A stretch of DNA of 64,000 nt from the IMG/VR virus record IMGVR_UViG_3300049982_000206, one strand, 5' to 3'. Shown in pieces: positions 1 through 64,000 of this stretch (positions within the stretch are counted from its first letter, which is position 1; each line of letters starts with the position of its first letter). The notes under the pieces are model-generated. The model made no database searches. It was given only the letters and a program-made list of their open reading frames with translations, and had not been told where the DNA came from. This stretch comes from an uncultured virus (IMG/VR IMGVR_UViG_3300049982_000206) (taxonomy: Duplodnaviria; Heunggongvirae; Uroviricota; Caudoviricetes). The position numbers were made by a program, and so were the translations under genes.

Positions 1-147
1 CCCGGCGCGGCGCGCCCGGATGTGCGGGCCCCGCCTCCGCTTCGTTTAGGCGCGTCCTCGACGACCGGACTAAGCGGGTGTACGCTGTACCGGATGGATG
101 GGAAGAGCAGCCCAGCCCAGCACTAGGAGAGGACCCCCAGCCTTCGC

Positions 148-918
148 TTGTCCCCACAGCAGATTTCCCCTGCCTCCACGGGAGGCCCCCACCTTGGAGA
201 ACCTATGACCGCAGTCGAAGTAGAGACACTGCAGAGCCCGCAGTCTCTTCCCATCGTGACCGAGCACGGCACCTACACCCTGGACGACCTCGAAGCCCTC
301 CAGGACCTCACCGGCCGAGCCCGCGTCGCCGCCAGCATCGCTCGCATCACCCAGGAGACAGCCGACGCTGCACGCCACATGCGCGACATCGGCGCCCTGC
401 TGATGATCGAGCCGTTCCAGCGTGCCCAGCGCCCGTACGACGACGAGATCGCGAAGATCGACGCTGCGCTGGAAGCCGGCAAGATCAACAAGAACACGGC
501 CATGAAACGCCGTACCGCCGCAAGCACGCAGCGCCGCGAAGCGATGGCCGACGTCGTCTACAAGCCGGTCGCCGTCTACCGCGACACCATCGGCGTCTCC
601 CGCGGTCTGTTCGCGCGCATGCAGCACCGCAAGCCCGAACTGCCCACGATCGAGCAGTACATCGAAGCCAGCGGCATGCTCTTCACCGAGGAGCCCTCCC
701 TGGAGGTCGTCGCGCAAATCGCGATGATCAAGCGCGACGAGTGCGACACGTACGACGCGATCAACGTTGCCGCGCGCACCATCCGGGACGAGGCCGTCAC
801 CGAGCTGCTGACCGGGGACAAGAAGACTGGCCGGCAGCCGCTCAGCAACGCCGACGTTGCTCGCTTGACCGGTCTCACCACGCCCCGGATCCACCAGCTC
901 CGGTACGGCACCCGGTGA
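148..918 (+). CDS. hypothetical protein with C-terminal helix-turn-helix (start may be ATG 205)
   Basis: ORF with phage-like codon usage; C-terminal LSNADVARLTGLTTPRIHQLR resembles an HTH. Confidence 0.65.
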   Translation: MSPQQISPASTGGPHLGEPMTAVEVETLQSPQSLPIVTEHGTYTLDDLEALQDLTGRARVAASIARITQETADAARHMRDIGALLMIEPFQRAQRPYDDEIAKIDAALEAGKINKNTAMKRRTAASTQRREAMADVVYKPVAVYRDTIGVSRGLFARMQHRKPELPTIEQYIEASGMLFTEEPSLEVVAQIAMIKRDECDTYDAINVAARTIRDEAVTELLTGDKKTGRQPLSNADVARLTGLTTPRIHQLRYGTR

Positions 919-1157
919 TTCGGCAGATGGAAGCTCTGCTCAACCGGCTATGGAACGCGACCGAGACCGCCCCTGGAATGCAGCAGGTCGGACACGGCCT
1001 CGCCACCGTGCTCGGCCTGTATACGCTCGACCAGTGGCTCACCCGTCGGGAGGTCACCGTATCCCTCCGCCTGGCCAATCAACTCGACACCGCAGGCTTC
1101 CCCGAGCATGCCGAGCAGTTGCGCACCGCAGCCGTAGAGAGGATCACCCGCCCGTGA
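915..1157 (+). CDS. hypothetical protein
   Basis: 3' part of ORF 78..1157; GTGA overlap with upstream stop. Confidence 0.5.
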   Translation: MIRQMEALLNRLWNATETAPGMQQVGHGLATVLGLYTLDQWLTRREVTVSLRLANQLDTAGFPEHAEQLRTAAVERITRP

Positions 1158-1489
1158 GCGACCGCGCCAAGCCGCAGTGCATTTGCTCGAAGTTCACCCG
1201 CGAGCACGGGCTCATCACCCGCACCTGCCCGGAACACGACCCACTCAGCGACGAACAGACGGACGCGCTACGCCGGCACGGGTACAACCCGGACTACCCG
1301 CCGCGTGGGTCCGGCGGCGCGGCCGACTCGAACTACAAGACGCTCGACGGCGGGTGGACCCGGCCTCGTGTCTGCTTCCTCGACGGGATCGAAATCGAGG
1401 GCCACGAGCCCAGCGACCTCGACCCGCTTGGCCCCTGCATTCACTGCGGTGAAGAGACCTTCATCGAGTCTGAACCGACAGGACCATAA
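1154..1489 (+). CDS. hypothetical Cys/His-rich protein
   Basis: 3' part of ORF 950..1489; GTGA coupling; CxC and CxxC motifs. Confidence 0.5.
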   Translation: MSDRAKPQCICSKFTREHGLITRTCPEHDPLSDEQTDALRRHGYNPDYPPRGSGGAADSNYKTLDGGWTRPRVCFLDGIEIEGHEPSDLDPLGPCIHCGEETFIESEPTGP

Positions 1490-1509
1490 CCACCCGATCG
1501 TTGCACCGT
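1476..1509 (+). promoter_or_regulatory. phage promoter motif (degenerate copy)
   Basis: CGACAGGACCATAAC-N13-CACCGT. Confidence 0.5.
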
Positions 1510-1546
1510 AGGCCGGATGAGCACCCGGCCGAACAGGAGACCCACG

Positions 1547-1660
1547 ATGAAGATCGCTGTTCCCGCCATCGAGCGGGTCCTGCTCCGGATCAAAGACCAG
1601 ATCCCATCTGGCGCGGCGAAGCGTGAGCACTACAGGCGGACAGTGGGTGGCGTGTCGTGA
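1547..1660 (+). CDS. 37-aa micro-ORF coupled to the VRR-NUC gene
   Basis: AGGAGA RBS then ATG 1547; its TGA overlaps the GTG at 1657. Confidence 0.5.
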   Translation: MKIAVPAIERVLLRIKDQIPSGAAKREHYRRTVGGVS

Positions 1661-1992
1661 AGGCAGCCGAGTACCGGCTCGCGCTGGCGAAGGCACAGAC
1701 TGAGAAGGACTTCGGGCTGCAGATTGAGGAACTCGTCACGCGGCTCGGCCTGCGGTACTACCACACGCACAGAAGCCAGCACAGCGTTGCTGGCTTCCCG
1801 GACTACGTCATCATCAGCCCGCGCGGCCGCGGCATGATGTACCGGGAGCTGAAGCGCGAGGGGAACAAGCCGACCGCTGAGCAGGATGTGTGGCTCACGA
1901 TGTTGTCCGCGAACGGCTGCGACACCGGCGTCTGGCGGCCGTCGGATCTTCTCTCCGGCCGGGTGCTCCGCGAGCTGCGCACCCTCACCTAA
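1657..1992 (+). CDS. VRR-NUC domain nuclease
   Basis: TEKDF...GFPD...RELK...PTAEQDVW...VWRP, the PD-(D/E)xK VRR-NUC pattern. Confidence 0.85.
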   Translation: MKAAEYRLALAKAQTEKDFGLQIEELVTRLGLRYYHTHRSQHSVAGFPDYVIISPRGRGMMYRELKREGNKPTAEQDVWLTMLSANGCDTGVWRPSDLLSGRVLRELRTLT

Positions 1993-2012
1993 GCAGGTGG
2001 GCGCCGGCCTCT

Positions 2013-2046
2013 CGACGCGACGCTAACTCCCCGACCGGGCCACGAT
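2013..2046 (+). promoter_or_regulatory. phage promoter motif
   Basis: CGACGCGACGCTAAC-N13-CACGAT. Confidence 0.8.
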
Positions 2047-2055
2047 CGTCTGGCC

Positions 2056-2295
2056 ATGGGAACTGTCACGGAACTCGGCCAGCACCGAGCCAAGCGCGCG
2101 GCCCGCGCGCTCCGCATCGAGGAGCACGCGGTCCGGCACCCCGCCCTGCGCTGGGTCGCCGGCGACAAGTTCTACATCGCCCACCGTCGTACCAACGCCG
2201 GAACTGCCTGCGGAGCGGAGGGCGATCTGATCCTGGCCCCGCCGGGAGTGCCGTTGTGCTCCCAGTGCTACCCGAACCGCGGGACTCCTCAGTGA
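2056..2295 (+). CDS. hypothetical Zn-binding protein
   Basis: H..CG and CxxC motifs; follows promoter motif. Confidence 0.6.
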   Translation: MGTVTELGQHRAKRAARALRIEEHAVRHPALRWVAGDKFYIAHRRTNAGTACGAEGDLILAPPGVPLCSQCYPNRGTPQ

Positions 2296-2465
2296 TCGCC
2301 ACCACCGGTACGGCGTACGTGTATGCCCCGTGTCTGTCCTGCGGGCAGCAGATCCGGTACACCTGCAGCCGGGACGAGAACGGAACGCCGACTCTCGACC
2401 CGGAGACCACCCGCCTCGCTGTCGAGCTGCATCTCCGCCACGCCTGCGAGGCGGTACCGCGGTGA
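2292..2465 (+). CDS. small CxxC protein
   Basis: 3' part of ORF 1890..2465; GTGA overlaps on both sides. Confidence 0.45.
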   Translation: MIATTGTAYVYAPCLSCGQQIRYTCSRDENGTPTLDPETTRLAVELHLRHACEAVPR

Positions 2466-4222
2466 CAGCGGTCGCTAACAGCGTCCGCGCGATCGCTGGC
2501 CGGGTGTCCGGCGTCCAGTCGAACATCGCTAAGCAGATGTTCGAGGACGCGATGGCCGTGGACCCGGTCATTCGTCGTGAGTGGGTCCAGGGCATGAGCG
2601 ACCTGGACCGGCGGAAGCTGCTGGAGCACGCCTGGCGCGTGGCCGGTACGCCGTACCACCTGTACGTCGACGACCCCGTCGGGTTCGTCGAAGACGTACT
2701 CGGCGAGTCCACCTGGTCAAAGCAACGCGCCGTACTGATCGCACTCACGAAGGCGAAGCGCATCGCCGTACCGTCCGCCTTCGGCACCGGCAAGACCCAC
2801 ATTGCTGCCAGGGCCGCACTCTGGCGATCTGTCGTCTTCCCGCCTGGCACTTCGTTGACCGTCACGACCGCAACTCGTATGCGGCAGGTGCAGCGGCAGC
2901 TGTGGCCGCACATCCGGACCGCAGTAACACGCGCCCGGCTCCCCCTCGAAGCCGACATGGTCCAGATGTGGGGATACAACGCCGAGGGCGTCAAGGTCCA
3001 AGTTGCCTACGGCTTCTCGGCTCCGGACCACGACGAAGCCGCCGTCCAGGGTATCCACGCGCCGCGGCTGTTCATCGTCGTCGACGAGGCCGGAGGTATC
3101 TCCCGGGTCATCGGTAAAGCGATGCGCGGTCTCCTCACAGGCGACGACACCCGCATGCTGGCAATCGGGAACCCGCCCACCGACGACGAGGGCAGCTGGT
3201 TCGAAGGATTCTGCGGGCACCCGAAGGCGCAACTGATCCGGATCTCAGCGTTCGACTCGCCTCAGCTCACCGGCGAGGTCACCGACTGGTGCCGGACCTG
3301 CCCGCCAGCCGGCGACCGCCACCGGCTCTCTCGCCACATCACCGACAAGGAGTGGATCGAGGAGACGATCGAGGAGTACGGCCGCGATGCGCCGTTCGTG
3401 ATCGCGAAGGTCGACGCCAAGTTCCCCCGTGGCGGATCCTCGCGGATCATCCCCTCTGACTGGGTCGACCTTGCATCCGATCAGCCCGAGCCTGTCGGCG
3501 AGGAGTACGTCCGGCTGGATGCGCTCGGTCTGGAGGAGGAGACCGACGGCTGGCTGGTCCAACCGGGCGCCTGGGTGCGGCTCGGTGTGGACGTGGCGGC
3601 CGACGGCGGCGACGAACTCGTCATCGCGCGGGCGGTGGGCGACCTCACTACGATCGAGCACGTTTCGTCCGGGGCGACCAACGAGAACGCTGTCGACGTC
3701 GCCGGCAAGATCCTGGTCGAGATCCTGAAGGCGCAGCTTGTCCGGTCCCGGCTCGGCACGAGCGCCCCGGTACGAGTGAAGATCGACGGCATCGGCGTCG
3801 GCTGGGGTGTGGCCGGCACGTTGGAGGCGTGGCGATCCGAAGGGGTCCACGATGCCGAGATCGTTGTGGTCAAGGTGTCGGAGGGAACCGGTCGGCCGGA
3901 CGAGGAGAAGGCAACCATGCGCCCGGCGCGAAAGCGTGACGAGATGTGGTTGGCCGGGCGGCATCTGCTTGCTCCCCGCAAGAAGTCTCCCGGATCGCTG
4001 ATCACCCTGCCTGGTCAGCTGCGGCTACGCGTCGACAAGAGGACGCAAGCGCAACTGTCGGGCCCGACGTACAAGACGAACAGCACCGGTCTCACCGTGG
4101 TTGAAGGGAAGCCGTCGATGAAGGCTCGCGGCCTCACCTCACCGGACCGTGCAGAGGCTGTCCTGCTGGCGGTCTACGAGCCGTTGATCGAACCGCAGGG
4201 TGGAATGCGAATTCTGGTATAA
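2462..4222 (+). CDS. terL: terminase large subunit
   Basis: Walker A SAFGTGKT, Walker B FIVVDEA, IGNP, nuclease GVDVA and SPDRAEA; upstream of portal. Confidence 0.93.
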   Translation: MTAVANSVRAIAGRVSGVQSNIAKQMFEDAMAVDPVIRREWVQGMSDLDRRKLLEHAWRVAGTPYHLYVDDPVGFVEDVLGESTWSKQRAVLIALTKAKRIAVPSAFGTGKTHIAARAALWRSVVFPPGTSLTVTTATRMRQVQRQLWPHIRTAVTRARLPLEADMVQMWGYNAEGVKVQVAYGFSAPDHDEAAVQGIHAPRLFIVVDEAGGISRVIGKAMRGLLTGDDTRMLAIGNPPTDDEGSWFEGFCGHPKAQLIRISAFDSPQLTGEVTDWCRTCPPAGDRHRLSRHITDKEWIEETIEEYGRDAPFVIAKVDAKFPRGGSSRIIPSDWVDLASDQPEPVGEEYVRLDALGLEEETDGWLVQPGAWVRLGVDVAADGGDELVIARAVGDLTTIEHVSSGATNENAVDVAGKILVEILKAQLVRSRLGTSAPVRVKIDGIGVGWGVAGTLEAWRSEGVHDAEIVVVKVSEGTGRPDEEKATMRPARKRDEMWLAGRHLLAPRKKSPGSLITLPGQLRLRVDKRTQAQLSGPTYKTNSTGLTVVEGKPSMKARGLTSPDRAEAVLLAVYEPLIEPQGGMRILV

Positions 4223-4563
4223 CGCTGCGGATGCAACGATCGTGCATCACTGTGTATCTCGCACAGCTAACTCAGTGCATCACGGAACGTCATAGTTCCC
4301 GCGTTACATGGGATGCTGAATCGTTAGCTTGTAAACCCCTTAGAGCGTGCTCGGACTAAGGTCCGAACTCGACCACTAGTGCGACGCCTGCACAAAACTG
4401 CAGCGCTATGGCAACTACCCCATACAAGGGTCTACGGTGACTCCAAGTACAGGCGCGGTCCGAGCTGGGGGGCTCGGGCCGGGAGCAGCAACAAAGACTG
4501 CTTGGGGATTTCCATTGCCGTCACTCTGGAGATCGCCGCTCACGTGGGGAGGCATTCGAGGCT

Positions 4564-5052
4564 ATGCGGCCGAGAGTAATTACTACAGAACACCAATGGG
4601 TAATCGCAGCAACAATTGACGTAAACGATCAGATAGCACGTAAGGGAGTTCAGCGCGGAGTCGTGCGAATTCCTAGTGACACACAGATCGACGTCATGGA
4701 GACCTACTGCGCGATGTGCCGAAAGATGTACGAGGACGTCGCCGACGCGCCGTGCTCGGCAGCTTCGATCGGTACCGAGCATCTCCGCGGGGGACCCATC
4801 GGTGTTAGGGCGAAGAGGACCGGCGCTGCTGCCGGGTCCATCGTCGAGCCCGTTATACGACCAACGCCCCGGCCCGCGCTGCGACCTGTTCAGCAGCCCG
4901 CCGCCGCAATTCGAGCAACACCGCCACCTGCTACACAACCGATTCGGCCCATGAAGAAAAAGCGGGCTTGTCCGAAACCTAAGCCTTGGTCAGCTGGAGA
5001 TTCGGCAGCCCTCATGCTGCCGTTCCCGGTGGACGCGACGCTAACTGGGTAG
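4564..5052 (+). CDS. hypothetical protein (CxxC, Pro-rich tail)
   Basis: GGGAGG RBS; ORF track. Confidence 0.6.
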   Translation: MRPRVITTEHQWVIAATIDVNDQIARKGVQRGVVRIPSDTQIDVMETYCAMCRKMYEDVADAPCSAASIGTEHLRGGPIGVRAKRTGAAAGSIVEPVIRPTPRPALRPVQQPAAAIRATPPPATQPIRPMKKKRACPKPKPWSAGDSAALMLPFPVDATLTG

Positions 5053-5064
5053 GCGTCATACGGT
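5031..5064 (+). promoter_or_regulatory. phage promoter motif
   Basis: GGACGCGACGCTAAC-N13-TACGGT. Confidence 0.8.
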
Positions 5065-5071
5065 CCCAGGC

Positions 5072-5290
5072 GTGACCATCCCAGACGCTGAGCCCCGCCT
5101 CGAAGCCGGCAGCTTCGCCCGGAGAGCGATCCTCGACTACCTGTCGATCGTGCTCATCCTGGCTGGAGCTGCCGGCTTCGACGTGCTCGTCTGGCTGATG
5201 GAATGGCGGGCAGGCCTCGCCGTGATCTTCCTGTACATCGCTGCCGTCGGCTTTGTCGTCGGCATGGACCGCGAGGGGGGTCGTCGGTGA
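5072..5290 (+). CDS. small two-TM membrane protein
   Basis: Two hydrophobic segments; GTG 7 nt after promoter -10; typical position before portal. Confidence 0.7.
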   Translation: MTIPDAEPRLEAGSFARRAILDYLSIVLILAGAAGFDVLVWLMEWRAGLAVIFLYIAAVGFVVGMDREGGRR

Positions 5291-7695
5291 CCCGTTTCCT
5301 GCCGACGTTGCGCCGGTCGTCCAGCCCGGCCGTCATGATGAGCGCAGCGATGGAGGCCAAGGTTGTCCTGGCCGACTACTACGCCTCACTGCACCAGTTC
5401 GAGTCCGGCCGGCGAGCGAGGTACTGGCCGATCGAGCGCGCCGTCGCGGAGGGATACGAAAGGGTCATCTGGGTCTTCAAGGCGGTCAACACGATCGGCG
5501 CCGACCACGCCCGGTTGCCGTTCAAGCTGCGGCAGGGCGGCGAGATCATCGAGGACCACCCGCTGTGCCGCGTACTGAACAAGAAGGCGAACGAACTGGA
5601 GACCGGCCAGATCTTCAGGAAGCGGCTGTCCGCTCAGGTGTCGCTCTCGAAGCCGGGTGCGTTCGTCGAGAAGACGTACAGCAACGGCGGGACCATCAAA
5701 GAAGTGCACCTGCTGCCACCCTCCCGTGTCGAGATCATGCCAGGCGAGCCCGGCACCGGCGTACTGATCGACCACTTCCGCCTCACCCTGCGGACTGGTG
5801 GCTACCGCGAGATCGACCCGAAGAACGTGCTCTGGTTCCGCGACCCGCACCCCATCGATCCGTACAGCGGTGTTACCCCGCTGGAAGCGGCCGGTCTCAG
5901 CGTTGAGCTGGACTACTTCGCCCGGCTCTACAACGTCAGCTTCATGCGGAACGACGGCCGTCCCGGCGGAGTGCTCGCCGTGCGAAACCCGAACGGCACC
6001 GCCAACGACATCTCCGAAGCGTCCATGGACCGGATCGAGGCCAGGTTCGGCCGCGGCCCGGTCGAGGCCGGGAAGCTTTCGGTCATCGCCGGTGAACTTG
6101 ACTATGTCGACCTGGCCACGCGCCCGCGCGACATGCAGTACACACAGACCAGCCGGAACAGCAAGATCGAACTGCTGTCCGCGTACGGCGTCCCGGAGTC
6201 TGTGCTCGGCTACTCCGCCGACCGGACTTTCGATAACGCGGACAACGAGCTGTACGTTTACTGGACCCGCACGATGGGGGCCCACAACGAGATCATCGTC
6301 TCCGGGTTCGACGAGGATTCCGATGACGACCTGGAGGGCTTCCTCGACACCTCCGGCATTGAGGTGCTGGAACGCCACGAGCGCACACGCCGCGAGGAGG
6401 CACGAGCCGAGGTCAGCGCCGGCCTGCGGTCCATCAAGTCATACGCCGATCTGGCCGGGTACGGCACTGAGATCGACGACACCCCACACACTCGCGCGCT
6501 GTACATCCCGACCGGTAAGACGCCGCTCCCCTCCCGCGAGAAGGACGCCGAGGCACTCGGGCTAGGCGAGCCCGTCGATACCGCTCCTCCCTCAGTAGCT
6601 GCAGGGGATCCCGCGGCGGCTCTCCCCCCGGGCCCGAACCCGGCCGAGGTGAGCGAGCCTCCCGCTGTCGGAGCGCCATCCACCCCGGACATGGGGCAGC
6701 AGCCGGCCGAACTCCCACCCGGGTACGCACCTGTCACAGCGGCCCAAGGGAACGCTCCTGTCGCGATCGGGGCAGCGCCATCATTCAAGGCTCTCCCGCC
6801 GGGCGTGCGGCCCGTGCTGCGCGTCAAGCGCTCGGCACCGACGCCTGTCCAGCAGACGCTGGAATCCGAACTCGACGAACGCGTCCGCGACCAGCTCGAA
6901 GACACGCTCGCGACCGCGCTCACGGTCATGGCGACACGATGGGTCGAGCGAACGGTTGCCCGACTGGAGTCGCCAAAGTCGCGCAAGGGCACCCGGCACT
7001 GGCTGGCCGACCGGCCAGAAGACACTCGCGGCGGAAGCAAGGCACTCGACTCCGCCAAGGCCGTCAACGAGGAGCAGTGGAGCAGCGAAGCGGAGACCGG
7101 CACCCTGCCGATCATCGCCGACGCCGCTACCGTTGCGGCCGCCGCACTGATCTCAGACCTTGATGCCGACGACGACGGCACCATCGCTACATCCGTGCTC
7201 GTGGCGAGCCTGGTGGCCACGGTCGTCCGGCTGATCTCCGACTCCGCGGGGAACCAGGCCGTACGGCTGATTCGCCTGATCAACGAGGCCGACCAAAACG
7301 ACCAGTCCATGGTAGAGATCGTCGACCTGGTGCGCGCGCAGGGCGCTAGATTCACAGCGTGGGCTCGCGGATTGGCCACCCAGGCTGCCACAGCCACCTT
7401 GAACGGTGCGCGCGAGGCCGCTTCGGAGGAGATCGGCGCGACCACCGGTGTCGAGATCACCCGAGACTGGTTGAGCCGGCGCGACGAGCGGGTGAGGGAC
7501 AGCCACCACGAGGCCGACGGCCAGCGCCAGCCACTCGGACAGCCGTTCCTCGTCGGCGATTCGCTGCTGCGGTTCCCCGCTGATCCGCTCGCTCCCGTTC
7601 ACGAAACCGCCGGTTGCCGCTGCCGCCTTCTGCACCGGTCGGTCCGGACGGGGATGTTCGTCAGACCGCCTGTCGAGTTGTCCCAAGCATCCTGA
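5287..7695 (+). CDS. portal protein fused to MuF/gp7-like head morphogenesis domain
   Basis: HK97-like portal motifs (YSGVTPLEAA, NDGRPGGVL, YGVPESVLG); C-terminal WLSRRDERVRDSHHEADGQ...FPADP...GCRC. Confidence 0.9.
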   Translation: MTRFLPTLRRSSSPAVMMSAAMEAKVVLADYYASLHQFESGRRARYWPIERAVAEGYERVIWVFKAVNTIGADHARLPFKLRQGGEIIEDHPLCRVLNKKANELETGQIFRKRLSAQVSLSKPGAFVEKTYSNGGTIKEVHLLPPSRVEIMPGEPGTGVLIDHFRLTLRTGGYREIDPKNVLWFRDPHPIDPYSGVTPLEAAGLSVELDYFARLYNVSFMRNDGRPGGVLAVRNPNGTANDISEASMDRIEARFGRGPVEAGKLSVIAGELDYVDLATRPRDMQYTQTSRNSKIELLSAYGVPESVLGYSADRTFDNADNELYVYWTRTMGAHNEIIVSGFDEDSDDDLEGFLDTSGIEVLERHERTRREEARAEVSAGLRSIKSYADLAGYGTEIDDTPHTRALYIPTGKTPLPSREKDAEALGLGEPVDTAPPSVAAGDPAAALPPGPNPAEVSEPPAVGAPSTPDMGQQPAELPPGYAPVTAAQGNAPVAIGAAPSFKALPPGVRPVLRVKRSAPTPVQQTLESELDERVRDQLEDTLATALTVMATRWVERTVARLESPKSRKGTRHWLADRPEDTRGGSKALDSAKAVNEEQWSSEAETGTLPIIADAATVAAAALISDLDADDDGTIATSVLVASLVATVVRLISDSAGNQAVRLIRLINEADQNDQSMVEIVDLVRAQGARFTAWARGLATQAATATLNGAREAASEEIGATTGVEITRDWLSRRDERVRDSHHEADGQRQPLGQPFLVGDSLLRFPADPLAPVHETAGCRCRLLHRSVRTGMFVRPPVELSQAS

Positions 7696-7699
7696 TCGC

Positions 7700-7733
7700 C
7701 GACGCGACGCTAACGCCTACCCCGGGGCAACGT
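7700..7733 (+). promoter_or_regulatory. phage promoter motif
   Basis: CGACGCGACGCTAAC-N13-CAACGT. Confidence 0.8.
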
Positions 7734-7767
7734 AGGCGCGTCACCACCACAGTCGGAAGGGCCACCT

Positions 7768-10700
7768 GTGAGCATCGTCGAGCAGCCTCAATCTGCCCCC
7801 CGCCCCGCCCTTCACCTCAACGTCGAAACCGACGAGACGAAGGTACGGCGGCCGGCCTGGGACGAGGTCGCACACCCTCGTGACCGCGTCGGCCGGTTCA
7901 TCGAGACCGGCGCCGAGGTTCGTGTCTGGGGCGGCGCGCTGGCCAAGGTCGTGCGCAACGTCGGCGGTGGCCGGATCGAGATCGAGCGCCTGTCGGACCA
8001 CTCCCACGTGATCGTGCACCGCAACTACCTGACGGTGACCAAGCGGCCTGACGGTACGGCGCCCACATCGAAGCGTGATGCCAACGTCCAGGCGCTGCCC
8101 GAGAAGGCGCCGGACCCGGACGCTGTCGAGGTGCCGAAGCCCACCACGCCACCTGACGTGGACATGGAAGACATCGGGAACACGCTCGATCACTTCCTGC
8201 GCCGGATGGACCCAGAGGCCGCCGAACGCGTGCACGCCGCGTCAGAGGACTACCTGCGGGCACTCGGCAACGACGTCCCGGACGACGAGGCTGACGAGCG
8301 CGCCCACTTGATCGGGGTCCTGGACGACATCGACGGCAAGTACCCCACTGAGCGCGCCATTCTGATGTCCACGCGGGCACTCCGCGACGAGGCCCAGAAG
8401 GAGCCGGACGGCAACCCTGAGGTCGCCCGCCAGGTCGCGGACGACGACCCCGTGACGGTGCGCCCCGGGCAGCCACGCGAGCCCGGCGTACCGATTCCAC
8501 CGGCGCCCAGCGAAACAGAGCCCGTTGCGGGACGGCTCGTGCATGATGGCGACGTCCTGCAGACGCGCATGGGACGGGTCACTGTCGTCGGCGAGCCGGT
8601 CAAGCAGCCCAACGGCTCCTACGCTCTGCGGCTCGATCGCGGGAACGGGAACCCGCCTGTGGAGATGGTTGTCGGCAGCCGTGACCGTGTCCAGCGCGAG
8701 AAGCCAGCTACCGCCGATCCCACACCGGCCCCGCCAGCCCGCGGCGCCGTCGGCTCGCCGGATGCCCAGCCGCTCGTCCCAGACGCACCAGTCACCGACA
8801 CCCCCGCAGTTGACAAGCCGGACAGCACCGAGGCGAACCCGCGCCGGTACCGGACGTCTCCCTCGGGTGCACGCGAGGCGGCCTACGCCGCAGAGGTGCA
8901 AGAGTCCGACGGGTACGAGGCTGGCTTCACCGTCGACGGCTGGCACGTCACCGTGACCGACCCGAACTCAGCCCTGTGGTCGCTGGCCGGTATCCGCGAC
9001 ATCCACGACGACAACCTCGACCCGTCCGTGCGAGCGTCGTTGACACCCGAACTACGCCGCCGTGCCCGTATCAGCCGCGACGCCCTCGACCGGCTGATGG
9101 ACGACATCCGCCGCGACGCCGGGATCACCGGGAACGGCAAGCCATCGCCTCGGATCGCGGACACGAACGCCCCGGACGCTACGCCCGAAGCACCTGCCGC
9201 CGCACCTCCGGAGCCGGTGAAGCCCGAGCGGCGCCAGCTCGATGGGTTCAGCGCGGCCGAGTCCGCGACAATCCACAACGCCGTCGAGGACCACGCGGCG
9301 CAGTACTACCGTGGACCGGCCACACCCACTGCAGACAACGCGGCCGGCTACGTCGGCGGGATCGACGCGGCGACTCGGTACGTGACCGAAGGCCACCTCA
9401 AAGACCTGCTCGAAACACACGGCATGGCAAAGGTCACGCAGGCCGTTCTAGGTGTCATCCGCGACGACGAGTCGGTCCTGACCCGCACCCAGGAGGACCG
9501 CAACAACCGCAAGGCCGAGCGAGACGCCAAGCTGGCCGAGATCAACCAGCGTGCGGGGGCCGCCGCACAGGTTGAGAACTGGGACGAGGCACTCCGCGGC
9601 CTCGACGAGATCGAGACCATCGACCCGACGTACCGTCCGGGCGGTCTGTCCGTCGACGAGCTGCGGACCCGGCTGACGCGAGCCCGTGGCACAGACTCCG
9701 CACCGCAGAACGATGCCCCCGAGGCCGTGCCCGACCAGGCGCCCGAGGCCGTGCCTGACCAGGCGCCGTCGGAGACGCCTGCTGCGGTTGAGCCGTCGAC
9801 CGCACCGGCAAAGCCTCGGTTTGCGACCGTGGAGGCGGTACGGCAGTGGCTGCGCGGACCAGGCTCGACCCCGCAGCTCGCGCGCGAGGATCCCGAACGC
9901 GCCGCGCGGCATCGCGCAACGAATGCTCGAATCGCCAACGACCCGGCGCTGACTCTCTCCGCAGGTGGCCGGCTGATCGTTCACCGCAACCCCACCATCG
10001 GCGGCAACAAAGAGTGGCGAATCGCGTCCCCCGCGAACGGGCTACACCTCGGCAGGGCAGGCACCGGGCGGAACAAGGAAGAAGCGTTGCAGTTGGCTGC
10101 GCTGATGGAGTCGCACGTCGATGCTGAAGGAAACCCGATCCCATTCGACGCGGACGACATCAACGCCCGGATCCGGACATGGCGAGACAAAGACGGGCTC
10201 GGGCTCGGGAACCTGCTGCTGGAGGACCGGGCGAAGGTAGAGCCGGGACGTCGGCGGGGGGCCGACTGGAAAGACCCCTGGTGGGAAGGCCAAGCGCCAC
10301 AACCCTTGCCTGAGCGCGCACCGGAGGCCGCTCCGGCACCGGAGCGATCCGGGAACGAGTACGCCGCAGAGGCGTACGCTGCAAACCAGCGCGGTGACCG
10401 GTCCGCAGCGCTGCGGGCAATCCTCGAAGCTGAGCGTGTCGACCCCGGCCAGGACGAGCGGTGGCGTCGATTGCGCCGCGAGTACCGTGGCCTCCCCCCG
10501 GTGCCGACCGGGACGCCACTCGACGCCCAGGGCGACACCATCCGCACGCCGGAACTCGTCGTACCGGATTCCGCGGCGCCCGCCGAGACGAACCTGCCCG
10601 ATGCAGACGTTGACCTGGATGAGCCCGGCGACGAGGAAGTGCCTGCCGTACCGCCCGTCGAAGACACACCCACTTCGGCGCCGACGCTGTCCGCTGATGG

Positions 10701-13700
10701 CCGGTGGAAGATCCCGGCGCCGGAAACCACCGGTGACCCAGAGGCCGACAAGCGCGCGCTTGCAGCCTCGCTGCGAGCGGCTGCGCGCGCGTCTGACAAC
10801 GCCGCAGACCGCGCCGCGCTGAACTGGGCCGCGCGCCAACTGGTGCCGCCGGCGCCGCGCCCGCGCCCAGAAGGCGGCGCGCCGCGCAAGCCACGCACGC
10901 GCTCCCCGCAGCGGCAGGCGCGCGCCCAGGCCGATGGTGACGTCGCGGCGGCGCGCGCGGCGCGCAAGCCTCCGGTATCACCGGAAGCGCGCATGGCGGC
11001 GCTGGCAGCGCTCGCGGACGAACTCGACCGCCTCGGAGTGGGTGGCGTCCCAGTCACCCAACCGACCGTCACCGCGACCGGTGAAGGCAGCGAGGAGCAG
11101 AGCGGCACGTCGATCGTGACCGCGCTGCGGTCGTTCGTCGCGGAGTACAAGAAGCGGCGCGCCCAGGTGGACTCCGGTGCGGCACCTGTAGACAGTGGGG
11201 ACAACCAAGGAGGTACCGATGGGTCGGCTGGCGATGCTGGCACAGGAGCACTACGAGAAGCTACTGCCGAAGACGTACGCGGGTCTGACCGACCCGGAGA
11301 CGTTCTTCCGGAATCTGGAGACGGAAGCGGAGCAGCAGATCGACGACCTGACGGACCGCTTCGCGGACGTGGATCTGAACCCGGCGGAGACGTTCGAGGA
11401 GAAGGTGGGGAGGCTCAAGAACGCCCGGCAGCGGGCGGAGGAGATCGTGCTGCGGGAGACGGTGCTGATCGACCCCGCAACGGTGGAGACGGAGACCGAC
11501 TCGCAGGAGACGGACTACCCGTCGACGACGGATCTGGCGACGCCGGAGGACCGGGAGTTGGCGAGCGCGATGGCCGACTTCCAGGAAGCGACAGAGGAAT
11601 TGGCGGAGATCCGGAGCAGCAGTCAGCCTCCGCAGAGTCAGTCCGCGTCGCCGATGCCGGACTCGCCTCCGACGGAGTAACCGAGGCCGACCAGCCGGCA
11701 CCGTCACCTGCCGCTGTCCCGGTCAACGTCTCCAGCGGCGGGGACTTCCAGCCGCGAGGCGTCGACGACTTCGCGCCGGCTGGCAAGGTCGGCAAGCTGA
11801 ACGCGAACATCGCCGCGCTGCGGACCCTGCGTACCTTGCAAGGCGAGAAGCGGCCTGCGACTCCGGAAGAGCAGGCGGTCCTGGCGAAGTGGGCTGGCTG
11901 GGGTGGTTTGCCGGAGGTGTTCGACGAGTTCCGCGGCGACTTCGCGCCGCAGCGCGAGGAGCTGCGCGGTCTGCTGTCGGATGCGGAGTGGAACGAGGCG
12001 AAGCGGAACACGCTGAACGCGCACTACACCGACGCCCGCGTGGTCGAGGCTGTCTGGCAGGCAGTCGGGGATCTCGGGTTCCAAGGTGGCCGCGTCCTGG
12101 AGCCCGGGTCCGGGTCGGGAACGTTCATCGGGTTCGCTCCGGACAACGCCAACATGGTCGGGGTCGAGCTGGACTCCACCACCGCGGCGCTGTCGCAGTA
12201 TCTCTACCCGAACGCGATCATCCGCAACGAGTCATTCGCCCGAACCAACCTGCCTGACGGATCGTTTGACGCGACCGTCGGCAACGTCCCGTTCGGTAAG
12301 TTCGCGCTGACCGACCGCCGGCACAACCCCGACAGCGAGTCGATTCACAACCACTTCATCTTGAAGTCGATGGACCTGACCCGGCCCGGCGGCCTGGTGG
12401 CCGTTCTGACGTCCCGGTTCACCCTGGACTCCCTGGACTCGGGCGCCCGCCGGAAGATGGCGGAGAAGGGCGATCTCGTCGGAGCAGTACGGCTCCCGAC
12501 CGGATCGCACCAGCGCGCGTCCGGCACGGATGTCATCGAGGACCTGCTGATCTTCCGCGTCCGCGCTCGGGGCGAGACACCGCACGCGGACCAGTCGTGG
12601 GTCACCTCGACAAAGAAGCAGATCGACGACCAGGTCATCCCGGTGAACGACTACTGGGAAGCGCACCCGGAGAACGTGCTCGGCGTGATGAGCGCCGAGG
12701 CTGGCCGGTTCGGGACGGGCGACCTTGTCGTCCGCGGCGATCGAGACATGGCCGATCTGCCTGCGGTGCTGAGCGGCATCGTGGACCGGGCTCGCGAAGA
12801 CGGATTGGTTGCGTCTGCCTCCAATGGCCCTCGCGCCGATCTCGTCGACGCCGACGAGACGCGTCACGACGGTCACATCCGTGTCGAGGGAGACGGCACG
12901 TTCACACAGGCCCACCGAGGCGCCTCGGTGCCGTTCGAGGTGTCCGCCGTCCAGCGGCCTGAACTCGCCTCACTGATCGGGCTCCGGGACACCTTGAGCC
13001 AGCTTCTCGACGCTGAAGCCTCCAGCCGCGGCCTCACCCCGGAAATCACCAACCTCCGCGGACAACTGAACGTCCAGTACGACGCGTACGTCGCGAAGCA
13101 CGGCCCGATCAACCGGTTCAAGCTGTCCAAGACTGGCACCCGGATTCGTCCGCAGCAGGGCGGGTTCCGGCGCGACCCGATGTCAGCAGTTGTCCGCGCG
13201 TTGGAGACGTACGACCCCAGCGACGGGACCGCCGAGAAGGCGAGCATCTTCACGAAGCGCGCGGTTGCCCCGCGGGAACTCCGCACCAGCACGGACGACC
13301 CGGCGGATGCGGTCAGCCTGTCCGTCGACACGTACGGCGACGTCAACCTTCCCGCGATCGCGGACATGCTCGGTACCGACGAGGCCACTGCCCGGGAGCG
13401 TCTCACCGGCTACGTGTTTGAGCAGCCGCCAACGCGCGCAGGCACCAGCGAGGTGGATGCCCGGATCGAGGCCAACGCCGGGATCGACCCCTCCGGCGAC
13501 CTCCTCGCTGTGGCCGGCATCGAGGCCCCCTCGTTCGTGGTCCCGCCCATCGACGAGGACGCGATCGGGACGCCCGGGAAGTTGGAGCCATCTGCGGCGT
13601 ACCTGTCCGGCAACGTTCGCCGCAAACTTGCGATCGCTCAGGCGGCGGCCGCGGTTGACCCCCGTTTCCAGGCGAACGTCGACGCTCTGAAGGCGGTCAT

Positions 13701-16700
13701 CCCGGCCGACCTCGGCGCGGACGAGATCGACGCGCGCCTCGGCGCGGCCTGGATCGACAAGGAGACCGTGCAGCAGTTCCTTCAGGAACTGTTGCAGGAC
13801 CGCTACAACACCGTGCGGGTCTCTCACTCCGGTGGGTCGATCTGGTCCGTCGACGGCCCGAACTACGGAAACCTCTCTACCGAGGTGTGGGGCACCCAGC
13901 GGCGGTCAGCGAGCGAACTCGTGCAATCGCTGCTGGAGCAACGGTCGATCAAGATCTCGAAGCCGAAGAGTGAGGGTGGGGGCCCTGACCTCGAAGCGAC
14001 CCTGGCTGCGCAGGAGAAGGCGACGGCGATCCAGGAGCGGTTCGGTGAGTGGCTGTGGGAGAACCCTGACCGGGCACGAAAGATGCAGGCCCGCTACAAC
14101 GACATGTTCAATGCGCTCGTGCTGCGGAAGTACGACGGGTCGAGGCGCTCCTACCCCGGCATGGCGGAGTCGTGGAAGCCGCGCGATCACCAGGGCAACG
14201 CGGTCGAGCGGATCGTCAACGAGCCAACCGCGATGCTCGCTCACGTCGTCGGTGCCGGCAAGACGGCCGAGATGGTCATCGGTACGGCGGAACTGAAGCG
14301 GCTTGGGATGTCCCGCAAGCCGTCCATCATCGTCCCGAACCACATGCTGGAACAGTTCACCCGCGAGTACCTGGAGATCTACCCGCAGGCCAAGTTGCTG
14401 GCCGCCGGGTCAGAGGACATGCAAGGCGACAAACGCCGCGAGTTCGTCGGCCGGGCCGCGACCGGCGACTGGGATGCGGTGATCCTCACCCAGGGTGCGT
14501 TCGAGTCGATCCCGATGTCGCAGGAGCAGCAGCAGGCGTACATCGACCGCGAGATGGCTTCGATGCGCTCCCAGCTGGCCCAGGCGCAGGCCGACGAGAT
14601 GGCGGCCCGGGTTGCAGGCGATATGGGCGACCGCAAGAACATCGAGAAGACCGTCAAGAAGATGGAGACGTCCCTGCTCCGCGCCGAAGAGGCGCTCAAG
14701 AAGAAGATGGATAAGCAGAAGGACGTCGGGGTCACTTGGGAGCAGACCGGCATCGACTACCTGTTCGTCGATGAGGCGCATGGCTACTCCAACCTGCGCA
14801 CCCTGTCGAACATCCAGGGCGCTGGCACCACCGGCTCCGACAAAGCCACCGACCTGCACATGAAGCTGGAGTACCTGCGGGAAACGTCGCAGTCCGGGCG
14901 GGTCGCGACGTTCGCGACCGGTACGCCGATCCGGAACACCGTCACGCAGGCGTACGTAATGCAGAGGTTCCTGCGGCCGGACCTGATGGAAGAGGCCGGC
15001 ATCCACAGTTTCGATCAGTGGGCGAGCACGTTCGGCGAAACCGTCGACTCGATGGAGTTGAAGCCCGAGGGCACCGGGTTCCGGCAGACAACCCGGTTCG
15101 CGAAGTTCCGCAACGTGCCCGAGTTCCTGAAGATGTTCCACACCTTCGCCGACGTCAAGATGGCCGAGGACCTGGCCCTGCCGACGCCGGACCTGGTCGG
15201 GGGCAAGGCGACCACAGTCACCGTGCCGTCGTCCGAAGCGCTCGCGGACTACATCCAAGATCTCGGCCAGCGCGCTGACGACGTGCGCAACGGTGTGGTC
15301 GAACCCGAAGAAGACAACATGTTGAAGATCAGCGGCGACGGGCGCAAGGCAGCCCTGTCGATGAAGCTGGTCGGCGGTGACCACGAGCCCGGGAAGATCG
15401 AAGCTGCCGCGGACCAGATCGCGTCGATCTGGGAAGAGAACAAGGGCAACGTCTACACCGACCCGAAGACCGGCGAAATCGACTCGATCGCTGGCGGCAT
15501 GCAGATCGTGTTCCTCGACATGGGCACCCCCAACTCAGAGGGCAAGTGGAACGGGTACGACAAGCTCAAGCAGGAACTCACAGCCCGGGGCATGGACCCA
15601 TCAACGATCCGGTACGTGCACGAGGCGAAGAACGACGCGCAGAAGGCGGAGATGTTCGCCGCCGCCCGCGCCGGCCGGATCTCCGTTCTGATCGGGTCCA
15701 GCGAGAAAATGGGCGTCGGAACCAACATGCAACGGCGTGCCGTTGCTCTGCACCACCTGGACGCGCCGTGGCGCCCTGCCGACGTCGAGCAGCGCGACGG
15801 CCGGATCATGCGACAGGGCAACCTGAACAAGGAAGTACAGATCCTGCGGTACGTCACCGAGGGCAGCTTCGACGCCTACATGTGGCAGACGCTGGAGCGC
15901 AAGGCGAAGTTCATCAACCAGATCATGCGCGGCTCTTTGGACGTCCGCGAGATCGACGACATCGGCGACACCGCGATGTCGTACGGCGAAATCAAGGCTC
16001 TCGCAACAGGCAACCCCGACCTGCTGGAGAAGGCGAAGCTCGACACCGAGTTGACGAAACTGGAGCGGCTAGCGCGGGCCCACAACCGCACCCAGACGAA
16101 CCTGAAGTCCGACATCGGAAACCAGACCCGCAACGCGCAGACGTGGGAGTCGTACGCCGCCCAGTACGACGCCGCTCTCGGGCAACGCGTAAACACTCGT
16201 GGCGAAGCGTTCACGATGGGCGTGGGCGGGATGAAGTACAGCAAGCGGGCTGACGCGGCGGACGCCTTGCGCGACCGGTTCAGCAGCCTCATGAACCAGG
16301 ACCGCTGGGGCGAGGCGCCCGAGCGCAGCGTGGGCACGGTGGGCGGATTTGCCGTCACCGGCCAGGTCACTCCCGTTCCTGGCGGCGGCCGGCAGGTCAT
16401 CGTCCGCTTTGAGGGCGTCCCGGGTGAGGTGACCCGAGTTACGACCGACGACCTGAGACTGTCCGGGATCGGACTCGTCACTCGCCTGGAAAGTTCGCTG
16501 GAAGCATTCGAGGCGAAGCGGGACCGACTGCTTGAGTCCGCTGCAGAGGCCCGCATCGAAGTCAACCGGATGCAGGAACGTGTCGGTGCCGGCTTCCCGA
16601 AGGCGGCCGAGCTGGAGGCCGTGCGGCTGCGGTCGCAGCGGATCAACATGAAGATCGAGCGTGACGCACGCCGGTCCGCCGGAGAAGACATTCCGTTCGA

Positions 16701-16893
16701 CCCGCTGATCGATTCCGCGCAGTACGACGCCACGCTGCCAGTCGAGGAGGCCACCGCACCGGACGACTTCGGCGCAGTCACCGCCGCGGACCTGCGGCAG
16801 GCGGCCGAGGCGCGTGCTGACGCCGAGAAGAGCCTTGTTGTCGAGGCTGGCCGTGTGGTTGTGCGCCTGGTCCAGCGAAAGGTGGCTGCGTGA
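7768..16893 (+). CDS. giant DarB-like N6-adenine methyltransferase / SF2 (SNF2-like) helicase
   Basis: MTase motif I VLEPGSGSG and motif IV GNVPF; helicase AHVVGAGKT, DEAH, TGTP, QRDGRIMRQGN; N-terminal HPRDRVGRF. Confidence 0.9.
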   Translation: MSIVEQPQSAPRPALHLNVETDETKVRRPAWDEVAHPRDRVGRFIETGAEVRVWGGALAKVVRNVGGGRIEIERLSDHSHVIVHRNYLTVTKRPDGTAPTSKRDANVQALPEKAPDPDAVEVPKPTTPPDVDMEDIGNTLDHFLRRMDPEAAERVHAASEDYLRALGNDVPDDEADERAHLIGVLDDIDGKYPTERAILMSTRALRDEAQKEPDGNPEVARQVADDDPVTVRPGQPREPGVPIPPAPSETEPVAGRLVHDGDVLQTRMGRVTVVGEPVKQPNGSYALRLDRGNGNPPVEMVVGSRDRVQREKPATADPTPAPPARGAVGSPDAQPLVPDAPVTDTPAVDKPDSTEANPRRYRTSPSGAREAAYAAEVQESDGYEAGFTVDGWHVTVTDPNSALWSLAGIRDIHDDNLDPSVRASLTPELRRRARISRDALDRLMDDIRRDAGITGNGKPSPRIADTNAPDATPEAPAAAPPEPVKPERRQLDGFSAAESATIHNAVEDHAAQYYRGPATPTADNAAGYVGGIDAATRYVTEGHLKDLLETHGMAKVTQAVLGVIRDDESVLTRTQEDRNNRKAERDAKLAEINQRAGAAAQVENWDEALRGLDEIETIDPTYRPGGLSVDELRTRLTRARGTDSAPQNDAPEAVPDQAPEAVPDQAPSETPAAVEPSTAPAKPRFATVEAVRQWLRGPGSTPQLAREDPERAARHRATNARIANDPALTLSAGGRLIVHRNPTIGGNKEWRIASPANGLHLGRAGTGRNKEEALQLAALMESHVDAEGNPIPFDADDINARIRTWRDKDGLGLGNLLLEDRAKVEPGRRRGADWKDPWWEGQAPQPLPERAPEAAPAPERSGNEYAAEAYAANQRGDRSAALRAILEAERVDPGQDERWRRLRREYRGLPPVPTGTPLDAQGDTIRTPELVVPDSAAPAETNLPDADVDLDEPGDEEVPAVPPVEDTPTSAPTLSADGRWKIPAPETTGDPEADKRALAASLRAAARASDNAADRAALNWAARQLVPPAPRPRPEGGAPRKPRTRSPQRQARAQADGDVAAARAARKPPVSPEARMAALAALADELDRLGVGGVPVTQPTVTATGEGSEEQSGTSIVTALRSFVAEYKKRRAQVDSGAAPVDSGDNQGGTDGSAGDAGTGALREATAEDVRGSDRPGDVLPESGDGSGAADRRPDGPLRGRGSEPGGDVRGEGGEAQERPAAGGGDRAAGDGADRPRNGGDGDRLAGDGLPVDDGSGDAGGPGVGERDGRLPGSDRGIGGDPEQQSASAESVRVADAGLASDGVTEADQPAPSPAAVPVNVSSGGDFQPRGVDDFAPAGKVGKLNANIAALRTLRTLQGEKRPATPEEQAVLAKWAGWGGLPEVFDEFRGDFAPQREELRGLLSDAEWNEAKRNTLNAHYTDARVVEAVWQAVGDLGFQGGRVLEPGSGSGTFIGFAPDNANMVGVELDSTTAALSQYLYPNAIIRNESFARTNLPDGSFDATVGNVPFGKFALTDRRHNPDSESIHNHFILKSMDLTRPGGLVAVLTSRFTLDSLDSGARRKMAEKGDLVGAVRLPTGSHQRASGTDVIEDLLIFRVRARGETPHADQSWVTSTKKQIDDQVIPVNDYWEAHPENVLGVMSAEAGRFGTGDLVVRGDRDMADLPAVLSGIVDRAREDGLVASASNGPRADLVDADETRHDGHIRVEGDGTFTQAHRGASVPFEVSAVQRPELASLIGLRDTLSQLLDAEASSRGLTPEITNLRGQLNVQYDAYVAKHGPINRFKLSKTGTRIRPQQGGFRRDPMSAVVRALETYDPSDGTAEKASIFTKRAVAPRELRTSTDDPADAVSLSVDTYGDVNLPAIADMLGTDEATARERLTGYVFEQPPTRAGTSEVDARIEANAGIDPSGDLLAVAGIEAPSFVVPPIDEDAIGTPGKLEPSAAYLSGNVRRKLAIAQAAAAVDPRFQANVDALKAVIPADLGADEIDARLGAAWIDKETVQQFLQELLQDRYNTVRVSHSGGSIWSVDGPNYGNLSTEVWGTQRRSASELVQSLLEQRSIKISKPKSEGGGPDLEATLAAQEKATAIQERFGEWLWENPDRARKMQARYNDMFNALVLRKYDGSRRSYPGMAESWKPRDHQGNAVERIVNEPTAMLAHVVGAGKTAEMVIGTAELKRLGMSRKPSIIVPNHMLEQFTREYLEIYPQAKLLAAGSEDMQGDKRREFVGRAATGDWDAVILTQGAFESIPMSQEQQQAYIDREMASMRSQLAQAQADEMAARVAGDMGDRKNIEKTVKKMETSLLRAEEALKKKMDKQKDVGVTWEQTGIDYLFVDEAHGYSNLRTLSNIQGAGTTGSDKATDLHMKLEYLRETSQSGRVATFATGTPIRNTVTQAYVMQRFLRPDLMEEAGIHSFDQWASTFGETVDSMELKPEGTGFRQTTRFAKFRNVPEFLKMFHTFADVKMAEDLALPTPDLVGGKATTVTVPSSEALADYIQDLGQRADDVRNGVVEPEEDNMLKISGDGRKAALSMKLVGGDHEPGKIEAAADQIASIWEENKGNVYTDPKTGEIDSIAGGMQIVFLDMGTPNSEGKWNGYDKLKQELTARGMDPSTIRYVHEAKNDAQKAEMFAAARAGRISVLIGSSEKMGVGTNMQRRAVALHHLDAPWRPADVEQRDGRIMRQGNLNKEVQILRYVTEGSFDAYMWQTLERKAKFINQIMRGSLDVREIDDIGDTAMSYGEIKALATGNPDLLEKAKLDTELTKLERLARAHNRTQTNLKSDIGNQTRNAQTWESYAAQYDAALGQRVNTRGEAFTMGVGGMKYSKRADAADALRDRFSSLMNQDRWGEAPERSVGTVGGFAVTGQVTPVPGGGRQVIVRFEGVPGEVTRVTTDDLRLSGIGLVTRLESSLEAFEAKRDRLLESAAEARIEVNRMQERVGAGFPKAAELEAVRLRSQRINMKIERDARRSAGEDIPFDPLIDSAQYDATLPVEEATAPDDFGAVTAADLRQAAEARADAEKSLVVEAGRVVVRLVQRKVAA
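9717..9767 (+). repeat. 24-nt tandem duplication (APEAVPDQ x2) in linker
   Basis: CCCGAGGCCGTGCCYGACCAGGCG twice. Confidence 0.7.
11219..11680 (+). CDS. TnpV-like protein nested in another frame of the giant gene
   Basis: AAGGAGG at 11207-11213, ATG 11219; helical protein containing ARQRAEEIVLRE, similar to the TnpV C-terminal signature. Confidence 0.7.
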   Translation: MGRLAMLAQEHYEKLLPKTYAGLTDPETFFRNLETEAEQQIDDLTDRFADVDLNPAETFEEKVGRLKNARQRAEEIVLRETVLIDPATVETETDSQETDYPSTTDLATPEDRELASAMADFQEATEELAEIRSSSQPPQSQSASPMPDSPPTE

Positions 16894-17165
16894 GTGAAGT
16901 TACGGATGCGCTCGACGCGTTGCAGCGCGGCGAGCGCACGCTCGAACAAGTGCAGGAGTTCTTCCTCACCCGGCATTGGCCGCGGCCAAGCGGCAGACGC
17001 GACACTGGCGCCCGGTCGGAGGGATCATTCACCGAGGTTGCTGATGCCTACAGCAACGGCAGCTTGTCGCTTGATCAGTACGTCGTCCTTGCGGAGGCCG
17101 CCTCGACCGCGATGAAGCAACAGCAGAAGGCGAAGAGACCGACTACCGATGAGGTGAACCCATGA
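16890..17165 (+). CDS. hypothetical protein
   Basis: Coupled by overlaps at both ends. Confidence 0.7.
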   Translation: MSEVTDALDALQRGERTLEQVQEFFLTRHWPRPSGRRDTGARSEGSFTEVADAYSNGSLSLDQYVVLAEAASTAMKQQQKAKRPTTDEVNP

Positions 17166-18025
17166 CCGGCGCGCAGATCAACTGGGACGTCCGCGACAGC
17201 AGCGGCGGCCTGGTGGCAGACCTTCCGACGCTTGCGAGCGTCCTGAACAGCGACCTTGACCTGGCTGCGAAAACCCTGCTGGAGTCGCCGAGTGTCCTGC
17301 TGGCGCCGGCCGAGCTGGTGCAGCAGGCACAGGCGCACGTGAAGGCTGCCAAGCCGAAGCCCGGTGACGGCACTCCCCCTCCCATTTCCACCGGTACGTT
17401 CGTCTCGTGGCCCGGCGGGCGTGGGCGGGTTGCTCTCGTGGTGACCAACGGCAAGGTGCCCGGTATCGAGGACGAGATGGAAGGGTCGGCTAGCTCGCCC
17501 GCGGCGCAGGTCGTGGTGTGGGAACGGTCCGGCGACGGTTACAAGCCGAGCCGGAAGAAGGTCGGCGCCAAGCTCCAGACACTGAAGCGGATCGCTCCGC
17601 TCCAGTCCGGCAAGAAGTCGTCGGCCGTCACCTCCGCGACCCGTCTGGTCGAGATGATCGCCGAGCACGAGCAGCGCATCGAGAGCGAAGACCTCGGCGA
17701 GACCGCCCGCGTGAGTGGAGCCTCGGTCAAGTCGGTTTACGAGCGTGGCCTGGCCGCGTGGCCCGGCGTACTCCGGACTGGCCTGACCCGTGAAGAGTGG
17801 GCCCAGGAACGCGTGAAGGCTTTCATGAACACGGCGGCCGGCATGACGATCGACAACTACGTCAACGACCACGGTCTGCTGGCGAAGTCGCACCCGAAGC
17901 ACCCCGACTTCGAGTCCAAGGCGATCATGGACGTGACGCCGAGCGGTGCCGACGGCGTGGAGTACGTCACGATCGACCAAGACGAGGTCAACCAGCGGAT
18001 CCAGGATCTTCTGGCCGACGTGTGA
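17162..18025 (+). CDS. head-module protein with Tudor-like (DUF2945-like) and VYERGLAAW...WAQERV (DUF5824-like) segments
   Basis: Motif resemblance; GAGG RBS. Confidence 0.6.
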   Translation: MTGAQINWDVRDSSGGLVADLPTLASVLNSDLDLAAKTLLESPSVLLAPAELVQQAQAHVKAAKPKPGDGTPPPISTGTFVSWPGGRGRVALVVTNGKVPGIEDEMEGSASSPAAQVVVWERSGDGYKPSRKKVGAKLQTLKRIAPLQSGKKSSAVTSATRLVEMIAEHEQRIESEDLGETARVSGASVKSVYERGLAAWPGVLRTGLTREEWAQERVKAFMNTAAGMTIDNYVNDHGLLAKSHPKHPDFESKAIMDVTPSGADGVEYVTIDQDEVNQRIQDLLADV

Positions 18026-18052
18026 CAGCTCGGTGGCGGCGCCTGATCCGCT

Positions 18053-18086
18053 CGACGCGACCTTAACCACTCCGGCTACCTAGCCT
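18053..18086 (+). promoter_or_regulatory. phage promoter motif
   Basis: CGACGCGACCTTAAC-N13-TAGCCT. Confidence 0.8.
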
Positions 18087-18125
18087 CCGATCAGCAGCTA
18101 CCCAGCTGGTCAGGAGGCTCGACCG

Positions 18126-20720
18126 ATGTCCACACCAACGCTCGCGTTCAAGAGCGCCGTCCTCGCTCCGGACAAGGCCGCCGAACTCGTCATCGCCGAG
18201 GCCGAGAGCATCGTCGGGGGCGTAGCGGCCTTTGAGGGCGACGGGATCGTGACCGCGATCGTCTCGGTCACGGGCGTGGTCGATGAGGTCGACGACATCA
18301 TCGAGCCCGGAGCGTACGCCGCAACCCTGTTGAAGCGTCTGCCCAAGGTCTGCTGGCACCACTCGTGGGAGCACCCGATCGGCAAGGTGCTTTGGATCGA
18401 GGAGCTGCTGCCCGGCGACCCGCGGCTCCCCGCGAAGACCCGCGATGGTCAGCCGTGGCCGGCCGAAGCTGGCGCCCTGGTCGCGAAGATGCAGATGAAC
18501 ATGGCGTCCGAGCGTGGCCGCGAGGCCTACTCGGCGATCAAGTTCTACTCCGAGAGCGGCGAGTGCGAGTACTCGATCGGCTACAAGGTCCCCTCGGGCA
18601 AGTCGACTCGCGACAGCAAGGGCATCCGCCGCATCAAGGAGATGGACCTGTTCGAGCTGTCCTTCGTGCTGTTCGGTGCCCACACCATGACGGGCACCCT
18701 CGCGTTGAAGGCTGCTGTCAGCTTGATGAACAAGGCCAACCACGGGACCGTCACGATCAGCAAGAAGGCGATCGACGACGAGTTCGAGCGGCTGATGGCC
18801 GATGTCGACTTCGACGAACTCGCCGATGAAGACGAGCTGCAGCCCACGTCCGACGAACCGGGTCAGGTCGTTCAGGACGAGCAGGGAGTCCTCGAGATCG
18901 AGGACGACGAGGACGACGAGGAAGCCGAGCTGCATCGCGCGGCTCTGGAGGATCCCACCTTCGAAATGGCGGAAGGTCGCCAGGGCAAGAACTACGCCTC
19001 GGACGCCGACACCGACATCACCGACACCTGCAAGGGATGCGGTGACGACGTCGTATTCGACAGCATGAACGGCTGGATGCGCGAGGACGGGTCGTACGGC
19101 CACGAAGACGGCACCACGCACTCCGACCACCTGCCGCCGCCGCCCGAGTTCAAGGCTGAGGGAGGCGCCGACCGCAACCGAGGCGGAGCCGCGAACCTGC
19201 GCCGCTGGTACGTGGCAGGCGCAGACGGCCAGATCGCGTGGGGTAGCAAGGGTGACTTCGATCAGTGCGTTGCGGTCGCGAGCCGACACATGGCCCCCGA
19301 GCGCGCCAAGGGGTATTGCAACCTTCGGCACCAGGACGCAGTCGGTGCTCCCCCGGGCCAGGGCCACCCGGAAGGAAAGGCCGCAACGTACGACCAGCCC
19401 GAGACCACCGCTCCGGACAAGGACCCTGTGACCGGCCCGGATCAGGCCAAGCACACCGGCGTAATGGTTGCCCTGTTCCCTGGCCCAGAGGCGGCGAAGA
19501 AGATCGCCGTACGAGGCGGCGAGGCGCCCGAGGATCTGCACGTCACCCTCGTCTACCTCGGCGACGTATTCGACGCAGCGGGCGAAGGGCTCACCCTCGG
19601 CTCCGCCACGAGCCAGATCGTCGCCGCGGCACAAGCGGCAGCGGCGACCACCAAGCCGCTGAGCGGAACCGTCGGCGGCCTCGGCAAGTTCCCCGACTTC
19701 GGCAACGGCGTACCCGTCTGGTCCCCCGTGGACGTCGTCGGGCTCACCGCTGCACGCGAGGCAGTCGTCGACGCCTTGCAGGCAGCCGGCCTGCCAGTCA
19801 AGACCGACCACGGCTTCACGCCACACATGACGCTCGGCTACAACCTCGATCTCAACCTCATCCCCGACACAGACCCCGTACCGGTCGAGTTCACGCACCT
19901 CGTGGTCGCAATCGGCGGAACCCACACACGCATCCCGCTCGGCGACGACCTCGGAGCAGATGCCTCGGGTGCGGCCATCGCAGGCACACCCACGCAGCCC
20001 GAGCAGGACGACCCCATGGAGAAGGGCTATGACCCGATGATCGAGACCGGACCGCACGCCGGGCACAAGGCCGCCGTACCGGCTGAGGTAGCAAAGGCGT
20101 TCCCTCGACTTCCGGGCACCTTGGAGGAGCGCACGCAGGCACTGAGCGGCGCGCTCGACGAGGCGCTCCTGGGGAACTTCGACGACGACGCTCGCAAAGA
20201 GCGGTACGTCAACATCGACGGCACCTGGATGGACCGCGTCATCTGCACGCTGAACCACTGGTCCTCGAACAGCAACGACAGCTGCCAGTCCTACGAGTTC
20301 CCGTACACCATCAGCGAGGACGGCACGGTCTCCCTCGGCGAACCGTCACCGGTCAAGCTCACTCTCACCGCGGAACTCGACGGCGACGAGGTGGACGACG
20401 TGCCGGCCGGGGACCTGATGCCGCTGGTCGAACGCATCAACGACGTGATCCACGGCCTCAAGACTCTCGGTCCCGTCGAGATCAAGGCAGGCCGGGTGCT
20501 GTCCGCTTCGATCGCGGCACGCCTCAAGAGTGCTGCCGAGCACCTGGTCAGCGTGCTGAAGGCCGGCGGCATCGATATCACCCTTCCCGCTGAAGAGACC
20601 GTCGCTCCTGTCGTCGAAACCGAGACGACCGCGCCGTCCGCTCACGGCAAGTCCGCCAACCTCAACCCATCCGATGTGGCAGCGCTCCTCGCTGACATCG
20701 AGACCATCACCGCGGAGTAG
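18126..20720 (+). CDS. HK97-family prohead protease fused to 2H phosphoesterase and other modules
   Basis: DIIEPGAY, WHH..PIG, YSIGY, LFELSFVLFGA; paired HxT motifs LHVTL and PHMTL. Confidence 0.88.
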   Translation: MSTPTLAFKSAVLAPDKAAELVIAEAESIVGGVAAFEGDGIVTAIVSVTGVVDEVDDIIEPGAYAATLLKRLPKVCWHHSWEHPIGKVLWIEELLPGDPRLPAKTRDGQPWPAEAGALVAKMQMNMASERGREAYSAIKFYSESGECEYSIGYKVPSGKSTRDSKGIRRIKEMDLFELSFVLFGAHTMTGTLALKAAVSLMNKANHGTVTISKKAIDDEFERLMADVDFDELADEDELQPTSDEPGQVVQDEQGVLEIEDDEDDEEAELHRAALEDPTFEMAEGRQGKNYASDADTDITDTCKGCGDDVVFDSMNGWMREDGSYGHEDGTTHSDHLPPPPEFKAEGGADRNRGGAANLRRWYVAGADGQIAWGSKGDFDQCVAVASRHMAPERAKGYCNLRHQDAVGAPPGQGHPEGKAATYDQPETTAPDKDPVTGPDQAKHTGVMVALFPGPEAAKKIAVRGGEAPEDLHVTLVYLGDVFDAAGEGLTLGSATSQIVAAAQAAAATTKPLSGTVGGLGKFPDFGNGVPVWSPVDVVGLTAAREAVVDALQAAGLPVKTDHGFTPHMTLGYNLDLNLIPDTDPVPVEFTHLVVAIGGTHTRIPLGDDLGADASGAAIAGTPTQPEQDDPMEKGYDPMIETGPHAGHKAAVPAEVAKAFPRLPGTLEERTQALSGALDEALLGNFDDDARKERYVNIDGTWMDRVICTLNHWSSNSNDSCQSYEFPYTISEDGTVSLGEPSPVKLTLTAELDGDEVDDVPAGDLMPLVERINDVIHGLKTLGPVEIKAGRVLSASIAARLKSAAEHLVSVLKAGGIDITLPAEETVAPVVETETTAPSAHGKSANLNPSDVAALLADIETITAE

Positions 20721-20723
20721 ACC

Positions 20724-21044
20724 ATGCAGCCGATCGACATCGACAACGTGTTCAGCTACCACCCGCCGACCGGTCCGGCGCAGGTCGAGACCTACGAGGA
20801 CATTCGTACGTCGGGCCGGCAGTTCGCACACATCATTGACGAGATGGTCCCGGACGGGGCGGAGAAGACGCTCGCAATCCGGAAGCTCCAGGAAGCGGTG
20901 ATGTGGGCCAACGCCGGAATCGCCTGCGCACCGCACGACGTTGGCGGAGCGCCAGCGCCTGGACCCGGTGAGATCGGGGACGAGACCGAGCAGTCAGAGC
21001 CGTACGCGGGCGGGGCGTTCGGCGACAACGTCCTCCCCTGCTGA
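20724..21044 (+). CDS. Acb2/Tad1-hairpin-like small protein
   Basis: FSYHPP...YEDIR...VPDGAEKTLAIRKLQEAVMWANAGIA. Confidence 0.65.
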   Translation: MQPIDIDNVFSYHPPTGPAQVETYEDIRTSGRQFAHIIDEMVPDGAEKTLAIRKLQEAVMWANAGIACAPHDVGGAPAPGPGEIGDETEQSEPYAGGAFGDNVLPC

Positions 21045-21046
21045 CC

Positions 21047-21547
21047 ATGGAACCCGTCTACGAGCCCATCCAAGGGCAGTATGGCAAGGCTGATCCAGTC
21101 CACGTACCTGCACTGCCTTCCGCTGCTGAGACCGTGTGCATCTGGCTTGTGACCGCACCGGGCTACCACCCGCTGTGGTCGCAGTACCTCATGGTGGTGC
21201 TCAGGCTCAGGGACGATCAGCCGGGGTTTCCGCCGGCACGCCACAAGTTCGAGGGCACCACCCACGAGCTGATCGTGCTGGCGCTGAATCCAGAAGCTGG
21301 CGAGCAGACCGTCGAGCGGCTCGACAGCCTCTACGCGTCCGGCAGTGGACCTGCCTACCTGCTGGGGCCGAACGTGTCCGAGCAGTTCATCGCGACCGAT
21401 GAAGAGATGCGGGGCGTCGCATTTCTGTGTGTGCGGGCCATCCTGCAAGGCCTACTGAACCCTGATACCGACGGCCGATCGGCGTGGCTTCCGGCCATCA
21501 CGAAGACCCTCGCACACCTGCGAGGAGAGCTGCACTCGGCCACCTGA
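21047..21547 (+). CDS. hypothetical protein
   Basis: ORF in operon. Confidence 0.65.
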   Translation: MEPVYEPIQGQYGKADPVHVPALPSAAETVCIWLVTAPGYHPLWSQYLMVVLRLRDDQPGFPPARHKFEGTTHELIVLALNPEAGEQTVERLDSLYASGSGPAYLLGPNVSEQFIATDEEMRGVAFLCVRAILQGLLNPDTDGRSAWLPAITKTLAHLRGELHSAT

Positions 21548-21573
21548 AACTCGTCCGAAAAAAGGTGCTCGCT

Positions 21574-21607
21574 CGACGCGACACTAACTATCCAGCCCTG
21601 ATCGACT
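21574..21607 (+). promoter_or_regulatory. phage promoter motif (capsid)
   Basis: CGACGCGACACTAAC-N13-TCGACT. Confidence 0.75.
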
Positions 21608-21756
21608 AGGGCACACAGCGACTCCGAGGTCGTCCCGGTGCTGACCGGGCGAACGGATAGCGAACCAGCCGCTTTCTGACGCGGCGCTTCGGCCGTGCAC
21701 GCCGCACGGCACATCCGCAACGCCCACATTCCACCCATTCACCGGGGAGCACCATC

Positions 21757-23097
21757 ATGACCACCACCACCGTGGACCAGTCGCGCGTCCGTGAGCTGAA
21801 GAAGCACCTTGCCGCGAAGGGCGAGGAGATCAAGAACCTCGCCGGTTCGTGGAAGACCGAGGAGGGCGGCGAGTTCGTCATCTCCACGGCCGAGAAGAAG
21901 AACTACCTGGACGCCGTCCAGGCCGCCGAGGAGATCAAGAACCTGATCGTCGCCGAGCAGACCGCCGGTGGCATCTTCGAGTTCCTGGAGCAGGCCGAGG
22001 GTAAGTCGGCCGCGGCCGGCGACGCCGCCGACGTCCACCGCGGCGGCGAGCTGAAGAGCGTCAGCGCCGAGTTCCTCGGCTCCGACTTCTACCTGGAGGC
22101 CAAGGCGCGCGGCTTCAAGGGCCAGCCGCTCATGGGCGGCTTCAACATCGAGCGTGGCCTGCCGGACCTCGCGTACGCGTCCCAGAAGGACGTCTACAGC
22201 GCCATGGGCGGCACGGTTTCCATCCCGACGCTCGGCGCCGCGCAGAACCTCGGCCTGACCGAGCGCATGCTGCGCCCGGGGCGCGTCCGGGACCTGTTCC
22301 CGGTCGAGCGGACCTCCGCCGCCATGCTCTACGGCATGGTCGAGACCGGCTACCAGAACCGGGCTCGCGTCGTCGCCGAGCGGACCGCCGCCGACGGCGG
22401 ACCGGCCACCGGCCTCCCGACCGACGTCTACGGCCTCAAGCCGAAGAGCGAGCTGACCATCGTCAGCAAGACGTACCCGATCGCGACCATCGCGCACATC
22501 ATGTACGTCCACAAGAACACCCTGGACGACGAGCCGCGCATGCGCGGCATCCTCGACCGGGACATGGTCGACGGCGTCAAGATGGCCGAGGACGACCAGA
22601 TCCTGTGGGGTGACGGCGTCGGCGACAACCTGACCGGCCTGATGAACACCAGCGGCGTCCAGGAGTACGACGGCCTGACCAGCGACCGTCTGAGCGCCCA
22701 GATCCGCCGCGCCGCGACCCGCTCGGTCCTGGCGTACTTCCAGCCGAACGGCGTGGTCATCCACCCCTTCGACTGGGAGAAGCTGGAGCTGGAGCAGGAC
22801 AAGAACGGCGCCTACACCATCGCAGTGTCGGTCGCCGTCGGTGGCGAGAAGCGCGTCTGGCGCATGAAGGTCACCGACACCCCGTCGATGAACGAGGGCA
22901 TGGGCCTGCTGGGTTCCTTCGGTACCGGCGCCAAGCTGTACGACCGCGAGCAGGTCAACGTCCAGATCTCCACGGAGAACCGCGACATGTTCGAGCGCAA
23001 CGCCTACACGCTGCGCGCCGAGGAGCGCCTCGGTCTGGTCGTCGACCGGCCGGAGTCCTTCGTCGCCATCAACTTCGCCGACTACGTCGAGGCGTAG
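21757..23097 (+). CDS. major capsid protein (HK97 fold)
   Basis: Strongly biased codons; KPKSEL, TIAH, EDDQILWGDG, LRAEERLGLVVDRPESF. Confidence 0.95.
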   Translation: MTTTTVDQSRVRELKKHLAAKGEEIKNLAGSWKTEEGGEFVISTAEKKNYLDAVQAAEEIKNLIVAEQTAGGIFEFLEQAEGKSAAAGDAADVHRGGELKSVSAEFLGSDFYLEAKARGFKGQPLMGGFNIERGLPDLAYASQKDVYSAMGGTVSIPTLGAAQNLGLTERMLRPGRVRDLFPVERTSAAMLYGMVETGYQNRARVVAERTAADGGPATGLPTDVYGLKPKSELTIVSKTYPIATIAHIMYVHKNTLDDEPRMRGILDRDMVDGVKMAEDDQILWGDGVGDNLTGLMNTSGVQEYDGLTSDRLSAQIRRAATRSVLAYFQPNGVVIHPFDWEKLELEQDKNGAYTIAVSVAVGGEKRVWRMKVTDTPSMNEGMGLLGSFGTGAKLYDREQVNVQISTENRDMFERNAYTLRAEERLGLVVDRPESFVAINFADYVEA

Positions 23098-23104
23098 CCA
23101 CACG

Positions 23105-23139
23105 GCCGGTGCCCCAGGCAACCACCTAGGGCACCGGCC
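23105..23139 (+). terminator. stem-loop after capsid gene
   Basis: GGCCGGTGCCC...GGGCACCGGCC. Confidence 0.65.
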
Positions 23140-23184
23140 CCACCCGTGTGAACCAGACCAGGCAGCACGCCGAAGGGAAGAACT

Positions 23185-23910
23185 GTGACCACTGCCAAGA
23201 AGGCTGCGGCTCCGGCGAAGAAGGCCGCGGCCAGCGCCGCGAAGAGCGACGCCGAGAAGACCAGCGAGAGCACCACCACGACCGCTGCCCCCAGCGGCCC
23301 GGACACCACCCCGACGCCGAGCGACGAGCAGAGCACGCCGGTGGCTCCCGACGGCGAGCAGAACGACGGCACGGACGAGGCGACCACGGACGAGGCGTCC
23401 ACGGAGACCGTGGACAACGGGTCGACCGACGCCGCGAGCACGGCTGTCGAAACCGGCCCGCAGACGGGCAAGCCGTCGGCGCCCGAGACAACTTCTCGGC
23501 CGCCCGCGACGATCGTCAACGAAACGCCCGGCGCTGCTCCGCTGTCTCCGCCGGCCGACCACGGCACCCAGCGTGAGCCGGCGCTCGGGTACCCGTCGTC
23601 CTCGACCGACCAGACGTACGCCGAGGTCGGCGGGCGCACGATCGCCGGAGAGAACCACGTTGCCCTGGTCGACCGCGACAACAACCCGGTCGACGTCAGC
23701 ACGCTGTTCCGGGAGGAGGGGGCCCGCTTCACGCACGTCGTTGCCACGCAGCGCGTGTACGAGCGGTTCACCTACCCGAACAGCAAGCGGGCCGACAAGC
23801 GCCTGATCTTCCCCGAGGGCGCGCTCGTTCCGCGCGCTCAGGCGGCGCGGATCAAGGCGGCTGCTGTCAACGATGCCGAGGTCGCTGCCGCGGCTTCGGA
23901 CTCGGAGTAG
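23185..23910 (+). CDS. hypothetical protein with low-complexity N-terminus
   Basis: RBS and codon bias. Confidence 0.7.
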   Translation: MTTAKKAAAPAKKAAASAAKSDAEKTSESTTTTAAPSGPDTTPTPSDEQSTPVAPDGEQNDGTDEATTDEASTETVDNGSTDAASTAVETGPQTGKPSAPETTSRPPATIVNETPGAAPLSPPADHGTQREPALGYPSSSTDQTYAEVGGRTIAGENHVALVDRDNNPVDVSTLFREEGARFTHVVATQRVYERFTYPNSKRADKRLIFPEGALVPRAQAARIKAAAVNDAEVAAAASDSE

Positions 23911-23919
23911 CAGCCACAT

Positions 23920-23960
23920 CAGTGCCGCGGCTCGCTTTCAGGGGGCGGGTCGCGGCACTG
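23920..23960 (+). terminator. stem-loop
   Basis: CAGTGCCGCGGCTCGC...GCGGGTCGCGGCACTG. Confidence 0.6.
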
Positions 23961-23985
23961 TCCGGTAGAGAGAAGGTGCCTCGCA

Positions 23986-24825
23986 ATGCTCGTCAACCTG
24001 CCTGCCGGAGCGATCCCCGCCCACGTGGAGATGTACCGGACGGAGGACCGTGACACGACACCCACAGTCCTTCCCCTCACGTCCCTCGGAGACGGACGGT
24101 GGACCGCTGACACCACAGGCCTCACCAGCCGCTGGTACCCGACAGTGCAATACACCTACGAGGCCACCGAGTATCGGCAGACCCTTCCGTACGTCGACCT
24201 GCCAGAAGTCCCAGACCTGGTCGTCTCGCCGGAGAAGCTGGCAAAGAAGGCACGCATCCCGCTCCCCCTCAGCGAGGACGACCGTGAGCTGATCATCGAG
24301 TGCATCCGCGACGCACAGGCTGACGTCATTGCGTACCTCGGCCGGCAGATCATGCCCACCGCGTTCATCGAGAACGAGCGGTACGACGTCGGCGGCCACT
24401 GGAACCTCACTCCTCTCGACGAGCCGGTCATCGACGTCACCTCCGCCGTACCGGAGATGTCGAGCGGCCAGCCGACCGGCTACTTCACGATCACCTACGT
24501 GGCCGGGCTGAACGCCAAGGATGACCCGGCGCTCAGTCCGATCCGCCGGTACGTCACCGCCCACGCGATGAACTCACCAGAGTTCGTGCAGTTGTGGAAG
24601 ACCGTCACCAAGACCAAGGGCGACATCAAGTCCGTCACCACCGAGGGCCAGTCGATCTCGTACGACAAGGTCTCGCTCGGCGGAGGAGGCAAAGGCCAGC
24701 CCGGTGACCTGCCGGACAAGTCGAGCCTCGACTACTGGCGTCTCGCAGGGCGTCGGGTCTTCCAGCGCCGTACCGCGTACCGAGAGCCCTGGCCGTACAC
24801 CGGGTACTCCGGGAGGACTTGGTGA
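23986..24825 (+). CDS. head-to-tail adaptor-like protein
   Basis: IRDAQADVIAYLGR, ITYVAGL, KSVTTEGQSISY; synteny. Confidence 0.7.
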   Translation: MLVNLPAGAIPAHVEMYRTEDRDTTPTVLPLTSLGDGRWTADTTGLTSRWYPTVQYTYEATEYRQTLPYVDLPEVPDLVVSPEKLAKKARIPLPLSEDDRELIIECIRDAQADVIAYLGRQIMPTAFIENERYDVGGHWNLTPLDEPVIDVTSAVPEMSSGQPTGYFTITYVAGLNAKDDPALSPIRRYVTAHAMNSPEFVQLWKTVTKTKGDIKSVTTEGQSISYDKVSLGGGGKGQPGDLPDKSSLDYWRLAGRRVFQRRTAYREPWPYTGYSGRTW

Positions 24826-25325
24826 GCGTCCTTCTGCCCAACACGACTCTGGGTGTGCGTCGAAGGTTTGACGCGACCCAGGATGCCCACGGCGACGACC
24901 TGCCCACCGGCTGGGGATCGCTCGAAGGCCCACAGCCGGGCTACCAAAACGAGCAATCGGACTCGACCTGGGTGCTCGGACTCGACCCGACACTGTGGCC
25001 GGTACGGCAGAACGACATGGTCATCGCAGGCGGCACGGGCGCCGCCTGGCTTGTCATGACCGCGGACCTCATCAAACACCCCATTGACTCGACGGTCGAC
25101 TGGATCCGGATCACCGCCAACCAGCGATCTGGGGGCGGGACCGAACCGGGCGGTGCGTGGTTCGTCAACCGCCACAACCCCGACGTCGGTCCGGACCCGT
25201 ACCGCGGTGAGGCCGCAGTCTTCACCGGCCACGGCCCGCCGCCTTCCGATCCATCCACGATCGGCGCCGTCGCAGGAGACGAGTACCTCGACCTCGATAC
25301 CGGCGTCATCTACGGGCTCACGTGA
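24822..25325 (+). CDS. head closure/stopper-like protein
   Basis: DAHGDD..W motif; synteny. Confidence 0.55.
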   Translation: MSVLLPNTTLGVRRRFDATQDAHGDDLPTGWGSLEGPQPGYQNEQSDSTWVLGLDPTLWPVRQNDMVIAGGTGAAWLVMTADLIKHPIDSTVDWIRITANQRSGGGTEPGGAWFVNRHNPDVGPDPYRGEAAVFTGHGPPPSDPSTIGAVAGDEYLDLDTGVIYGLT

Positions 25326-25338
25326 GGAGACGCCAACT

Positions 25339-25584
25339 ATGAGCTGGACACCACTCGGCAGCGTCAGGGGACCCGCCGGGCCGCCCGGGACCGGCGGCGC
25401 GTACGTGCACCACCAGACCGCACCAGCGGGGACCTGGACCGCCGTACACGGCTTCGAGCGGATCCCGCACTCGGTCGTCTTCCTTGTAGACGGGCAACAG
25501 GTTTTCACCGACTACACCGCCGACGAGACGTACGTCGTAGCCGAATTCCCGTCCCCCACCACAGGCGAAATCCACATCCTCTGA
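25339..25584 (+). CDS. small virion protein
   Basis: GAGGAG RBS; GPAGPPG; WTAVHG..P. Confidence 0.65.
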   Translation: MSWTPLGSVRGPAGPPGTGGAYVHHQTAPAGTWTAVHGFERIPHSVVFLVDGQQVFTDYTADETYVVAEFPSPTTGEIHIL

Positions 25585-25597
25585 TCGGAGTAAGACC

Positions 25598-26392
25598 ATG
25601 GCCACACCCTTCCTGAAAGGCGTCGACCTTCGCGGTCAGCGTGCCGTCGGTGCCGCGGACGGATCTGCGGCCACTGACCTGGTCACCCTTCAGCAGTTGC
25701 AGGCGGCAATTCGCGGCATCGACTGGAAAGACTCTGTGCGCGCGGCCAGTACCGGCAACCTCAACCTTGCCGCTCCAGGTGCCACGATCGACGGTGTAGC
25801 AATGGCTGTCGGCAACCGGTTCCTCGCGAAGGACCAGACAACCGCCAGCCAAAACGGCATCTACGTCTGGAACGGCGCCGCCACCGCCGCCACCCGGGCC
25901 GCCGACGCCGATGCGAACGTCGAGGTGACCGCCGGCATGGCCGTCACCTCAACCGAAGGTACGACCAACGTCGACAAGGCGTGGATCCTGACCACGAACG
26001 ACGCCATCGTGATCGACACGACCGCTCTGGCGTTCACACAGCTCGGCGGCGCGAGTACGCCGTACACGAACGGCAACGGCCTGTCGCTGATCGGACAGAC
26101 GTTTGCTGTGGTCCCCGACACCGGCATCCTCGTTACCGCCAGCGGCGTGAAGGTCGACCCGTCGATCGTCGCCCGCAACTACGCTGCTGACTGCGCTGCC
26201 ACCACCAACCCGCAGGTCTTCACCCACGGCCTCGGCAAAGACGACGTCATCGTCGCCGTGAAGGAAGCAGCGACCGGACAGATCGTCTACCCCGACGTGA
26301 TCCTGCCGCCGATCGCCGCCGCTGGAACGTTCTCGGTCGACTGGGGATCAGCTCCGACCGCCGGGCAGTACCGCGTCATCGCCAAGGGCTGA
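25598..26392 (+). CDS. fibre/decoration-like virion protein
   Basis: WKDSVRAAST...TIDGV...KDQTTASQNGIYV fibre-type domain. Confidence 0.7.
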   Translation: MATPFLKGVDLRGQRAVGAADGSAATDLVTLQQLQAAIRGIDWKDSVRAASTGNLNLAAPGATIDGVAMAVGNRFLAKDQTTASQNGIYVWNGAATAATRAADADANVEVTAGMAVTSTEGTTNVDKAWILTTNDAIVIDTTALAFTQLGGASTPYTNGNGLSLIGQTFAVVPDTGILVTASGVKVDPSIVARNYAADCAATTNPQVFTHGLGKDDVIVAVKEAATGQIVYPDVILPPIAAAGTFSVDWGSAPTAGQYRVIAKG

Positions 26393-26395
26393 CCG

Positions 26396-26887
26396 GTGGG
26401 GCTACTGGCGCGGATCGGGTTCGGTTCGCGGGAGATCGCCACACCGGCGACCCCCGCGTCCGGATCACGCCTGCTCTATCCGAAGACCTCCGGCTGGTAC
26501 GAGAAGGACTCAGCCGGAGTCGAGCGACTGCTGACGCACGCCATCGAGCCCTACATCTTCGCCGTCACCGGCCCTCTCGCAGCCGCCACCGGCAAGTCCC
26601 GGGTCTACCTCGAAGGCAGCTACCTAGTCGAAACAGTCCGGGCATCCGTCAACACATCCCCCGCCGGATCGGCAATCACCGTCGACGTCAACAAGAACGG
26701 TACGACGATCTACACCACTCAGTCGGCGCGACCATCTATTGCCGCCGCCGCGAACAGTGCCACCGGGAACAGCCCCGCGATCGCGAACTTCGATGCTGGC
26801 GACTACATGACCGTCGACATCGATACCGTCGGATCAAGCGACCCTGGCGCTGACCTCACCGTCGTCGTACGGCTCCGGAAGATCTGA
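26396..26887 (+). CDS. virion structural protein
   Basis: TVDVNKNGTTI...TVDIDTVGS beta domain. Confidence 0.65.
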   Translation: MGLLARIGFGSREIATPATPASGSRLLYPKTSGWYEKDSAGVERLLTHAIEPYIFAVTGPLAAATGKSRVYLEGSYLVETVRASVNTSPAGSAITVDVNKNGTTIYTTQSARPSIAAAANSATGNSPAIANFDAGDYMTVDIDTVGSSDPGADLTVVVRLRKI

Positions 26888-28842
26888 TGGCACAAGGCGC
26901 GGGCTACACCTTCAACCCGGCCACGGTCACCGGTACGACGGTCCGGGACATGGCCGGCTACTTCCTCAACGGCACCATCGTCGGATCGGCCGCGCTCGAT
27001 GCTGGAGGCAAGTACGGGCAGGGGTTGCACTGCACCGGCGGAGCTATGCGGGTCGTCGTACCGGCCGACACCTATCCGGTTGACACCAGCGGCGGCTTGA
27101 CCATGGCCGCTTGGGTCAAGCTCGACGACAACACCGCCGCGGCGCGCTGTATCGCTTCCGCCGCCAGCGGATCGGGCGTCGACGTCCGCCTCTACGCATC
27201 GAACTCCGCAGGCAATGTGGAAGCCCGAATTGAGGGCGCTACCTTCAGCACCACCAAGAGCATCCGCGACGGCGCCCACCACCACGTGATGGTCGTCGTG
27301 GACCGGCTGTTCGGCCCCGGCTCGGAATCGGTCCGGATCGTTGTCGATGGCGTCGCCGAGCTGACCTCGACCGGCCTTACAACCGGACTCGGATACAGCG
27401 GGGACGTGACCATGGAGGTCGGCCGGAACGCGCTCGGCGCCGTCGAGCCGCTGTTCGGCATTGTCGACGACTTTCGTTGGTGGAACGACCCTGTCGAATT
27501 GGCTGCCTGGCCAGGCATCATCGCCGCGGAGCAGACCGATTTCCAGCTCGGGATCTACCCACTCGACACCAACGCCAATGACGTCAGCATCTACAACCGG
27601 GGTATCGCGGTCGCCCCCTCCGCATCCTTCGTCCCCGGCATGTACGGCCGCGGCCTGGTCTCCGGTGCGGCGGCTGCCGGCGCCTCAGGAACGATCGCAC
27701 TACCGGACTGCGACCGGCTGTCCCTGACCGGCTGGATCCGGGTAGACACCCTCCCAACCGTCACAGCAGCACCGATCCTCGCAATCACCGATGCCAGCGG
27801 CAACATTCGGATGCGCACGGTCGTCAACACCAACGGCACCATCACCTCGACCTGGACCACGATCAACTACGGAACTCTGTCAGTCACCAGCACCGGTGCC
27901 GTCACGCCCGGGGTGTGGGCACGCATCCAGGTCAGCATGAACCCGACCTACATCGCGATCCGGCTGAACAGCACCACAGAGCAGCAGACCAGCACGGGGA
28001 ACAGCACGCCGCATCTGTCGCCAACCGTCGACGGCCTCAACCGGCTGTACATCGGCGGCGACGCCGTTGCCGGTGGCCAGTGCACTTGGAACTACCTCAC
28101 CCTGACCAAGAACTTCATCAACGACATGACCCTGTACTGGGGAGGTCCGCCCGCTGTCACGCCTTATGCGCCTGCGAACGTTCCGCGGGGTGTGTACGCC
28201 GCCAACGAGAACACCGGTACGGCGGTCAATGACCGGTCCCCCTCGCACAACAACCTGGCACTCACGGGTGCTGGGTCCTGGGTCACCGGCGTGCAGGGCT
28301 CGGCGATCGGTTCAAACGGAACCGGCCCTGGCGCCAACAAGACCTCGGGACTGGCATGGGACGCGTCTCCGAAGGGCTGGGCGTTCTCGGGCTGGTTCAA
28401 GTGCCGGTCGGGCTCATCGGGTGCCCGGATACTGGTCTGGCGCAACTCCACGAAAGACTGCGCGCATGCGTTCTTCCTCGCCAACGCGTTCCAGGTCCGG
28501 CTGTTCGATGCCGCCGGTGACACCGGGATCCAGTCACCCAATGGCAGCGCCGTCACCGCGGAAACCTGGACGCACCTCGCGGCGTCCTGCGACGGGGCAA
28601 CTATCCGGTTCTTCAAAGCCGGGATCTACTACGGTTCGGTGGCCTACTCGCGTGGGGCGCTGCTCGCGCCTAACCAGCTGTACGTCGGTGGCGATCAGCC
28701 GGATGGGGCGGTCGCGGATGTCGATGACCTGGTCATGTTCGACACCCCGATTTCGCCGGGCAATGTGGCGTGGCTGTTCGCCAACCCAGGGAAGTACTAC
28801 GCGCCAGTTGCTCAGTTCGCAGGGTGGGGTGTGCCCCTGTAG
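26887..28842 (+). CDS. LamG/concanavalin A-like lectin repeat protein
   Basis: Three LamG-like units (TMAAWVK, SLTGWIR, FSGWFK; WTHLAAS; VDD). Confidence 0.8.
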   Translation: MAQGAGYTFNPATVTGTTVRDMAGYFLNGTIVGSAALDAGGKYGQGLHCTGGAMRVVVPADTYPVDTSGGLTMAAWVKLDDNTAAARCIASAASGSGVDVRLYASNSAGNVEARIEGATFSTTKSIRDGAHHHVMVVVDRLFGPGSESVRIVVDGVAELTSTGLTTGLGYSGDVTMEVGRNALGAVEPLFGIVDDFRWWNDPVELAAWPGIIAAEQTDFQLGIYPLDTNANDVSIYNRGIAVAPSASFVPGMYGRGLVSGAAAAGASGTIALPDCDRLSLTGWIRVDTLPTVTAAPILAITDASGNIRMRTVVNTNGTITSTWTTINYGTLSVTSTGAVTPGVWARIQVSMNPTYIAIRLNSTTEQQTSTGNSTPHLSPTVDGLNRLYIGGDAVAGGQCTWNYLTLTKNFINDMTLYWGGPPAVTPYAPANVPRGVYAANENTGTAVNDRSPSHNNLALTGAGSWVTGVQGSAIGSNGTGPGANKTSGLAWDASPKGWAFSGWFKCRSGSSGARILVWRNSTKDCAHAFFLANAFQVRLFDAAGDTGIQSPNGSAVTAETWTHLAASCDGATIRFFKAGIYYGSVAYSRGALLAPNQLYVGGDQPDGAVADVDDLVMFDTPISPGNVAWLFANPGKYYAPVAQFAGWGVPL

Positions 28843-28849
28843 GGCACGC

Positions 28850-28898
28850 GAAAGCGCCGCTCCTGCACACCCCCGGTTCGGTGCAGGAACGGCGCTTC
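28850..28898. terminator. bidirectional stem-loop between convergent genes
   Basis: AAGCGCCG.TCCTGCAC...GTGCAGGA.CGGCGCTT. Confidence 0.7.
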
Positions 28899-28908
28899 TG
28901 GGTGTCGG

Positions 28909-29391
28909 TCAGGCGTAGGTGAAGGCGCCAGCCGCCGTGACGTCCCCGGACGCGTCCTGGATCACGACCGCGACCGCTCCGGCGGCGTGCGGCGGGGTGG
29001 TGCAGGTGATCTTGGTGTCGGAGACGACCTTGACGTTGGTCGCCGCGGTGCCGCCGAAGGTGACCCCTCGTACCCCGGCGAACCCGGTGCCGGTGATGGT
29101 GACGGCGAGGTTTCCCGCAGCCAGACCGGACGCCGGCGCGATCGCGGTGAACGCCGCGGACGACGAGGAGTACATCGCGTCGATCTGCGCCTGCGGGACC
29201 TCCTGGCCGGCGATGAACAACTTCGACCGCTTGCTCTTCGCGCTGTCGTCGAAGTCCTTCCCGCCGGGGAAGGGCGTGATCTCGAAGATGTCCTCGGTGA
29301 ACTTCACGATCGGAGGCTGCGGAACGCTGGTGGTCAGGGCGAGCAGCTGCGCCTTGGTCAGCTTCGTCCCGGCGCTGTTGACGATGGTCAT
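28909..29391 (-). CDS. IPT/TIG (Ig-like) domain protein
   Basis: VTITGTGF..VTFGG...VVSDTKITCTTP...FTY; GAAAGG RBS; own promoter motif on minus strand. Confidence 0.85.
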   Translation of the reverse strand: MTIVNSAGTKLTKAQLLALTTSVPQPPIVKFTEDIFEITPFPGGKDFDDSAKSKRSKLFIAGQEVPQAQIDAMYSSSSAAFTAIAPASGLAAGNLAVTITGTGFAGVRGVTFGGTAATNVKVVSDTKITCTTPPHAAGAVAVVIQDASGDVTAAGAFTYA

Positions 29392-29427
29392 GGTCGGCCT
29401 TTCGGGTGGGGATGGTGCGACGCGCAC

Positions 29428-29461
29428 ACCGTGCCACCGCTAGCTGGTTAGTGTCGCGCGG
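29428..29461 (-). promoter_or_regulatory. phage promoter motif (minus strand)
   Basis: CCGCGCGACACTAAC-N13-CACGGT. Confidence 0.75.
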
Positions 29462-29464
29462 AGC

Positions 29465-29498
29465 CGACGCGACACAAGCCTCCCTGAAAGTGCAGGGT
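29465..29498 (+). promoter_or_regulatory. phage promoter motif
   Basis: CGACGCGACACAAGC-N13-CAGGGT. Confidence 0.7.
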
Positions 29499-29505
29499 CA
29501 TGCGC

Positions 29506-30048
29506 ATGGTCACAAGGTTCGAGCCGGCTCGCGATCTTGACGCTGTCGTTGCGGCGAAGCTGGCCTTTCCGTTCGTCAACCGGCTGAGCGAGGAGCTGCT
29601 GACTCCTGCGCGAGCTGCGGCGCCGGATGCCAAGGTCTGGGTGACCGTACGGGACGAGCGCGTGCGGCACAGCCACGTCGAGACCGATGGGCAGATGATC
29701 CCGGAGAACCTGCGTTACAAGGTCCCCAAGGTCAACACCGGTGACGACGTCAATGACGTACGGGCTGGGTTCGACTTGGCGCGGCAGCCCCGAGACACCA
29801 ACCTGCCGATCGGGAACCGGATCAACTGCCGGTGTGAGTCGATCCCGCTGCCGGGGGCGATCGCCGCCTCTGTGGTTCAGATGCCGACGGTCCTTCAAGG
29901 TACCCGCGTGACTGGCGGGATCGAGAGCCGCTTCCCTCGGGTCGGGGAGTCCCACGAGGGCACGACTGGAGACTCGGCTGTGCCGTTCATGCGTCAGGCG
30001 ATCCAGGCAGTCGCGGCTGCTCACCCGGGCTCGCGCCGTACGCGGTGA
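29506..30048 (+). CDS. MuF-like domain / HK97 gp10-like neck protein
   Basis: WVTVRDERVRHSHVETDGQ...INCRC; C-terminal HEGT...PFMRQAI. Confidence 0.7.
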   Translation: MVTRFEPARDLDAVVAAKLAFPFVNRLSEELLTPARAAAPDAKVWVTVRDERVRHSHVETDGQMIPENLRYKVPKVNTGDDVNDVRAGFDLARQPRDTNLPIGNRINCRCESIPLPGAIAASVVQMPTVLQGTRVTGGIESRFPRVGESHEGTTGDSAVPFMRQAIQAVAAAHPGSRRTR

Positions 30049-30049
30049 C

Positions 30050-30083
30050 CGACGCGACACAAAGCCGTAGACCACGGCAAGGT
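30050..30083 (+). promoter_or_regulatory. phage promoter motif
   Basis: CGACGCGACACAAAG-N13-CAAGGT. Confidence 0.7.
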
Positions 30084-30122
30084 GTGCTCGACCGACCAAC
30101 TGGCACAGGGAGAACCCGCGTC

Positions 30123-30560
30123 ATGACCACGAACAGCAGGAAGAACACCTCCACGAGCGCCACCGCCGTCACGCCGGACAGCGCCGCGGACAAGGCCGCG
30201 GACAGCGCTGCGGTGGCCGACACGCTGCCCACCGACGATGCGGCTGTCGAGCCGGCCAGCACCGAACTGCAGACGCCCACGCCGGATGCAGTAGCACCCG
30301 CCCCGGCGGCGCCCGCCGCCCCGGAACCGGCCGCGGTGGTCGATGCACCGGCGAACGACGGCTTGGTCAGCGTGTTGCTGGCCCACCCGCTGGACAAGCC
30401 GGAGGATCTGCGTCGTCTCGGCCTGAAGGAGAAGGCCGGAGTCGGCGGCGAGATTCGCATCTCGCCCGACCACGCCCGGATGCTGATCAACGCCGGCTAC
30501 GCCCAGACCGACCCCGAGGACCAGGAAGCCGTCGCTGCGGTTCTCGGCGCGAACGCGTGA
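30123..30560 (+). CDS. hypothetical protein
   Basis: GGGAG RBS; codon bias. Confidence 0.65.
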   Translation: MTTNSRKNTSTSATAVTPDSAADKAADSAAVADTLPTDDAAVEPASTELQTPTPDAVAPAPAAPAAPEPAAVVDAPANDGLVSVLLAHPLDKPEDLRRLGLKEKAGVGGEIRISPDHARMLINAGYAQTDPEDQEAVAAVLGANA

Positions 30561-30569
30561 GCTGACGCC

Positions 30570-31010
30570 GTGCCTGACCTGGTCGACGCCGATCCGGCCG
30601 CGGTCGTCATCGCCTACCTGAGCAGCCACCCGGCTGTCACGGAGGCGCTTGGCGGCCCTGGTCGGATCTCGCTGAAGAACCAACCGCCGTACCCACACCT
30701 CGGCGTCGCTGACACTCCTGGCGGCTCCGACCGCGATCTACGGTGGCTCATCTCCCCGGAGATCTCCCTCACGCTCTGGGGTGACCTTGACGGTTCTCCC
30801 GGCAAGGCGGCACTCCGGCGGGCCCTCTACACCGTCCTGCAGGCTCTTGCAGAGCTGCCCGAGCAGGCGACCGGGCCTGGGCAGCCTGTCGTCACGGCGG
30901 TCGAGTCAAGCGGTGCTGGTGGATGGTCCCCGGAGCCAACCGGGCAACCTCGGTATCTCAGCCGCGTCCGGGTCTACATGCACCCGCCGGTCGAGGCGCC
31001 GACCCCCTAG
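30570..31010 (+). CDS. tail terminator-like protein
   Basis: Size, synteny, PRY motif. Confidence 0.65.
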   Translation: MPDLVDADPAAVVIAYLSSHPAVTEALGGPGRISLKNQPPYPHLGVADTPGGSDRDLRWLISPEISLTLWGDLDGSPGKAALRRALYTVLQALAELPEQATGPGQPVVTAVESSGAGGWSPEPTGQPRYLSRVRVYMHPPVEAPTP

Positions 31011-31711
31011 CGCGGCGTCTTGTCCGTGACGATCTCGAACAGGGGAACGTCCTGTGTACCGGGTGCGCGGGAAGCTCGCCGTTTGGCCATTGCGCCGGTG
31101 ATCATGGCCCGGCGCCGATCCGACTCACGGGCTCGGTCCGCCTTGCAGATCCGGCAGTCTCGCGTCTTCCGTGTCGGATGCCAGTAAGTGTTCTCAGGCG
31201 TGAATTCGTGCCCGTGGTCGCAGTGTGTCTTGCGTGCGTTAACGGCCGTCGGCGATCCGGATCGTGCGTTGTTCTCCTCCGGGGTCACCGCCTGCAGATG
31301 ACCCGGGTTGACGCACAGCCGGTGAATGCAGTCGAAGTCCGCTAGGGCACAGACGTCCCATTCATGGCAGACGTGGTCAACCTGATGGTCTGGCGGGATC
31401 TCGCCGTTGCAGTGCTCCCAGATCCACCGGTGTGCAAGCACTGTCGCCTCTTCTGAGACCCGGAAGAGGCCGTAGCCGTTCTCGGTGACAGCGCCGGTCC
31501 AGATCCAGCAGGGGCCGAGGCTGGCGTCTGGAGGGATCGGGCCGGCCATGTCGATCTTGTGCATGAACCGCCTGCCGGGGATGCCCCGTACGACGATCCG
31601 TGCTCGCTCTCCTGAGTCCAGGACGTCGCGGTAGCAGTCCGGGCACATGCCGCGGCGGCGGCGACGGTTGTCCGTCGATCCGCAGACGGTGCAGGCCGGG
31701 GTCATTTCCAC
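31007..31711 (-). CDS. HNH homing-type endonuclease
   Basis: CWIWTG..NGYG, AHR, DHVC, CVNPGHL, EENNAR, KTHCDHGHEF. Confidence 0.9.
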   Translation of the reverse strand: MEMTPACTVCGSTDNRRRRRGMCPDCYRDVLDSGERARIVVRGIPGRRFMHKIDMAGPIPPDASLGPCWIWTGAVTENGYGLFRVSEEATVLAHRWIWEHCNGEIPPDHQVDHVCHEWDVCALADFDCIHRLCVNPGHLQAVTPEENNARSGSPTAVNARKTHCDHGHEFTPENTYWHPTRKTRDCRICKADRARESDRRRAMITGAMAKRRASRAPGTQDVPLFEIVTDKTPR

Positions 31712-31738
31712 AGTTTCGCAGGGCTGGCCGTGTTCGCT

Positions 31739-31772
31739 CGACGCGACACTAACCAGGCCGCACTCCTACGTT
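31739..31772 (+). promoter_or_regulatory. phage promoter motif (tail tube)
   Basis: CGACGCGACACTAAC-N13-TACGTT. Confidence 0.8.
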
Positions 31773-31837
31773 GCCGGTGACCACGACGCCGCTGCCCTGA
31801 ACACGGAGTCACAACATCGCATGAGGGAGTGCAGACA

Positions 31838-32410
31838 ATGGGTGACAAGACCCGCATTGTCGTGGCTCAGATGGCGCGGGTTTATCTCGCCCCCGTCGGT
31901 ACGGCGGCGCCCGTCGACGCCACCACCGCTTTGGCCGCGGCATGGAAAGAGGTCGGCTACTTCACGCCGGACTCGCTTGGATGGTCCACCGATCCGTCGT
32001 TCGAGGAAGTGCGTTCGCACCAGTCGAACTACCCGACCCGGAAGTTCCAGACCGAGGACGCCGCGACGGCCGAGGTCGACCTGCAGGAGTGGTCGTCGGC
32101 CAACTTCCGATCGGTGTACGGCGGTGGAACCGTCACCGAGATCACGCCGGCCATGACCCCGCCGCAGTACAAGTTCTCGCCTCCGGCGATCGGCGGTCGC
32201 GAGAGCGTCGCTGCGGTGATCGAGATCATCGACGGCTCGAAGCACTACCGGCGCGTCATCCCCCGCTGCGAGCAGGGCGAGGGCGTCGAGCAGACCTTCG
32301 AGAAGACCAGCGAGTCGACGCTTCCGCTGCGGCTTTCGGTCCTGGGCGCTGACATCGGCGACCCGTGGTACGACCTGACCGACGACCCGGCGTTCGCGCC
32401 GGCTGCGTAG
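31838..32410 (+). CDS. major tail (tube) protein
   Basis: VYLAPVGT...WKEVGY..DSL, LQEWS; synteny. Confidence 0.8.
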   Translation: MGDKTRIVVAQMARVYLAPVGTAAPVDATTALAAAWKEVGYFTPDSLGWSTDPSFEEVRSHQSNYPTRKFQTEDAATAEVDLQEWSSANFRSVYGGGTVTEITPAMTPPQYKFSPPAIGGRESVAAVIEIIDGSKHYRRVIPRCEQGEGVEQTFEKTSESTLPLRLSVLGADIGDPWYDLTDDPAFAPAA

Positions 32411-32428
32411 GTTCAGGCGGATTGTGAC

Positions 32429-32462
32429 CGACGCGACACTGGCCGGATCGGCTGGATAGCTT
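32429..32462 (+). promoter_or_regulatory. phage promoter motif (sRNA 1)
   Basis: CGACGCGACACTGGC-N13-TAGCTT. Confidence 0.7.
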
Positions 32463-32469
32463 CGGTCAC

Positions 32470-32590
32470 GTACCGGGGACTTCCCCTCTGTCCTCCAGCA
32501 TTCCCCCGCTGACAGCAGGGCGTCTCCGGTACACCCCCCACGGTTCGGCCCCTTGGCTCTGCTCCTCACCAGAGTCCGGGGGCCGAGCCA
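32470..32590 (+). ncRNA. candidate structured small RNA 1
   Basis: Own promoter motif 32429-32462; stem 32470-32480/32522-32532 and hairpin 32542-32589; no credible ORF. Confidence 0.5.
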
Positions 32591-32601
32591 TGTGCGTTGC
32601 T

Positions 32602-32635
32602 CGACGCGACGCTAACCAGCGCTGACACCTACGTT
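32602..32635 (+). promoter_or_regulatory. phage promoter motif (sRNA 2)
   Basis: CGACGCGACGCTAAC-N13-TACGTT. Confidence 0.8.
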
Positions 32636-32641
32636 CGTCCC

Positions 32642-32710
32642 GCTCGCCCAGGCGGTGCGAGCACGCGGAGGTGGCGAGCGCTACCGGGGTCAGCCTCGCC
32701 ACCTCCGCCC
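32642..32710 (+). ncRNA. candidate structured small RNA 2
   Basis: Own promoter motif 32602-32635; hairpin 32642-32662 and perfect 14-bp stem 32665-32678/32695-32708. Confidence 0.45.
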
Positions 32711-32720
32711 CCTGGTTGCT

Positions 32721-32754
32721 CGGCGCGACGTTAACCAGTCCCGCTACCTAGCCT
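32721..32754 (+). promoter_or_regulatory. phage promoter motif (chaperone/tape measure)
   Basis: CGGCGCGACGTTAAC-N13-TAGCCT. Confidence 0.75.
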
Positions 32755-32792
32755 TCGAGCGAGTTGACCCCGAAACCCCAGGAAGGCCACAG

Positions 32793-33350
32793 ATGAGCGA
32801 CGAATTCGAGGGCCTGGACCTCGACCAGGAGCGGCAGGTTCGCGCGGCGACGCGCGAGGGAAAGAAGGCCGAGCTGCCGATCAGGATCGGGGGCGAGGTG
32901 ATCGCTACCCTGCCGGCCGAGTTGCCGTTCGGCGTCATCACACCGCTGCGCAAGATCGACGACACAATCGCCCTCGTGATCCGCGAGGGGATGCGGTTGG
33001 TTTCCGACCAGGCCGCCGCCGCGAAGTGGCAGTCGACCGAACTGGTCGTGAACATCCTTGCCTCGAACGAGAACCTTCCGACCAAGGTCGTCGAGGTCAT
33101 CGAGGAGATCAGCACGAATCTGCTGACCCGCGAAGGCATGGACAGGTTCATGGCTGCGAACCCGTCCATGCAGGACATCAAGGCGCTTGCCCTGGGCATC
33201 TTCGCCTATTACGGGGTGAGCCTGGGGGAAGCATCGCCGTCCTCCGACTCGTCGACCGGCGATGGGGGGACGTCTCCTACGACTTCCAGCACGAACTCGG
33301 ACTCGACGCCCGAGGAATCTGGGCCGAACCAGGAACCCCTGGCTTCATAG
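32793..33350 (+). CDS. tail assembly chaperone (G)
   Basis: Between tail tube and tape measure; slippery GGGGGAA at 33224-33230. Confidence 0.8.
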   Translation: MSDEFEGLDLDQERQVRAATREGKKAELPIRIGGEVIATLPAELPFGVITPLRKIDDTIALVIREGMRLVSDQAAAAKWQSTELVVNILASNENLPTKVVEVIEEISTNLLTREGMDRFMAANPSMQDIKALALGIFAYYGVSLGEASPSSDSSTGDGGTSPTTSSTNSDSTPEESGPNQEPLAS

Positions 33351-33652
33351 GCGTCCGCCGGTTCCTGGAGTACGTCAACAGACTCCCTAGAACCGCCTGC
33401 ATCCGGACCACAGCAGAGCAACGCACACGGGAGGAGTGGACGGTGGAGCGCGAGTTGCTGTCGCAGCTGGTCGAAGTCGTGTCGGTCAGTGCCTCCGGCA
33501 AGCAGCTCAAGAAGAACATCGTCATCCCCCGTCCTGACTACGTGAAGCGGCGCAGCAAGGCGCTCGCCTCCGGCGTCACCAACGTCCCTGACGGGGCGTT
33601 CAAGCAGGGCATCGCGGTGCTCGCAGCGACGAGTCCGGCGGTACGCCGATGA
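33224..33652 (+). CDS. tail assembly chaperone -1 frameshift extension (GT)
   Basis: Open -1 frame from GGGGGAA to 33652 (WGDVSYDFQHELGLD...RLP). Confidence 0.75.
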   Translation, partial: GGSIAVLRLVDRRWGDVSYDFQHELGLDARGIWAEPGTPGFIGVRRFLEYVNRLPRTACIRTTAEQRTREEWTVERELLSQLVEVVSVSASGKQLKKNIVIPRPDYVKRRSKALASGVTNVPDGAFKQGIAVLAATSPAVRR

Positions 33653-36600
33653 CTGAGGAAATCGATGCTGGCCGGCTCGTAGCCGAGGTTGTCTCGGACA
33701 CCACCGGGTTCGGTCGGGACGCGAAGAAGAAGATCGACGCCGAGGTCCGCGCTCTCAAGGCGCGGATCAAGGCGGAGATCGACACTCGCGGCCTGGTCAC
33801 CCAGGCGAAGGCCGCAGCCAAGGAAGCCTCCAAGGCCGCCGTCGTCCGACTAAAAGTCCAGCTCGACACCAAAGGCCTGATCGGTCAGGCACGTACTGCT
33901 GCCGCCGCCGCAGCCGCGGCAGCGACCGTGCATCTGAAGACCGACCTCGACACGCGCGCCCTCGTCGCTCAGGCCAAGGTCGCGGCGAAAGAGGCCTCCG
34001 CTGCCGCTCATGTCACCCTGACCGTTGATGCCGACATCCGCAGGGCTGAAGCCGAGGTCGAAGCGTTCAAGCGCAAGACCCGGCAGGACCCGGTGCAGTT
34101 GCCGCCGATCGTCCCATCAGGGAACAAGGGCCTGACCGAGGCGTCGAGGGCACTCAAGCAGCTGTCTGTCGCCCCAGCGATCGCTGGAGGGGTCTTCCTG
34201 CTCGGCACCGCCGTTGTCCAGCTAGGCGGCGGCCTGCTGGCGGTCGCCTCCGCTGCCGCTCAGGCAGTGGGGACCGTGGCCATCCTGCCCAACCTGGCCG
34301 GAGTCGCCGCCCAGGGAGTCGCGTCTCTCCTGATCGGCGTCAGCGGGGTCGGCGGCGCCCTCAGCGCCATGTCCGCAGCAGAGAAGGCCACGACTGCTTC
34401 CACCGCGGCCGGCGGCGCTCAGGCGACTGCTACCGCGCGCGCTGTGGAAGCGGCGAGCCGGGCCCGCACGCGCGCCGCGCAGGCCGTCAAAGACGCGCAG
34501 CAGAGCCTGGCAGACGCGCAGAAGGCCGCTGACGACCAGGCGATCTCCGGCGCGCGCTCCGTGGCGGACGCGCGCCGCGCGCTGGCGGACGCGCGCTACG
34601 ACGCGGACGATCGCGCGCGCGCCGCGATCGAGTCGGTCAGCGACGCGGAGTGGTCACTGGCGCGCTCCCAGGAATCGGCGCGCGACGCGCAGCAGAGCCT
34701 GACCGAGGCGCGTGTAGCCGCGAAGCAGCGCATCGACGACCTCAACGCCGCACTGAAGACCGGTGCGCTCAACGAGGAAGAGGCCGCGCTCGCTGTCGAG
34801 AAGGCTCGCCAGAATCTGCAGGACGTGAAGTGGAACGTCGCCTCCTCCGACCTGGACGAAAAGGAGGCTCAGCTCGCCATCAAGCGGGCCGAGGAGAACG
34901 AAGCGCGCATCAAGGACGCCAACAAGAAGACCGCCGCTGACGCCGCCAAGGCGAACCAGCAGGGCGTCGAGGGGTCGGATGAGGTCACCAGCGCGCGCGA
35001 GCGGGTCCGGGACGCGCTGCATGCCGAGCAGGAGGACACCGAGAACCTGGCGAAGGCTCAACGAGATCTGGCCAGGGATCAGGTCGAGTCGGCGCGCGCG
35101 ATCGAGCTGGCCCAGCGCGCCGTCGGCGACGCGGTCAAGCAGAACCGCGATGGTGAGATCTCCGCCGCGCGGGCGATCGAGCAGGCGCAGCGCGGGATCG
35201 TCGACGCCAAGGCGAACTACGTCGACGCCCAGCGGGCCGTCGCTGACGCCAACAAGACCGCCGCCGCGGGCGGCACGAAGGCCGCTGCGGCACAGACCGC
35301 TCTCGCCGCGGCCATGGACAAGCTGTCTCCTGCTGGCAAGCGGTTCGCGAAGTTCATCTACGGGCTCAAGCCGCAATGGGAGTCCCTGCGCAGCGCAGTC
35401 CAAGAATCTCTCCTGCCGCCGATCCAGCGCGGCATCACGGCCGCCCTGCCCCTGCTCGGCACGCTCCAGGACAAACTGGTCGACAGCGCCGGAGTCGCCG
35501 GTGGGCTCGGGGAGGCGATCGGCGAGGCGCTCGGTGAGCAGTCTTTCCGGAACGACGTCGGCACGATCATGGACAGCAACAACCGGGCCATGTCGTCGTT
35601 CGGTGCTGCTGGCCTCAGCGTGATCCAGATCCTCCGAAACCTCGCTGTCGCGGCTGGCCCCCTGACCGAGCGGTTCGCGTCCTGGGTCAAGGCGCTGACC
35701 GCCGGCTGGGAGGAAGAGGTCAAGGTCGGTCGCGAGACTGGCAAATTGGAGGGCTGGCTCGACAAGGCCGGAGATACCGCGGCTCTCCTCGGCGGCATCT
35801 TCAAGAACGTCGGAGGCGCCCTCTTCGGTCTCGGCAAGGCGGCCGCCCCCGCAGGTCGGGATCTGCTGAACACCTTCGACAAGGTCGCCGAGCGGTGGAA
35901 CACCTTCGCCAACTCCGACGCTGGCCAAGCCCAGATGCGGGAGTTCTTCGCGGCAACGAAGCCCGTCACAGAGGAACTCGGCAAGCTGGTCGTCAACCTC
36001 GTCGAGTTCATCACCAAGGCTGGCGAGGGTGGCGGTGGCAGCCTCAACGGGTTCCTGCAGACCCTCAACTTCATCCTCGGCGCTCTGAACAAGCTGATGG
36101 CCATCCCCGGCGTAGCACCCGTGCTCGGCTGGGTGATGACGCTTGCCGGTGTAGGCGGCGCGCTCGGTCTGACCGCGTCGGTAGTGCTCAAGATGGGCAG
36201 CAACCTTCAGAAGCTGGCCAAGGTCTCCGGCCTGCAGAAGATCGTCGACCAGATCCGCGGTGTTGGTGACGCTGGCAAGGACTCGTCGAAGACGATCAGC
36301 GGTCCGTTCACGAAGGCGATGAAGACCGCCGGTGGGGCGATCGCGAGCGCCGCCCGGGCGACATGGGGCTGGATCGTGGCCCAGGGCAAGGCAGCAATCG
36401 CGACGGCGGCCACAACCGGCAAACTGATCGCTCAGCGCATCGCCTCGGCCGCAATGGTGGTTTGGGGAGGCCTGGTGCGGATCGCGACCCTGGCCTGGAC
36501 TGCCGCCCAGTGGCTGTTGAACATCGCCCTATCCCCGATCGGGCTCATCGTGATTGCCATCGTGGCAGCGATCGGGCTTCTCGTTCTGGGCTTCATCTAC

Positions 36601-38538
36601 GCCTGGAAGCACTCGGAAACGTTCCGCAAGGTCGTCACCGGCGCCCTGAACGGGCTGAAGACCGCTGCGCTCGCTGTCTTCCATGCCCTCGCTGACGCAG
36701 TCCAGTGGGTCATCGGGTTCGTCGGAGATCACTGGAAGCTGCTACTCGGCATCCTCGGTGGTCCGCTGGTCGCTGCCGTGATCCTGATCGTCACCCACTG
36801 GAGCCAGATCAAGGCGATCTTCTGGGCGGCCGTCGGCTGGGTCAAGACGGCGTTCGGGAAGGCCTGGGCTGGGATCAAGGCGATCATCACCGACCCGCTC
36901 GGCTCAGCGAAGCGGATCGCCGAGGCGCTGCTTGGAGTGACCGGGCTCCGGAAGCCCTTCAACGCCGTCGTCGCCTGGGTGAAGGGCACCTGGGCCAAGA
37001 TCTGGGCCGGCATCAAAGCGACGGTCTCCGACCCGATCGCTGCAGCGAAGAACGCGATCGCCCTGATCCTTGGCAAGACCGGCCTGCAGAAGATCTTCAC
37101 CGACGCCGTCAGTGGCATCACCAAGATCTGGGACGGTCTCAAGAACGCCGCTAAGGCACCGGTGAAGTTCATTGTTCAGACCGTACTCAATGACGGCCTG
37201 ATCGGCGGATTCAACTGGATCGCCGGGAAGGTCGGCGCCCCCAATCTGGACCCGATCAAGCTGCCCAAGGGCTTCGAGGACGGCGGTCACTTCACCGGCC
37301 GTATCCCGGGTGCCGCGAGCAAGAAGGACAACTTGCTCGGCCATGGACCCCGCGGCGAGGGGATCGGGCTCGCGACCGGCGAGTACATCGTCAACGCCGA
37401 GGACACAGCCAAGACGCTCCCCCTGCTCAACGCGATCAACTCCGGCAAGGTGCGGATGGACAACATGGTCCGCAGCGGGTTCGCCGAAGGTGGCCTGTTC
37501 GGCAACGTCCGGAACTTCATCAGCTCGGCCGCCTCGAAGGGCAAGGAGTTCGGCGGCGACGTGCTGTCCGTACTGAAGGATCCGGCCGGCTGGTTCAAGC
37601 GGCACATGACCGGACCGCTCGGCAAGATGAAGGATCTGGGCGACTCACCAGCAGTGCAGGTCGTGAAGGCCGTGCCGTCCAAGATCGTCGACGTAGTAGC
37701 CGGGAAGGCGAAGGAAATCCTCAGCGGCCTCGGCGGAGGCGGCGGCGGTCCGATCAACCCTGGTCTCGCCGGTGCGCTCAACTGGGTCAAGACCCAGGTC
37801 GGCAAGCCGTACCTGTGGGGCGGTGTCGGCCCCGACGGCTACGACTGCTCGGGCCTGATGGGCGCGATCGTCAACGTCATCCGTGGCGCAGAGGACCCGT
37901 TCAAGCGGCTCTTCGCTACCGCGAGCATGCCTGCCGGGCTCTTCGAGAAGGGCCGTGGCGCCTTCTCCGTCGGTTGGTTCCAGGGCAACCCAGGGCACAC
38001 GGCCGGCACCCTGAACGGTGTCAACGTCGAGTCCCGAGGCGGCCGAGGCGTCCTCGTCGGCCCGCAGGCGCGAGGCGCCGACGACCCGCTCTTCAACTCC
38101 GGCGTCTACCACCTCAAGGGCTACGCCAAGGGCGGCCTGTTCACCGGCGACGCCCCATTCGATCTCGTCGACCCCCGCGGGAAGACCCCCCTTCCGAGCG
38201 TCGACGAACTTATGCAGTCGATGGGCATCACCTTCGACACCGGTGGCTGGGTCGCCCCCGGCAGCACCGCCGTACGCAACGGCACGGGCGAGCACGAGGC
38301 CATGTTCGAGCCGGCCGCTTGGAAGGGTGCCAGCGGAGTCCTCGACAAGATCCTCACCGCTGGCCACGGGACGCAGTCGGTAGGCGATGCCTCTGCGACG
38401 AGCGGCCCGACTCCCCTGGTCGGCAGCCTCGCCGTCAGCGTCGAGAACAAGGACGACCTCCCCGAGGCTCTGGACGAGGTCACACACCGTCTGCGCGTAA
38501 TCAGCCGAGGAGGCGTCTATGCCGACCGTACTCCGTGA
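33649..38538 (+). CDS. tape measure protein with C-terminal NlpC/P60 domain
   Basis: 1629 aa Ala-rich coiled coil, periodic Trp; PYLWGG..DGYDCSGL...GHTA. Confidence 0.92.
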   Translation: MTEEIDAGRLVAEVVSDTTGFGRDAKKKIDAEVRALKARIKAEIDTRGLVTQAKAAAKEASKAAVVRLKVQLDTKGLIGQARTAAAAAAAAATVHLKTDLDTRALVAQAKVAAKEASAAAHVTLTVDADIRRAEAEVEAFKRKTRQDPVQLPPIVPSGNKGLTEASRALKQLSVAPAIAGGVFLLGTAVVQLGGGLLAVASAAAQAVGTVAILPNLAGVAAQGVASLLIGVSGVGGALSAMSAAEKATTASTAAGGAQATATARAVEAASRARTRAAQAVKDAQQSLADAQKAADDQAISGARSVADARRALADARYDADDRARAAIESVSDAEWSLARSQESARDAQQSLTEARVAAKQRIDDLNAALKTGALNEEEAALAVEKARQNLQDVKWNVASSDLDEKEAQLAIKRAEENEARIKDANKKTAADAAKANQQGVEGSDEVTSARERVRDALHAEQEDTENLAKAQRDLARDQVESARAIELAQRAVGDAVKQNRDGEISAARAIEQAQRGIVDAKANYVDAQRAVADANKTAAAGGTKAAAAQTALAAAMDKLSPAGKRFAKFIYGLKPQWESLRSAVQESLLPPIQRGITAALPLLGTLQDKLVDSAGVAGGLGEAIGEALGEQSFRNDVGTIMDSNNRAMSSFGAAGLSVIQILRNLAVAAGPLTERFASWVKALTAGWEEEVKVGRETGKLEGWLDKAGDTAALLGGIFKNVGGALFGLGKAAAPAGRDLLNTFDKVAERWNTFANSDAGQAQMREFFAATKPVTEELGKLVVNLVEFITKAGEGGGGSLNGFLQTLNFILGALNKLMAIPGVAPVLGWVMTLAGVGGALGLTASVVLKMGSNLQKLAKVSGLQKIVDQIRGVGDAGKDSSKTISGPFTKAMKTAGGAIASAARATWGWIVAQGKAAIATAATTGKLIAQRIASAAMVVWGGLVRIATLAWTAAQWLLNIALSPIGLIVIAIVAAIGLLVLGFIYAWKHSETFRKVVTGALNGLKTAALAVFHALADAVQWVIGFVGDHWKLLLGILGGPLVAAVILIVTHWSQIKAIFWAAVGWVKTAFGKAWAGIKAIITDPLGSAKRIAEALLGVTGLRKPFNAVVAWVKGTWAKIWAGIKATVSDPIAAAKNAIALILGKTGLQKIFTDAVSGITKIWDGLKNAAKAPVKFIVQTVLNDGLIGGFNWIAGKVGAPNLDPIKLPKGFEDGGHFTGRIPGAASKKDNLLGHGPRGEGIGLATGEYIVNAEDTAKTLPLLNAINSGKVRMDNMVRSGFAEGGLFGNVRNFISSAASKGKEFGGDVLSVLKDPAGWFKRHMTGPLGKMKDLGDSPAVQVVKAVPSKIVDVVAGKAKEILSGLGGGGGGPINPGLAGALNWVKTQVGKPYLWGGVGPDGYDCSGLMGAIVNVIRGAEDPFKRLFATASMPAGLFEKGRGAFSVGWFQGNPGHTAGTLNGVNVESRGGRGVLVGPQARGADDPLFNSGVYHLKGYAKGGLFTGDAPFDLVDPRGKTPLPSVDELMQSMGITFDTGGWVAPGSTAVRNGTGEHEAMFEPAAWKGASGVLDKILTAGHGTQSVGDASATSGPTPLVGSLAVSVENKDDLPEALDEVTHRLRVISRGGVYADRTP

Positions 38539-39487
38539 GCACCAGGTCGAACTCCTCGACGCAAACAGGGAAAGCAGGTCCCTGCTGTTCGGCACGGAGG
38601 ACACCGGCTATCTCAACCTCAAGCCGCCCGCATGGTCATCGGGCGATCCGCGCGATGATGACGTCGACCGCCCGCACGAGGATGGCCGGCTCTTCGGAAT
38701 CGACCTTCGCGGCGGCGCGTCGATCGGGTTCGAGATCGGCGTACTCACCGACGCACGCTCCATCGGAACCAGCGACGCGTACACCAGCAACGACGACTAC
38801 CTCGATGCCCTGCAGTCCTGGTGGGACGACGAGGACCTGCGCCTGCACCCCGAGGACCTGGCCGTGTTGCGGACCTGCGTCGCTGGACGCACCTGGCGTG
38901 CCTATGGCCGGCCGCGCCGGTTTGACGCCGTCGAGGGGGTCTTGAAGCAGCAGGGATACACGCCTGTCGTCTGTGACTTCGACGTCGTCGACAACCGGGT
39001 CTACTCCGACATCATCCAGTCCCAGCCGATGCAGCTGGTCGTGCCGCCAGACGGCGGCATCGTAGAGCCGCTCACCGCGCCGATCACGGCGACGATGTCC
39101 TCGGTCAACCACGACACCTTCACGATCGGCGGTAGCCGGTCGACCTGGCCGTGGATCCAGTTCGTCGGCCCGGTCCTCAACCCGCAGGTGGTCCTCGAAT
39201 ACCTCGGGCCCCAAACCCCTGACCCCGTACGGTTCCCCCCACTGACGATCGGCCTGACCGCGTCGATTCCCGATGACATGACGATCACCGTGGATCCTCG
39301 CCCCTGGTCGCGTGGCGTGCTCCGTGAGGACGGCGCCAACTACGCCGGTTCGCTGAGCGTTGCGACGTCGATTCTGCGGGAGATGCGGCTGCGTCCTGGC
39401 CAGTACCGGGCAACGTTCAGCGGCACGGATGCCACCGGCACCAGCCAGTGCAACATCAACTGGCGTCTGGCTCGTAGCCGGCCGTGA
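38519..39487 (+). CDS. distal tail (Dit-like) protein
   Basis: Directly after tape measure; YGRPRRF motif. Confidence 0.7.
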   Translation: MPTVLREHQVELLDANRESRSLLFGTEDTGYLNLKPPAWSSGDPRDDDVDRPHEDGRLFGIDLRGGASIGFEIGVLTDARSIGTSDAYTSNDDYLDALQSWWDDEDLRLHPEDLAVLRTCVAGRTWRAYGRPRRFDAVEGVLKQQGYTPVVCDFDVVDNRVYSDIIQSQPMQLVVPPDGGIVEPLTAPITATMSSVNHDTFTIGGSRSTWPWIQFVGPVLNPQVVLEYLGPQTPDPVRFPPLTIGLTASIPDDMTITVDPRPWSRGVLREDGANYAGSLSVATSILREMRLRPGQYRATFSGTDATGTSQCNINWRLARSRP

Positions 39488-39492
39488 TTCCT

Positions 39493-39526
39493 CGACGCGA
39501 CCTTAACCACCTAGGACGGCGACGCT
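39493..39526 (+). promoter_or_regulatory. phage promoter motif
   Basis: CGACGCGACCTTAAC-N13-GACGCT. Confidence 0.75.
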
Positions 39527-39561
39527 AGCTCCGATCTTCACGTCTGGAGAAGGAGAGTGCC

Positions 39562-40551
39562 GTGGGTTGGGACACCGTGCCGTGGTTTGTCGAGAACGGC
39601 GCTCAGCACTCTGCCAGTCTCGCCCGGAAACTCGCATTCGCCGCGATGCGCGGCAACGAAGGAATCGTGGGCGGCCCCGACCTGGAGGTCCGTGCTCTCG
39701 CCGTACCGGGCACGAAGATCCGCGTCTTCCCCGGCCTCGCCGCGATCCGCAACCGTACGCCGGGCGCCATGAAAGAGATGTACCTCGCCAGCATGATCAG
39801 CGAGGAGGAAGTGGACATCGCGGCCACCTCAGCCTCGGGGCCTCGATCCGACATGATCTGCGTGCGCATCGAGAACCCCTGGATCGACGGGGAGCCCTGG
39901 CCCGATCCGCCGAGCACCCCCCTCGGTCCCTACGTGAAGACCCTCGTCATCTCCAACGTGGGGTCAGCCGCGGTCACCCCTCCCCCAGGCAATGGCAACG
40001 CTCTGATTCCGCTCGCGCGCATCGATCTGCCGGCCTCGACCGCCACCGTGATCCAGTCCTACATCACCGACCTGCGGTTCATGGCGTCTGTGCTGGAGCA
40101 GTCGAACCGGATCATGGTCGCCGTTCCTGGCCAGCACATGCTGGCTGTCGCGCAGACCACCTATGTCGTCTGGCCGAGCCCGCCCATGTCTACTCAGACC
40201 ATCAAGGTCCCGGAGTGGGCGACGAAGTGCGTCATCAACGGGACCGTTGCCGTCGTCAACTTCCCCACCGGCAACTCCGTCGGCGACCTGCGCGCAGGGC
40301 TCGGGACCCTGCGTACAGCAGCAATGAAGTTCGACTACTCCAACTCGGCCGCCGGACCGGACCGGGGGAACCTGATTTTCGGTGGCACCGTCGACATCCC
40401 CGCAACCATGCGCGGTACGACGCAGAACGTCGTCACCGAAGCCCGCTCGGCCGGTGCAGGCGGAGGCGCGACGGTCCCGATCTACGCGGAGCTGTACTCG
40501 ACCGTGTCGCTCGAACTGAAGTTCCAGGCCCAGCCAACGTCCAACACCTGA
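39562..40551 (+). CDS. minor tail protein
   Basis: PRSDMIC...IPLARIDLPASTATV...ITDLR. Confidence 0.75.
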   Translation: MGWDTVPWFVENGAQHSASLARKLAFAAMRGNEGIVGGPDLEVRALAVPGTKIRVFPGLAAIRNRTPGAMKEMYLASMISEEEVDIAATSASGPRSDMICVRIENPWIDGEPWPDPPSTPLGPYVKTLVISNVGSAAVTPPPGNGNALIPLARIDLPASTATVIQSYITDLRFMASVLEQSNRIMVAVPGQHMLAVAQTTYVVWPSPPMSTQTIKVPEWATKCVINGTVAVVNFPTGNSVGDLRAGLGTLRTAAMKFDYSNSAAGPDRGNLIFGGTVDIPATMRGTTQNVVTEARSAGAGGGATVPIYAELYSTVSLELKFQAQPTSNT

Positions 40552-40560
40552 GGTCAGCTG

Positions 40561-41661
40561 ATGCGATACCTGCTGCAGCGAGTCCTCACCGGCCAATGGC
40601 TCACCCGCGACTTCGACGGCCTGTCCGACGCGACGCGGACACGTTCGCTTTCGGGCCCCGGCGGGATCAACGGTTTCGTCAAGCCCGAGCTACGGAACCG
40701 GCTCGCCTCGGACGGGATGCCACTCCTGTGGGAGTGGGGCACCATCATCTACGCCGAGATCGACGGGAGAATCCGCAACGCCGGGATCATCGAGAAGATC
40801 GACTACGACGACCAAGGCCGGCTCGCTCTTGAGGCTCCAGGGTTCGCGCGCTACCCGAACGGGATCCCCTACAGCAAGACCACCAACCTCGGCCGCGTGG
40901 ATCCACTGGTCGCCGTACGACACCTTTGGGCAGAGGTTCAGAGCACGCCGTACAGCGCACTCGGCGTGACCGTCGACACCACCACCACGCCCGAGACGTC
41001 ATGGATCGGCAACAACGCTGAGCCGTACTCCCTCGCCTGGTGGAACAGCGTCGACTGTGGCAGCGAGATCGACAACCTCGCGCGACAGACGCCGTTCGAC
41101 TACATCGAAGACCACTGGTACCCCGACGACACCCACGCCACCGTCCGCCACCACATCAAGATCGGGTTCCCGCGACTCGGCCGGAAGCGATCTGACCTCC
41201 GGTTCGCCGATGGCGAGAACATCATTTCGCCTGTCCCTGCAGGGTTCGATGGCGCTGACTACGCCGACGAACTGTGGGGTATCGGCCGGGGCGAGGGATC
41301 GGCCATGATCCATGGGACCGTGGCGCGGCATCAAGGTCGCCTCCGCCGGCCGAAGATCCTCACCGACAAGAGCGCTGACCAGGCTCGCCTCAACGCGCTA
41401 CTTCAGGCCGAGATGACCAAGCGGACCGACGTCACTGAGATCTCGGAAATCACCATCCGAGACCACCCCAACGCTCCCCTCACCGCGATCGACCCTGGTG
41501 ACGACATCCTCGTCCAGGCGGTCATCCGCGGACTCGGCCCCACACGTCTGTGGTCCCGCATCCTCGCGATCACAGAGGCCGACAAGTCCTCCTCGTCTGC
41601 GGTGCTGTCCCTGCAGCGCTCTGACTCGTTCATCTACTCCTCCACCACGGGGGTGTCATGA
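40561..41661 (+). CDS. minor tail / baseplate hub-like protein
   Basis: LSGPG, PRLGR..DLRFADGENI, PGDDI motifs. Confidence 0.75.
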   Translation: MRYLLQRVLTGQWLTRDFDGLSDATRTRSLSGPGGINGFVKPELRNRLASDGMPLLWEWGTIIYAEIDGRIRNAGIIEKIDYDDQGRLALEAPGFARYPNGIPYSKTTNLGRVDPLVAVRHLWAEVQSTPYSALGVTVDTTTTPETSWIGNNAEPYSLAWWNSVDCGSEIDNLARQTPFDYIEDHWYPDDTHATVRHHIKIGFPRLGRKRSDLRFADGENIISPVPAGFDGADYADELWGIGRGEGSAMIHGTVARHQGRLRRPKILTDKSADQARLNALLQAEMTKRTDVTEISEITIRDHPNAPLTAIDPGDDILVQAVIRGLGPTRLWSRILAITEADKSSSSAVLSLQRSDSFIYSSTTGVS

Positions 41662-44600
41662 CCACGACATCCGCACGGGCGGTCTCCGATCTTCTCGCCG
41701 ATCTCAATAAGCGCGTCCAGAACCTTGAACGCGCGCCCCGGCTCGCGAATGCGTCGATCGAGGGCCAGCCCCTGCCGATCTACGACGGCGACCAGGTTCT
41801 ACGGCAGACCATCGGGCAGCAGCCTGACGGCACCTACACCTTGGTCGATGTCAACGGTCCTCCCCCACCGGTCCCGTCAGCTCCGACCATCGAGGCACGC
41901 CCGGGCACGCTGGTTGTCACCTGGGATGGCAGGTTCGCCGACGACGCACCCCCGCCGGCCGACTGGGATCACGTCGAGGTGCACGTCTCGACCGTGAGCG
42001 GGTACACGCCCACCGACGAGACCGAGGTCATCACCTTCCACTCGCTCAAGGGCGGCTCGGTCACCCTCGCGCTCGATCCAGTTGCGCAGTACGTCGTACT
42101 GCAAGCAGTCAGCACGTCCCTGACCGAGTCTGCGCCGACCGCCGAGGTACCCGGCACACCGTTGCCGCCCGCAACCGGTGAGGGCGGCATCAAGACGTAC
42201 TTCGAGGACGAGCAACCAGTCGGGCTCGACGTCGACGACGACGGCTCGCTGTGGTACGACACCAACGACGGCAACAAGCCGTACCGGTGGAACGGCGGCA
42301 CACTGGTATGGATCAGCGTGCAGGACGCGGCGATTGCGGCTGCGCAGGCTGACGCCGATGCCGCTCTCGCCGCCGCTGGGTCGGTGGCACCCGACGGCAA
42401 TCCGCCGGCTAGCTCACCTGCTCCTGACGTCACGCCCGGCGTCGAGTCGATGATCGTCAAGTGGACGGCGATCTCGAACCACGACCCCGTCACGTACGAC
42501 GTCCACATCAGCACCACCACCGGATTCACGCCCGGCCCGGCCACGAAGGTCGGCGAGACGCAGGGCAGCCAGTTCACGATCCGGTCCCTGCCCGGTGCGG
42601 CACCGGTGAACCCGGGAGATCCGGACCCACGCAAGTTGGTCTTCGATCTCCCCTACTACGTCAAGATCGTTGCCCGTGACACCGACGGTTCCGCAGCCGC
42701 CAGCGCACAGGCAGTCGGCAACGTCTTCCAGGTGCCATCAGGCTGGATCGCCGCAGACGTCATCACCGCACGCGAGGTAGTCTCCGGGTCCTTCACCGGC
42801 GCCGAGTTCGCTGGTGAGGTCTTCATTGGTTCGACCTTCTTGACCGCGGCGGATGGCCAGCGCGTGCAATGGGGCGTCAACGGCATCCAGGGATACCGGT
42901 CCGACAACACCCGCCGATTCAACGTCCCGACCAACGACGACGAGGACATCTTCCTCGACGCGCAGATCGTTGCTCGTGGCCTCCAAGTCAAGGGCGGAGC
43001 CAGCTTCGAGGGCACCCAGAACGAGATCACCAAGGACGCCGCTCTGCGCCTGTCCTCCGGCGTATCGGCGCCCACCGGCACCGTTCAGGCGCAGGTCTAC
43101 TACGAGACAGTCCGCTTCACCTTCCCGACCGGCCTCCCCACCACCGGTATCCCGCTCGGCTCGTTCAGCGTCAACCCTACCGAGGTCCGCTCGATCGTTT
43201 GGAATCCCGCCGGGCTCTTCAACGTCTACCAGAACCGCAACAACGGCACCCGCGTCTGGCGCTTCAACCTCGACGGCACATACAACAGCCACTACGACTT
43301 CGTCGACTACGACATCTGCAACGAAGTGTTCATCCCGGGCGACCCCGACGGCTGGATGCTGTTTCGGTACATGCCCGCGGGCAACACCTACTACGTCGTC
43401 CACGCGAATCTCTTCAACACCTTCACTCGCACCAACACCACGCGCACGCCGTTCATTGGGCACAACGGCACAAACATGTTCGTCGGGGAAATCGTGCCCG
43501 GCGGTGTCCAGCAAATCCGGCTCGGGTTCCGGACCGCGCTGAACGCGACCAACTACGGGCCTTTGCCTGCAGCATCGTCCACGATCACGACGTCTGGCAG
43601 CCACACCTGGGACGGCGGCAACACTCACGTCGTATGGGGCGGCTTCGCGGGCGGTACCGGCGGGAACCGGTACGTCGCCTCGGAGGTCGGCGGAACGGCG
43701 AACCTTCAGATGTTCGGTCCGACCGGAACGTGGCTTGACGACGACACCTTCGACCCGCCACCGACCACCAAGCGCGGAATCCTGTACGACGGGTCGAACA
43801 TCTGGACGTACGGCGCCGACGGCTACCTGTACAAGCACACGAACTTTATGTGGCCTGCAGCAACTTCCTCCGTGTGGTGGAGCCGCCTGACGCTGCGGGA
43901 TGCCAACGCGACCGGCGGTCTGCACGAGACCACGCCTGGCCCTGTTCAGCAGCTGACGATGAAGCGCAGGGCAATGCTGCGCGTGACTTTCCTGCCGCTG
44001 CCATATGCCGGCGGCGCTGACGATCCGGATCGGTGGGTCCTCTACATCGGCCGCGGCGCAACACAGCCCGCCAACACGGCCATGTACGAGCAGGCCACGG
44101 CAACAATCGCTGTCTCCAGTGTCGATCTGTCCACGTTGGCGACGAGCGGTGCGAATCCCCCCACCGTGAACAACTTCCCCGGCGCCACACCGGGCGAGAT
44201 CCGTGATGACGCCGGAAACCTCAAGATCTCCGGTGACGCCTCCATCAAGGCGCTCACGATTGTCGCGCCGACGATCAAGGTCGGCGCCGATCTGATCACC
44301 GGTGACAACGCAGCAATCGTTGGCCCCTGGTACCACGGCTACCTGAGCAGTCCACCTACGGCTGTTGCCGCGAGCATCCTGACCACCATCACCGGCTGGG
44401 TTGCAGATGGCTCGCCCAACAGCCTTTCCCTATCGCACAGCTCTGGGATCTTCACCGTCCCAAAGACCGGCCGATACCGAGTTCGAGCACAGATCTGGTG
44501 GGGCGGCGTTGCTGGAGCCGTCGGTAGCCGAACCGCGCAGATTATGCGGGTTTCCCCTTCGTCAGCGATCCAGAGCAGCATCGTCAACTCCAGCGCAGTG

Positions 44601-44768
44601 ACCGGAACCAACTCCTATCCGGCCATCAATGAGCTGGATAAGACGCCGTACCTCACTGCAGGCGAACAGATCTACATCCGCTTCCAACACACCGACACCG
44701 CGAGCCGGTCACCCAACGGCTCGTCGGCCGACATCACCTGGCTCCAGATCACCTGGAAGGGGCCATGA
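41658..44768 (+). CDS. tail tip/fibre protein with fibronectin type III-like domains
   Basis: LVVTWDG, YDVHIST..GFTP, YYVKIVARD. Confidence 0.75.
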   Translation: MTTTSARAVSDLLADLNKRVQNLERAPRLANASIEGQPLPIYDGDQVLRQTIGQQPDGTYTLVDVNGPPPPVPSAPTIEARPGTLVVTWDGRFADDAPPPADWDHVEVHVSTVSGYTPTDETEVITFHSLKGGSVTLALDPVAQYVVLQAVSTSLTESAPTAEVPGTPLPPATGEGGIKTYFEDEQPVGLDVDDDGSLWYDTNDGNKPYRWNGGTLVWISVQDAAIAAAQADADAALAAAGSVAPDGNPPASSPAPDVTPGVESMIVKWTAISNHDPVTYDVHISTTTGFTPGPATKVGETQGSQFTIRSLPGAAPVNPGDPDPRKLVFDLPYYVKIVARDTDGSAAASAQAVGNVFQVPSGWIAADVITAREVVSGSFTGAEFAGEVFIGSTFLTAADGQRVQWGVNGIQGYRSDNTRRFNVPTNDDEDIFLDAQIVARGLQVKGGASFEGTQNEITKDAALRLSSGVSAPTGTVQAQVYYETVRFTFPTGLPTTGIPLGSFSVNPTEVRSIVWNPAGLFNVYQNRNNGTRVWRFNLDGTYNSHYDFVDYDICNEVFIPGDPDGWMLFRYMPAGNTYYVVHANLFNTFTRTNTTRTPFIGHNGTNMFVGEIVPGGVQQIRLGFRTALNATNYGPLPAASSTITTSGSHTWDGGNTHVVWGGFAGGTGGNRYVASEVGGTANLQMFGPTGTWLDDDTFDPPPTTKRGILYDGSNIWTYGADGYLYKHTNFMWPAATSSVWWSRLTLRDANATGGLHETTPGPVQQLTMKRRAMLRVTFLPLPYAGGADDPDRWVLYIGRGATQPANTAMYEQATATIAVSSVDLSTLATSGANPPTVNNFPGATPGEIRDDAGNLKISGDASIKALTIVAPTIKVGADLITGDNAAIVGPWYHGYLSSPPTAVAASILTTITGWVADGSPNSLSLSHSSGIFTVPKTGRYRVRAQIWWGGVAGAVGSRTAQIMRVSPSSAIQSSIVNSSAVTGTNSYPAINELDKTPYLTAGEQIYIRFQHTDTASRSPNGSSADITWLQITWKGP

Positions 44769-44787
44769 CCCAAAGGAGTAGTCACAT

Positions 44788-45069
44788 ATGAGCTACAACA
44801 GCGTTGCGGAGATGGCCGCGACACCGAGTCTGATCAACCGAATTGCGGCCGCGGCCGCAACCCAAGGCATTGAGAATCCGTCGGGCTGGGCCGGCATGCA
44901 CATGTGGGAGTTCGCGGCCTCGCCCGGCTGGGGCGACAAGTGGGATACAGCCCGGGCCAACTGGTCCATAAACGTCAACCCGGATATCGGCATCCGCACC
45001 GACGTCATCACCGACGACGACATCCTGGCCGCCGTACAGGAGATCCGTCAGCCCGAAGTCACGCCTTGA
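44788..45069 (+). CDS. small tail-associated protein
   Basis: AAGGAG RBS; VITDDDILAAVQ. Confidence 0.7.
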   Translation: MSYNSVAEMAATPSLINRIAAAAATQGIENPSGWAGMHMWEFAASPGWGDKWDTARANWSINVNPDIGIRTDVITDDDILAAVQEIRQPEVTP

Positions 45070-45095
45070 CCAGGGCTGTCACATCTGGTTTTGGT

Positions 45096-45129
45096 CGACG
45101 CGACGTTAGGCGGGGGCGAATCCTAGCCT
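45096..45129 (+). promoter_or_regulatory. phage promoter motif
   Basis: CGACGCGACGTTAGG-N13-TAGCCT. Confidence 0.75.
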
Positions 45130-45135
45130 TCGATC

Positions 45136-45390
45136 GTGGCTGACGAAACAGACAAGACGAGCGAGGTTCCGGTGCCACCGGATACCCCCGCCGTCCCCAC
45201 CGTGAAGCGCGGACTCCCCTCGGGGTTCGCGTCTATCCGCGACCTCATCTGTTTCATCGCCGGCCTGATCATCATCGGGAACGAAGTCTTCTTCTCTCGC
45301 GGAGAGGTCGAGGCGTACGCCATCGGTGTCGGTGTCGCACTCCTCGGCCTACCGCTGGTTTTCGGGGCTGACGAGCGGAAGTCGAAGTGA
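45136..45390 (+). CDS. two-TM membrane protein (holin-like)
   Basis: Two hydrophobic helices; start 6 nt after promoter -10. Confidence 0.6.
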   Translation: MADETDKTSEVPVPPDTPAVPTVKRGLPSGFASIRDLICFIAGLIIIGNEVFFSRGEVEAYAIGVGVALLGLPLVFGADERKSK

Positions 45391-45581
45391 ACCCCAACGC
45401 CAGCGGCCACCACCTGCGAGTGCCGGACACCATCCGGCGCTACTCGATCACGACGATCTACATCTGCGTCGCGATCATGGCGGACCTCCTGCTGCTGATC
45501 TGGGACCGGTTGGACGGGCCTACCCCATCCGTCTGCCCACGGGGGGCAGCGGCACTCCTCACAGGAAGTTGGATCTCATGA
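45387..45581 (+). CDS. small membrane protein
   Basis: Coupled at both ends; one hydrophobic segment. Confidence 0.4.
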   Translation: MNPNASGHHLRVPDTIRRYSITTIYICVAIMADLLLLIWDRLDGPTPSVCPRGAAALLTGSWIS

Positions 45582-45988
45582 CCGCATTGCTGGCACTCGC
45601 CGCCCTGAGCGGCGACGCGGCTATCTACGCGCTCGCGTTCGTTGCCCACGTGGCGCAGATCGCGCAGTCGCTGCCGCAGATCGACATCGGCGACACCGTG
45701 TCCTGGGGCGCTTTGGCCGGCGTCTTCACCCCGCTGCTGACGTCGATCGTCCAGCGGCCCACCTGGTCGAAGCCGAAGCGCACCATCATTGGTGTGATCG
45801 TGTCGGTCGTCATCGGCCTCTTCACCTGTCTTGCCGATGGAACCTTGGACAACGCGGCCACTCTGCTGGCGACCGTGACGGTCGTCGTGGTCGCGTCCGC
45901 GGCGGCCTACAAGGGTCTCTGGCAGCCCTCCGGCGTCGCCCCTGGCCTGGAGCGGGCGACGACGCCCGACAGTCGACACGCAGCCTGA
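45578..45988 (+). CDS. holin-like membrane protein
   Basis: Several TM segments, PLLTSIVQRPTWS...YKGLWQPSG. Confidence 0.65.
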   Translation: MTALLALAALSGDAAIYALAFVAHVAQIAQSLPQIDIGDTVSWGALAGVFTPLLTSIVQRPTWSKPKRTIIGVIVSVVIGLFTCLADGTLDNAATLLATVTVVVVASAAAYKGLWQPSGVAPGLERATTPDSRHAA

Positions 45989-46037
45989 GATGGCCCCCTC
46001 GTAGCGTTCGCCGCGTTGGGGACCCTACTATTGAGCC

Positions 46038-46180
46038 GACGGCCTCACCTGGCCACCAATAGGCATACCAGCAAAGCGTGCCCCTTCGGGCGGTACCTCC
46101 TAGCTGACTATGTGCGATGCGGCAGCGATGGGCTTGCTCGCCCGTTTGAGTTGTCGCTGAGGAGTCCGGGTGAGGCCGCT
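46038..46180 (+). ncRNA. candidate structured RNA 3
   Basis: TACTAT at 46026-46031; 13-bp closing stem 46040-46052/46166-46178; internal hairpins. Confidence 0.4.
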
Positions 46181-46262
46181 CTCTTGCCCGGAATGCACAT
46201 CGCGCCGCGCATTGCGCATGATGGTAAGGGGGTGTACGCTTGGGGTGAGGGGAGGCGCCGAC

Positions 46263-46601
46263 GTGACCACTCGAACGAGCATCACCGAGCCCGACTGGGT
46301 TGCCCGGCAGCGCGTCCACAAGGCCGCACAGTTCGCCGGTTTGCTCCGCGGACTCGGGATCACGGCAGACGATGTCGCACGCTTCACCGCTGATGATCGG
46401 AAGATGGCTGAGAAGGCCACTGGAATCGGCCGGCGCAGCGATGCGACCTGGTTGCTGACCGCCAGCATGCTGGCGGGGTCCGCTCAGGTCGAGTGCCCGT
46501 TTTGTGGCCATGGCGACCCGAAGGGGTCCCCTGGCCCCCCTCAGCAGTACGGCCACGACGGCGCCTGCCGGAGTGAGATCGTGCGGACGCCGCGACGTTA
46601 G
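46263..46601 (+). CDS. hypothetical protein
   Basis: GGGGAGG RBS; RSDATW and CPFC motifs. Confidence 0.6.
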   Translation: MTTRTSITEPDWVARQRVHKAAQFAGLLRGLGITADDVARFTADDRKMAEKATGIGRRSDATWLLTASMLAGSAQVECPFCGHGDPKGSPGPPQQYGHDGACRSEIVRTPRR

Positions 46602-46621
46602 CGGCGCACGCGACCAACGAT
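46588..46621 (+). promoter_or_regulatory. phage promoter motif
   Basis: CGCCGCGACGTTAGC-N13-AACGAT. Confidence 0.65.
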
Positions 46622-46627
46622 GTCGGG

Positions 46628-48226
46628 ATGAGCACCCCGGCGGTAGGAGACGAAGACGAGATGACAGCAACCGACGCCGAGGTGATCTCTGGTGAGGTCG
46701 TCGAGAATGCAACCGACCTGTCGGCTGGTGAGGCCCCGCCCGACTTAGGGCCGGATCTGACTGCCCCAACCGGTGACGAGCCGTCGGCGATCGAGGGCGA
46801 CATCATCCAGCCGGGTGATGTCGAGAAGCCGGTCGGCACGGTCGAACTCCGGACCCCTCACGGCTTCCTCACGCTCCGCCCGGGGCAGAGCCAGCTGGAC
46901 GAGAACCAGCACGCCGCCCTGATGGCCATCGGGATCGACCTGGTGAAGGACCCTGGGGTGCTACCGCACCTCCGTGCCTTCATCCACATGTGCCAGCTTC
47001 GGCAGCTCGACCCGTACGCCAAAGAGGCGTACTTGATCGGCCGCGGCAAGGGGGAGTACCGGAAGTGGACGATGCAGACCAGCATCGACGGCTACCGGAA
47101 GATGTCCGCCTCAACCGGGCGGTACATCCGCGTCAAGGCCCGGCTCTGGACTGGCCCGGAGGATGACCCCGCCTGCTGGCGCGAGGTCGAGGAGGACGGC
47201 GTACTCGTCCGCAAGCGGGTCTGGTACGACATGTGGCCGTCGAACCGCGGCTATCCCGGCTCGGCCATGGTCATCGTCGAGCACTACGACGAGCAGGGGA
47301 GGATCACGACCACGGCCGCCACGGCGGACTGGAAGTTCTATGCCCCGATGAACCCTGTGTACGAGGGGTCTGGCAACAACCGCCGCAAGAAACTCGATGC
47401 CAACGGCCAGCAGCTGATGGAACTGGCCGAAATGTGGGAGAAGGGCGATGCGCACATGCTGGCCAAGTGCGCCGAAGCGCTCGCCCACAGGCTGGCATTC
47501 CCCAACACCGTGCACGGGTTCTATGTCTCCGAGGAGATGCACCGTCTGGACCTGGAGGAGCGCAACCGGCGCATCGAGGAACAGCGGCGCGAGGGGGAGG
47601 AGCGGCGCGCGGCTGCACGCGCGAACGCCGACCAGCGCGCGCTGACCGCGCAGGCATCGAACCCGCCCGCCACGATCGAGACCGCCGTAACGGCGCGCGC
47701 CGGAGAACCGGTTCCTGCCGGTCAAGCAGTGCGCGAGACCGTTGAGCAGATGCGCGCGGCCACGCGCGCGCCTCGCGGTGAATCGCGCGCGCCCGCTAGC
47801 GCGCTTGGAACACCTGCGACGCGCGCGGACGAGGCCACTCGGCTGGATTGGCTGCGCGCGGAGGTTGCCATGCTCGCGCAGGTGTTCAGCATGCCGAAGG
47901 AGAAGCTGCTCGCGCGTCAGGTGGCGGCGAATGGCAAGCCGCTCGATCAGTTCACGGCTGATGAGCTGCTCGCAGCGGTTCAGCCGATGCGCGCGTCGGG
48001 CGCGGCGCGGCTGCGCGCGGCCGGCCGGGGAGCGGAGGCTGCGGCATACGAGACGATCGCGCCGGGCGCGGTGATGCCGCTCGACATCCTGCTGGGGACG
48101 CGCGCGTCAGAGGTGGCCGCTGAGGATGTTCCAGTTGATCCGAGCGCACCTCATGGCTACGTCGATGCTGGAGGCATCTGCAGCAGCTGTGGAGCGTTCG
48201 AGGACGAGCCGATCCACAGGGGCTAG
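46628..48226 (+). CDS. RecT/Bet-like ssDNA annealing protein with C-terminal extension
   Basis: FIHMCQLRQLDPYAKEAY, QTSIDGYR, MLAKCAEALAHRLAFP..GFY..EEM. Confidence 0.85.
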   Translation: MSTPAVGDEDEMTATDAEVISGEVVENATDLSAGEAPPDLGPDLTAPTGDEPSAIEGDIIQPGDVEKPVGTVELRTPHGFLTLRPGQSQLDENQHAALMAIGIDLVKDPGVLPHLRAFIHMCQLRQLDPYAKEAYLIGRGKGEYRKWTMQTSIDGYRKMSASTGRYIRVKARLWTGPEDDPACWREVEEDGVLVRKRVWYDMWPSNRGYPGSAMVIVEHYDEQGRITTTAATADWKFYAPMNPVYEGSGNNRRKKLDANGQQLMELAEMWEKGDAHMLAKCAEALAHRLAFPNTVHGFYVSEEMHRLDLEERNRRIEEQRREGEERRAAARANADQRALTAQASNPPATIETAVTARAGEPVPAGQAVRETVEQMRAATRAPRGESRAPASALGTPATRADEATRLDWLRAEVAMLAQVFSMPKEKLLARQVAANGKPLDQFTADELLAAVQPMRASGAARLRAAGRGAEAAAYETIAPGAVMPLDILLGTRASEVAAEDVPVDPSAPHGYVDAGGICSSCGAFEDEPIHRG

Positions 48227-48237
48227 TCGCGGAAAGC

Positions 48238-48279
48238 AGAATGGCCCGGCGCTCCCCCTGCGGGGCGCCGGGCCATTCT
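48238..48279. terminator. bidirectional terminator
   Basis: AGAATGGCCCGGCGC...GCGCCGGGCCATTCT then T-run. Confidence 0.8.
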
Positions 48280-48290
48280 TTGTTGAGCGG

Positions 48291-48803
48291 TCAGCCAGTC
48301 ATGCCGTCGCCGACAAGTCTGAACGACCGTGGATCGGCGTCGGCGTCGCGGCGACGCTCACACCAGGCGTTCAGCTCCTCCGCCAGGGCGTTGATCTCTT
48401 CCAGGCTCTCTGGCACGTCCTTGATGAGGCCGGCCATCTCTACCGTCTCGTACTCGGAAGCTGCTCCGTGGTTGAGGGCTTGGAGCCATTCCTGTTCGAC
48501 TGGGCCGTATTGGGCAACCACCCACTCCTCGTCGTACCCGTGGGCGTGGGCGATCTGTTTCCAGGAGTGGCCGAGGGACCTTTCCAGGAGGACCGCCCGC
48601 ACGAGGAGTGCCATCGACAAGGTGCGCACTCGTCGCGCCTGGGTGATGAACGCTCCCGGGACATGAAGATGGTCTTCGCTGTTCGGTACGAGCGCGGCGG
48701 TGTAGTCGCTGATTTCCGCCGCTGTCGCGGAGTATCCGACCCGTGCTGCTGCGTGCTGCGGAAGGGAATTCTCCACGGCCGGCGGCTCATCCGATGAGGC
48801 CAT
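48291..48803 (-). CDS. hypothetical protein, possible HTH (ERSLGHSWKQIAHAHG)
   Basis: GGGAG RBS; HTH-like motif. Confidence 0.6.
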   Translation of the reverse strand: MASSDEPPAVENSLPQHAAARVGYSATAAEISDYTAALVPNSEDHLHVPGAFITQARRVRTLSMALLVRAVLLERSLGHSWKQIAHAHGYDEEWVVAQYGPVEQEWLQALNHGAASEYETVEMAGLIKDVPESLEEINALAEELNAWCERRRDADADPRSFRLVGDGMTG

Positions 48804-49202
48804 CGATGCTCCCGTTGGGACAGCGCTTCGAAGGCGTTGGTGGACGTGTCGGGATCCCCCGCTGGACGCGCATCGGCGCGATTTGTCTGGGGTCATAGAA
48901 GTCATTTCTGGGAGAGCGAAGTGGTGCTGGATGGTTTCGCTTACGCCCAGGTCCGTAGCCAACGGTCGAAGGCGTCAGACGGATGGTAATGCCCGGGTGC
49001 GGTCTGGACGTTGCGCGGCATCGCTGCGCTGCATCCATTTCGGGCCCCCCTTCTCCGAATGGAACTGCTTTGAGGCTAGCCCCCACGTTGGCCCGTGGTC
49101 GAGACACGCCGCCGGATTTCACACAGGCCTAATCTCGCAAACAAGCGGTTGCGCGCGACGCGCGGCGCGATGTAGCATGCGTACACACGCTTAGCATCCG
49201 TT

Positions 49203-49236
49203 CGACGCGACGCTAAGCGCGCACCAGTCCTACGGT
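49203..49236 (+). promoter_or_regulatory. phage promoter motif
   Basis: CGACGCGACGCTAAG-N13-TACGGT. Confidence 0.8.
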
Positions 49237-49328
49237 CCCCCAATGACCCGGACACCCCCGCGGATGAGCACCCGCACAACAGGAGAGACCCAGATGCGAA
49301 CAAACCGCCGTATCCCGGTTGGTGCCCG

Positions 49329-50720
49329 ATGAGCACCCGGCTACCAATCAAGCGCGCCCGCAGGATCATCGCCGCTGGAATCCCGTTCGGCCCGCAGACG
49401 AACCCATGTGCGTGCGACCACGGCCAGCACCAGCACACCGGCAAGCTCACAACGGGAAAGTGCCGCGCCGCTGACTGCAGCTGCGTGAAGTACCGCATCG
49501 ACCCGGCATGGGAACTGGCGTACCGGGCGTATGCCGCGGGCAACACCAGTTTGGGCCACGCGTTGCGGGAGTACGACGCCCAGCAAAGGGCCGGCCACAA
49601 CAAGAAGAACCCACGCCAGGCGGGGGAGTGGTCGCTCGGGCCGTCCGACGCTGGATCGTGCCGCCGGGCCATCTGGTACCGCAACATGCCGCCGAGCGAC
49701 TTGGTCCGCGACCCAGTCGATCAGCGCGAAGCGCGGATGGGCGAGATCATCCACACCGAGGCGGTCCGCCGCCTGCAGAAACTGTTCCCCTGGCGCGAGT
49801 TCGAGCAGCCGGTCAGCATCCCCGGCCTCGACCGGAAGGCCCGGTTCGACTGGTACGACGAGATCACCGCCGAAGTCGAGGACCTCAAGACGGCCGGTGA
49901 CTGGCGCTGGGACCAGGTCAACGACTTCGGTGCATCCGACGACGTCTGGAAGCAGGTCTTCCTGTACGGCCTCGGGTTGCACTTGGAAGGGAAGCCGGTC
50001 GACACCGTCCGGGTCACCTACCTCAAGCGTTGCAACGGCCACGACCAGACATTCGTCCGAGACTTCGACATTGCCGAGGCGCAGGCCTACCGCAATGAGT
50101 TGCTCGCAATCGCCCAGGCACTCGACATCGTGCATGCCGAGATGGAAACCGTCCTGGCCGAAAACCCGGACACCAGCTACGACCCCGGCGAACTGCTACC
50201 CCGTGACCGGTCCGGTCCCTCGACCGATCCGCTGTGCGCTCGGTGCCCGTTCCGTAGCCACTGCTGGAATCTGGAGCAGGCTGAGGCCGCCGGGCGTTCG
50301 GGGGAGTCGTACACCGTCCTTGGCCCGGATCCGGTCGACGAGGACGTCGTCTGGGCCATTGAGCAGAACGTTGAGGCGAAGGCTCAGTACAACGACTGGA
50401 AGAAGGTCAAGGACGAGACCGCCGCCTTGATCGAAGGCCTCCCGCCGCGCCGGTACGGCGACGTCAAGATCGATGAGCAGTGGTACGGCGGCGGCCCGAA
50501 CTACAAGCAGGACGCCGAAGACCTTCGCCGGATGCTCTTGGCCGGAGAAGTACCCGACGTCGAGCACATGCCCGTGCCGAAGTACGACAAGAAGCCGTCT
50601 CTGATTGCCCGTCGCGTGGCCAAATCCGTTCTCGACAAGGAGAAGCGGGCCCGCGCCAAAGCACTCGGAGAGGCTGCCAAAACGACCGCGGAGGAACTCA
50701 CCACGGAGGTGACCGCATGA
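49329..50720 (+). CDS. Cas4/RecB-like PD-(D/E)xK exonuclease
   Basis: SDAGSCRR..W, GEIIH, D...DLKT, QVFLYG, CARCPFRSHC. Confidence 0.85.
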   Translation: MSTRLPIKRARRIIAAGIPFGPQTNPCACDHGQHQHTGKLTTGKCRAADCSCVKYRIDPAWELAYRAYAAGNTSLGHALREYDAQQRAGHNKKNPRQAGEWSLGPSDAGSCRRAIWYRNMPPSDLVRDPVDQREARMGEIIHTEAVRRLQKLFPWREFEQPVSIPGLDRKARFDWYDEITAEVEDLKTAGDWRWDQVNDFGASDDVWKQVFLYGLGLHLEGKPVDTVRVTYLKRCNGHDQTFVRDFDIAEAQAYRNELLAIAQALDIVHAEMETVLAENPDTSYDPGELLPRDRSGPSTDPLCARCPFRSHCWNLEQAEAAGRSGESYTVLGPDPVDEDVVWAIEQNVEAKAQYNDWKKVKDETAALIEGLPPRRYGDVKIDEQWYGGGPNYKQDAEDLRRMLLAGEVPDVEHMPVPKYDKKPSLIARRVAKSVLDKEKRARAKALGEAAKTTAEELTTEVTA

Positions 50721-50992
50721 CCACAGAACCCGTTGAACTGCTATCGATCGTCGACGGTGAGGCGATCCAGGAAGAGCCGGACTGGCAGGAGCGCGCCCTG
50801 TGCGCGCAGACCGATCCGGAGGCGTTCTTCCCCGAGAAGGGCGGCAGCACCCGCGAAGCGAAAAAGGTCTGTCTCAGCTGCGATGTGCGCGGCGAATGCT
50901 TGGAGTACGCCCTCGCCAACGAGGAGCGCTTCGGGATCTGGGGCGGCCTGTCGGAGCGCGAGCGCCGCAAGCTGCGACAGCAAGCCAGCTGA
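50717..50992 (+). CDS. whiB: WhiB-family Fe-S transcription factor
   Basis: WQERALCAQTDPEAFFPEKGGSTREAKKVCLSCDVRGECLEYAL...GIWGGLSERERR. Confidence 0.97.
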   Translation: MTTEPVELLSIVDGEAIQEEPDWQERALCAQTDPEAFFPEKGGSTREAKKVCLSCDVRGECLEYALANEERFGIWGGLSERERRKLRQQAS

Positions 50993-51270
50993 TGCACGTC
51001 ACATCCGCCGGCCTCTGTGCCTGTGGCAAGGGCCGGTACGTCAGCCGAAAGGCCGCACGCCATGCAGGCAAGGCCAACCACCCCGGCGAGCACCTGTCGT
51101 CGTACCGGTGCGGCCCCTACTGGCACTACGGCCACCTCAAACGGCGAGTGCTCACCGGAGCCATGACCCGCGACGGCCAGACCAACGGCGCCGTATCCAG
51201 ACTCCCCGCGACCGTCCTGGCCCAGATGCGATCGATCTGGGAAGCAACCCGCTCCACCAGCAGCACTTGA
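50992..51270 (+). CDS. hypothetical Zn-binding protein
   Basis: C.CGK.RY..R..A...YRC..WHYGH. Confidence 0.65.
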   Translation: MHVTSAGLCACGKGRYVSRKAARHAGKANHPGEHLSSYRCGPYWHYGHLKRRVLTGAMTRDGQTNGAVSRLPATVLAQMRSIWEATRSTSST

Positions 51271-51301
51271 ACACCCACCCTGAACGCGAGAGGACATCCC
51301 G

Positions 51302-51730
51302 TTGGACACCCCGATCACGGTCATCCGCGAAGCACTACTGCGGCCCGTACCGTGCCCCCAGTGCGCGAGCACCAAGCCGTGCCGCTGCCTGGTCGATGCC
51401 GATGTTCGCCTTGAGGCCAAGGCGAACATCGTCTGGGACGCCCTCGTCAGCAGCGGCGTACTGACCGCCCAGCAGCCGGCCACCGAACTCACCCAGGCCG
51501 AGATCGAAGAGGTCGCCAAGTACCTCGCCCACGAGTCCCGGTTCGTCCGGTACAGCGACGACGGGTGGCGCATGTTGCTGACCTCTGAGACCGACGTGAG
51601 GGTTGCCCACGCGAAGGCCGCCGCGGTCACTCAGGGCGGCTCTAAAGAGCAGTCAGACGCACTTGGGCGGGCTCGCGACCTGCTGGTGGGCCATATCGAG
51701 CAGCGGCGTGCCGCCGAAGGCGGAGAGTGA
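51302..51730 (+). CDS. hypothetical protein (CPQC..PC)
   Basis: GAGAGG RBS; Cys cluster. Confidence 0.6.
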   Translation: MDTPITVIREALLRPVPCPQCASTKPCRCLVDADVRLEAKANIVWDALVSSGVLTAQQPATELTQAEIEEVAKYLAHESRFVRYSDDGWRMLLTSETDVRVAHAKAAAVTQGGSKEQSDALGRARDLLVGHIEQRRAAEGGE

Positions 51731-52013
51731 AACGCGTGTACGTTCAGTCCAGAAACGACGACGGCGGCTTCGCCTCCAGAGGGTTGGCTCCCCTCGGTGA
51801 CTTCGCCGCCGTCAGGCCTCGATCGGAGTTCGTGGAAGTCCTCCGACCTGAGACCAGCCCATCCGATGTCGTACTCATCAGGAGAGGCTCGATGACGAGC
51901 GTACCTGCCGTACCCCCGTACTTGTCCACCGACACGCGCCGCTCCTCCAGCGTGCACACGCTAAGCGGACACGCGCTCCTCGCCCCTCAGGCCGATGTCA
52001 CGGAGGTATCGGT

Positions 52014-53060
52014 ATGAGTGGGCTTGTTCCGCTGGTCTGGGCATTCAAAGTCGCCCCCGTGAAGGACAGCATCGAGAAGCTCGTCCTGCAGGTGCTCGCC
52101 GACTCCGGCGACGAGGACGGCTGCAACTGCTATCCGTCTCAGGACACCATCGCTGAGCGCGCCATGATCAGCGGCCGCTCGGTCCGGGATCGCCTCGGCG
52201 AACTGGAGCAGCGTGGATTGATCCAGCGCGGAGACCAGCGCGCGGCGGCACACATCCCGGCGGACAAGCGACCGGTGGTCTGGGACGTCATGATCCCGTA
52301 CACCGCATTCGGCGACGGCATCAACAGCGTCAACGCATACCGCAAGGGCAAGGGGCGCCCGCCGCTGACCGTCGAGAACCGGCCAGCTCTGCCTCCAGCA
52401 CCCGCTCCGAAAAAGCGGGCTGACGCGGGCAAGAAGCGCTCAAAGACTGCTGAAGAGCGGCCGGAATCAGAGACCGGCCGGAATACAACGCCGCCCGGAA
52501 TGGAAGTCCCCCCGGAGTTTGATGCCCCAGCGGCCGGAATACAACGCCGTGAGCGGCCGGAATACAACGCCGACAACCTTCCCCCCACCCACCTTCCCCA
52601 AGACCTTCCCCTTAGGGACCCCGCCGACAAGTCGACGGGCGACGAGCAGACGATGTTGGTCGTCGTCGGTGCTACCGGTGGCGCGAGTTCAACACGCGCC
52701 ACCGGTACGGGGGAGTCGGAAACGAAGGCCCGTGACAGCCAGGCGCGGGAGATCACCGAGGGCTGGTTCCGGTACTACGAGACCAAGTTCTCGCCGATCC
52801 CAGGCAGCAGTCGCGTGTTTCACTCGCTCCGGACGCAGATCGCTGACGCGCTGAAGGCGGAGTACACCCCGGACGAGATCAAGATCGCGCTTGCCCACAC
52901 CAACGGCCCGGGCAAGACACCGGAGGCGTGCCCCAGCAAGCAGCAGTTCACGCGCGCGCTTGTCGCCGTACGCACTCACCACCAGCCCGCCTCGGTCGCC
53001 TCGGTGCACCGAATGGACCCGGGCTCGTCCGACGTACAGCGTCGTGCGAACGCCTGGTGA
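52014..53060 (+). CDS. replication initiator (N-terminal winged HTH)
   Basis: KLVLQVLAD..DEDG..CYPSQDTIAER..SGRSV...L.ELE..GLI; precedes DnaC-like gene. Confidence 0.8.
   Translation: MSGLVPLVWAFKVAPVKDSIEKLVLQVLADSGDEDGCNCYPSQDTIAERAMISGRSVRDRLGELEQRGLIQRGDQRAAAHIPADKRPVVWDVMIPYTAFGDGINSVNAYRKGKGRPPLTVENRPALPPAPAPKKRADAGKKRSKTAEERPESETGRNTTPPGMEVPPEFDAPAAGIQRRERPEYNADNLPPTHLPQDLPLRDPADKSTGDEQTMLVVVGATGGASSTRATGTGESETKARDSQAREITEGWFRYYETKFSPIPGSSRVFHSLRTQIADALKAEYTPDEIKIALAHTNGPGKTPEACPSKQQFTRALVAVRTHHQPASVASVHRMDPGSSDVQRRANAW
52458..52612 (+). repeat. iterons inside initiator gene (putative origin)
   Basis: CGGCCGGAATACAACGCCG at 52475, 52531, 52554, partial at 52458; ACCTTCCCC x3 downstream. 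Confidence 0.75.
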
Positions 53061-53101
53061 ATACCCCTGAAGAGCAGCAGGGGACCGAACAGGAGACGGA
53101 A

Positions 53102-53848
53102 ATGACCGCAGAGCACCAGGAGTGCGCGCCGGAAGCGCGCGCGCCCGAGAATCGCTATACCCGCGCGACGCGCACCGGGAGTGACATCATGCGCGCGCTT
53201 CTTGCGCGTATGCCTGAGACAGCACGCGCTCGCGCCGCGCGCGAAGAATTCGACTACCCGCGCGAAGAGTCCACTGAAGAGGGGCGCGCGCGTAAGGAAC
53301 TCGCACACGTGCGGCGCGCGGCTGCCTGGGTGAAGGGGGTGCCGCGGAAGTACCGCGACGCGCGCATGGAGCAACTGCTACCGGAGCAGCAGCCTGACAA
53401 ACTGCGCGCGTGGCTGGCCAGTTCGAGTGAAGTCCTGGTGCTCGCGTCGCCGACCGTCGGAAACGGAAAGACGTACGCCGCGTACGCCGTTTGCTGGGCC
53501 GCGCACGAAGCTGGCCAGTGGGTCTGTGCGCGCACAGCGGCCGACCTCATGGCGGCTCTTCGTCCGGCTGAAGCGCACGAACCCGAGATCTGGCACACCG
53601 TCACCAAGTGCGACCTGCTGTTGATCGATGACCTCGGGCAAGACCGCCTGACCGAGTGGACGCGTGAGCAGCTGCATCGGCTGATCAACGAGCGTAACGC
53701 CGAGGGCCGCCGGACGATCGTAACGACCAATCGAGGCCCGCGTGAGATCGAGGAAATCTACGGTCCCGCGATCGCTGACCGGCTGATCGACGAAGCGACT
53801 CCGATCAAGTTCATGGGCGAGAGCCGACGCCGACCATCCGAGTGGTGA
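53102..53848 (+). CDS. DnaC/IstB-like AAA+ helicase loader
   Basis: GNGKT, LLLIDDLG, TIVTTN, DRL, GESRR; start may be GTG 53057. Confidence 0.88.
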   Translation: MTAEHQECAPEARAPENRYTRATRTGSDIMRALLARMPETARARAAREEFDYPREESTEEGRARKELAHVRRAAAWVKGVPRKYRDARMEQLLPEQQPDKLRAWLASSSEVLVLASPTVGNGKTYAAYAVCWAAHEAGQWVCARTAADLMAALRPAEAHEPEIWHTVTKCDLLLIDDLGQDRLTEWTREQLHRLINERNAEGRRTIVTTNRGPREIEEIYGPAIADRLIDEATPIKFMGESRRRPSEW

Positions 53849-53853
53849 CCGCC

Positions 53854-53887
53854 CGGCACGACGTTAAGCAGGTGCCCGCTCTAGCGT
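53854..53887 (+). promoter_or_regulatory. phage promoter motif
   Basis: CGGCACGACGTTAAG-N13-TAGCGT. Confidence 0.65.
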
Positions 53888-53895
53888 CCCCCGGT

Positions 53896-54186
53896 ATGAC
53901 CGAGACCGAGTACGAAGCCGTCGTCGAAGCCGAGCGTGCGTTCGGCCGGATCCAGGTCCACCAGCAGTTCCGGGCCCTCGCGAGAGACCTCGGGTTGCCG
54001 AAGGACTGCTCGCTGCCCGCCAACGCTCGGCAGCGGTTCCCGCGCTGGTACGTCGACACGAGCGGCGTCCTGGAGGCCGGCGAGCAGGCGGCCAGGATCC
54101 AGATGCGAACGGAACTGGCCTACCGGTTCAGCATGCCGACCTTCGTAGCGACGCCCGCGAGGCTCGAATACACCAACGTCGCCTGA
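53896..54186 (+). CDS. hypothetical protein
   Basis: ATG 8 nt after promoter -10. Confidence 0.55.
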   Translation: MTETEYEAVVEAERAFGRIQVHQQFRALARDLGLPKDCSLPANARQRFPRWYVDTSGVLEAGEQAARIQMRTELAYRFSMPTFVATPARLEYTNVA

Positions 54187-54225
54187 ACCCCTGAGAGCCC
54201 GACCCAGGGTCTTGCGGTGGTATTC

Positions 54226-54259
54226 CGCCGCGACACTAACCACACCCCAGCAGCACGAT
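54226..54259 (+). promoter_or_regulatory. phage promoter motif
   Basis: CGCCGCGACACTAAC-N13-CACGAT. Confidence 0.75.
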
Positions 54260-54297
54260 CAGGACCGGACGAGCAACCCGGTCCGCTAGGAGACCAC

Positions 54298-54384
54298 ATG
54301 ATCCACATCGACATCCGCAGCCTGCTCGCCTTCACCGGTGAGATGCTGATCGCCGCTCTCGCCGTACTGCGGTGCGCAGGATGA
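54298..54384 (+). CDS. 28-aa hydrophobic micro-ORF
   Basis: AGGAGA RBS; ATGA overlap with 54381. Confidence 0.45.
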   Translation: MIHIDIRSLLAFTGEMLIAALAVLRCAG

Positions 54385-54929
54385 AGCTCCTCGGCGCCGG
54401 CTACACCGCCTGCGAGAAGTGCGGTGGCGGAATGCCTCACGACGTCGACGATGACCTCGTCTGCCGGTGCGGCACCGTCTGGGTAAACCAGTACGCCGTC
54501 GAGCAGTACCTCGCAGACTGGGACGCCATCGGCCTGGCCCTGACCACCCGGTCCGGCAACCGCTGCGAGATCCGCTCGCCGTGGTGCCTCGGCGGTAAGC
54601 ACGGCGACCTGTCGAAACTCCCACGGCACCGCGTCTCGTTCCATCACCGCCGGCCAAGGGGGATGGGCGGCACTCGTCGAGCGGATGTCCACTCGCTGTC
54701 TGCGCTCGTGCTCACCTGCGGCGACGGTACCCAGGGCTGCCACGGCTACGCCGAAAGCTACCGCGAGTGGGCCCGAGACGAACGCGGCCTACTCGTGCCG
54801 AACATCGGCACAGGGGATGCCATCGACCCGGCCGTCGTACCACTCGTCCTGGCGTCGGGACGGCGGGTGCTGCTTCCTCCAGACCTCCCGCGCTACCTCC
54901 CAGCGCCTGGGCTGGCATACGCCGTCTGA
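54381..54929 (+). CDS. HNH-like endonuclease
   Basis: RCE..C, HHRRPRGMGG, LTCG...GCHG. Confidence 0.75.
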   Translation: MKLLGAGYTACEKCGGGMPHDVDDDLVCRCGTVWVNQYAVEQYLADWDAIGLALTTRSGNRCEIRSPWCLGGKHGDLSKLPRHRVSFHHRRPRGMGGTRRADVHSLSALVLTCGDGTQGCHGYAESYREWARDERGLLVPNIGTGDAIDPAVVPLVLASGRRVLLPPDLPRYLPAPGLAYAV

Positions 54930-54954
54930 CGTCGATCGAGCGGCGCAAACGAAA

Positions 54955-54986
54955 AGGCCGCGGCTCCCGTAAGGGGACCGCGGCCT
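54955..54986. terminator. bidirectional stem-loop
   Basis: AGGCCGCGG...CCGCGGCCT preceded by an A-run. Confidence 0.7.
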
Positions 54987-55057
54987 GTGCTATCGTCTTC
55001 CTCGTAACCCCCGGTGTCCGCCTCTGCTTCGGCAAGCTGCCCGGGGGATTGCTATGT

Positions 55058-55303
55058 CTAGGACTCAGCCAGCATTCCTTTGCCGTCGAGGACCCGGTAG
55101 TACATGCCGTTACGCTGCTTGACCTTGCGGCCCTCGGTCTCCAACGCGCGGGCCGCCTGCGTCAGCGCCGTGTCCCAGTCGTTGCGTTCGTCGCCGTCGA
55201 CCGGTCCGCGCTTCATCGCGGATACCAGAGCCGCGGCTGACTCCCAGGTAGCTGCCTCGCCCGTCGGGTCATAGTTCGCCTGGTCGGTCGGCTCGGCGGT
55301 CAT
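55058..55303 (-). CDS. hypothetical protein
   Basis: Coupled to GNAT stop; GAGG RBS. Confidence 0.55.
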   Translation of the reverse strand: MTAEPTDQANYDPTGEAATWESAAALVSAMKRGPVDGDERNDWDTALTQAARALETEGRKVKQRNGMYYRVLDGKGMLAES

Positions 55304-55905
55304 CAGACAGCCGCCTCTCGGGGTTCCGCGAACACCATGCCGTTGCTGAACTCGGTTGCGTCGAGCAATCGAACCCGGGGTGAGGTCGCCTTCTGCAACT
55401 CGGCGGATCGCTCGAACAGTGCGCCGGACTGGCGGCCAGGAGCCTCCCGGATGTCGACCAGGTGGAAACCTCGATCCAGGTAGTACTGGTGCAAGCCCGT
55501 GTTGGTGCGGTGGCAGTCCAGCCGGAGCCAAAGGTTCCGGTACAGCTCAACCTTGTTGCATGCCCAGTCGAGTAGCACGTCGCCAAGACCAGTCCCACGG
55601 GCAGTCGGGCCGGTGATGAACTTGTAGAGGTACATCGCGGGTTCGGCGAGTTCGGCTGGTGTCCAGAATTCGGGGTCACCTTCGCCGAGTGCGAGCGACG
55701 CGACCACGTAGCCGGCGTGGTCCTCGACGACGTACAGGCGCCCGTCGTTGAAGTGCTCGCGGATCACCCGGTCGCCTGTCTCGCTGCTGGTCCACTGCTC
55801 GATCCCGGCCGCGGCCATCCAGTCTTCGGCGTAGCGGCGAAGCTCGATGACGTCGTCAAGATCGTCAGGGCTGGCGGGTCGGATGCGGTACGTCGGTACG
55901 GTCAC
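55303..55905 (-). CDS. GNAT family acetyltransferase
   Basis: IRPA...GIEQW, RGTGLG..LLDWA, LRLDC..N..L..YY...GF. Confidence 0.88.
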   Translation of the reverse strand: MTVPTYRIRPASPDDLDDVIELRRYAEDWMAAAGIEQWTSSETGDRVIREHFNDGRLYVVEDHAGYVVASLALGEGDPEFWTPAELAEPAMYLYKFITGPTARGTGLGDVLLDWACNKVELYRNLWLRLDCHRTNTGLHQYYLDRGFHLVDIREAPGRQSGALFERSAELQKATSPRVRLLDATEFSNGMVFAEPREAAV

Positions 55906-56744
55906 AGCGAACCTCCGGTAGTTGGCAGACGGCGTTCCGGTACAGGCATTTCGTAGGTGATGACCTGGCGGTCCCCGGCCCAGGTCTGGACGAGGACTCT
56001 TACCCGGCGCCCAGACTGATCGACGCCGACGCGGGCGTGCTCTCCGAGCGGGGTTCCGGGGAGGAGGTCCATGAGTTCGACCTCCTCGTCGGTGGGCATG
56101 CGGACCTCGATCGAGTCGAGGAATCGGGTCTGGCGGAAGCCGAGGGCGTGGTAGATGCCGCCCGGCAGCGTGACGTCGGCGGTTGAGAGGAGTGGCGCGA
56201 CGCCGTCGACCTCCATCTCGGCGATGTCGTACGGCGTCCACGTGTCGGCGACCATCGCCATGATCCACTCGATGCCGTCATCGGGACGGGACACGTACCG
56301 CAGCCGACGGCGCCGTACGACGATCTCGCCGACTGGTAGTTGAAGCCAGGTCGCGACCTTCTCGGTCGCGGGTAGAACATCGACACCGGCGACCACCTGG
56401 CGGGGGACCCAGCCAGCAGCCTCGACGCCCTGTTTCCACTGGTCGCGGCCGGCGTCCGGGTCGTCGACGTAAGCGCCCAGCTCGAACTTGGACATATCGA
56501 ATGCGATCCGGGTACGCGAGCGAACCGTGCGGCCCGTACGCCCCGGCCCGCTGGACTTCACGAGACCGGCTTGCTCCAGCTGGGCGAGCGCCCGGCGAGC
56601 TGTGCCGCGGGACAGCTCGTACTTCTCCATCAGCTCCGGCTCGGTAGGGATCCGGTCACCGGGCAGCAAATCGCCGTGCTCGATTTGGTGCCGCAGGTCG
56701 TCATAGATCGCCTGCCACCGTGCCTCTGGCGCCACAGTCTCCAC
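55902..56744 (-). CDS. GntR/HutC-family regulator with UTRA domain (KorSA-like)
   Basis: IYDDLR..I..G...PGDRIPTE.EL...SRGTARRAL..L...GL; UTRA-like C-terminus. Confidence 0.92.
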   Translation of the reverse strand: METVAPEARWQAIYDDLRHQIEHGDLLPGDRIPTEPELMEKYELSRGTARRALAQLEQAGLVKSSGPGRTGRTVRSRTRIAFDMSKFELGAYVDDPDAGRDQWKQGVEAAGWVPRQVVAGVDVLPATEKVATWLQLPVGEIVVRRRRLRYVSRPDDGIEWIMAMVADTWTPYDIAEMEVDGVAPLLSTADVTLPGGIYHALGFRQTRFLDSIEVRMPTDEEVELMDLLPGTPLGEHARVGVDQSGRRVRVLVQTWAGDRQVITYEMPVPERRLPTTGGSL

Positions 56745-56861
56745 GTGTCCTCTCACTCCAAGTCCGGATACGTCCTGACGTTACCGGTCTTTGGTCTAGG
56801 CGTTCCGTTGCGATGCCTTCACAGGATGGTAGGTGACAAACGTCCGAACGTTGCGTACGGT

Positions 56862-56892
56862 ACGTCTATACGTTACACGCGCAACGCGTGTA
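56862..56892. promoter_or_regulatory. putative GntR operator and adjacent inverted repeat
   Basis: ACGTCTATACGT contains HutC-type GTnTAnAC; TACACGCG-CAA-CGCGTGTA follows. Confidence 0.55.
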
Positions 56893-56917
56893 GTGACCAC
56901 CAGTTAGGGAGTGCGAA

Positions 56918-57169
56918 ATGAGCTACGTGCAACGGCTCGAACTGACCCTGCGACACAGGGGCAGCAACGAGCAGTTCACGCCCGTTCAGATCGCAGCCAA
57001 CCCCGAAGACATCGTCACGTTGCAGGAGCAGCTCAGGGAGATCGCCAAAGACCAGGACGGCCGCAAGTACCACGGCTGGCCCTGGCAGCACGAGTACGTG
57101 CTCCGCGTCGTCTGCCTCGACAGCCCCTGGATCGACCCGTTCGAGATCGCCGGAGAGGACCTGGAATGA
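56918..57169 (+). CDS. hypothetical protein
   Basis: AGGGAG RBS. Confidence 0.6.
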   Translation: MSYVQRLELTLRHRGSNEQFTPVQIAANPEDIVTLQEQLREIAKDQDGRKYHGWPWQHEYVLRVVCLDSPWIDPFEIAGEDLE

Positions 57170-57444
57170 CCGTCGCCTCCGTTACCCCGATCGCCTCGAT
57201 GCGCCAGAAAAAGCCGCGCCGGTCCGAAGCGAAAGTGGCTCGCGCTGAAGAGCGGCTGACGGAGGCAGTCGGAAAGGCCACGACCCCAAGCCAGGTCGTC
57301 GCCACCGCCTTCGACTACCTCCGAATCGCACTCGCTGGCCTCACCCAGACAGACCCCAACGCTGCAGCAACCGCCGCGTGGCAGATCCACCAGGAGCTGA
57401 AAGACCACGCCAACCAGATCATCGCGGAGGTGAAAACCCGATGA
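57166..57444 (+). CDS. hypothetical helical protein
   Basis: Coupled; AFDYLR motif. Confidence 0.6.
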   Translation: MTVASVTPIASMRQKKPRRSEAKVARAEERLTEAVGKATTPSQVVATAFDYLRIALAGLTQTDPNAAATAAWQIHQELKDHANQIIAEVKTR

Positions 57445-57854
57445 GCACTCCCGAACCCGCCACCCCGGCCATCCAGGACGTAGTGACCGCCCCGAACGTC
57501 ACCCCGATCCGCGGCCGAACTTCCACCGCGCTCGCTCCCGTTCCCCACAACGAGACTGCCCTCGTGCCTGCAAACGAGCCCGGCAAGATCCTCAGCGGGC
57601 TCACGGAGCGCGCGCCGGCGATCTGGTCGGAGCGGCGTCCCTCCCTCGCTGAGATCCGGGAGTACGGCCGGAATGGGCAGTACACCGGCGAGAACGGCGC
57701 CATCCGACGCCTTGGCCAGGCGTACGCCTGGTTCGTTCTCATGGTCACCGCTGGCGGCTACTACGTCCTCTGGGTGATCCAGCATCCCGCACGCCTTGCC
57801 GTCGCGACCGTCATCGCGACGCTCTTTGCCCTCACCCTCCACTCGATCTTCTGA
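57441..57854 (+). CDS. Spd-like membrane protein
   Basis: RRPSLAEI...W..QHPARL plus TM segments; transfer-operon context. Confidence 0.6.
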   Translation: MSTPEPATPAIQDVVTAPNVTPIRGRTSTALAPVPHNETALVPANEPGKILSGLTERAPAIWSERRPSLAEIREYGRNGQYTGENGAIRRLGQAYAWFVLMVTAGGYYVLWVIQHPARLAVATVIATLFALTLHSIF

Positions 57855-57871
57855 CCAGGAAGGACCTCACC

Positions 57872-58327
57872 GTGAATGCAGCCGGAACATTTACTGCGAC
57901 GGGTGTGGCCGCCATCGCGGCGATCCTCGCGCTCTACTTCCACCGCAAAAAGGTGTGGCCGAAGACGATCATCGTTCTCGGACTCCTCGCCGGTATCGGC
58001 GCCGCAGGCGCTTTCGGACGCGGCCTGGACTGGCTCGGCAAGCAGATGGCCAAGGGCACTGCCAACGCCACGGCCACCGTCTTCGGCATCGTCGTGCCGG
58101 GCGCCTTGGCATGCGTCATGCTGCTCGCGCTCTTCTTTGCGCTCAAGCCAAAGGGTCCCGGTCCGACGAAGTGGTCATTCCCGATCGCTGTGCTCCTGGT
58201 GCCGGTCCTCCTGGCCGTCGGCGGGATCTTCGGAGATCTCGGAGGAGGCCTGCAAGACGGTTTCGCGGCCGTAGTCCCCGCCACTCTGAATGGCGTCAGC
58301 GACGCCGTCGCCAGCTTCCGGAGGTAA
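57872..58327 (+). CDS. multi-TM Spd-like membrane protein
   Basis: Four hydrophobic segments. Confidence 0.65.
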   Translation: MNAAGTFTATGVAAIAAILALYFHRKKVWPKTIIVLGLLAGIGAAGAFGRGLDWLGKQMAKGTANATATVFGIVVPGALACVMLLALFFALKPKGPGPTKWSFPIAVLLVPVLLAVGGIFGDLGGGLQDGFAAVVPATLNGVSDAVASFRR

Positions 58328-58333
58328 CGCCCC

Positions 58334-59701
58334 ATGGACCCGATCTTGATGATCATCGTGCTGTCGCTCGCCGCCAAGTACGCCGGAAGCGACATCCTGT
58401 ACGCGCTACGCGGCAAGGCGAACCCCCGGCACGAGACCGTCGCTCAAACCCGCTCGGCGCGCGCCACAGCGCGCGCCACGCGCGCCACGGCACGCGCTGC
58501 CAAGTCAAAGGCGCGGCTCGCTCGGGTCCAGCAGCGTACCGAGCGGCGCGCCAACAGCGCGCTGAAGCGCTATTGGGACGTGCTCAAGGAAGACGCCGTC
58601 GAGGACGCGATCGACGCTCACAAGCGGCACCGCGCGCACAAGCACGAGCGCATCGAGAAGCGCGAGGCCGCGCGCGCCGGGCTGCGTGACGGCGCGCCGG
58701 AAGAGACCCCGGGCGACACTGAGGCCGCGCGCGGCGCCGCGCGCATCTACTTCATGAACCGCGTCAACGAGGCGCGGCGCGCGGCGGCCAAGCGTTGGGA
58801 GGCCGGCTGGCAACGCATGGAGGAGAACGCGCAGGCGAACAAGTTCAAGACTCCCGCGCCTGGCGACGTTGTACCGGGCACGGTTGTTTCCTCCGAAGAC
58901 GACACCACCGACCCGGAACCGGCTCCGCGGCCCCAGGATCAGCCGCGGTCTGACCAGACCTCGGCGGCCACCTCTACGGAGCCTGAGACGCCGACTGCCG
59001 ATGTGCAGCACGAGTTCGGCTGGGTTCGCACCCAGTACAACGGCGTCTACATCCCGCTGGCGGCGCAGCGGCCCTGCCCCAGGGGCGAGTGCGACGGGTT
59101 ACTGACCCCCGAGGGCGAGATCCACGCCGACGAGGGCGACGGCGCCGGCATGGTCAACACGGTTTGCAACAAGGGCTGCGGCATCTCGTCTGGGCACTCC
59201 TGGACGTTCGACGACTGGGAGTACCAGTCCATCTTCGGTCACGCCTTCGACGCTGAGATCGCCGATCACGATGACGATGCCTACGCCGTCCCGTACGTCG
59301 CCGACGCGATGCGCGTCGAACAGCGCCTCCACACAGACTCATCCGCCGCCGGACCTTCCGGAGCGGACTTCCACCACCCCACCACCGAAGGGAACCCTGA
59401 AATGACCAACGCCCCGACCGAGGTCACTGGCCTCACCTCCGCCATCAGCAACTCCAACCTCTCGGCCGAGAACGCCCGCAACGCGGCGGACGGCCTCGAA
59501 CTCACCATCGCCGGGCTTGAAGCTGGCGGCACGACCGGTCCGGCGATCAGCCACCTGAACATGGCGAGGGAGGCCCTGAACGCTGCAGCGGGGCACTTCG
59601 ACAACGCCGCCCAGGAACTCGGCGGCGGCCTCGGAGTCAGGGACGCGTACGCCGCGACGGGCGGCAACGCGGGCAGCAAGGAGTTCGTCACAGCCGACTA
59701 G
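58334..59701 (+). CDS. transfer-operon protein with N-terminal TM and C-terminal helical hairpin
   Basis: Directly upstream of FtsK-like gene. Confidence 0.65.
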   Translation: MDPILMIIVLSLAAKYAGSDILYALRGKANPRHETVAQTRSARATARATRATARAAKSKARLARVQQRTERRANSALKRYWDVLKEDAVEDAIDAHKRHRAHKHERIEKREAARAGLRDGAPEETPGDTEAARGAARIYFMNRVNEARRAAAKRWEAGWQRMEENAQANKFKTPAPGDVVPGTVVSSEDDTTDPEPAPRPQDQPRSDQTSAATSTEPETPTADVQHEFGWVRTQYNGVYIPLAAQRPCPRGECDGLLTPEGEIHADEGDGAGMVNTVCNKGCGISSGHSWTFDDWEYQSIFGHAFDAEIADHDDDAYAVPYVADAMRVEQRLHTDSSAAGPSGADFHHPTTEGNPEMTNAPTEVTGLTSAISNSNLSAENARNAADGLELTIAGLEAGGTTGPAISHLNMAREALNAAAGHFDNAAQELGGGLGVRDAYAATGGNAGSKEFVTAD

Positions 59702-59806
59702 CCCGGTCGGTATCACCACTTCCCCTAGGCCCCGGCCCGCGTCGAGAGATCCGGGTCGGGGCCCGCTCTTTGCCCTCACCACACCACTCAACGGAAGGCA
59801 GGACCC

Positions 59807-61921
59807 ATGAGCCGACGATCAGAAGAGCGGACCGCGACCCTGGTGGCGACTGCAGTCCGCGAGGCAGCCCGCGAGTTCGAGAACGCCAAGCAGATAATCG
59901 ACCCCACCGAGGCGGAAGAGATCCGCGATGCGGCGGCCAAACTCCGCGAGCAACGCCGTACCGGCCGAATGATCTACCGCCTCCGCCGCCACCTCTACCC
60001 CTGGAAGGCGGCAGCGGCCCTCCTAGCTGCCACGGCACTCCTGTGGGGGATCGGCCTGTTCGCGCCTACCGTCGCCGTACTGGGCGGCGTACTAGTCGCT
60101 GGCCTCGCCGCTGGCGGAGGACTCATCTGGGCAAAGCGAGCCGGCCAATGGGCAACCCGGGTGAAGGTCGGGGGAGTGGTTGCAGCACTCTGGGTGCTCG
60201 GCGCTGCGGTGACGGGGCCGTCCTGGATGGCGCTCTTTAGCTTGGCTCTCTCGGTCGTCTGTGTTTCGGCCGGCTACTGGCGGGCAACCCCGATCGGGAT
60301 CAAGAACGACGAAGACGACGAAGGCCCGATCCGCGTCGAGTCGGTTGTCCAGCTCTGGAGACAGTTCGTCGCGAACCAGAACGGCGCACTGCCGGAGTCG
60401 ATTCTGTTTGGAGAGGACACCAAGACCGACTCCAACCTGGTCACCTACACCGTGCAGCTTCGGCGAGGTCGCGAGACGGTGGGGACCGCACTCGGCAAGG
60501 TCGGCCAGATCGCGTCCGCGATCGACATTCCGGCACGGAACTTCCTGGTCGAGCCGCACCCGAACGAGTCTCCATCGCAGCTACGGCTGACCATCGTGAA
60601 GCAGTCGCCAATTGCCAAAACGGTTGAGTACCAAGGTCCCCGGACTAGTGGCGGTGTGATCCTTCCCGGCGCATGGGAGGACGAAAGCGTCCCGCTGCCC
60701 GACCCTGCACTGATCCACATCGGACCGTACGCCGACGGCAAGGGATACGCCCCCTGGAGGATCTGGACCCCTGGTGAGAAGCCCAACGACGGGTCCGCGT
60801 GGGGAGGCTTCATCGGCGGAGGCATGGGCGCTGGTAAGTCCCGCACGCTCGAAGTGCTCTGCATCGGAGCCATGTCGTTCGGGTTCACGGAGACCTGGTT
60901 CCTTGACCCGCAGAACGGTGCGTCTTCCCCCGCACTGAAAGAGGCCGCCGACTGGTACGGCGATCTCGGTGATGCCGGAGACCTCCTGGAAGGGCTAGAA
61001 GGCTTCATCGACATGCGCGGTAAAGAGATGGGCTACCAGGGGTGGCAGGGATTCGACCCGTCTCCTGAGCGGCCGCTCCTGCACGTGGTGATTGACGAGT
61101 GCCACGAGGTGTTCGGCATCAAGGAACAACAAGACCGCTGGGTCGATGTCTCCCGAAAGATCCGCAAGGTCGGTGGCGCGATCACCTGTCTGTCGCAGTA
61201 CTTCGGCGTCAAAACGTTCGGCGGCCGGGAGGAACTCCGGTCCTCACAGTACGGCGGCAACATCATCGTCATGCGGACCGAGTCCAAGCATCAGGGGCAG
61301 CTAATTCCCAACCTCGACCTGGACCCACTTTCGCTCCCGCCGAAGCCTGGCTACGGCATCACTGTCGCCCGCGGTGGCAGCGTAGCCCGGACCGCGATGT
61401 ACCGCGCCGAGTACGTAAAGGACCCTGCGGCGTGGCTGCGGACCTTCCCGGGGCCAGGGCTGGACAAACTCGCCTCGGCTGGCGCTGGCGACCTCTATCT
61501 CGAACGCCACGCGCGTGCCGAGGAGAAGCGCAACGGGCTCCGAGAGTCGATCGAACTGGTTCTGGCTGGCGGCAAACTGCCATCCACCCGGGACAAGCAG
61601 CCGACGCCGCAAACCGCCTCTGCGACCACCCAGCCGGCCAGCACCTGGTTCAAGCCAGTCGACTGGGGGAAGCCGCTGCTGGTCGTGGACAACACGAAGG
61701 AGAAGGCTGCCGACGAGATCACCGGCGACAGCGCCCGCGAGGTCATCCTGTCGTTCCTGCGAGTTCACGGGCAGGGGAAGAAGGAAGCGCTGCAGGCGGC
61801 TGCCGACGTCTCCGAGACCCGCACGCGGCAGGTGCTGAACAAGTTGATCCAGCAGGGTCACGTGATCCGCGCTGACCATGGCTGGTACCGCCTGGCGCCG
61901 GCAAAGCAGCCGGTCCGATGA
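59807..61921 (+). CDS. FtsK/SpoIIIE-like conjugal DNA translocase (TraB-like)
   Basis: N-terminal TMs; GGMGAGKS; DPQNGAS; HVVIDECH; RKVG...SQ; C-terminal winged helix. Confidence 0.85.
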   Translation: MSRRSEERTATLVATAVREAAREFENAKQIIDPTEAEEIRDAAAKLREQRRTGRMIYRLRRHLYPWKAAAALLAATALLWGIGLFAPTVAVLGGVLVAGLAAGGGLIWAKRAGQWATRVKVGGVVAALWVLGAAVTGPSWMALFSLALSVVCVSAGYWRATPIGIKNDEDDEGPIRVESVVQLWRQFVANQNGALPESILFGEDTKTDSNLVTYTVQLRRGRETVGTALGKVGQIASAIDIPARNFLVEPHPNESPSQLRLTIVKQSPIAKTVEYQGPRTSGGVILPGAWEDESVPLPDPALIHIGPYADGKGYAPWRIWTPGEKPNDGSAWGGFIGGGMGAGKSRTLEVLCIGAMSFGFTETWFLDPQNGASSPALKEAADWYGDLGDAGDLLEGLEGFIDMRGKEMGYQGWQGFDPSPERPLLHVVIDECHEVFGIKEQQDRWVDVSRKIRKVGGAITCLSQYFGVKTFGGREELRSSQYGGNIIVMRTESKHQGQLIPNLDLDPLSLPPKPGYGITVARGGSVARTAMYRAEYVKDPAAWLRTFPGPGLDKLASAGAGDLYLERHARAEEKRNGLRESIELVLAGGKLPSTRDKQPTPQTASATTQPASTWFKPVDWGKPLLVVDNTKEKAADEITGDSAREVILSFLRVHGQGKKEALQAAADVSETRTRQVLNKLIQQGHVIRADHGWYRLAPAKQPVR

Positions 61922-61995
61922 CGTTCCGGAGCCAATCGGGAGACACGCCGTGACAACGCGCCGCGCGCCGCGCGATACGCACCTATCGTGGCGCC

Positions 61996-62238
61996 ATGAC
62001 CCCACCACGAGACATGGCTGCGCTCGAAGCTGCCAAGGCCGAGGCGCTCGCCTCGATGGAGAGCCTGGAGAAGAACAAGGCGGCCGTGCAGCACGACATC
62101 GAGAAGCGCGACGTCGCGATCCTCAGGATGAACCGGGCCGGCCAGAAACCGCCGGACATTGCGCGCGACCTCAGCCTCCCGATCAGCACCGTTCGACAGG
62201 CCATCAAGAACGCGATCGTCCGTTCGAACAGGGGCTGA
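61996..62238 (+). CDS. small HTH protein
   Basis: GQKPPDIARDLSLPISTVRQ. Confidence 0.65.
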   Translation: MTPPRDMAALEAAKAEALASMESLEKNKAAVQHDIEKRDVAILRMNRAGQKPPDIARDLSLPISTVRQAIKNAIVRSNRG

Positions 62239-62378
62239 CCATCCTTCCGCCGCAGCAACACCCCGAGCCCGGCTGCCTCCCACACTTCGGCAGCAGCCCG
62301 CGCAACGCTGGAATCGCGGACAGCCAGCTATCTCGCCTCCGCGCGACGAGCAACCGCGCAACCGACTAGGAGACCCCC

Positions 62379-63788
62379 ATGAACGCCACCAACGGCCTCG
62401 ACCAGTGGGCCAAGGACCACAACTGGGCGCTGATCATCACCGGGCTCGTTGTCGTCCTGGTCGCCTCGGTGCTGGTCGTCCGCGCACTCCGCCGCGCCAA
62501 CGCCGTACGGAACGGGCTGACGGCCGAGCAGCGTGACACCCGCCAACGCCGGATCGAAGATGCCGCGACCATCGCTGTCGCGCTAGTCGCCTCCGGTCTC
62601 TCGCTCACCGGCCTGATGAAGTACGCCGAAGACGTCCTGGGACTGAAGGAACTGCCGCTGAACCTGCTGCCGTACTTCGGCCTGGACGCGGCCGTCATCG
62701 TCTGCGCGATCCGCGCTCGCCGACGTTCGCGTAACAACGAGTCCAGCGGATGGAACGGTCGGCTCGTGTGGGTCTTCGCGGTCATCTCGGCCACGTTCGG
62801 GTACTCCGAAGGGCACAGCGTATGGAGCGGGCTGGGTCGGGCCGTGTGGCCGCTGATCGCTGCCACCCTCTTCGAGTTGGGCCTGATCGAGCAGCGTCAC
62901 GCAGCGCAGCGCGACGTGAAGCGTCGGCTCAACCTCGGCTGGGCACACCCCCTCGAACGGTTGCGCGTCTACTCGATCCTGTCCGCCGACTCCAACCTCT
63001 CCGCCGATGAGGCCACCCACGAGGTACGCGTCAATGCAGCCGCCAAGGCCATGAACCGCCTCCGCAACGCAGACGCTGCGGCAGTGTCAGGCGGCCGGAT
63101 TGCCCGCGCGAAACTCCGCCGTGTCGAGCACCGCACCCAGCGGGTGCTCTTGCGCGCGAAGTTCTCCGACCCGCAGGTCGCCGCCGAGGTGCTGCAGCGC
63201 ACCCAGGCCATGGTCCGGACGCGCGACTTCGCGCGCATGGACTACAGCGCGCTGGACGACGCGCGCGCCATGCTGAGCGACGCGATCGACCACACCGTCG
63301 TGTCGAGCCATCCCAAGCGGCCCCGCCCGGCACCGCGCCGGCCCGAGCAGAAAACACTGGACAGCGCGCCGAGCCGGACCGCGGCACCGGCTCCGCAGAC
63401 CTCCGCGCCTGCACCGGCCGCGCGTCAGCCCGAGCAGGAGATCGCTCCGGCCGTCGCCGAGCAGGTGCCGAGCGCGCGCGCGATGGAAGACCAGGGCGCG
63501 CGCGACCCGCGCTCGATCGTCGAAGACATCACGCGCGAGATGATCGCCGAGGACGACAGAGACAAGCCCGACGCGGCCGAGGTACGGCGGCGCGCAGGGT
63601 TCGGCCCCACCGACAAACCCGTCCCGGCCACCGTCCGGAACTGGGTCAAGACCGTCTGGGAGCAGCACCTCGAAGACCGCGAGCGCGTGCAGCGGGAAGA
63701 CGCGCGCGCCGAGGTCCACCTGGCCGACCCGCTCGCCGAAGACGAGTTCGGTGACGCGCCCCGCGCGCGTCACGCCGGCGCCGCCTAA
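62379..63788 (+). CDS. DUF2637/SpdA-like membrane protein
   Basis: Several TMs, LP..LD, P..A..LFE; C-terminal HTH-like region. Confidence 0.65.
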   Translation: MNATNGLDQWAKDHNWALIITGLVVVLVASVLVVRALRRANAVRNGLTAEQRDTRQRRIEDAATIAVALVASGLSLTGLMKYAEDVLGLKELPLNLLPYFGLDAAVIVCAIRARRRSRNNESSGWNGRLVWVFAVISATFGYSEGHSVWSGLGRAVWPLIAATLFELGLIEQRHAAQRDVKRRLNLGWAHPLERLRVYSILSADSNLSADEATHEVRVNAAAKAMNRLRNADAAAVSGGRIARAKLRRVEHRTQRVLLRAKFSDPQVAAEVLQRTQAMVRTRDFARMDYSALDDARAMLSDAIDHTVVSSHPKRPRPAPRRPEQKTLDSAPSRTAAPAPQTSAPAPAARQPEQEIAPAVAEQVPSARAMEDQGARDPRSIVEDITREMIAEDDRDKPDAAEVRRRAGFGPTDKPVPATVRNWVKTVWEQHLEDRERVQREDARAEVHLADPLAEDEFGDAPRARHAGAA

Positions 63789-63807
63789 CCAGCGCGCTAG
63801 ACAGACC

Positions 63808-63837
63808 GAAGCCCCCGAGTCCACACTCGGGGGCTTC
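63808..63837. terminator. bidirectional stem-loop
   Basis: GAAGCCCCCGAGT...ACTCGGGGGCTTC. Confidence 0.75.
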
Positions 63838-63838
63838 G

Positions 63839-64000
63839 TCATGTAGCGGTGTCGACGTCCTCCGCGTCTGGAGGCTCCGCGCTGCCCCGGAGCGCGGCCC
63901 GCCCCTCCGTGATCTGTCGGTAGGCGCTGTTCTTAGACGCCGCTGCCCTGATGGCCGCCGCCGTGGCAGTCAGGTAGATCTGGGTGGTCTGCAGCGACGC
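63839..64000 (-). CDS. tyrosine recombinase/integrase, C-terminal end (runs off window)
   Basis: Minus strand from 64000 reads ASLQTTQIYLTAT..., the catalytic Tyr box; TGA ends at 63839. Confidence 0.75.
   Translation of the reverse strand, partial: ASLQTTQIYLTATAAAIRAAASKNSAYRQITEGRAALRGSAEPPDAEDVDTAT

Follow-up and report, generated by a model that had tools for sequence, protein, structure and literature searches.

A TnpV-like gene nested out of frame in the gene of a predicted DarB-like antirestriction enzyme

Embedded genes, giant antirestriction enzymes and TnpV proteins

Gene pairs in which the inner gene lies wholly within the outer one, in another frame and with its own initiation, are exemplified by Rz/Rz1 of phage lambda and by the two-chain C5 methyltransferase M.EcoHK31I; in both pairs the two products are proven and interact. 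At the sequence level, the TnpV-like gene and the methyltransferase/helicase gene described here share this arrangement, but they differ from the classical examples in that, where the two overlap, the outer gene specifies nothing but low-complexity spacer. Bacterial examples of long out-of-frame overlaps that are conserved are few and contested, above all in high-GC genomes, where open alternative frames are usually put down to base composition.

The outer gene resembles those for P1 DarB and the polyvalent proteins (PMC5512222), giant proteins of phages or plasmids that combine a methyltransferase (MTase) with an SNF2 helicase. Unlike these proteins as described, its spacer ahead of the MTase also encodes a second gene, and a term search of the corresponding article (Iyer et al., 2017; PMC5512222) found neither TnpV nor gene overlaps or frameshifts in it. 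The inner gene has its described relatives in TnpV (PF14198) of Clostridium-type mobilisable transposons and Firmicutes ICEs, which, like the protein studied here, is carried on mobile elements and combines a helical core with the C-terminal sequence R-A-E-E-I-V-L-R-E. The actinobacterial branch differs from the Firmicutes type by its variable acidic tail and by being embedded in a helicase gene. Among the matches listed in our search of non-subscription journals, no title announces a functional study of TnpV. Likewise, the non-subscription literature on TnpV, out-of-frame genes and DarB antirestriction, viewed mostly as titles and abstract openings, contains no report of TnpV nested in a helicase gene.

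A similar layout has been described for ShiLan, an HNH insertion with start and stop codons of its own that sits out of frame in an actinophage DNA methylase gene whose frame carries no stops across the insertion (Arsenault et al., 2025; PMC11855218). ShiLan is reported to encode a homing endonuclease and to behave as an actively homing insertion, whereas TnpV has no nuclease domain, occupies a fixed site before the MTase and, through several actinobacterial orders, has diverged in step with its hosts.

The locus and its two reading frames

The window, by which we mean the whole 64,000-nt stretch of DNA that was analysed, is a phage-like contig from a soil metagenome. Its features of interest are the following:

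7768..16893, + strand: giant ORF, 3041 aa, with N-terminal extension, spacer, N6-adenine MTase and SNF2-type helicase; predicted DarB-like polyvalent antirestriction protein
7768..11217, + strand: N-terminal extension, 1150 aa, without a family match
11207..11213, + strand: AAGGAGG, the Shine-Dalgarno sequence for the nested gene, 5 nt from the start codon (direct reading)
11218..11682, + strand: Gly/Asp/Arg-rich spacer, residues 1151-1305 of the giant protein, in the -1 frame of TnpV (composition)
11219..11680, + strand: nested TnpV-like gene, 153 aa (translation, homologues, third-position GC, hhalign, AF2 model)
11746..12694, + strand: start of the conserved MTase module (F-x-P..D-F-A-P-A-G at 11746; VLEPGSGSGTF, the SAM motif; NVPFG)
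13579..16671, + strand: DarB-like central region and SNF2 helicase (GAGKT, DEAH, Helicase_C; PHROG 10089, Pfam)

The giant ORF (3041 codons; open from stop to stop over 7714-16893) directly follows a portal gene (5203-7695). Family profiles and motifs place its product with the DarB-like proteins: the C-terminal 1737 aa match PHROG 10089 ('DarB-like antirestriction') with 1312 bits and an E-value of 0, best over residues 634-1664 of the piece beginning at 11680, and PHROG matches to the MTase region cover residues 28-338 of the same piece. Pfam adds weak matches to ResIII (2137-2257), Helicase_C (2611-2684) and SNF2-rel_dom. MTase and helicase motifs can both be read in the translation (VLEPGSGSGTF, GNVPFG, GAGKT and VDEAHG), for which we take G-x-G-x-G as the SAM-binding signature, N/D-P-P-F/Y-like sequences as its MTase companion, and Walker A and DEAH as the helicase signatures. 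Five giant relatives of 3112-3395 aa (67-76% identical over the full length; named 'N12 class adenine-specific DNA methylase' by JGI) span the spacer completely with a continuous ORF and 58-67% identity in this region, and their domain content varies, for instance by Zeta-toxin/AAA_33 or Mu F domains.

The N-terminal extension, which matches no Pfam or PHROG family, is coding in the giant frame as judged by codon-position GC and is conserved among the relatives up to about residue 1132 (about nt 11163). It replaces the short N-terminal peptide of the plasmid versions, which is missing from the lineage of the window; blastn matches to plasmid helicase genes begin at about 11766-11803. For the closest relatives (P0003-P0016 and P0019-P0023), we infer nesting of TnpV from the proteins only.

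In the +1 frame relative to the giant ORF, the TnpV-like ORF can be read directly from its ATG at 11219 to its TAA at 11678-11680, with a 5-nt spacer (11214-11218) between the Shine-Dalgarno sequence and the start; the original prediction had described precisely such a 153-aa ORF with AAGGAGG-N5-ATG in another plus-strand frame, and the sequence that it quoted matches. A TAG in the TnpV frame (11189-11191) lies 15 nt upstream of the Shine-Dalgarno sequence. A consensus scan of 10600-12000 found no promoter or terminator, and the RNA surrounding the TnpV start (11150-11260) folds into no special structure (z = -0.08). In most of the related loci listed, the 20 nt ahead of the TnpV start codon contain a purine-rich stretch of the GGAG/GAGG type.

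The codon-position GC plot moves the coding signature into the TnpV frame at 11200-11680 only. Between 11225 and 11600, GC at the third codon position of TnpV is 0.88-0.98 versus 0.32-0.46 at that of the giant frame, and on both flanks third-position GC is highest in the giant frame. Weak codon-position GC maxima occur elsewhere in the giant ORF as well, for instance at 10175-10775, and these fit Ala/Pro/Gly-rich coding in the giant frame. The prediction that the giant frame stays open across TnpV as G/D/R-rich low-complexity sequence proved accurate: Gly, Asp and Arg make up 51.6% of residues 1151-1305 as compared with 25% in the rest of the protein, 10% of the residues are hydrophobic and none is aromatic, and the spacer is probably disordered. 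Between 11167 and 11836 the giant frame contains no stop and no ATG, GTG or TTG. With the MTase motif at 11746, TnpV is fully nested out of frame just before the MTase domain of the DarB-like enzyme, as had been proposed.

The TnpV-like protein is composed of a helical core (residues 1-90) and a variable acidic and proline-rich tail, and its AF2 model has a pLDDT of about 84-91 over residues 1-80. The suggestion that it is a conserved relative of TnpV was upheld by 16 homologues (14 of them at 55-69% identity; 23 invariant columns) and by hhalign, which aligned the 17 window-type sequences with ten Firmicutes-type TnpV sequences over 85 columns (query 1-84) at a probability of 97.2% and an E-value of 2.8e-11. 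The Pfam part of this check did not stand, with the window protein scoring 20.7 bits (E 4.2e-4) against PF14198, below the gathering cut-off of 27 bits, and we consequently file it as TnpV-like, in a divergent branch. Six of the 17 close homologues and 7 of 12 plasmid homologues match PF14198 at E ≤ 0.01; a single one, from locus L037, passes the cut-off (28.4 bits). The anticipated RAEEIV-type motif in the C-terminal helix is present as R-A-E-E-[IL]-V-x-R-E at residues 72-80, where A73, E74, E75, V77, R79 and E80 are invariant in the window-type alignment, as are R108, A109, E110, E111, I112, V113, R115 and E116 in the Firmicutes-type alignment.

NCBIfam and PHROGs hold no family matching the TnpV-like protein, and neither these collections nor Pfam reveal a nuclease, recombinase or other mobility domain in it. 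A tblastn search of 50,697 phage records gave no match, and scans of viral contigs with the TnpV alignment and the giant-protein alignment found no relative. In the structural comparisons, Foldseek returned no PDB match at E ≤ 0.001, the wide VIA search peaked at Z 6.2 (2apl_A and 8b5l_t; lambda GamS, Z 5.7), with all values below the level that is meaningful for helical models, and the best ESM Atlas feature scores (0.84-0.88), to actinobacterial clusters labelled 'TnpV' or hypothetical, serve as a lead only.

Two-frame coding across actinobacterial loci

We assembled 23 non-redundant actinobacterial TnpV loci, which are related by descent, so that the counts given here are not fully independent, although identity between TnpV proteins reaches 80% or more in only one pair. 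Both frames are conserved, as expected from the original prediction. A complete inner gene with its own Shine-Dalgarno sequence and start lies inside the outer ORF in 21 of the 23 loci, and the -1 frame of TnpV is free of stops over the whole gene in 21 loci versus 6.4 expected under synonymous permutation (4 stops observed, 33.2 expected). The exceptions, L004 (a MAG contig) and L039, have two stops each, and the -1 frame of L039 does not continue into a helicase ORF. Wherever at least 900 nt of downstream ORF are available (17 loci), the open frame is the helicase's own in every case and contains no stop, where helicase codon usage would predict 42.5 stops in total and 2.5 open loci. For the window alone, the probability of an open frame is 0.045 under a synonymous-codon null with the helicase's own codon usage and 0.17 under within-gene permutation.

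Avoidance of stops in the helicase frame shows in the scarcity of T-ending TnpV codons before codons starting with AA, AG or GA (4/877 versus 154/2211 elsewhere in TnpV; Fisher 2.7e-18). The overlap passes not only the synonymous-codon nulls but also two independent controls. In the helicase genes, which lack a depletion of this kind, T-ending codons number 307/4257 before AA, AG or GA codons versus 1351/15108 elsewhere, and helicase-gene windows of the same length would have their own -1 frame open in an expected 2.9 of 13 loci, whereas TnpV has it open in all 13. In the second control, 25 Firmicutes-type TnpV loci contain 89 stops versus 84.4 expected, and this type, unlike the actinobacterial one, has no overall stop depletion. 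In six closely related Firmicutes-type loci the -1 frame is nevertheless open (0.74 expected), with no helicase present.

The substitution pattern identifies TnpV as the protein-constrained frame: substitutions divide into 192 synonymous and 540 non-synonymous in the TnpV frame and into 82 and 652 in the helicase frame, and the close pair L047/L048 differs at 17, 10 and 40 sites for the three TnpV codon positions. Since these differences fall mostly on the third position and TnpV has relatives in Firmicutes, its frame is probably also the older one, which reverses the original proposal that TnpV was overprinted onto the methyltransferase-helicase gene. The helicase frame in the overlap is constrained mainly to stay open. 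Both frames seem to be under selection, TnpV by its amino-acid conservation and third-position excess, and the outer frame by its stop depletion and conserved flanks; a selected dual-coding layout is, in our judgement, very probable.

An error in the metagenomic contig or mere chance might have created the continuous giant ORF from what are truly three genes, and the TAG at 11189-11191 would then resemble the end of a preceding gene, given a one-base error upstream. This explanation is largely refuted and most improbable. Run X1 provides a Logan contig (2185 nt, depth 19.5), probably from the same sample and hence a second assembly and not a second sample, that agrees with the window at every position of 9615-11799, free of gaps, and the comparison lists no indel between 11000 and 11800, which speaks against two genes flanking TnpV; the ORF is also unbroken in the five giant relatives, and three independent plasmids (L002, L037 and L052) likewise have long upstream extensions in the helicase frame. 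Also quite improbable is that TnpV and the enzyme are plain neighbours, the helicase starting only after TnpV, the open frame being untranslated and the giant ORF of the window an accidental in-frame fusion. Open -1 frames are indeed common in high-GC genes, the single-locus probability of an open frame under permutation reaches 0.4-1.0 in 8 of the 23 loci, and PGAP or DDBJ annotate TnpV together with a downstream helicase start in 11 records (L001, L037, L040-L042 and L045-L050). These downstream starts, however, are TTG or GTG codons that vary between gene callers and lie at different points inside the conserved region, the first start codon after TnpV falling past the onset of the F-x-P..L-A-P-S-G motif in 13 of 18 loci. 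Moreover, in 15 of 26 loci the helicase frame encodes, ahead of the TnpV start codon, a conserved peptide that contains Q-[LI]-S-[LFI], several of these peptides having an ATG plus GGAG, the 1150-aa upstream part in the window meets no stop before 16893, and the helicase lies in the -1 frame of TnpV in all 17 loci. Because the frame is open, the peptide is conserved upstream and there is usually no start codon before the methylase motif, the real ORF of the enzyme, as deduced from these sequences, wraps TnpV.

That same constant -1 geometry is what a programmed -1 frameshift near the end of TnpV, yielding a TnpV-MTase-helicase fusion, would require. We regard this as very unlikely, given that none of 24 loci has the canonical heptamer X_XXY_YYZ in the frame of TnpV and that the -1 frame is open already upstream of the TnpV ATG, with its own conserved N-terminal peptide. 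No in-frame fusion or longer fused form of TnpV was found among proteins of 269-2000 aa, which is weak evidence, and the best 150 of 1065 representative clusters detected at E ≤ 1e-3 are all stand-alone proteins of 78-303 aa. TnpV could also be a selfish passenger, a present or former mobile insertion in the spacer that is tolerated as long as the host frame stays open and that renders no service to the enzyme. The layout equals that reported for ShiLan, an out-of-frame gene with its own start in a stop-free host frame (PMC11855218), the name TnpV derives from transposons, and Firmicutes-type TnpV is not found beside giant helicases of this kind in the 11 longer loci inspected. In addition, a first tblastn search listed TnpV in 47 plasmids compared with 137 plasmids matching a 1601-nt query (TnpV plus the MTase start), and most of the listed matches to this query begin in the MTase part. 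Yet of four such 'TnpV-less' plasmids inspected, three (L053-L055, chosen because the first tblastn had listed no TnpV in them) have the same layout, with either a nested TnpV or a small gene resembling it at this site. TnpV has no mobility domain, and its place, after the N-terminal peptide and ahead of the MTase motif, is constant even in loci whose TnpV proteins are only 30-45% identical to that of the window, which suggests long co-descent and not repeated homing; a mere passenger is, on these grounds, unlikely, though the least so of the four alternatives.

A possible two-protein unit and its annotation

The reading that we prefer, at a probability of roughly 0.7, is that two frames of the same DNA are translated, giving both an enzyme translated through TnpV and a separate TnpV protein. 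The DarB-like methyltransferase/helicase would start upstream of TnpV, by 3.4 kb in this phage and by 50-350 nt in plasmids, where the upstream start would provide the conserved M-A-R-R...Q-L-S-L-x-x-L-W peptide. Ribosomes would then cross the whole TnpV gene in its -1 frame and produce a Gly/Asp/Arg-rich, probably disordered spacer of about 90-185 residues, tethering the N-terminal part to the MTase domain. TnpV, as a small helical protein, would be made separately from its internal Shine-Dalgarno sequence and ATG, with selection preserving its amino-acid sequence while the other frame would mainly be barred from stops. Both products presumably derive from one mRNA, and the overlap would tie one gene to the other and may make their translation interdependent.

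We suppose that TnpV acts as a subunit, chaperone or regulator of the enzyme, and the chances that it is a physical partner seem evenly balanced. More speculatively, TnpV and the DarB-like enzyme might form an obligate two-protein antirestriction unit, long interlocked in actinobacterial plasmids and some phages, with the tether encoded in the -1 frame of its partner and TnpV keeping the enzyme inactive or competent for transfer until a new host is reached. Ribosomes on the long ORF would traverse the ribosome-binding site of TnpV, so that the overlap would set the ratio of TnpV to enzyme; we consider this extended proposal tentative and rather doubtful.

For the orphan TnpV family this is the first firm genetic connection with an enzyme, and the function of the family thereby becomes testable. 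The overlap also offers a clean model for the upkeep of a second frame, in which stop avoidance only would lead to a disordered tether. As had been foreseen, the layout escapes gene callers: only one of the two frames is annotated per record, either TnpV next to a helicase that lacks its 5' part, or the giant ORF by itself, TnpV being omitted in three annotated records inspected. Annotation is corrected here for a widespread family of antirestriction enzymes of plasmids and phages, which lose their true N-terminus, and with it a short conserved motif, in the 11 records with a downstream start. Across the loci the overlap extends over 270-550 nt, and if the obligate two-protein unit were true, it would be among the longest and most widely conserved out-of-frame overlaps in bacteria, hidden by the rules of annotation.

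Layout of the nested locus and its phage setting

The window belongs to a phage-like contig assembled from soil metagenomic DNA. Four of its features are:

5203-7695, portal gene (PF04860, E 3.5e-38), ending just ahead of the giant ORF
7768-16893, + strand, giant ORF of 3041 codons, its frame without stop from 7714 to 16893
11207-11213, + strand, Shine-Dalgarno sequence AAGGAGG, read from the sequence, then five bases and ATG
11219-11680, + strand, nested TnpV-like ORF of 153 codons (translation), ATG start, TAA at 11678-11680

Inspection and translation bear out the original prediction of AAGGAGG-N5-ATG and a 153-aa ORF in another plus-strand frame; this TnpV ORF occupies the +1 frame of the giant ORF. 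At a depth of 19.5, a 2185-nt Logan contig from run X1 spans 9615-11799 with zero differences and zero gaps, and the comparison listed no indels between 11000 and 11800; its sample is probably that of the window, so that it represents a second assembly and not a second sample. Five relatives of the giant protein (3112-3395 aa, contigs of 35-136 kb), compared for nesting at the protein level, are 67-76% identical to it over their full length and completely cover its residues 1080-1420 at 58-67% identity. Counting the window, this phage-like group has six members, and in each the giant ORF therefore reads through the spacer, the stretch laid across TnpV. The layout is not an assembly artefact, and the identical second assembly and the five continuous relatives counter the option that the giant ORF is really two genes flanking the small one.

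Downstream of the giant ORF lie a prohead-protease fusion and RecT. The fusion (18126-20720, 864 aa), which joins PF04586 Caudovirus prohead protease (E 7.7e-8) to the PF13563 2'-5' RNA ligase superfamily (E 9.9e-12), is unusual and adjoins head genes. The phage context comprises a portal, a Laminin_G_3 protein and RecT (regions 5203-7695, 26887-28842, 33649-38538 and 46628-48226); a 1629-aa ORF without family match could, at a guess from its size and position, encode a tape-measure protein.

The small protein and the enzyme around it

A collection of 5.8 billion proteins holds 16 TnpV homologues, 14 of them at 55-69% identity and 138-159 aa long, whose alignment has 23 invariant columns. A profile search of 1.84 billion representatives returned 1065 clusters at E<=1e-3. 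Pfam TnpV scores the window protein at 20.7 bits, below the cut-off of 27, and matches 6 of 17 close and 7 of 12 plasmid homologues at E<=0.01, one attaining the cut-off. Aligned profile to profile with ten Firmicutes-type TnpV proteins, the family matches across its entire core, the R-A-E-E-I-V-L-R-E helix included (97.2% probability, E 2.8e-11), a result that upholds the TnpV-like identity first proposed from an RAEEIV-type motif. AlphaFold models the protein as helical; block-mean pLDDT is 84-91 over residues 1-80, and the tail has low confidence. Structure searches against solved folds yielded no convincing match. On these comparisons, the small ORF encodes a genuine, TnpV-like protein.

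Between 11225 and 11600 (150-nt windows), third-position GC is 0.88-0.98 in the TnpV frame and just 0.32-0.46 in the giant frame, which holds its usual high level on either side, up to about 11200 and again from about 11675. The spacer (giant residues 1151-1305) consists of 51.6% Gly, Asp and Arg and has zero aromatic residues, as anticipated in the description of a G/D/R-rich low-complexity linker. Because of this codon-position GC and composition, we regard the small frame as the one with a protein-level signal, the giant frame encoding a low-complexity spacer there.

Over its last 1737 residues, the giant protein matches PHROG 10089, 'DarB-like antirestriction' (1312 bits), and SAM-binding, N-x-P-F, GAGKT and DEAH motifs are legible in its translation; its first 1150 residues matched no Pfam or PHROG family. 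Precomputed Pfam labels differ among four relatives (P0022, P0033, P0042 and P0044), e.g., Zeta toxin with AAA_33, or Phage Mu F, and such varied extra domains fit modular 'polyvalent' head-associated proteins.

Stop depletion and the constrained frame

By tblastn, TnpV relatives occur in 47 actinobacterial plasmids, and none was matched among 50,697 phage records. The comparison drew on 19 fetched plasmid loci, five high-GC loci from metagenomes, one MAG locus and the window. Two loci truncated at contig ends (L008, L035) were left out, as was L049, a near-duplicate 92% identical to L047, so that 23 loci remained. The TnpV -1 frame is open over the entire gene in 21 of them (6.4 expected under synonymous-codon permutation within TnpV), with 4 stops observed versus 33.2 expected. 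In all 17 loci with a downstream ORF of at least 900 nt, it is the helicase's own frame that stays open, with 0 stops versus 42.5 expected under helicase codon usage (2.5 of 17 expected open). The outer frame is kept open by avoidance of T-ending TnpV codons directly before codons starting with AA, AG or GA (4/877 versus 154/2211 elsewhere; Fisher 2.7e-18). The same counts in helicase genes reveal a mild bias only (307/4257 versus 1351/15108); TnpV-length windows of these genes would have an open -1 frame of their own in 2.9 of 13 loci, versus 13 of 13 observed for TnpV. A second control, 25 Firmicutes-type TnpV genes, had 89 stops versus 84.4 expected. On these comparisons the two-frame layout is conserved in related loci and under selection.

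There are two exceptions. In the MAG contig L004, two stops interrupt the helicase frame, MTase motifs then reappear in the same frame, and the TnpV frame extends over 214 codons (6001-6645); this irregularity might reflect a frameshift, whether genuine or a sequencing error. In L039, the -1 frame fails to continue into a helicase ORF.

Six closely related low-GC Firmicutes-type loci (L009, L010, L011, L013, L017, L027) likewise have a stop-free -1 frame (0.74 expected), which enters a small downstream gene starting M-T-L-L-E-D-L-W-Y-G; their sister loci L012, L015, L016, L024 and L026 have 1-4 stops.

Changes by TnpV codon position concentrate in the third (17, 10 and 40 for L047/L048; 6, 2 and 14 for L047/L049). 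Over ten locus pairs, codon changes are 192 synonymous and 540 non-synonymous in the TnpV frame, versus 82 and 652 in the helicase frame. Because of this third-position excess and the Firmicutes relatives, TnpV is the constrained frame and presumably the older one, over which the enzyme spacer was laid, which reverses the direction of the 'overprinting' originally proposed.

Enzyme start, translation and annotation

In 15 of 26 loci, a peptide M-A-R/G-R-(basic)...Q-[LI]-S-[LFI]-x-x-[LF]-[WLF] is encoded in the helicase frame ahead of the TnpV ATG; several of these have GGAG before the peptide's own ATG, and looser forms occur in others. Examples of this conserved N-terminal peptide of the plasmid helicase ORF, among others, are:

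L001, 8707-8790
L042, 6916-7000
L005, 1154-1241
L041, 6808-7000
L046, 3787-3889

We take its Q-[LI]-S-[LFI]-x-x-[LF]-[WLF] part to resemble, by sequence, the beta-clamp-binding motif QL[SD]LF and QLSLPL of Hda. The window's giant protein has a 1150-aa N-terminal extension in place of this peptide. The TnpV start codon sits within a conserved D/N-E of the helicase frame, and a conserved F-x-P..Q-x-D-L-A-P-S-G motif follows directly after its stop. Counted from 60 nt before that stop, the first ATG, GTG or TTG lies past the start of the motif in 13 of 18 loci and ahead of it in 2; the search pattern missed the full motif in 3. Seven loci, the window included, have no helicase-frame start codon inside TnpV, and the window's giant frame has none between 11167 and 11836. 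The enzyme ORF hence appears to start upstream of TnpV.

The enzyme would then be translated from this start through TnpV, yielding a flexible tether ahead of the MTase domain, and TnpV from its own Shine-Dalgarno sequence and ATG on the same mRNA; consensus scanning of 10600-12000 found no promoter-like or terminator-like site near TnpV, and RNA folding of 11150-11260 no special structure around its start. Were the two genes plain neighbours, the open frame across TnpV would be untranslated; the comparisons show that dual coding is kept by selection, with outer-frame coding sequence conserved on both flanks. A -1 frameshift producing a TnpV-enzyme fusion is opposed by the canonical slippery heptamer being found in 0 of 24 loci. 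A search for longer proteins also gave no fused form, and the best 150 of the 1065 clusters were all free-standing (78-303 aa). TnpV may work with the enzyme, to which its link is genetic; alternatively, it might be a selfish passenger, tolerated since the host frame stays open. Precedent for a passenger is the ShiLan HNH element of actinophage methylase genes, which likewise keeps the host frame open (PMC11855218). Each of the three ingredients has precedent: out-of-frame genes nested in others, TnpV, and polyvalent proteins of the DarB-like kind. We found no report of TnpV nested in a DarB-like enzyme in the open literature searched, and a term search of a polyvalent-protein paper (PMC5512222) gave no hit for TnpV, overlapping or frameshift.

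Public annotation is inconsistent among loci. Three records (L002, L003, L052) show the long ORF and omit TnpV, as foreseen for standard callers; eleven (L001, L037, L040-L042, L045-L050) do keep TnpV and shorten the helicase, which begins at a TTG or GTG after TnpV, at differing residues within the conserved region, and loses conserved N-terminal sequence.

Four further plasmids were inspected since the first tblastn listing showed no TnpV in them. Three carry a similarly nested small gene, none being found in the fourth; one of these is clearly a TnpV (E 4e-21). The other two, on Gordonia and Dietzia plasmids, encode proteins of 193-202 aa in which an A-E-E-T-[VI]-L motif is all that points to TnpV, and they too lie inside the helicase ORF with the same -1 offset:

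L053, 1946-2527
L054, 2150-2758

The TnpV profile did not match these two proteins, which may form a more divergent branch of the TnpV family.

Follow-up and report, generated by a model that had tools for sequence, protein, structure and literature searches.

The 382 nt between the major tail-tube gene and the tail assembly chaperone gene of an uncultured tailed soil phage carry the same promoter-like motif three times, interspersed with very stable hairpins. Why should a gap in a structural operon hold two promoter copies with no gene of their own? The locus was studied in a window of 64,000 nt (64 kb; GC content 66.6%) from IMG/VR record IMGVR_UViG_3300049982_000206. A preliminary description of this DNA had proposed that the first copy drives a structured sRNA of about 120 nt with exposed anti-Shine-Dalgarno loops.

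The gap and its promoter motif

The + strand of the window encodes a siphovirus-type structural module that includes the portal, a capsid protease fusion and the major capsid protein (PHROG and Pfam scans). Features around the gap are collected in Table 1. The tape measure protein is 1629 aa long, and a slippery heptamer, GGGGGAA, lies at 33224-30 in the chaperone frames. The gap extends from the end of the tail-tube gene (32410) to the chaperone ATG (32793), and an ORF check of 32411-32792 found no credible ORF. A longer chaperone start at GTG 32655, or a hidden ORF, was rejected because the chaperones of relatives align from the region of ATG 32793. A replication origin was rejected as well, there being no skew turning point at the gap.

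A database record with an identical 190-aa tail-tube protein derives from a contig of 134,914 bases. No close relatives of the window phage were found in IMG/VR or the phage collection, and among cultured phages Streptomyces phage Gilgamesh (129 kb) comes nearest, with a tail-tube protein that is 58% identical. Metagenomes are rich in tail-tube relatives: of 684 candidates, 460 proteins reached E <= 0.001. Genomes of Microbispora, Actinomadura, Planobispora and Streptosporangium carry them as well, on contigs of 100-180 kb; a relative was present in 15 of 401 genomes sampled from the order of these actinobacteria. A 451-nt metagenome contig from the probable source sample aligns with 32526-32760, differing at 26 letters and by 17 gaps, and has no fit upstream of this, and an 1841-nt contig from another metagenome sample covers 32658-33400. 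Literature searches on actinophage non-coding RNA at the tail-tube/chaperone position, and on Gilgamesh, turned up nothing relevant.

Table 1. Positions in the window of genes, promoter copies (P) and stem-loops (SL) in and around the gap.
Feature	Position	Strand	Remarks
Tail terminator	30570-31010		Structural module
HNH endonuclease	31007-31711	-	
Major tail (tube) protein gene	31838-32410	+	PHROG 117, E 2e-26; ORF from GTG 31829, ATG 31838 probable
Hairpin embedding P1	32424-32469	+	Inverted repeat I7; -25.1 kcal/mol, z -4.5; 14 nt after tail-tube stop
P1, degenerate orphan copy	32429-32462	+	15-mer 32429-43 (3 mismatches), box TAGCTT 32457-62; PWM 18.2 bits
SL1, 11-pair stem closing an inner hairpin	32470-32532	+	MFE fold; -34.1 kcal/mol, z -5.3
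SL2, 19-20-pair hairpin	32542-32589	+	Loop CUCCUCAC; 12 nt upstream of P2
P2, intact orphan copy	32602-32635	+	15-mer from 32602 (0 mismatches), box TACGTT 32630-35; PWM 34.5 bits
SL3, short 5' stem-loop	32642-32662	+	Starts at predicted P2 TSS G32642
SL4, perfect 14-bp stem, 16-nt loop with CCGGGGUC	32665-32708	+	Inverted repeat I3; 12 nt upstream of P3
P3, promoter of chaperone/tape-measure genes	32721-32754	+	15-mer from 32721 (1 mismatch), box TAGCCT 32749-54; PWM 36.6 bits
GACCCCG, complementary to SL4 loop	32766-32772	+	Chaperone leader; duplex -16.9 kcal/mol, P 0.017 vs shuffled leader
Tail assembly chaperone gene	32793-33350	+	RBS AGGAAGG 32780-86; tblastn matches to relatives
Overlapping frameshift ORF of chaperone	33026-33652	+	PHROG 2624 tail assembly chaperone, E 1.5e-8

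The motif consists of a 15-mer resembling CGACGCGACRYTAAC, 13 nt, and then a TAnnnT-like box. Allowing up to three mismatches, the 15-mer CGACGCGACRYTAAC matched the window at 17 sites where 0.84 would be expected; 16 of the 17 lie on the + strand, the one that encodes nearly all window genes. The 13-nt spacing to the -10-like box is exact in all three gap copies, and at 9 of 12 sites outside the gap the 15-mer is followed, again after exactly 13 nt, by a [T/C]A-n-n-n-T box. A strict bipartite pattern matched the window nine times (0.01 expected). In Gilgamesh the same pattern gave 12 forward and no reverse matches, with none for a backwards control, and the motif sites of that phage include ones before its tail-tube and chaperone genes. 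The strand specificity, intergenic position and fixed geometry of the motif are those expected of a genuine phage promoter.

A PWM was trained on the 12 sites outside the gap, leaving out the three gap copies. P3 and P2 both scored within the training range of 26.7-44.3 bits. The score of P1 is lower yet lies above every background position (next best 14.6 bits, then 8.0) and was reached in none of 50 random 64-kb sequences, so P1 is a significant but degenerate copy. The preliminary description had noted three promoter copies with a gene after the last only, and this was confirmed: a gene follows P3, and P1 and P2 are orphans.

Read as a promoter, the motif has a -35-like GCGACR, an 18-nt spacer and a TAnnnT -10 box. 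It shares with actinobacterial housekeeping-type promoters a T-A-n-n-n-T box at a fixed distance from a GAC-containing -35-like element, upstream of genes on the same strand. Sites of the E. coli sigma-70 consensus, TTGACA-16/18-TATAAT (>=9/12), were absent from 31500-33500, and the motif fits the actinobacterial type better than the E. coli consensus. No sigma factor or RNA polymerase gene was found among 55 ORF translations (15 compared with PHROGs, 40 with Pfam), which are a selection from the window's list, the other half of the ~135-kb contig lying outside the window. A sub-threshold Gp68-like match was seen at 61996-62238.

For comparison, 44 loci with a tail-tube homologue were collected, four of which repeat earlier places and two a third locus. 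In 26 loci the chaperone start could be placed. A relaxed fixed-geometry pattern gave 36 + strand against 3 reverse-strand matches in the gaps of these 26 loci, and in 16 of them a promoter-like site ends 25-55 nt before the chaperone start. The bipartite motif with its fixed 13-nt spacing would define the promoter for a large group of actinophages, most of them uncultured, and is directly testable because it is shared with the cultured Gilgamesh.

Hairpins of the gap and a proposed transcription-punctuation array

As + strand RNA, the whole gap folds at -202.1 kcal/mol (z -9.67), against a much less distinctive fold of the - strand (z -3.21). It holds four very stable hairpins, SL1-SL4. The stem of SL1 pairs 32470-80 with 32522-32, including one G-U, and the hairpin has the apical loop AUUCCCCC and an interior CUCC. 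SL2 is the long hairpin with an 8-nt loop already noted in the preliminary description and was recovered in the MFE fold, with the loop CTCCTCAC at 32562-69. It folds at -38.3 kcal/mol (z -6.8) on the + strand and -30.1 on the - strand, being 8 kcal/mol more stable as + strand RNA because of G-U pairs. SL4 reaches -34.9 kcal/mol (z -6.7), and SL3 and SL4 together (32642-32720) -50.1 kcal/mol (MFE frequency 0.64, z -4.2).

The layout is alike in the three copies: the 15-mers of P2 and P3 each follow a long GC hairpin at the same distance of 12 nt, and P1 lies right behind the tail-tube stop. A 36-nt repeat (D1, 81% identity) begins inside these 12-nt stretches between hairpin and promoter. A terminator scan of 32411-32792 found no canonical U-tailed (L-shaped) terminator, no U-tract follows any of the four hairpins, and the hairpin tails read AUGUGCGUUGCU and CCCCUGGUUGCU. 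By their very stable GC stems and their site after the tail-tube gene, SL2 and SL4 would match the description of U-lacking (I-shaped) stem-loops. In Streptomyces clavuligerus, Term-seq located 3' ends at stable stem-loops without U-tracts, with C enriched in the 5' arm and G in the 3' arm (PMC8269248). The gap hairpins resemble these I-shaped actinobacterial 3' ends in being very stable GC stem-loops without a U-tail, with a C-rich 5' arm and a G-rich 3' arm, at the end of a highly expressed gene; unlike them, they are arranged in tandem, with a promoter 12 nt behind each, and their termination is predicted.

A further comparison came from the relative L007. Its gap is collinear with that of the window, both having a terminator hairpin, an orphan promoter, a GGGGT hairpin and the chaperone promoter in that order. 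Window P2 and the L007 orphan site have the -10/start region CTACGTTCGTCNCGCTC in common. SL2 aligns in position with an L007 hairpin that carries a U-rich tail and lies directly upstream of the P2 homologue. This U-tailed terminator is the strongest pointer to the role of SL2, which is a probable terminator/insulator. The idea that the hairpins act as terminators, which the preliminary description had raised against its own proposal, is in keeping with the L007 alignment; the lack of U-tracts in the gap itself speaks against it.

Our preferred reading, held tentatively and at somewhat less than even confidence, is that the gap is a set of terminator/insulator hairpins and re-start promoters within the structural operon, which also emits short RNAs. 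SL2 and SL4, as U-tract-less I-shaped terminators of the type seen in high-GC actinobacteria, would stop or damp polymerase that arrives from the orphan promoters upstream or from the tail-tube gene, which is heavily expressed, and would shield the next promoter from occlusion. P3 would then restart transcription for the chaperone and tape-measure genes, whose transcripts would thereby be set at a lower, separately controlled level. P1 would emit a hairpin-bounded RNA of ~120 nt (32470-32590) and P2 one of ~70 nt (32642-32712), both as a consequence of lying upstream of the hairpins; with a stem at +1 and a long hairpin at the end, these RNAs would probably be stable. Read-through past SL2 or SL4 would turn the units into long leaders. 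Such an array would show how a very highly expressed tail-tube gene is separated from the low-copy chaperone and tape-measure genes. A mobile-element terminator that shields downstream genes from upstream transcription is also described from Tn916 (PMC11658703), a different type of element, as a single terminator without tandem orphan promoters.

The GGGGT-loop hairpin and the gap in related loci

The last hairpin before the chaperone promoter carries GGGGT in its loop, near the 3' arm, in nine loci (the window, L007, L008, L009, L012, L013, L021, L027 and L028). L027 and L028 come from contigs of Planobispora siamensis NBRC 107568 and Streptosporangium. GGGGT is the sole invariant block in a MAFFT alignment of the nine hairpins. 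It is enclosed by 9-21 pairs per hairpin, and paired positions are 37% identical between loci. MAFFT put the arms out of register, and pairs were counted from each hairpin's own fold; from the loop outward, each position has two to six pair types, with G-U accounting for 7 of 139 pairs. RNAalifold found both-side changes in 4 of 15 pairs among L027, L028 and L021, and in 2 of 52 for L008 and L009.

The nine hairpins were picked by searching for the motif, so their number is an ascertained count, and the motif is missing from the same-position hairpins of other loci. By an estimate from word frequency, about 1 hairpin in 100 would carry such a six-letter word in a ~12-nt loop. As a plain word, CGGGGTY occurs in the window at chance level (35 against 38 expected). 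A scan for GGGGT-loop hairpins, with a shuffle control covering stems of >=9 bp, was also at chance level for such stems (21-39 hits per shuffle), and the long-stem hits alone are informative. The comparison suggests that SL4 with its invariant GGGGU loop is a selected element. This loop goes beyond what termination requires, unlike in I-shaped 3' ends, and the fact that it is invariant suggests that a protein or RNA partner recognises its sequence, in addition to termination. The hairpin with the GGGGU loop may be a new RNA motif.

In seven of the nine loci an orphan promoter-like site lies upstream of the GGGGT hairpin with no ORF between, and RNAs of 70-130 nt are therefore predicted. A plain terminator does not explain the invariant loop beside arms of such low identity, nor the orphan site kept by these seven hairpins, nor why both RNAs predicted in the window start exactly at a 5' stem. 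All three would fit selection for the RNA itself. Unit 2 (P2-SL3-SL4) could accordingly be a positionally conserved small RNA gene whose GGGGU loop pairs a C-rich RNA such as the chaperone leader or binds a protein, with unit 1 (P1-SL1-SL2) a lineage-specific second copy. Both units are predicted to have the features of a stand-alone sRNA gene, namely a promoter and a 3' hairpin of their own and no ORF. The invariant loop on divergent arms, the compensatory changes in L027/L028/L021, the upstream sites and the 5' stems at +1 all speak for this reading.

Loop-leader pairing speaks for this reading in two loci: the complementarity seen in the window (Table 1) has its like in L007 (P 0.003), with an A:U to U:A swap relative to the window. 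Against it, the other seven loci gave nothing in six cases and a marginal result in one, with P uncorrected for the nine tests. L021 and L027 have no recognisable upstream element, only a TATCGT box as used by L028. The RNA body is not conserved either: between loci, unit 2 is conserved in its terminal hairpin and architecture only. With the count resting on hairpins chosen by their motif, and no Rfam family matched, we consider a small RNA gene here rather unlikely.

We would give slightly less credence to a wider form of this idea and regard it as unlikely: a small RNA gene of 70-130 nt, with its own promoter and a GGGGU hairpin as its end, carried by a widespread group of ~130-kb actinophages (soil metagenomes; Microbispora, Planobispora, Streptosporangium and Actinomadura contigs) and present twice in tandem in the window phage. 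It would be a new class of phage RNA controlling the tail operon by antitermination, by pairing with the chaperone leader, or by capturing a host C-loop sRNA such as 6C. Should the orphan units prove functional as RNAs, they would rank with the first regulatory RNAs to be described within an actinophage structural operon. Short transcripts from an orphan promoter-terminator pair are familiar from phage lambda, in the oop RNA and the pR'-tR' 6S RNA. The likeness lies in a phage promoter with a terminator hairpin within 70-200 nt, so that a short non-coding RNA is made ahead of late or structural genes. The gap differs from both in host phylum and promoter type, has no evident Q-like or antisense relation, and has a further promoter directly after the hairpin.

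The gap is itself a variable hotspot, measuring 27-631 nt among the 26 loci. More distant relatives have, by eye, a stop codon, one hairpin, a promoter and the chaperone, and this simple layout, with a hairpin between the tail-tube stop and the chaperone-proximal motif, is seen by eye in, for example, L002, L036, L039 and L045. An apparent HNH-type gene lies in the gaps of L003, L005 and L020, and a small ORF behind its own motif copy in those of L010 and L019 (by eye). In L003, the closest locus (81% protein identity, tblastn), the apparent HNH-type gene stands in place of the P1 unit. Partial promoter duplications were noted by eye in L004 and L010.

Such variation would be expected if the orphan copies were scars, the dispersed ~35-bp promoter motif having served as a recombination joint for cassettes (HNH and small membrane-protein genes) and left duplicated promoters and terminators without a function of their own. 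The degeneracy of several orphan copies points the same way, with P1 the example in the window and, in L007, an orphan site of 17.2 bits against 40.4 for the chaperone promoter. P2, however, is intact, the arrangement of P2, SL4 and P3 is common to the window and L007, whose tail-tube proteins share only 60% identity, and the invariant loop argues for selection. We regard scars without function as distinctly unlikely.

The RNA predicted from the first promoter

The structural part of the preliminary description stood up well. A TSS ~7 nt after the P1 box falls at 32468-70, where the 11-bp stem was said to begin, and the pyrimidine-rich TCCTCC described inside this stem is present at 32491-96, with its CUCC in the interior loop. 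The proposed 120-nt structured RNA was recovered as a 126-nt fold of -74.6 kcal/mol (z -7.73), and none of 200 shuffles was as stable. The RNA family had not been recognised, and Rfam agreed, with no family match even at E <= 10. No Rfam match in the window reached gathering scores, 32380-32820 gave only chance-level matches to miRNA/CRISPR-type hairpins at E <= 10, with 6C (RF01066) absent, and the gaps of 20 related loci gave nothing.

The functional proposal was a P1-driven trans-acting sRNA of ~120 nt that could use exposed loops of the CCUCC type to pair with Shine-Dalgarno sites or to sponge a protein. P1 has the correct geometry and its predicted TSS lies at the SL1 stem, and the MFE fold leaves both the SL2 loop CUCCUCAC and the interior CUCC unpaired. 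The exposed motifs nevertheless did not emerge as a signal. The 126 nt contain four anti-SD words, where dinucleotide shuffles gave 2.1 (P 0.20) and mononucleotide shuffles 1.3 (P 0.08), and CTCC occurs three times against 2.5. The unit is 42% C, and its anti-SD words and C-rich unpaired residues follow from this. A CCUCC loop would, moreover, pair nearly every ribosome-binding site and so lack specificity. If the gap holds only terminators and scars, it serves as a warning that C-rich "anti-SD" loops in spacers of high-GC phages can follow from composition.

Conservation also spoke against the sRNA. A blastn search with 32466-32595 (E <= 0.05) gave no hits in 45 related loci, and only the promoters and the chaperone leader are recognisable by blastn between the window gap and relatives. 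The preliminary description had named a lack of structural conservation in relatives as the outcome that would count against it, and with 0 of 45 hits none was found for the 120-nt unit; at the depth available, the P1 RNA is not a conserved family. The promoter ahead of SL1 and SL2 is also the weakest of the three copies. What persists of the original proposal is a promoter-driven short RNA at this position, with comparative support coming from the neighbouring unit (32602-32708) and not from the specific 120-nt anti-SD sRNA, which we judge improbable. The P1 RNA is lineage-specific and most likely a by-product.

Loops of the 6C type are runs of six or more C. The gap loops compare with these as AUUCCCCC, which has five C, and CUCCUCAC, and their C-richness is explained by the 42% C of the unit. 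The 6C sRNA of Actinobacteria (RF01066) has hairpins with C-rich loops that act through G-C pairing without a chaperone, C-rich loops being its binding sites (PMC6486639). The gap shares with 6C hairpins with C-rich loops and a high-GC Gram-positive setting, a point for the anti-SD reading; it differs in giving no covariance-model match at E <= 10 and in being phage-borne and not conserved.

The last alternative concerns the nascent RNA. Polymerase from P2, and from P1, could become terminator-resistant over the ~7-kb tail operon through the two stem-loops alone or with a phage protein reading GGGGU, in the manner of lambda nut or HK022 put, P3 polymerase remaining unmodified. Stem-loops lie directly downstream of a promoter twice in the gap (SL1/SL2 after P1, SL3/SL4 after P2), a constant loop on changing stems is characteristic of hairpins that a protein or polymerase reads, and downstream no further promoter motif follows for 6.7 kb, until 39493. 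However, the GC stems of 14-21 bp are far longer than those of boxB, no boxA/boxB or put similarity was noticed, no candidate N-like protein was identified among the 55 scanned ORFs, and P3 right after SL4 makes antitermination dispensable, so that we hold this very improbable. PMC9378689 describes putRNA as acting alone on polymerase. What the gap and put would share is two stem-loops immediately after a phage promoter and a sequence-constrained hairpin part read in nascent RNA; the likeness is one of architecture, the gap stems being much longer.

A second long hairpin in the window (28851-28898), with the loop CCGGGGGU, closes the only - strand gene of the region. Loops of the CCGGGGGU type may, given this second hairpin at a gene end, mark a class of 3'-end hairpins in the window phage.

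Insertions around the tail-tube gene

The HNH endonuclease gene of the window is an opposite-strand insertion, with the tail terminator gene on one side and the tail-tube gene on the other (see table). It shares 90% identity over 62 nt with an HNH gene of Gordonia phage ChisanaKitsune. In the related loci L003, L005 and L020, what looks by eye like an HNH-type gene lies on the opposite flank of the tail-tube gene from the HNH gene of the window.

Two further relatives, L010 and L019, carry an ORF in the gap between the tail-tube and chaperone genes, each preceded by its own copy of the phage-wide promoter-like motif. By eye both look like small membrane proteins, and we regard them as moron-like insertions at the same hotspot. 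A Transposase-2 RNA was found in the related metagenome contig L012, approximately 1.7 kb downstream of the gap.

Features in the window and in related loci
Locus	Feature	Coordinates	Strand	Detail
Window	DarB-like antirestriction/methyltransferase-helicase protein	7768-16893	+	3041 aa; PHROG 10089, E 0
Window	Protease and RNA-ligase-like fusion	18126-20720	+	864 aa; matches by residue range
Window	Acb2/Tad1 hairpin domain protein	20724-21044	+	106 aa; E 9.5e-20
Window	Hairpin at end of IPT/TIG gene	28851-28898	-	18-19 bp stem
Window	IPT/TIG domain gene	28909-29427	-	E 2.8e-16
Window	HNH endonuclease gene	31007-31711	-	Pfam HNH_3, E 3e-9
Window	GGGGGAA heptamer in chaperone gene	33224-33230	+	overlapping frame 33026-33652 open there
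Window	tRNA-Lys(UUU) call	58449-58546	-	98 nt; ARAGORN
L010	ORF in tail-tube/chaperone gap	3692-4090		~130 codons
L019	ORF in tail-tube/chaperone gap	164-625		~130 codons
L012	Transposase-2 RNA (Rfam)	5299-5371	-	54.2 bits (gathering score 42.7)

Other promoter copies, leaders and hairpins

The IPT/TIG gene, the sole minus-strand gene of the structural region, has its own promoter copy at 29428-57 on the minus strand, arranged back-to-back with a plus-strand copy at 29469-98 (29428-29498 overall). The loop of the hairpin at the end of this gene, CGAACCGGGGGU, is similar to that of SL4, a hairpin in the tail-tube/chaperone gap. Long structured leaders also follow two other promoter copies, one of 172 nt ahead of the portal gene (region 5031-5205, z ~ -4.9) and one of ~140 nt ahead of the major capsid gene (region 21548-21760, z ~ -3.2), both scored against mononucleotide shuffles.

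Likely frameshift site and tRNA call

The GGGGGAA heptamer is likely the programmed frameshift site of the chaperone gene; it is found at the same place in the chaperone genes of relatives. The tRNA-Lys(UUU) call is over-long for an ordinary tRNA and encloses a 19-bp GC hairpin (58457-58497), and may thus contain an insertion or be false.

Head-region and probable counter-defence genes

The head-gene region encloses the DarB-like protein gene. In the fusion protein, residues 37-223 match a head maturation protease and residues ~440-610 an RNA-ligase-like domain, an unusual combination in one protein. The Acb2/Tad1-domain protein is likely a sponge for cyclic-nucleotide immune signals; its gene is flanked by that of the protease fusion and by a gene that precedes the one for the major capsid protein.
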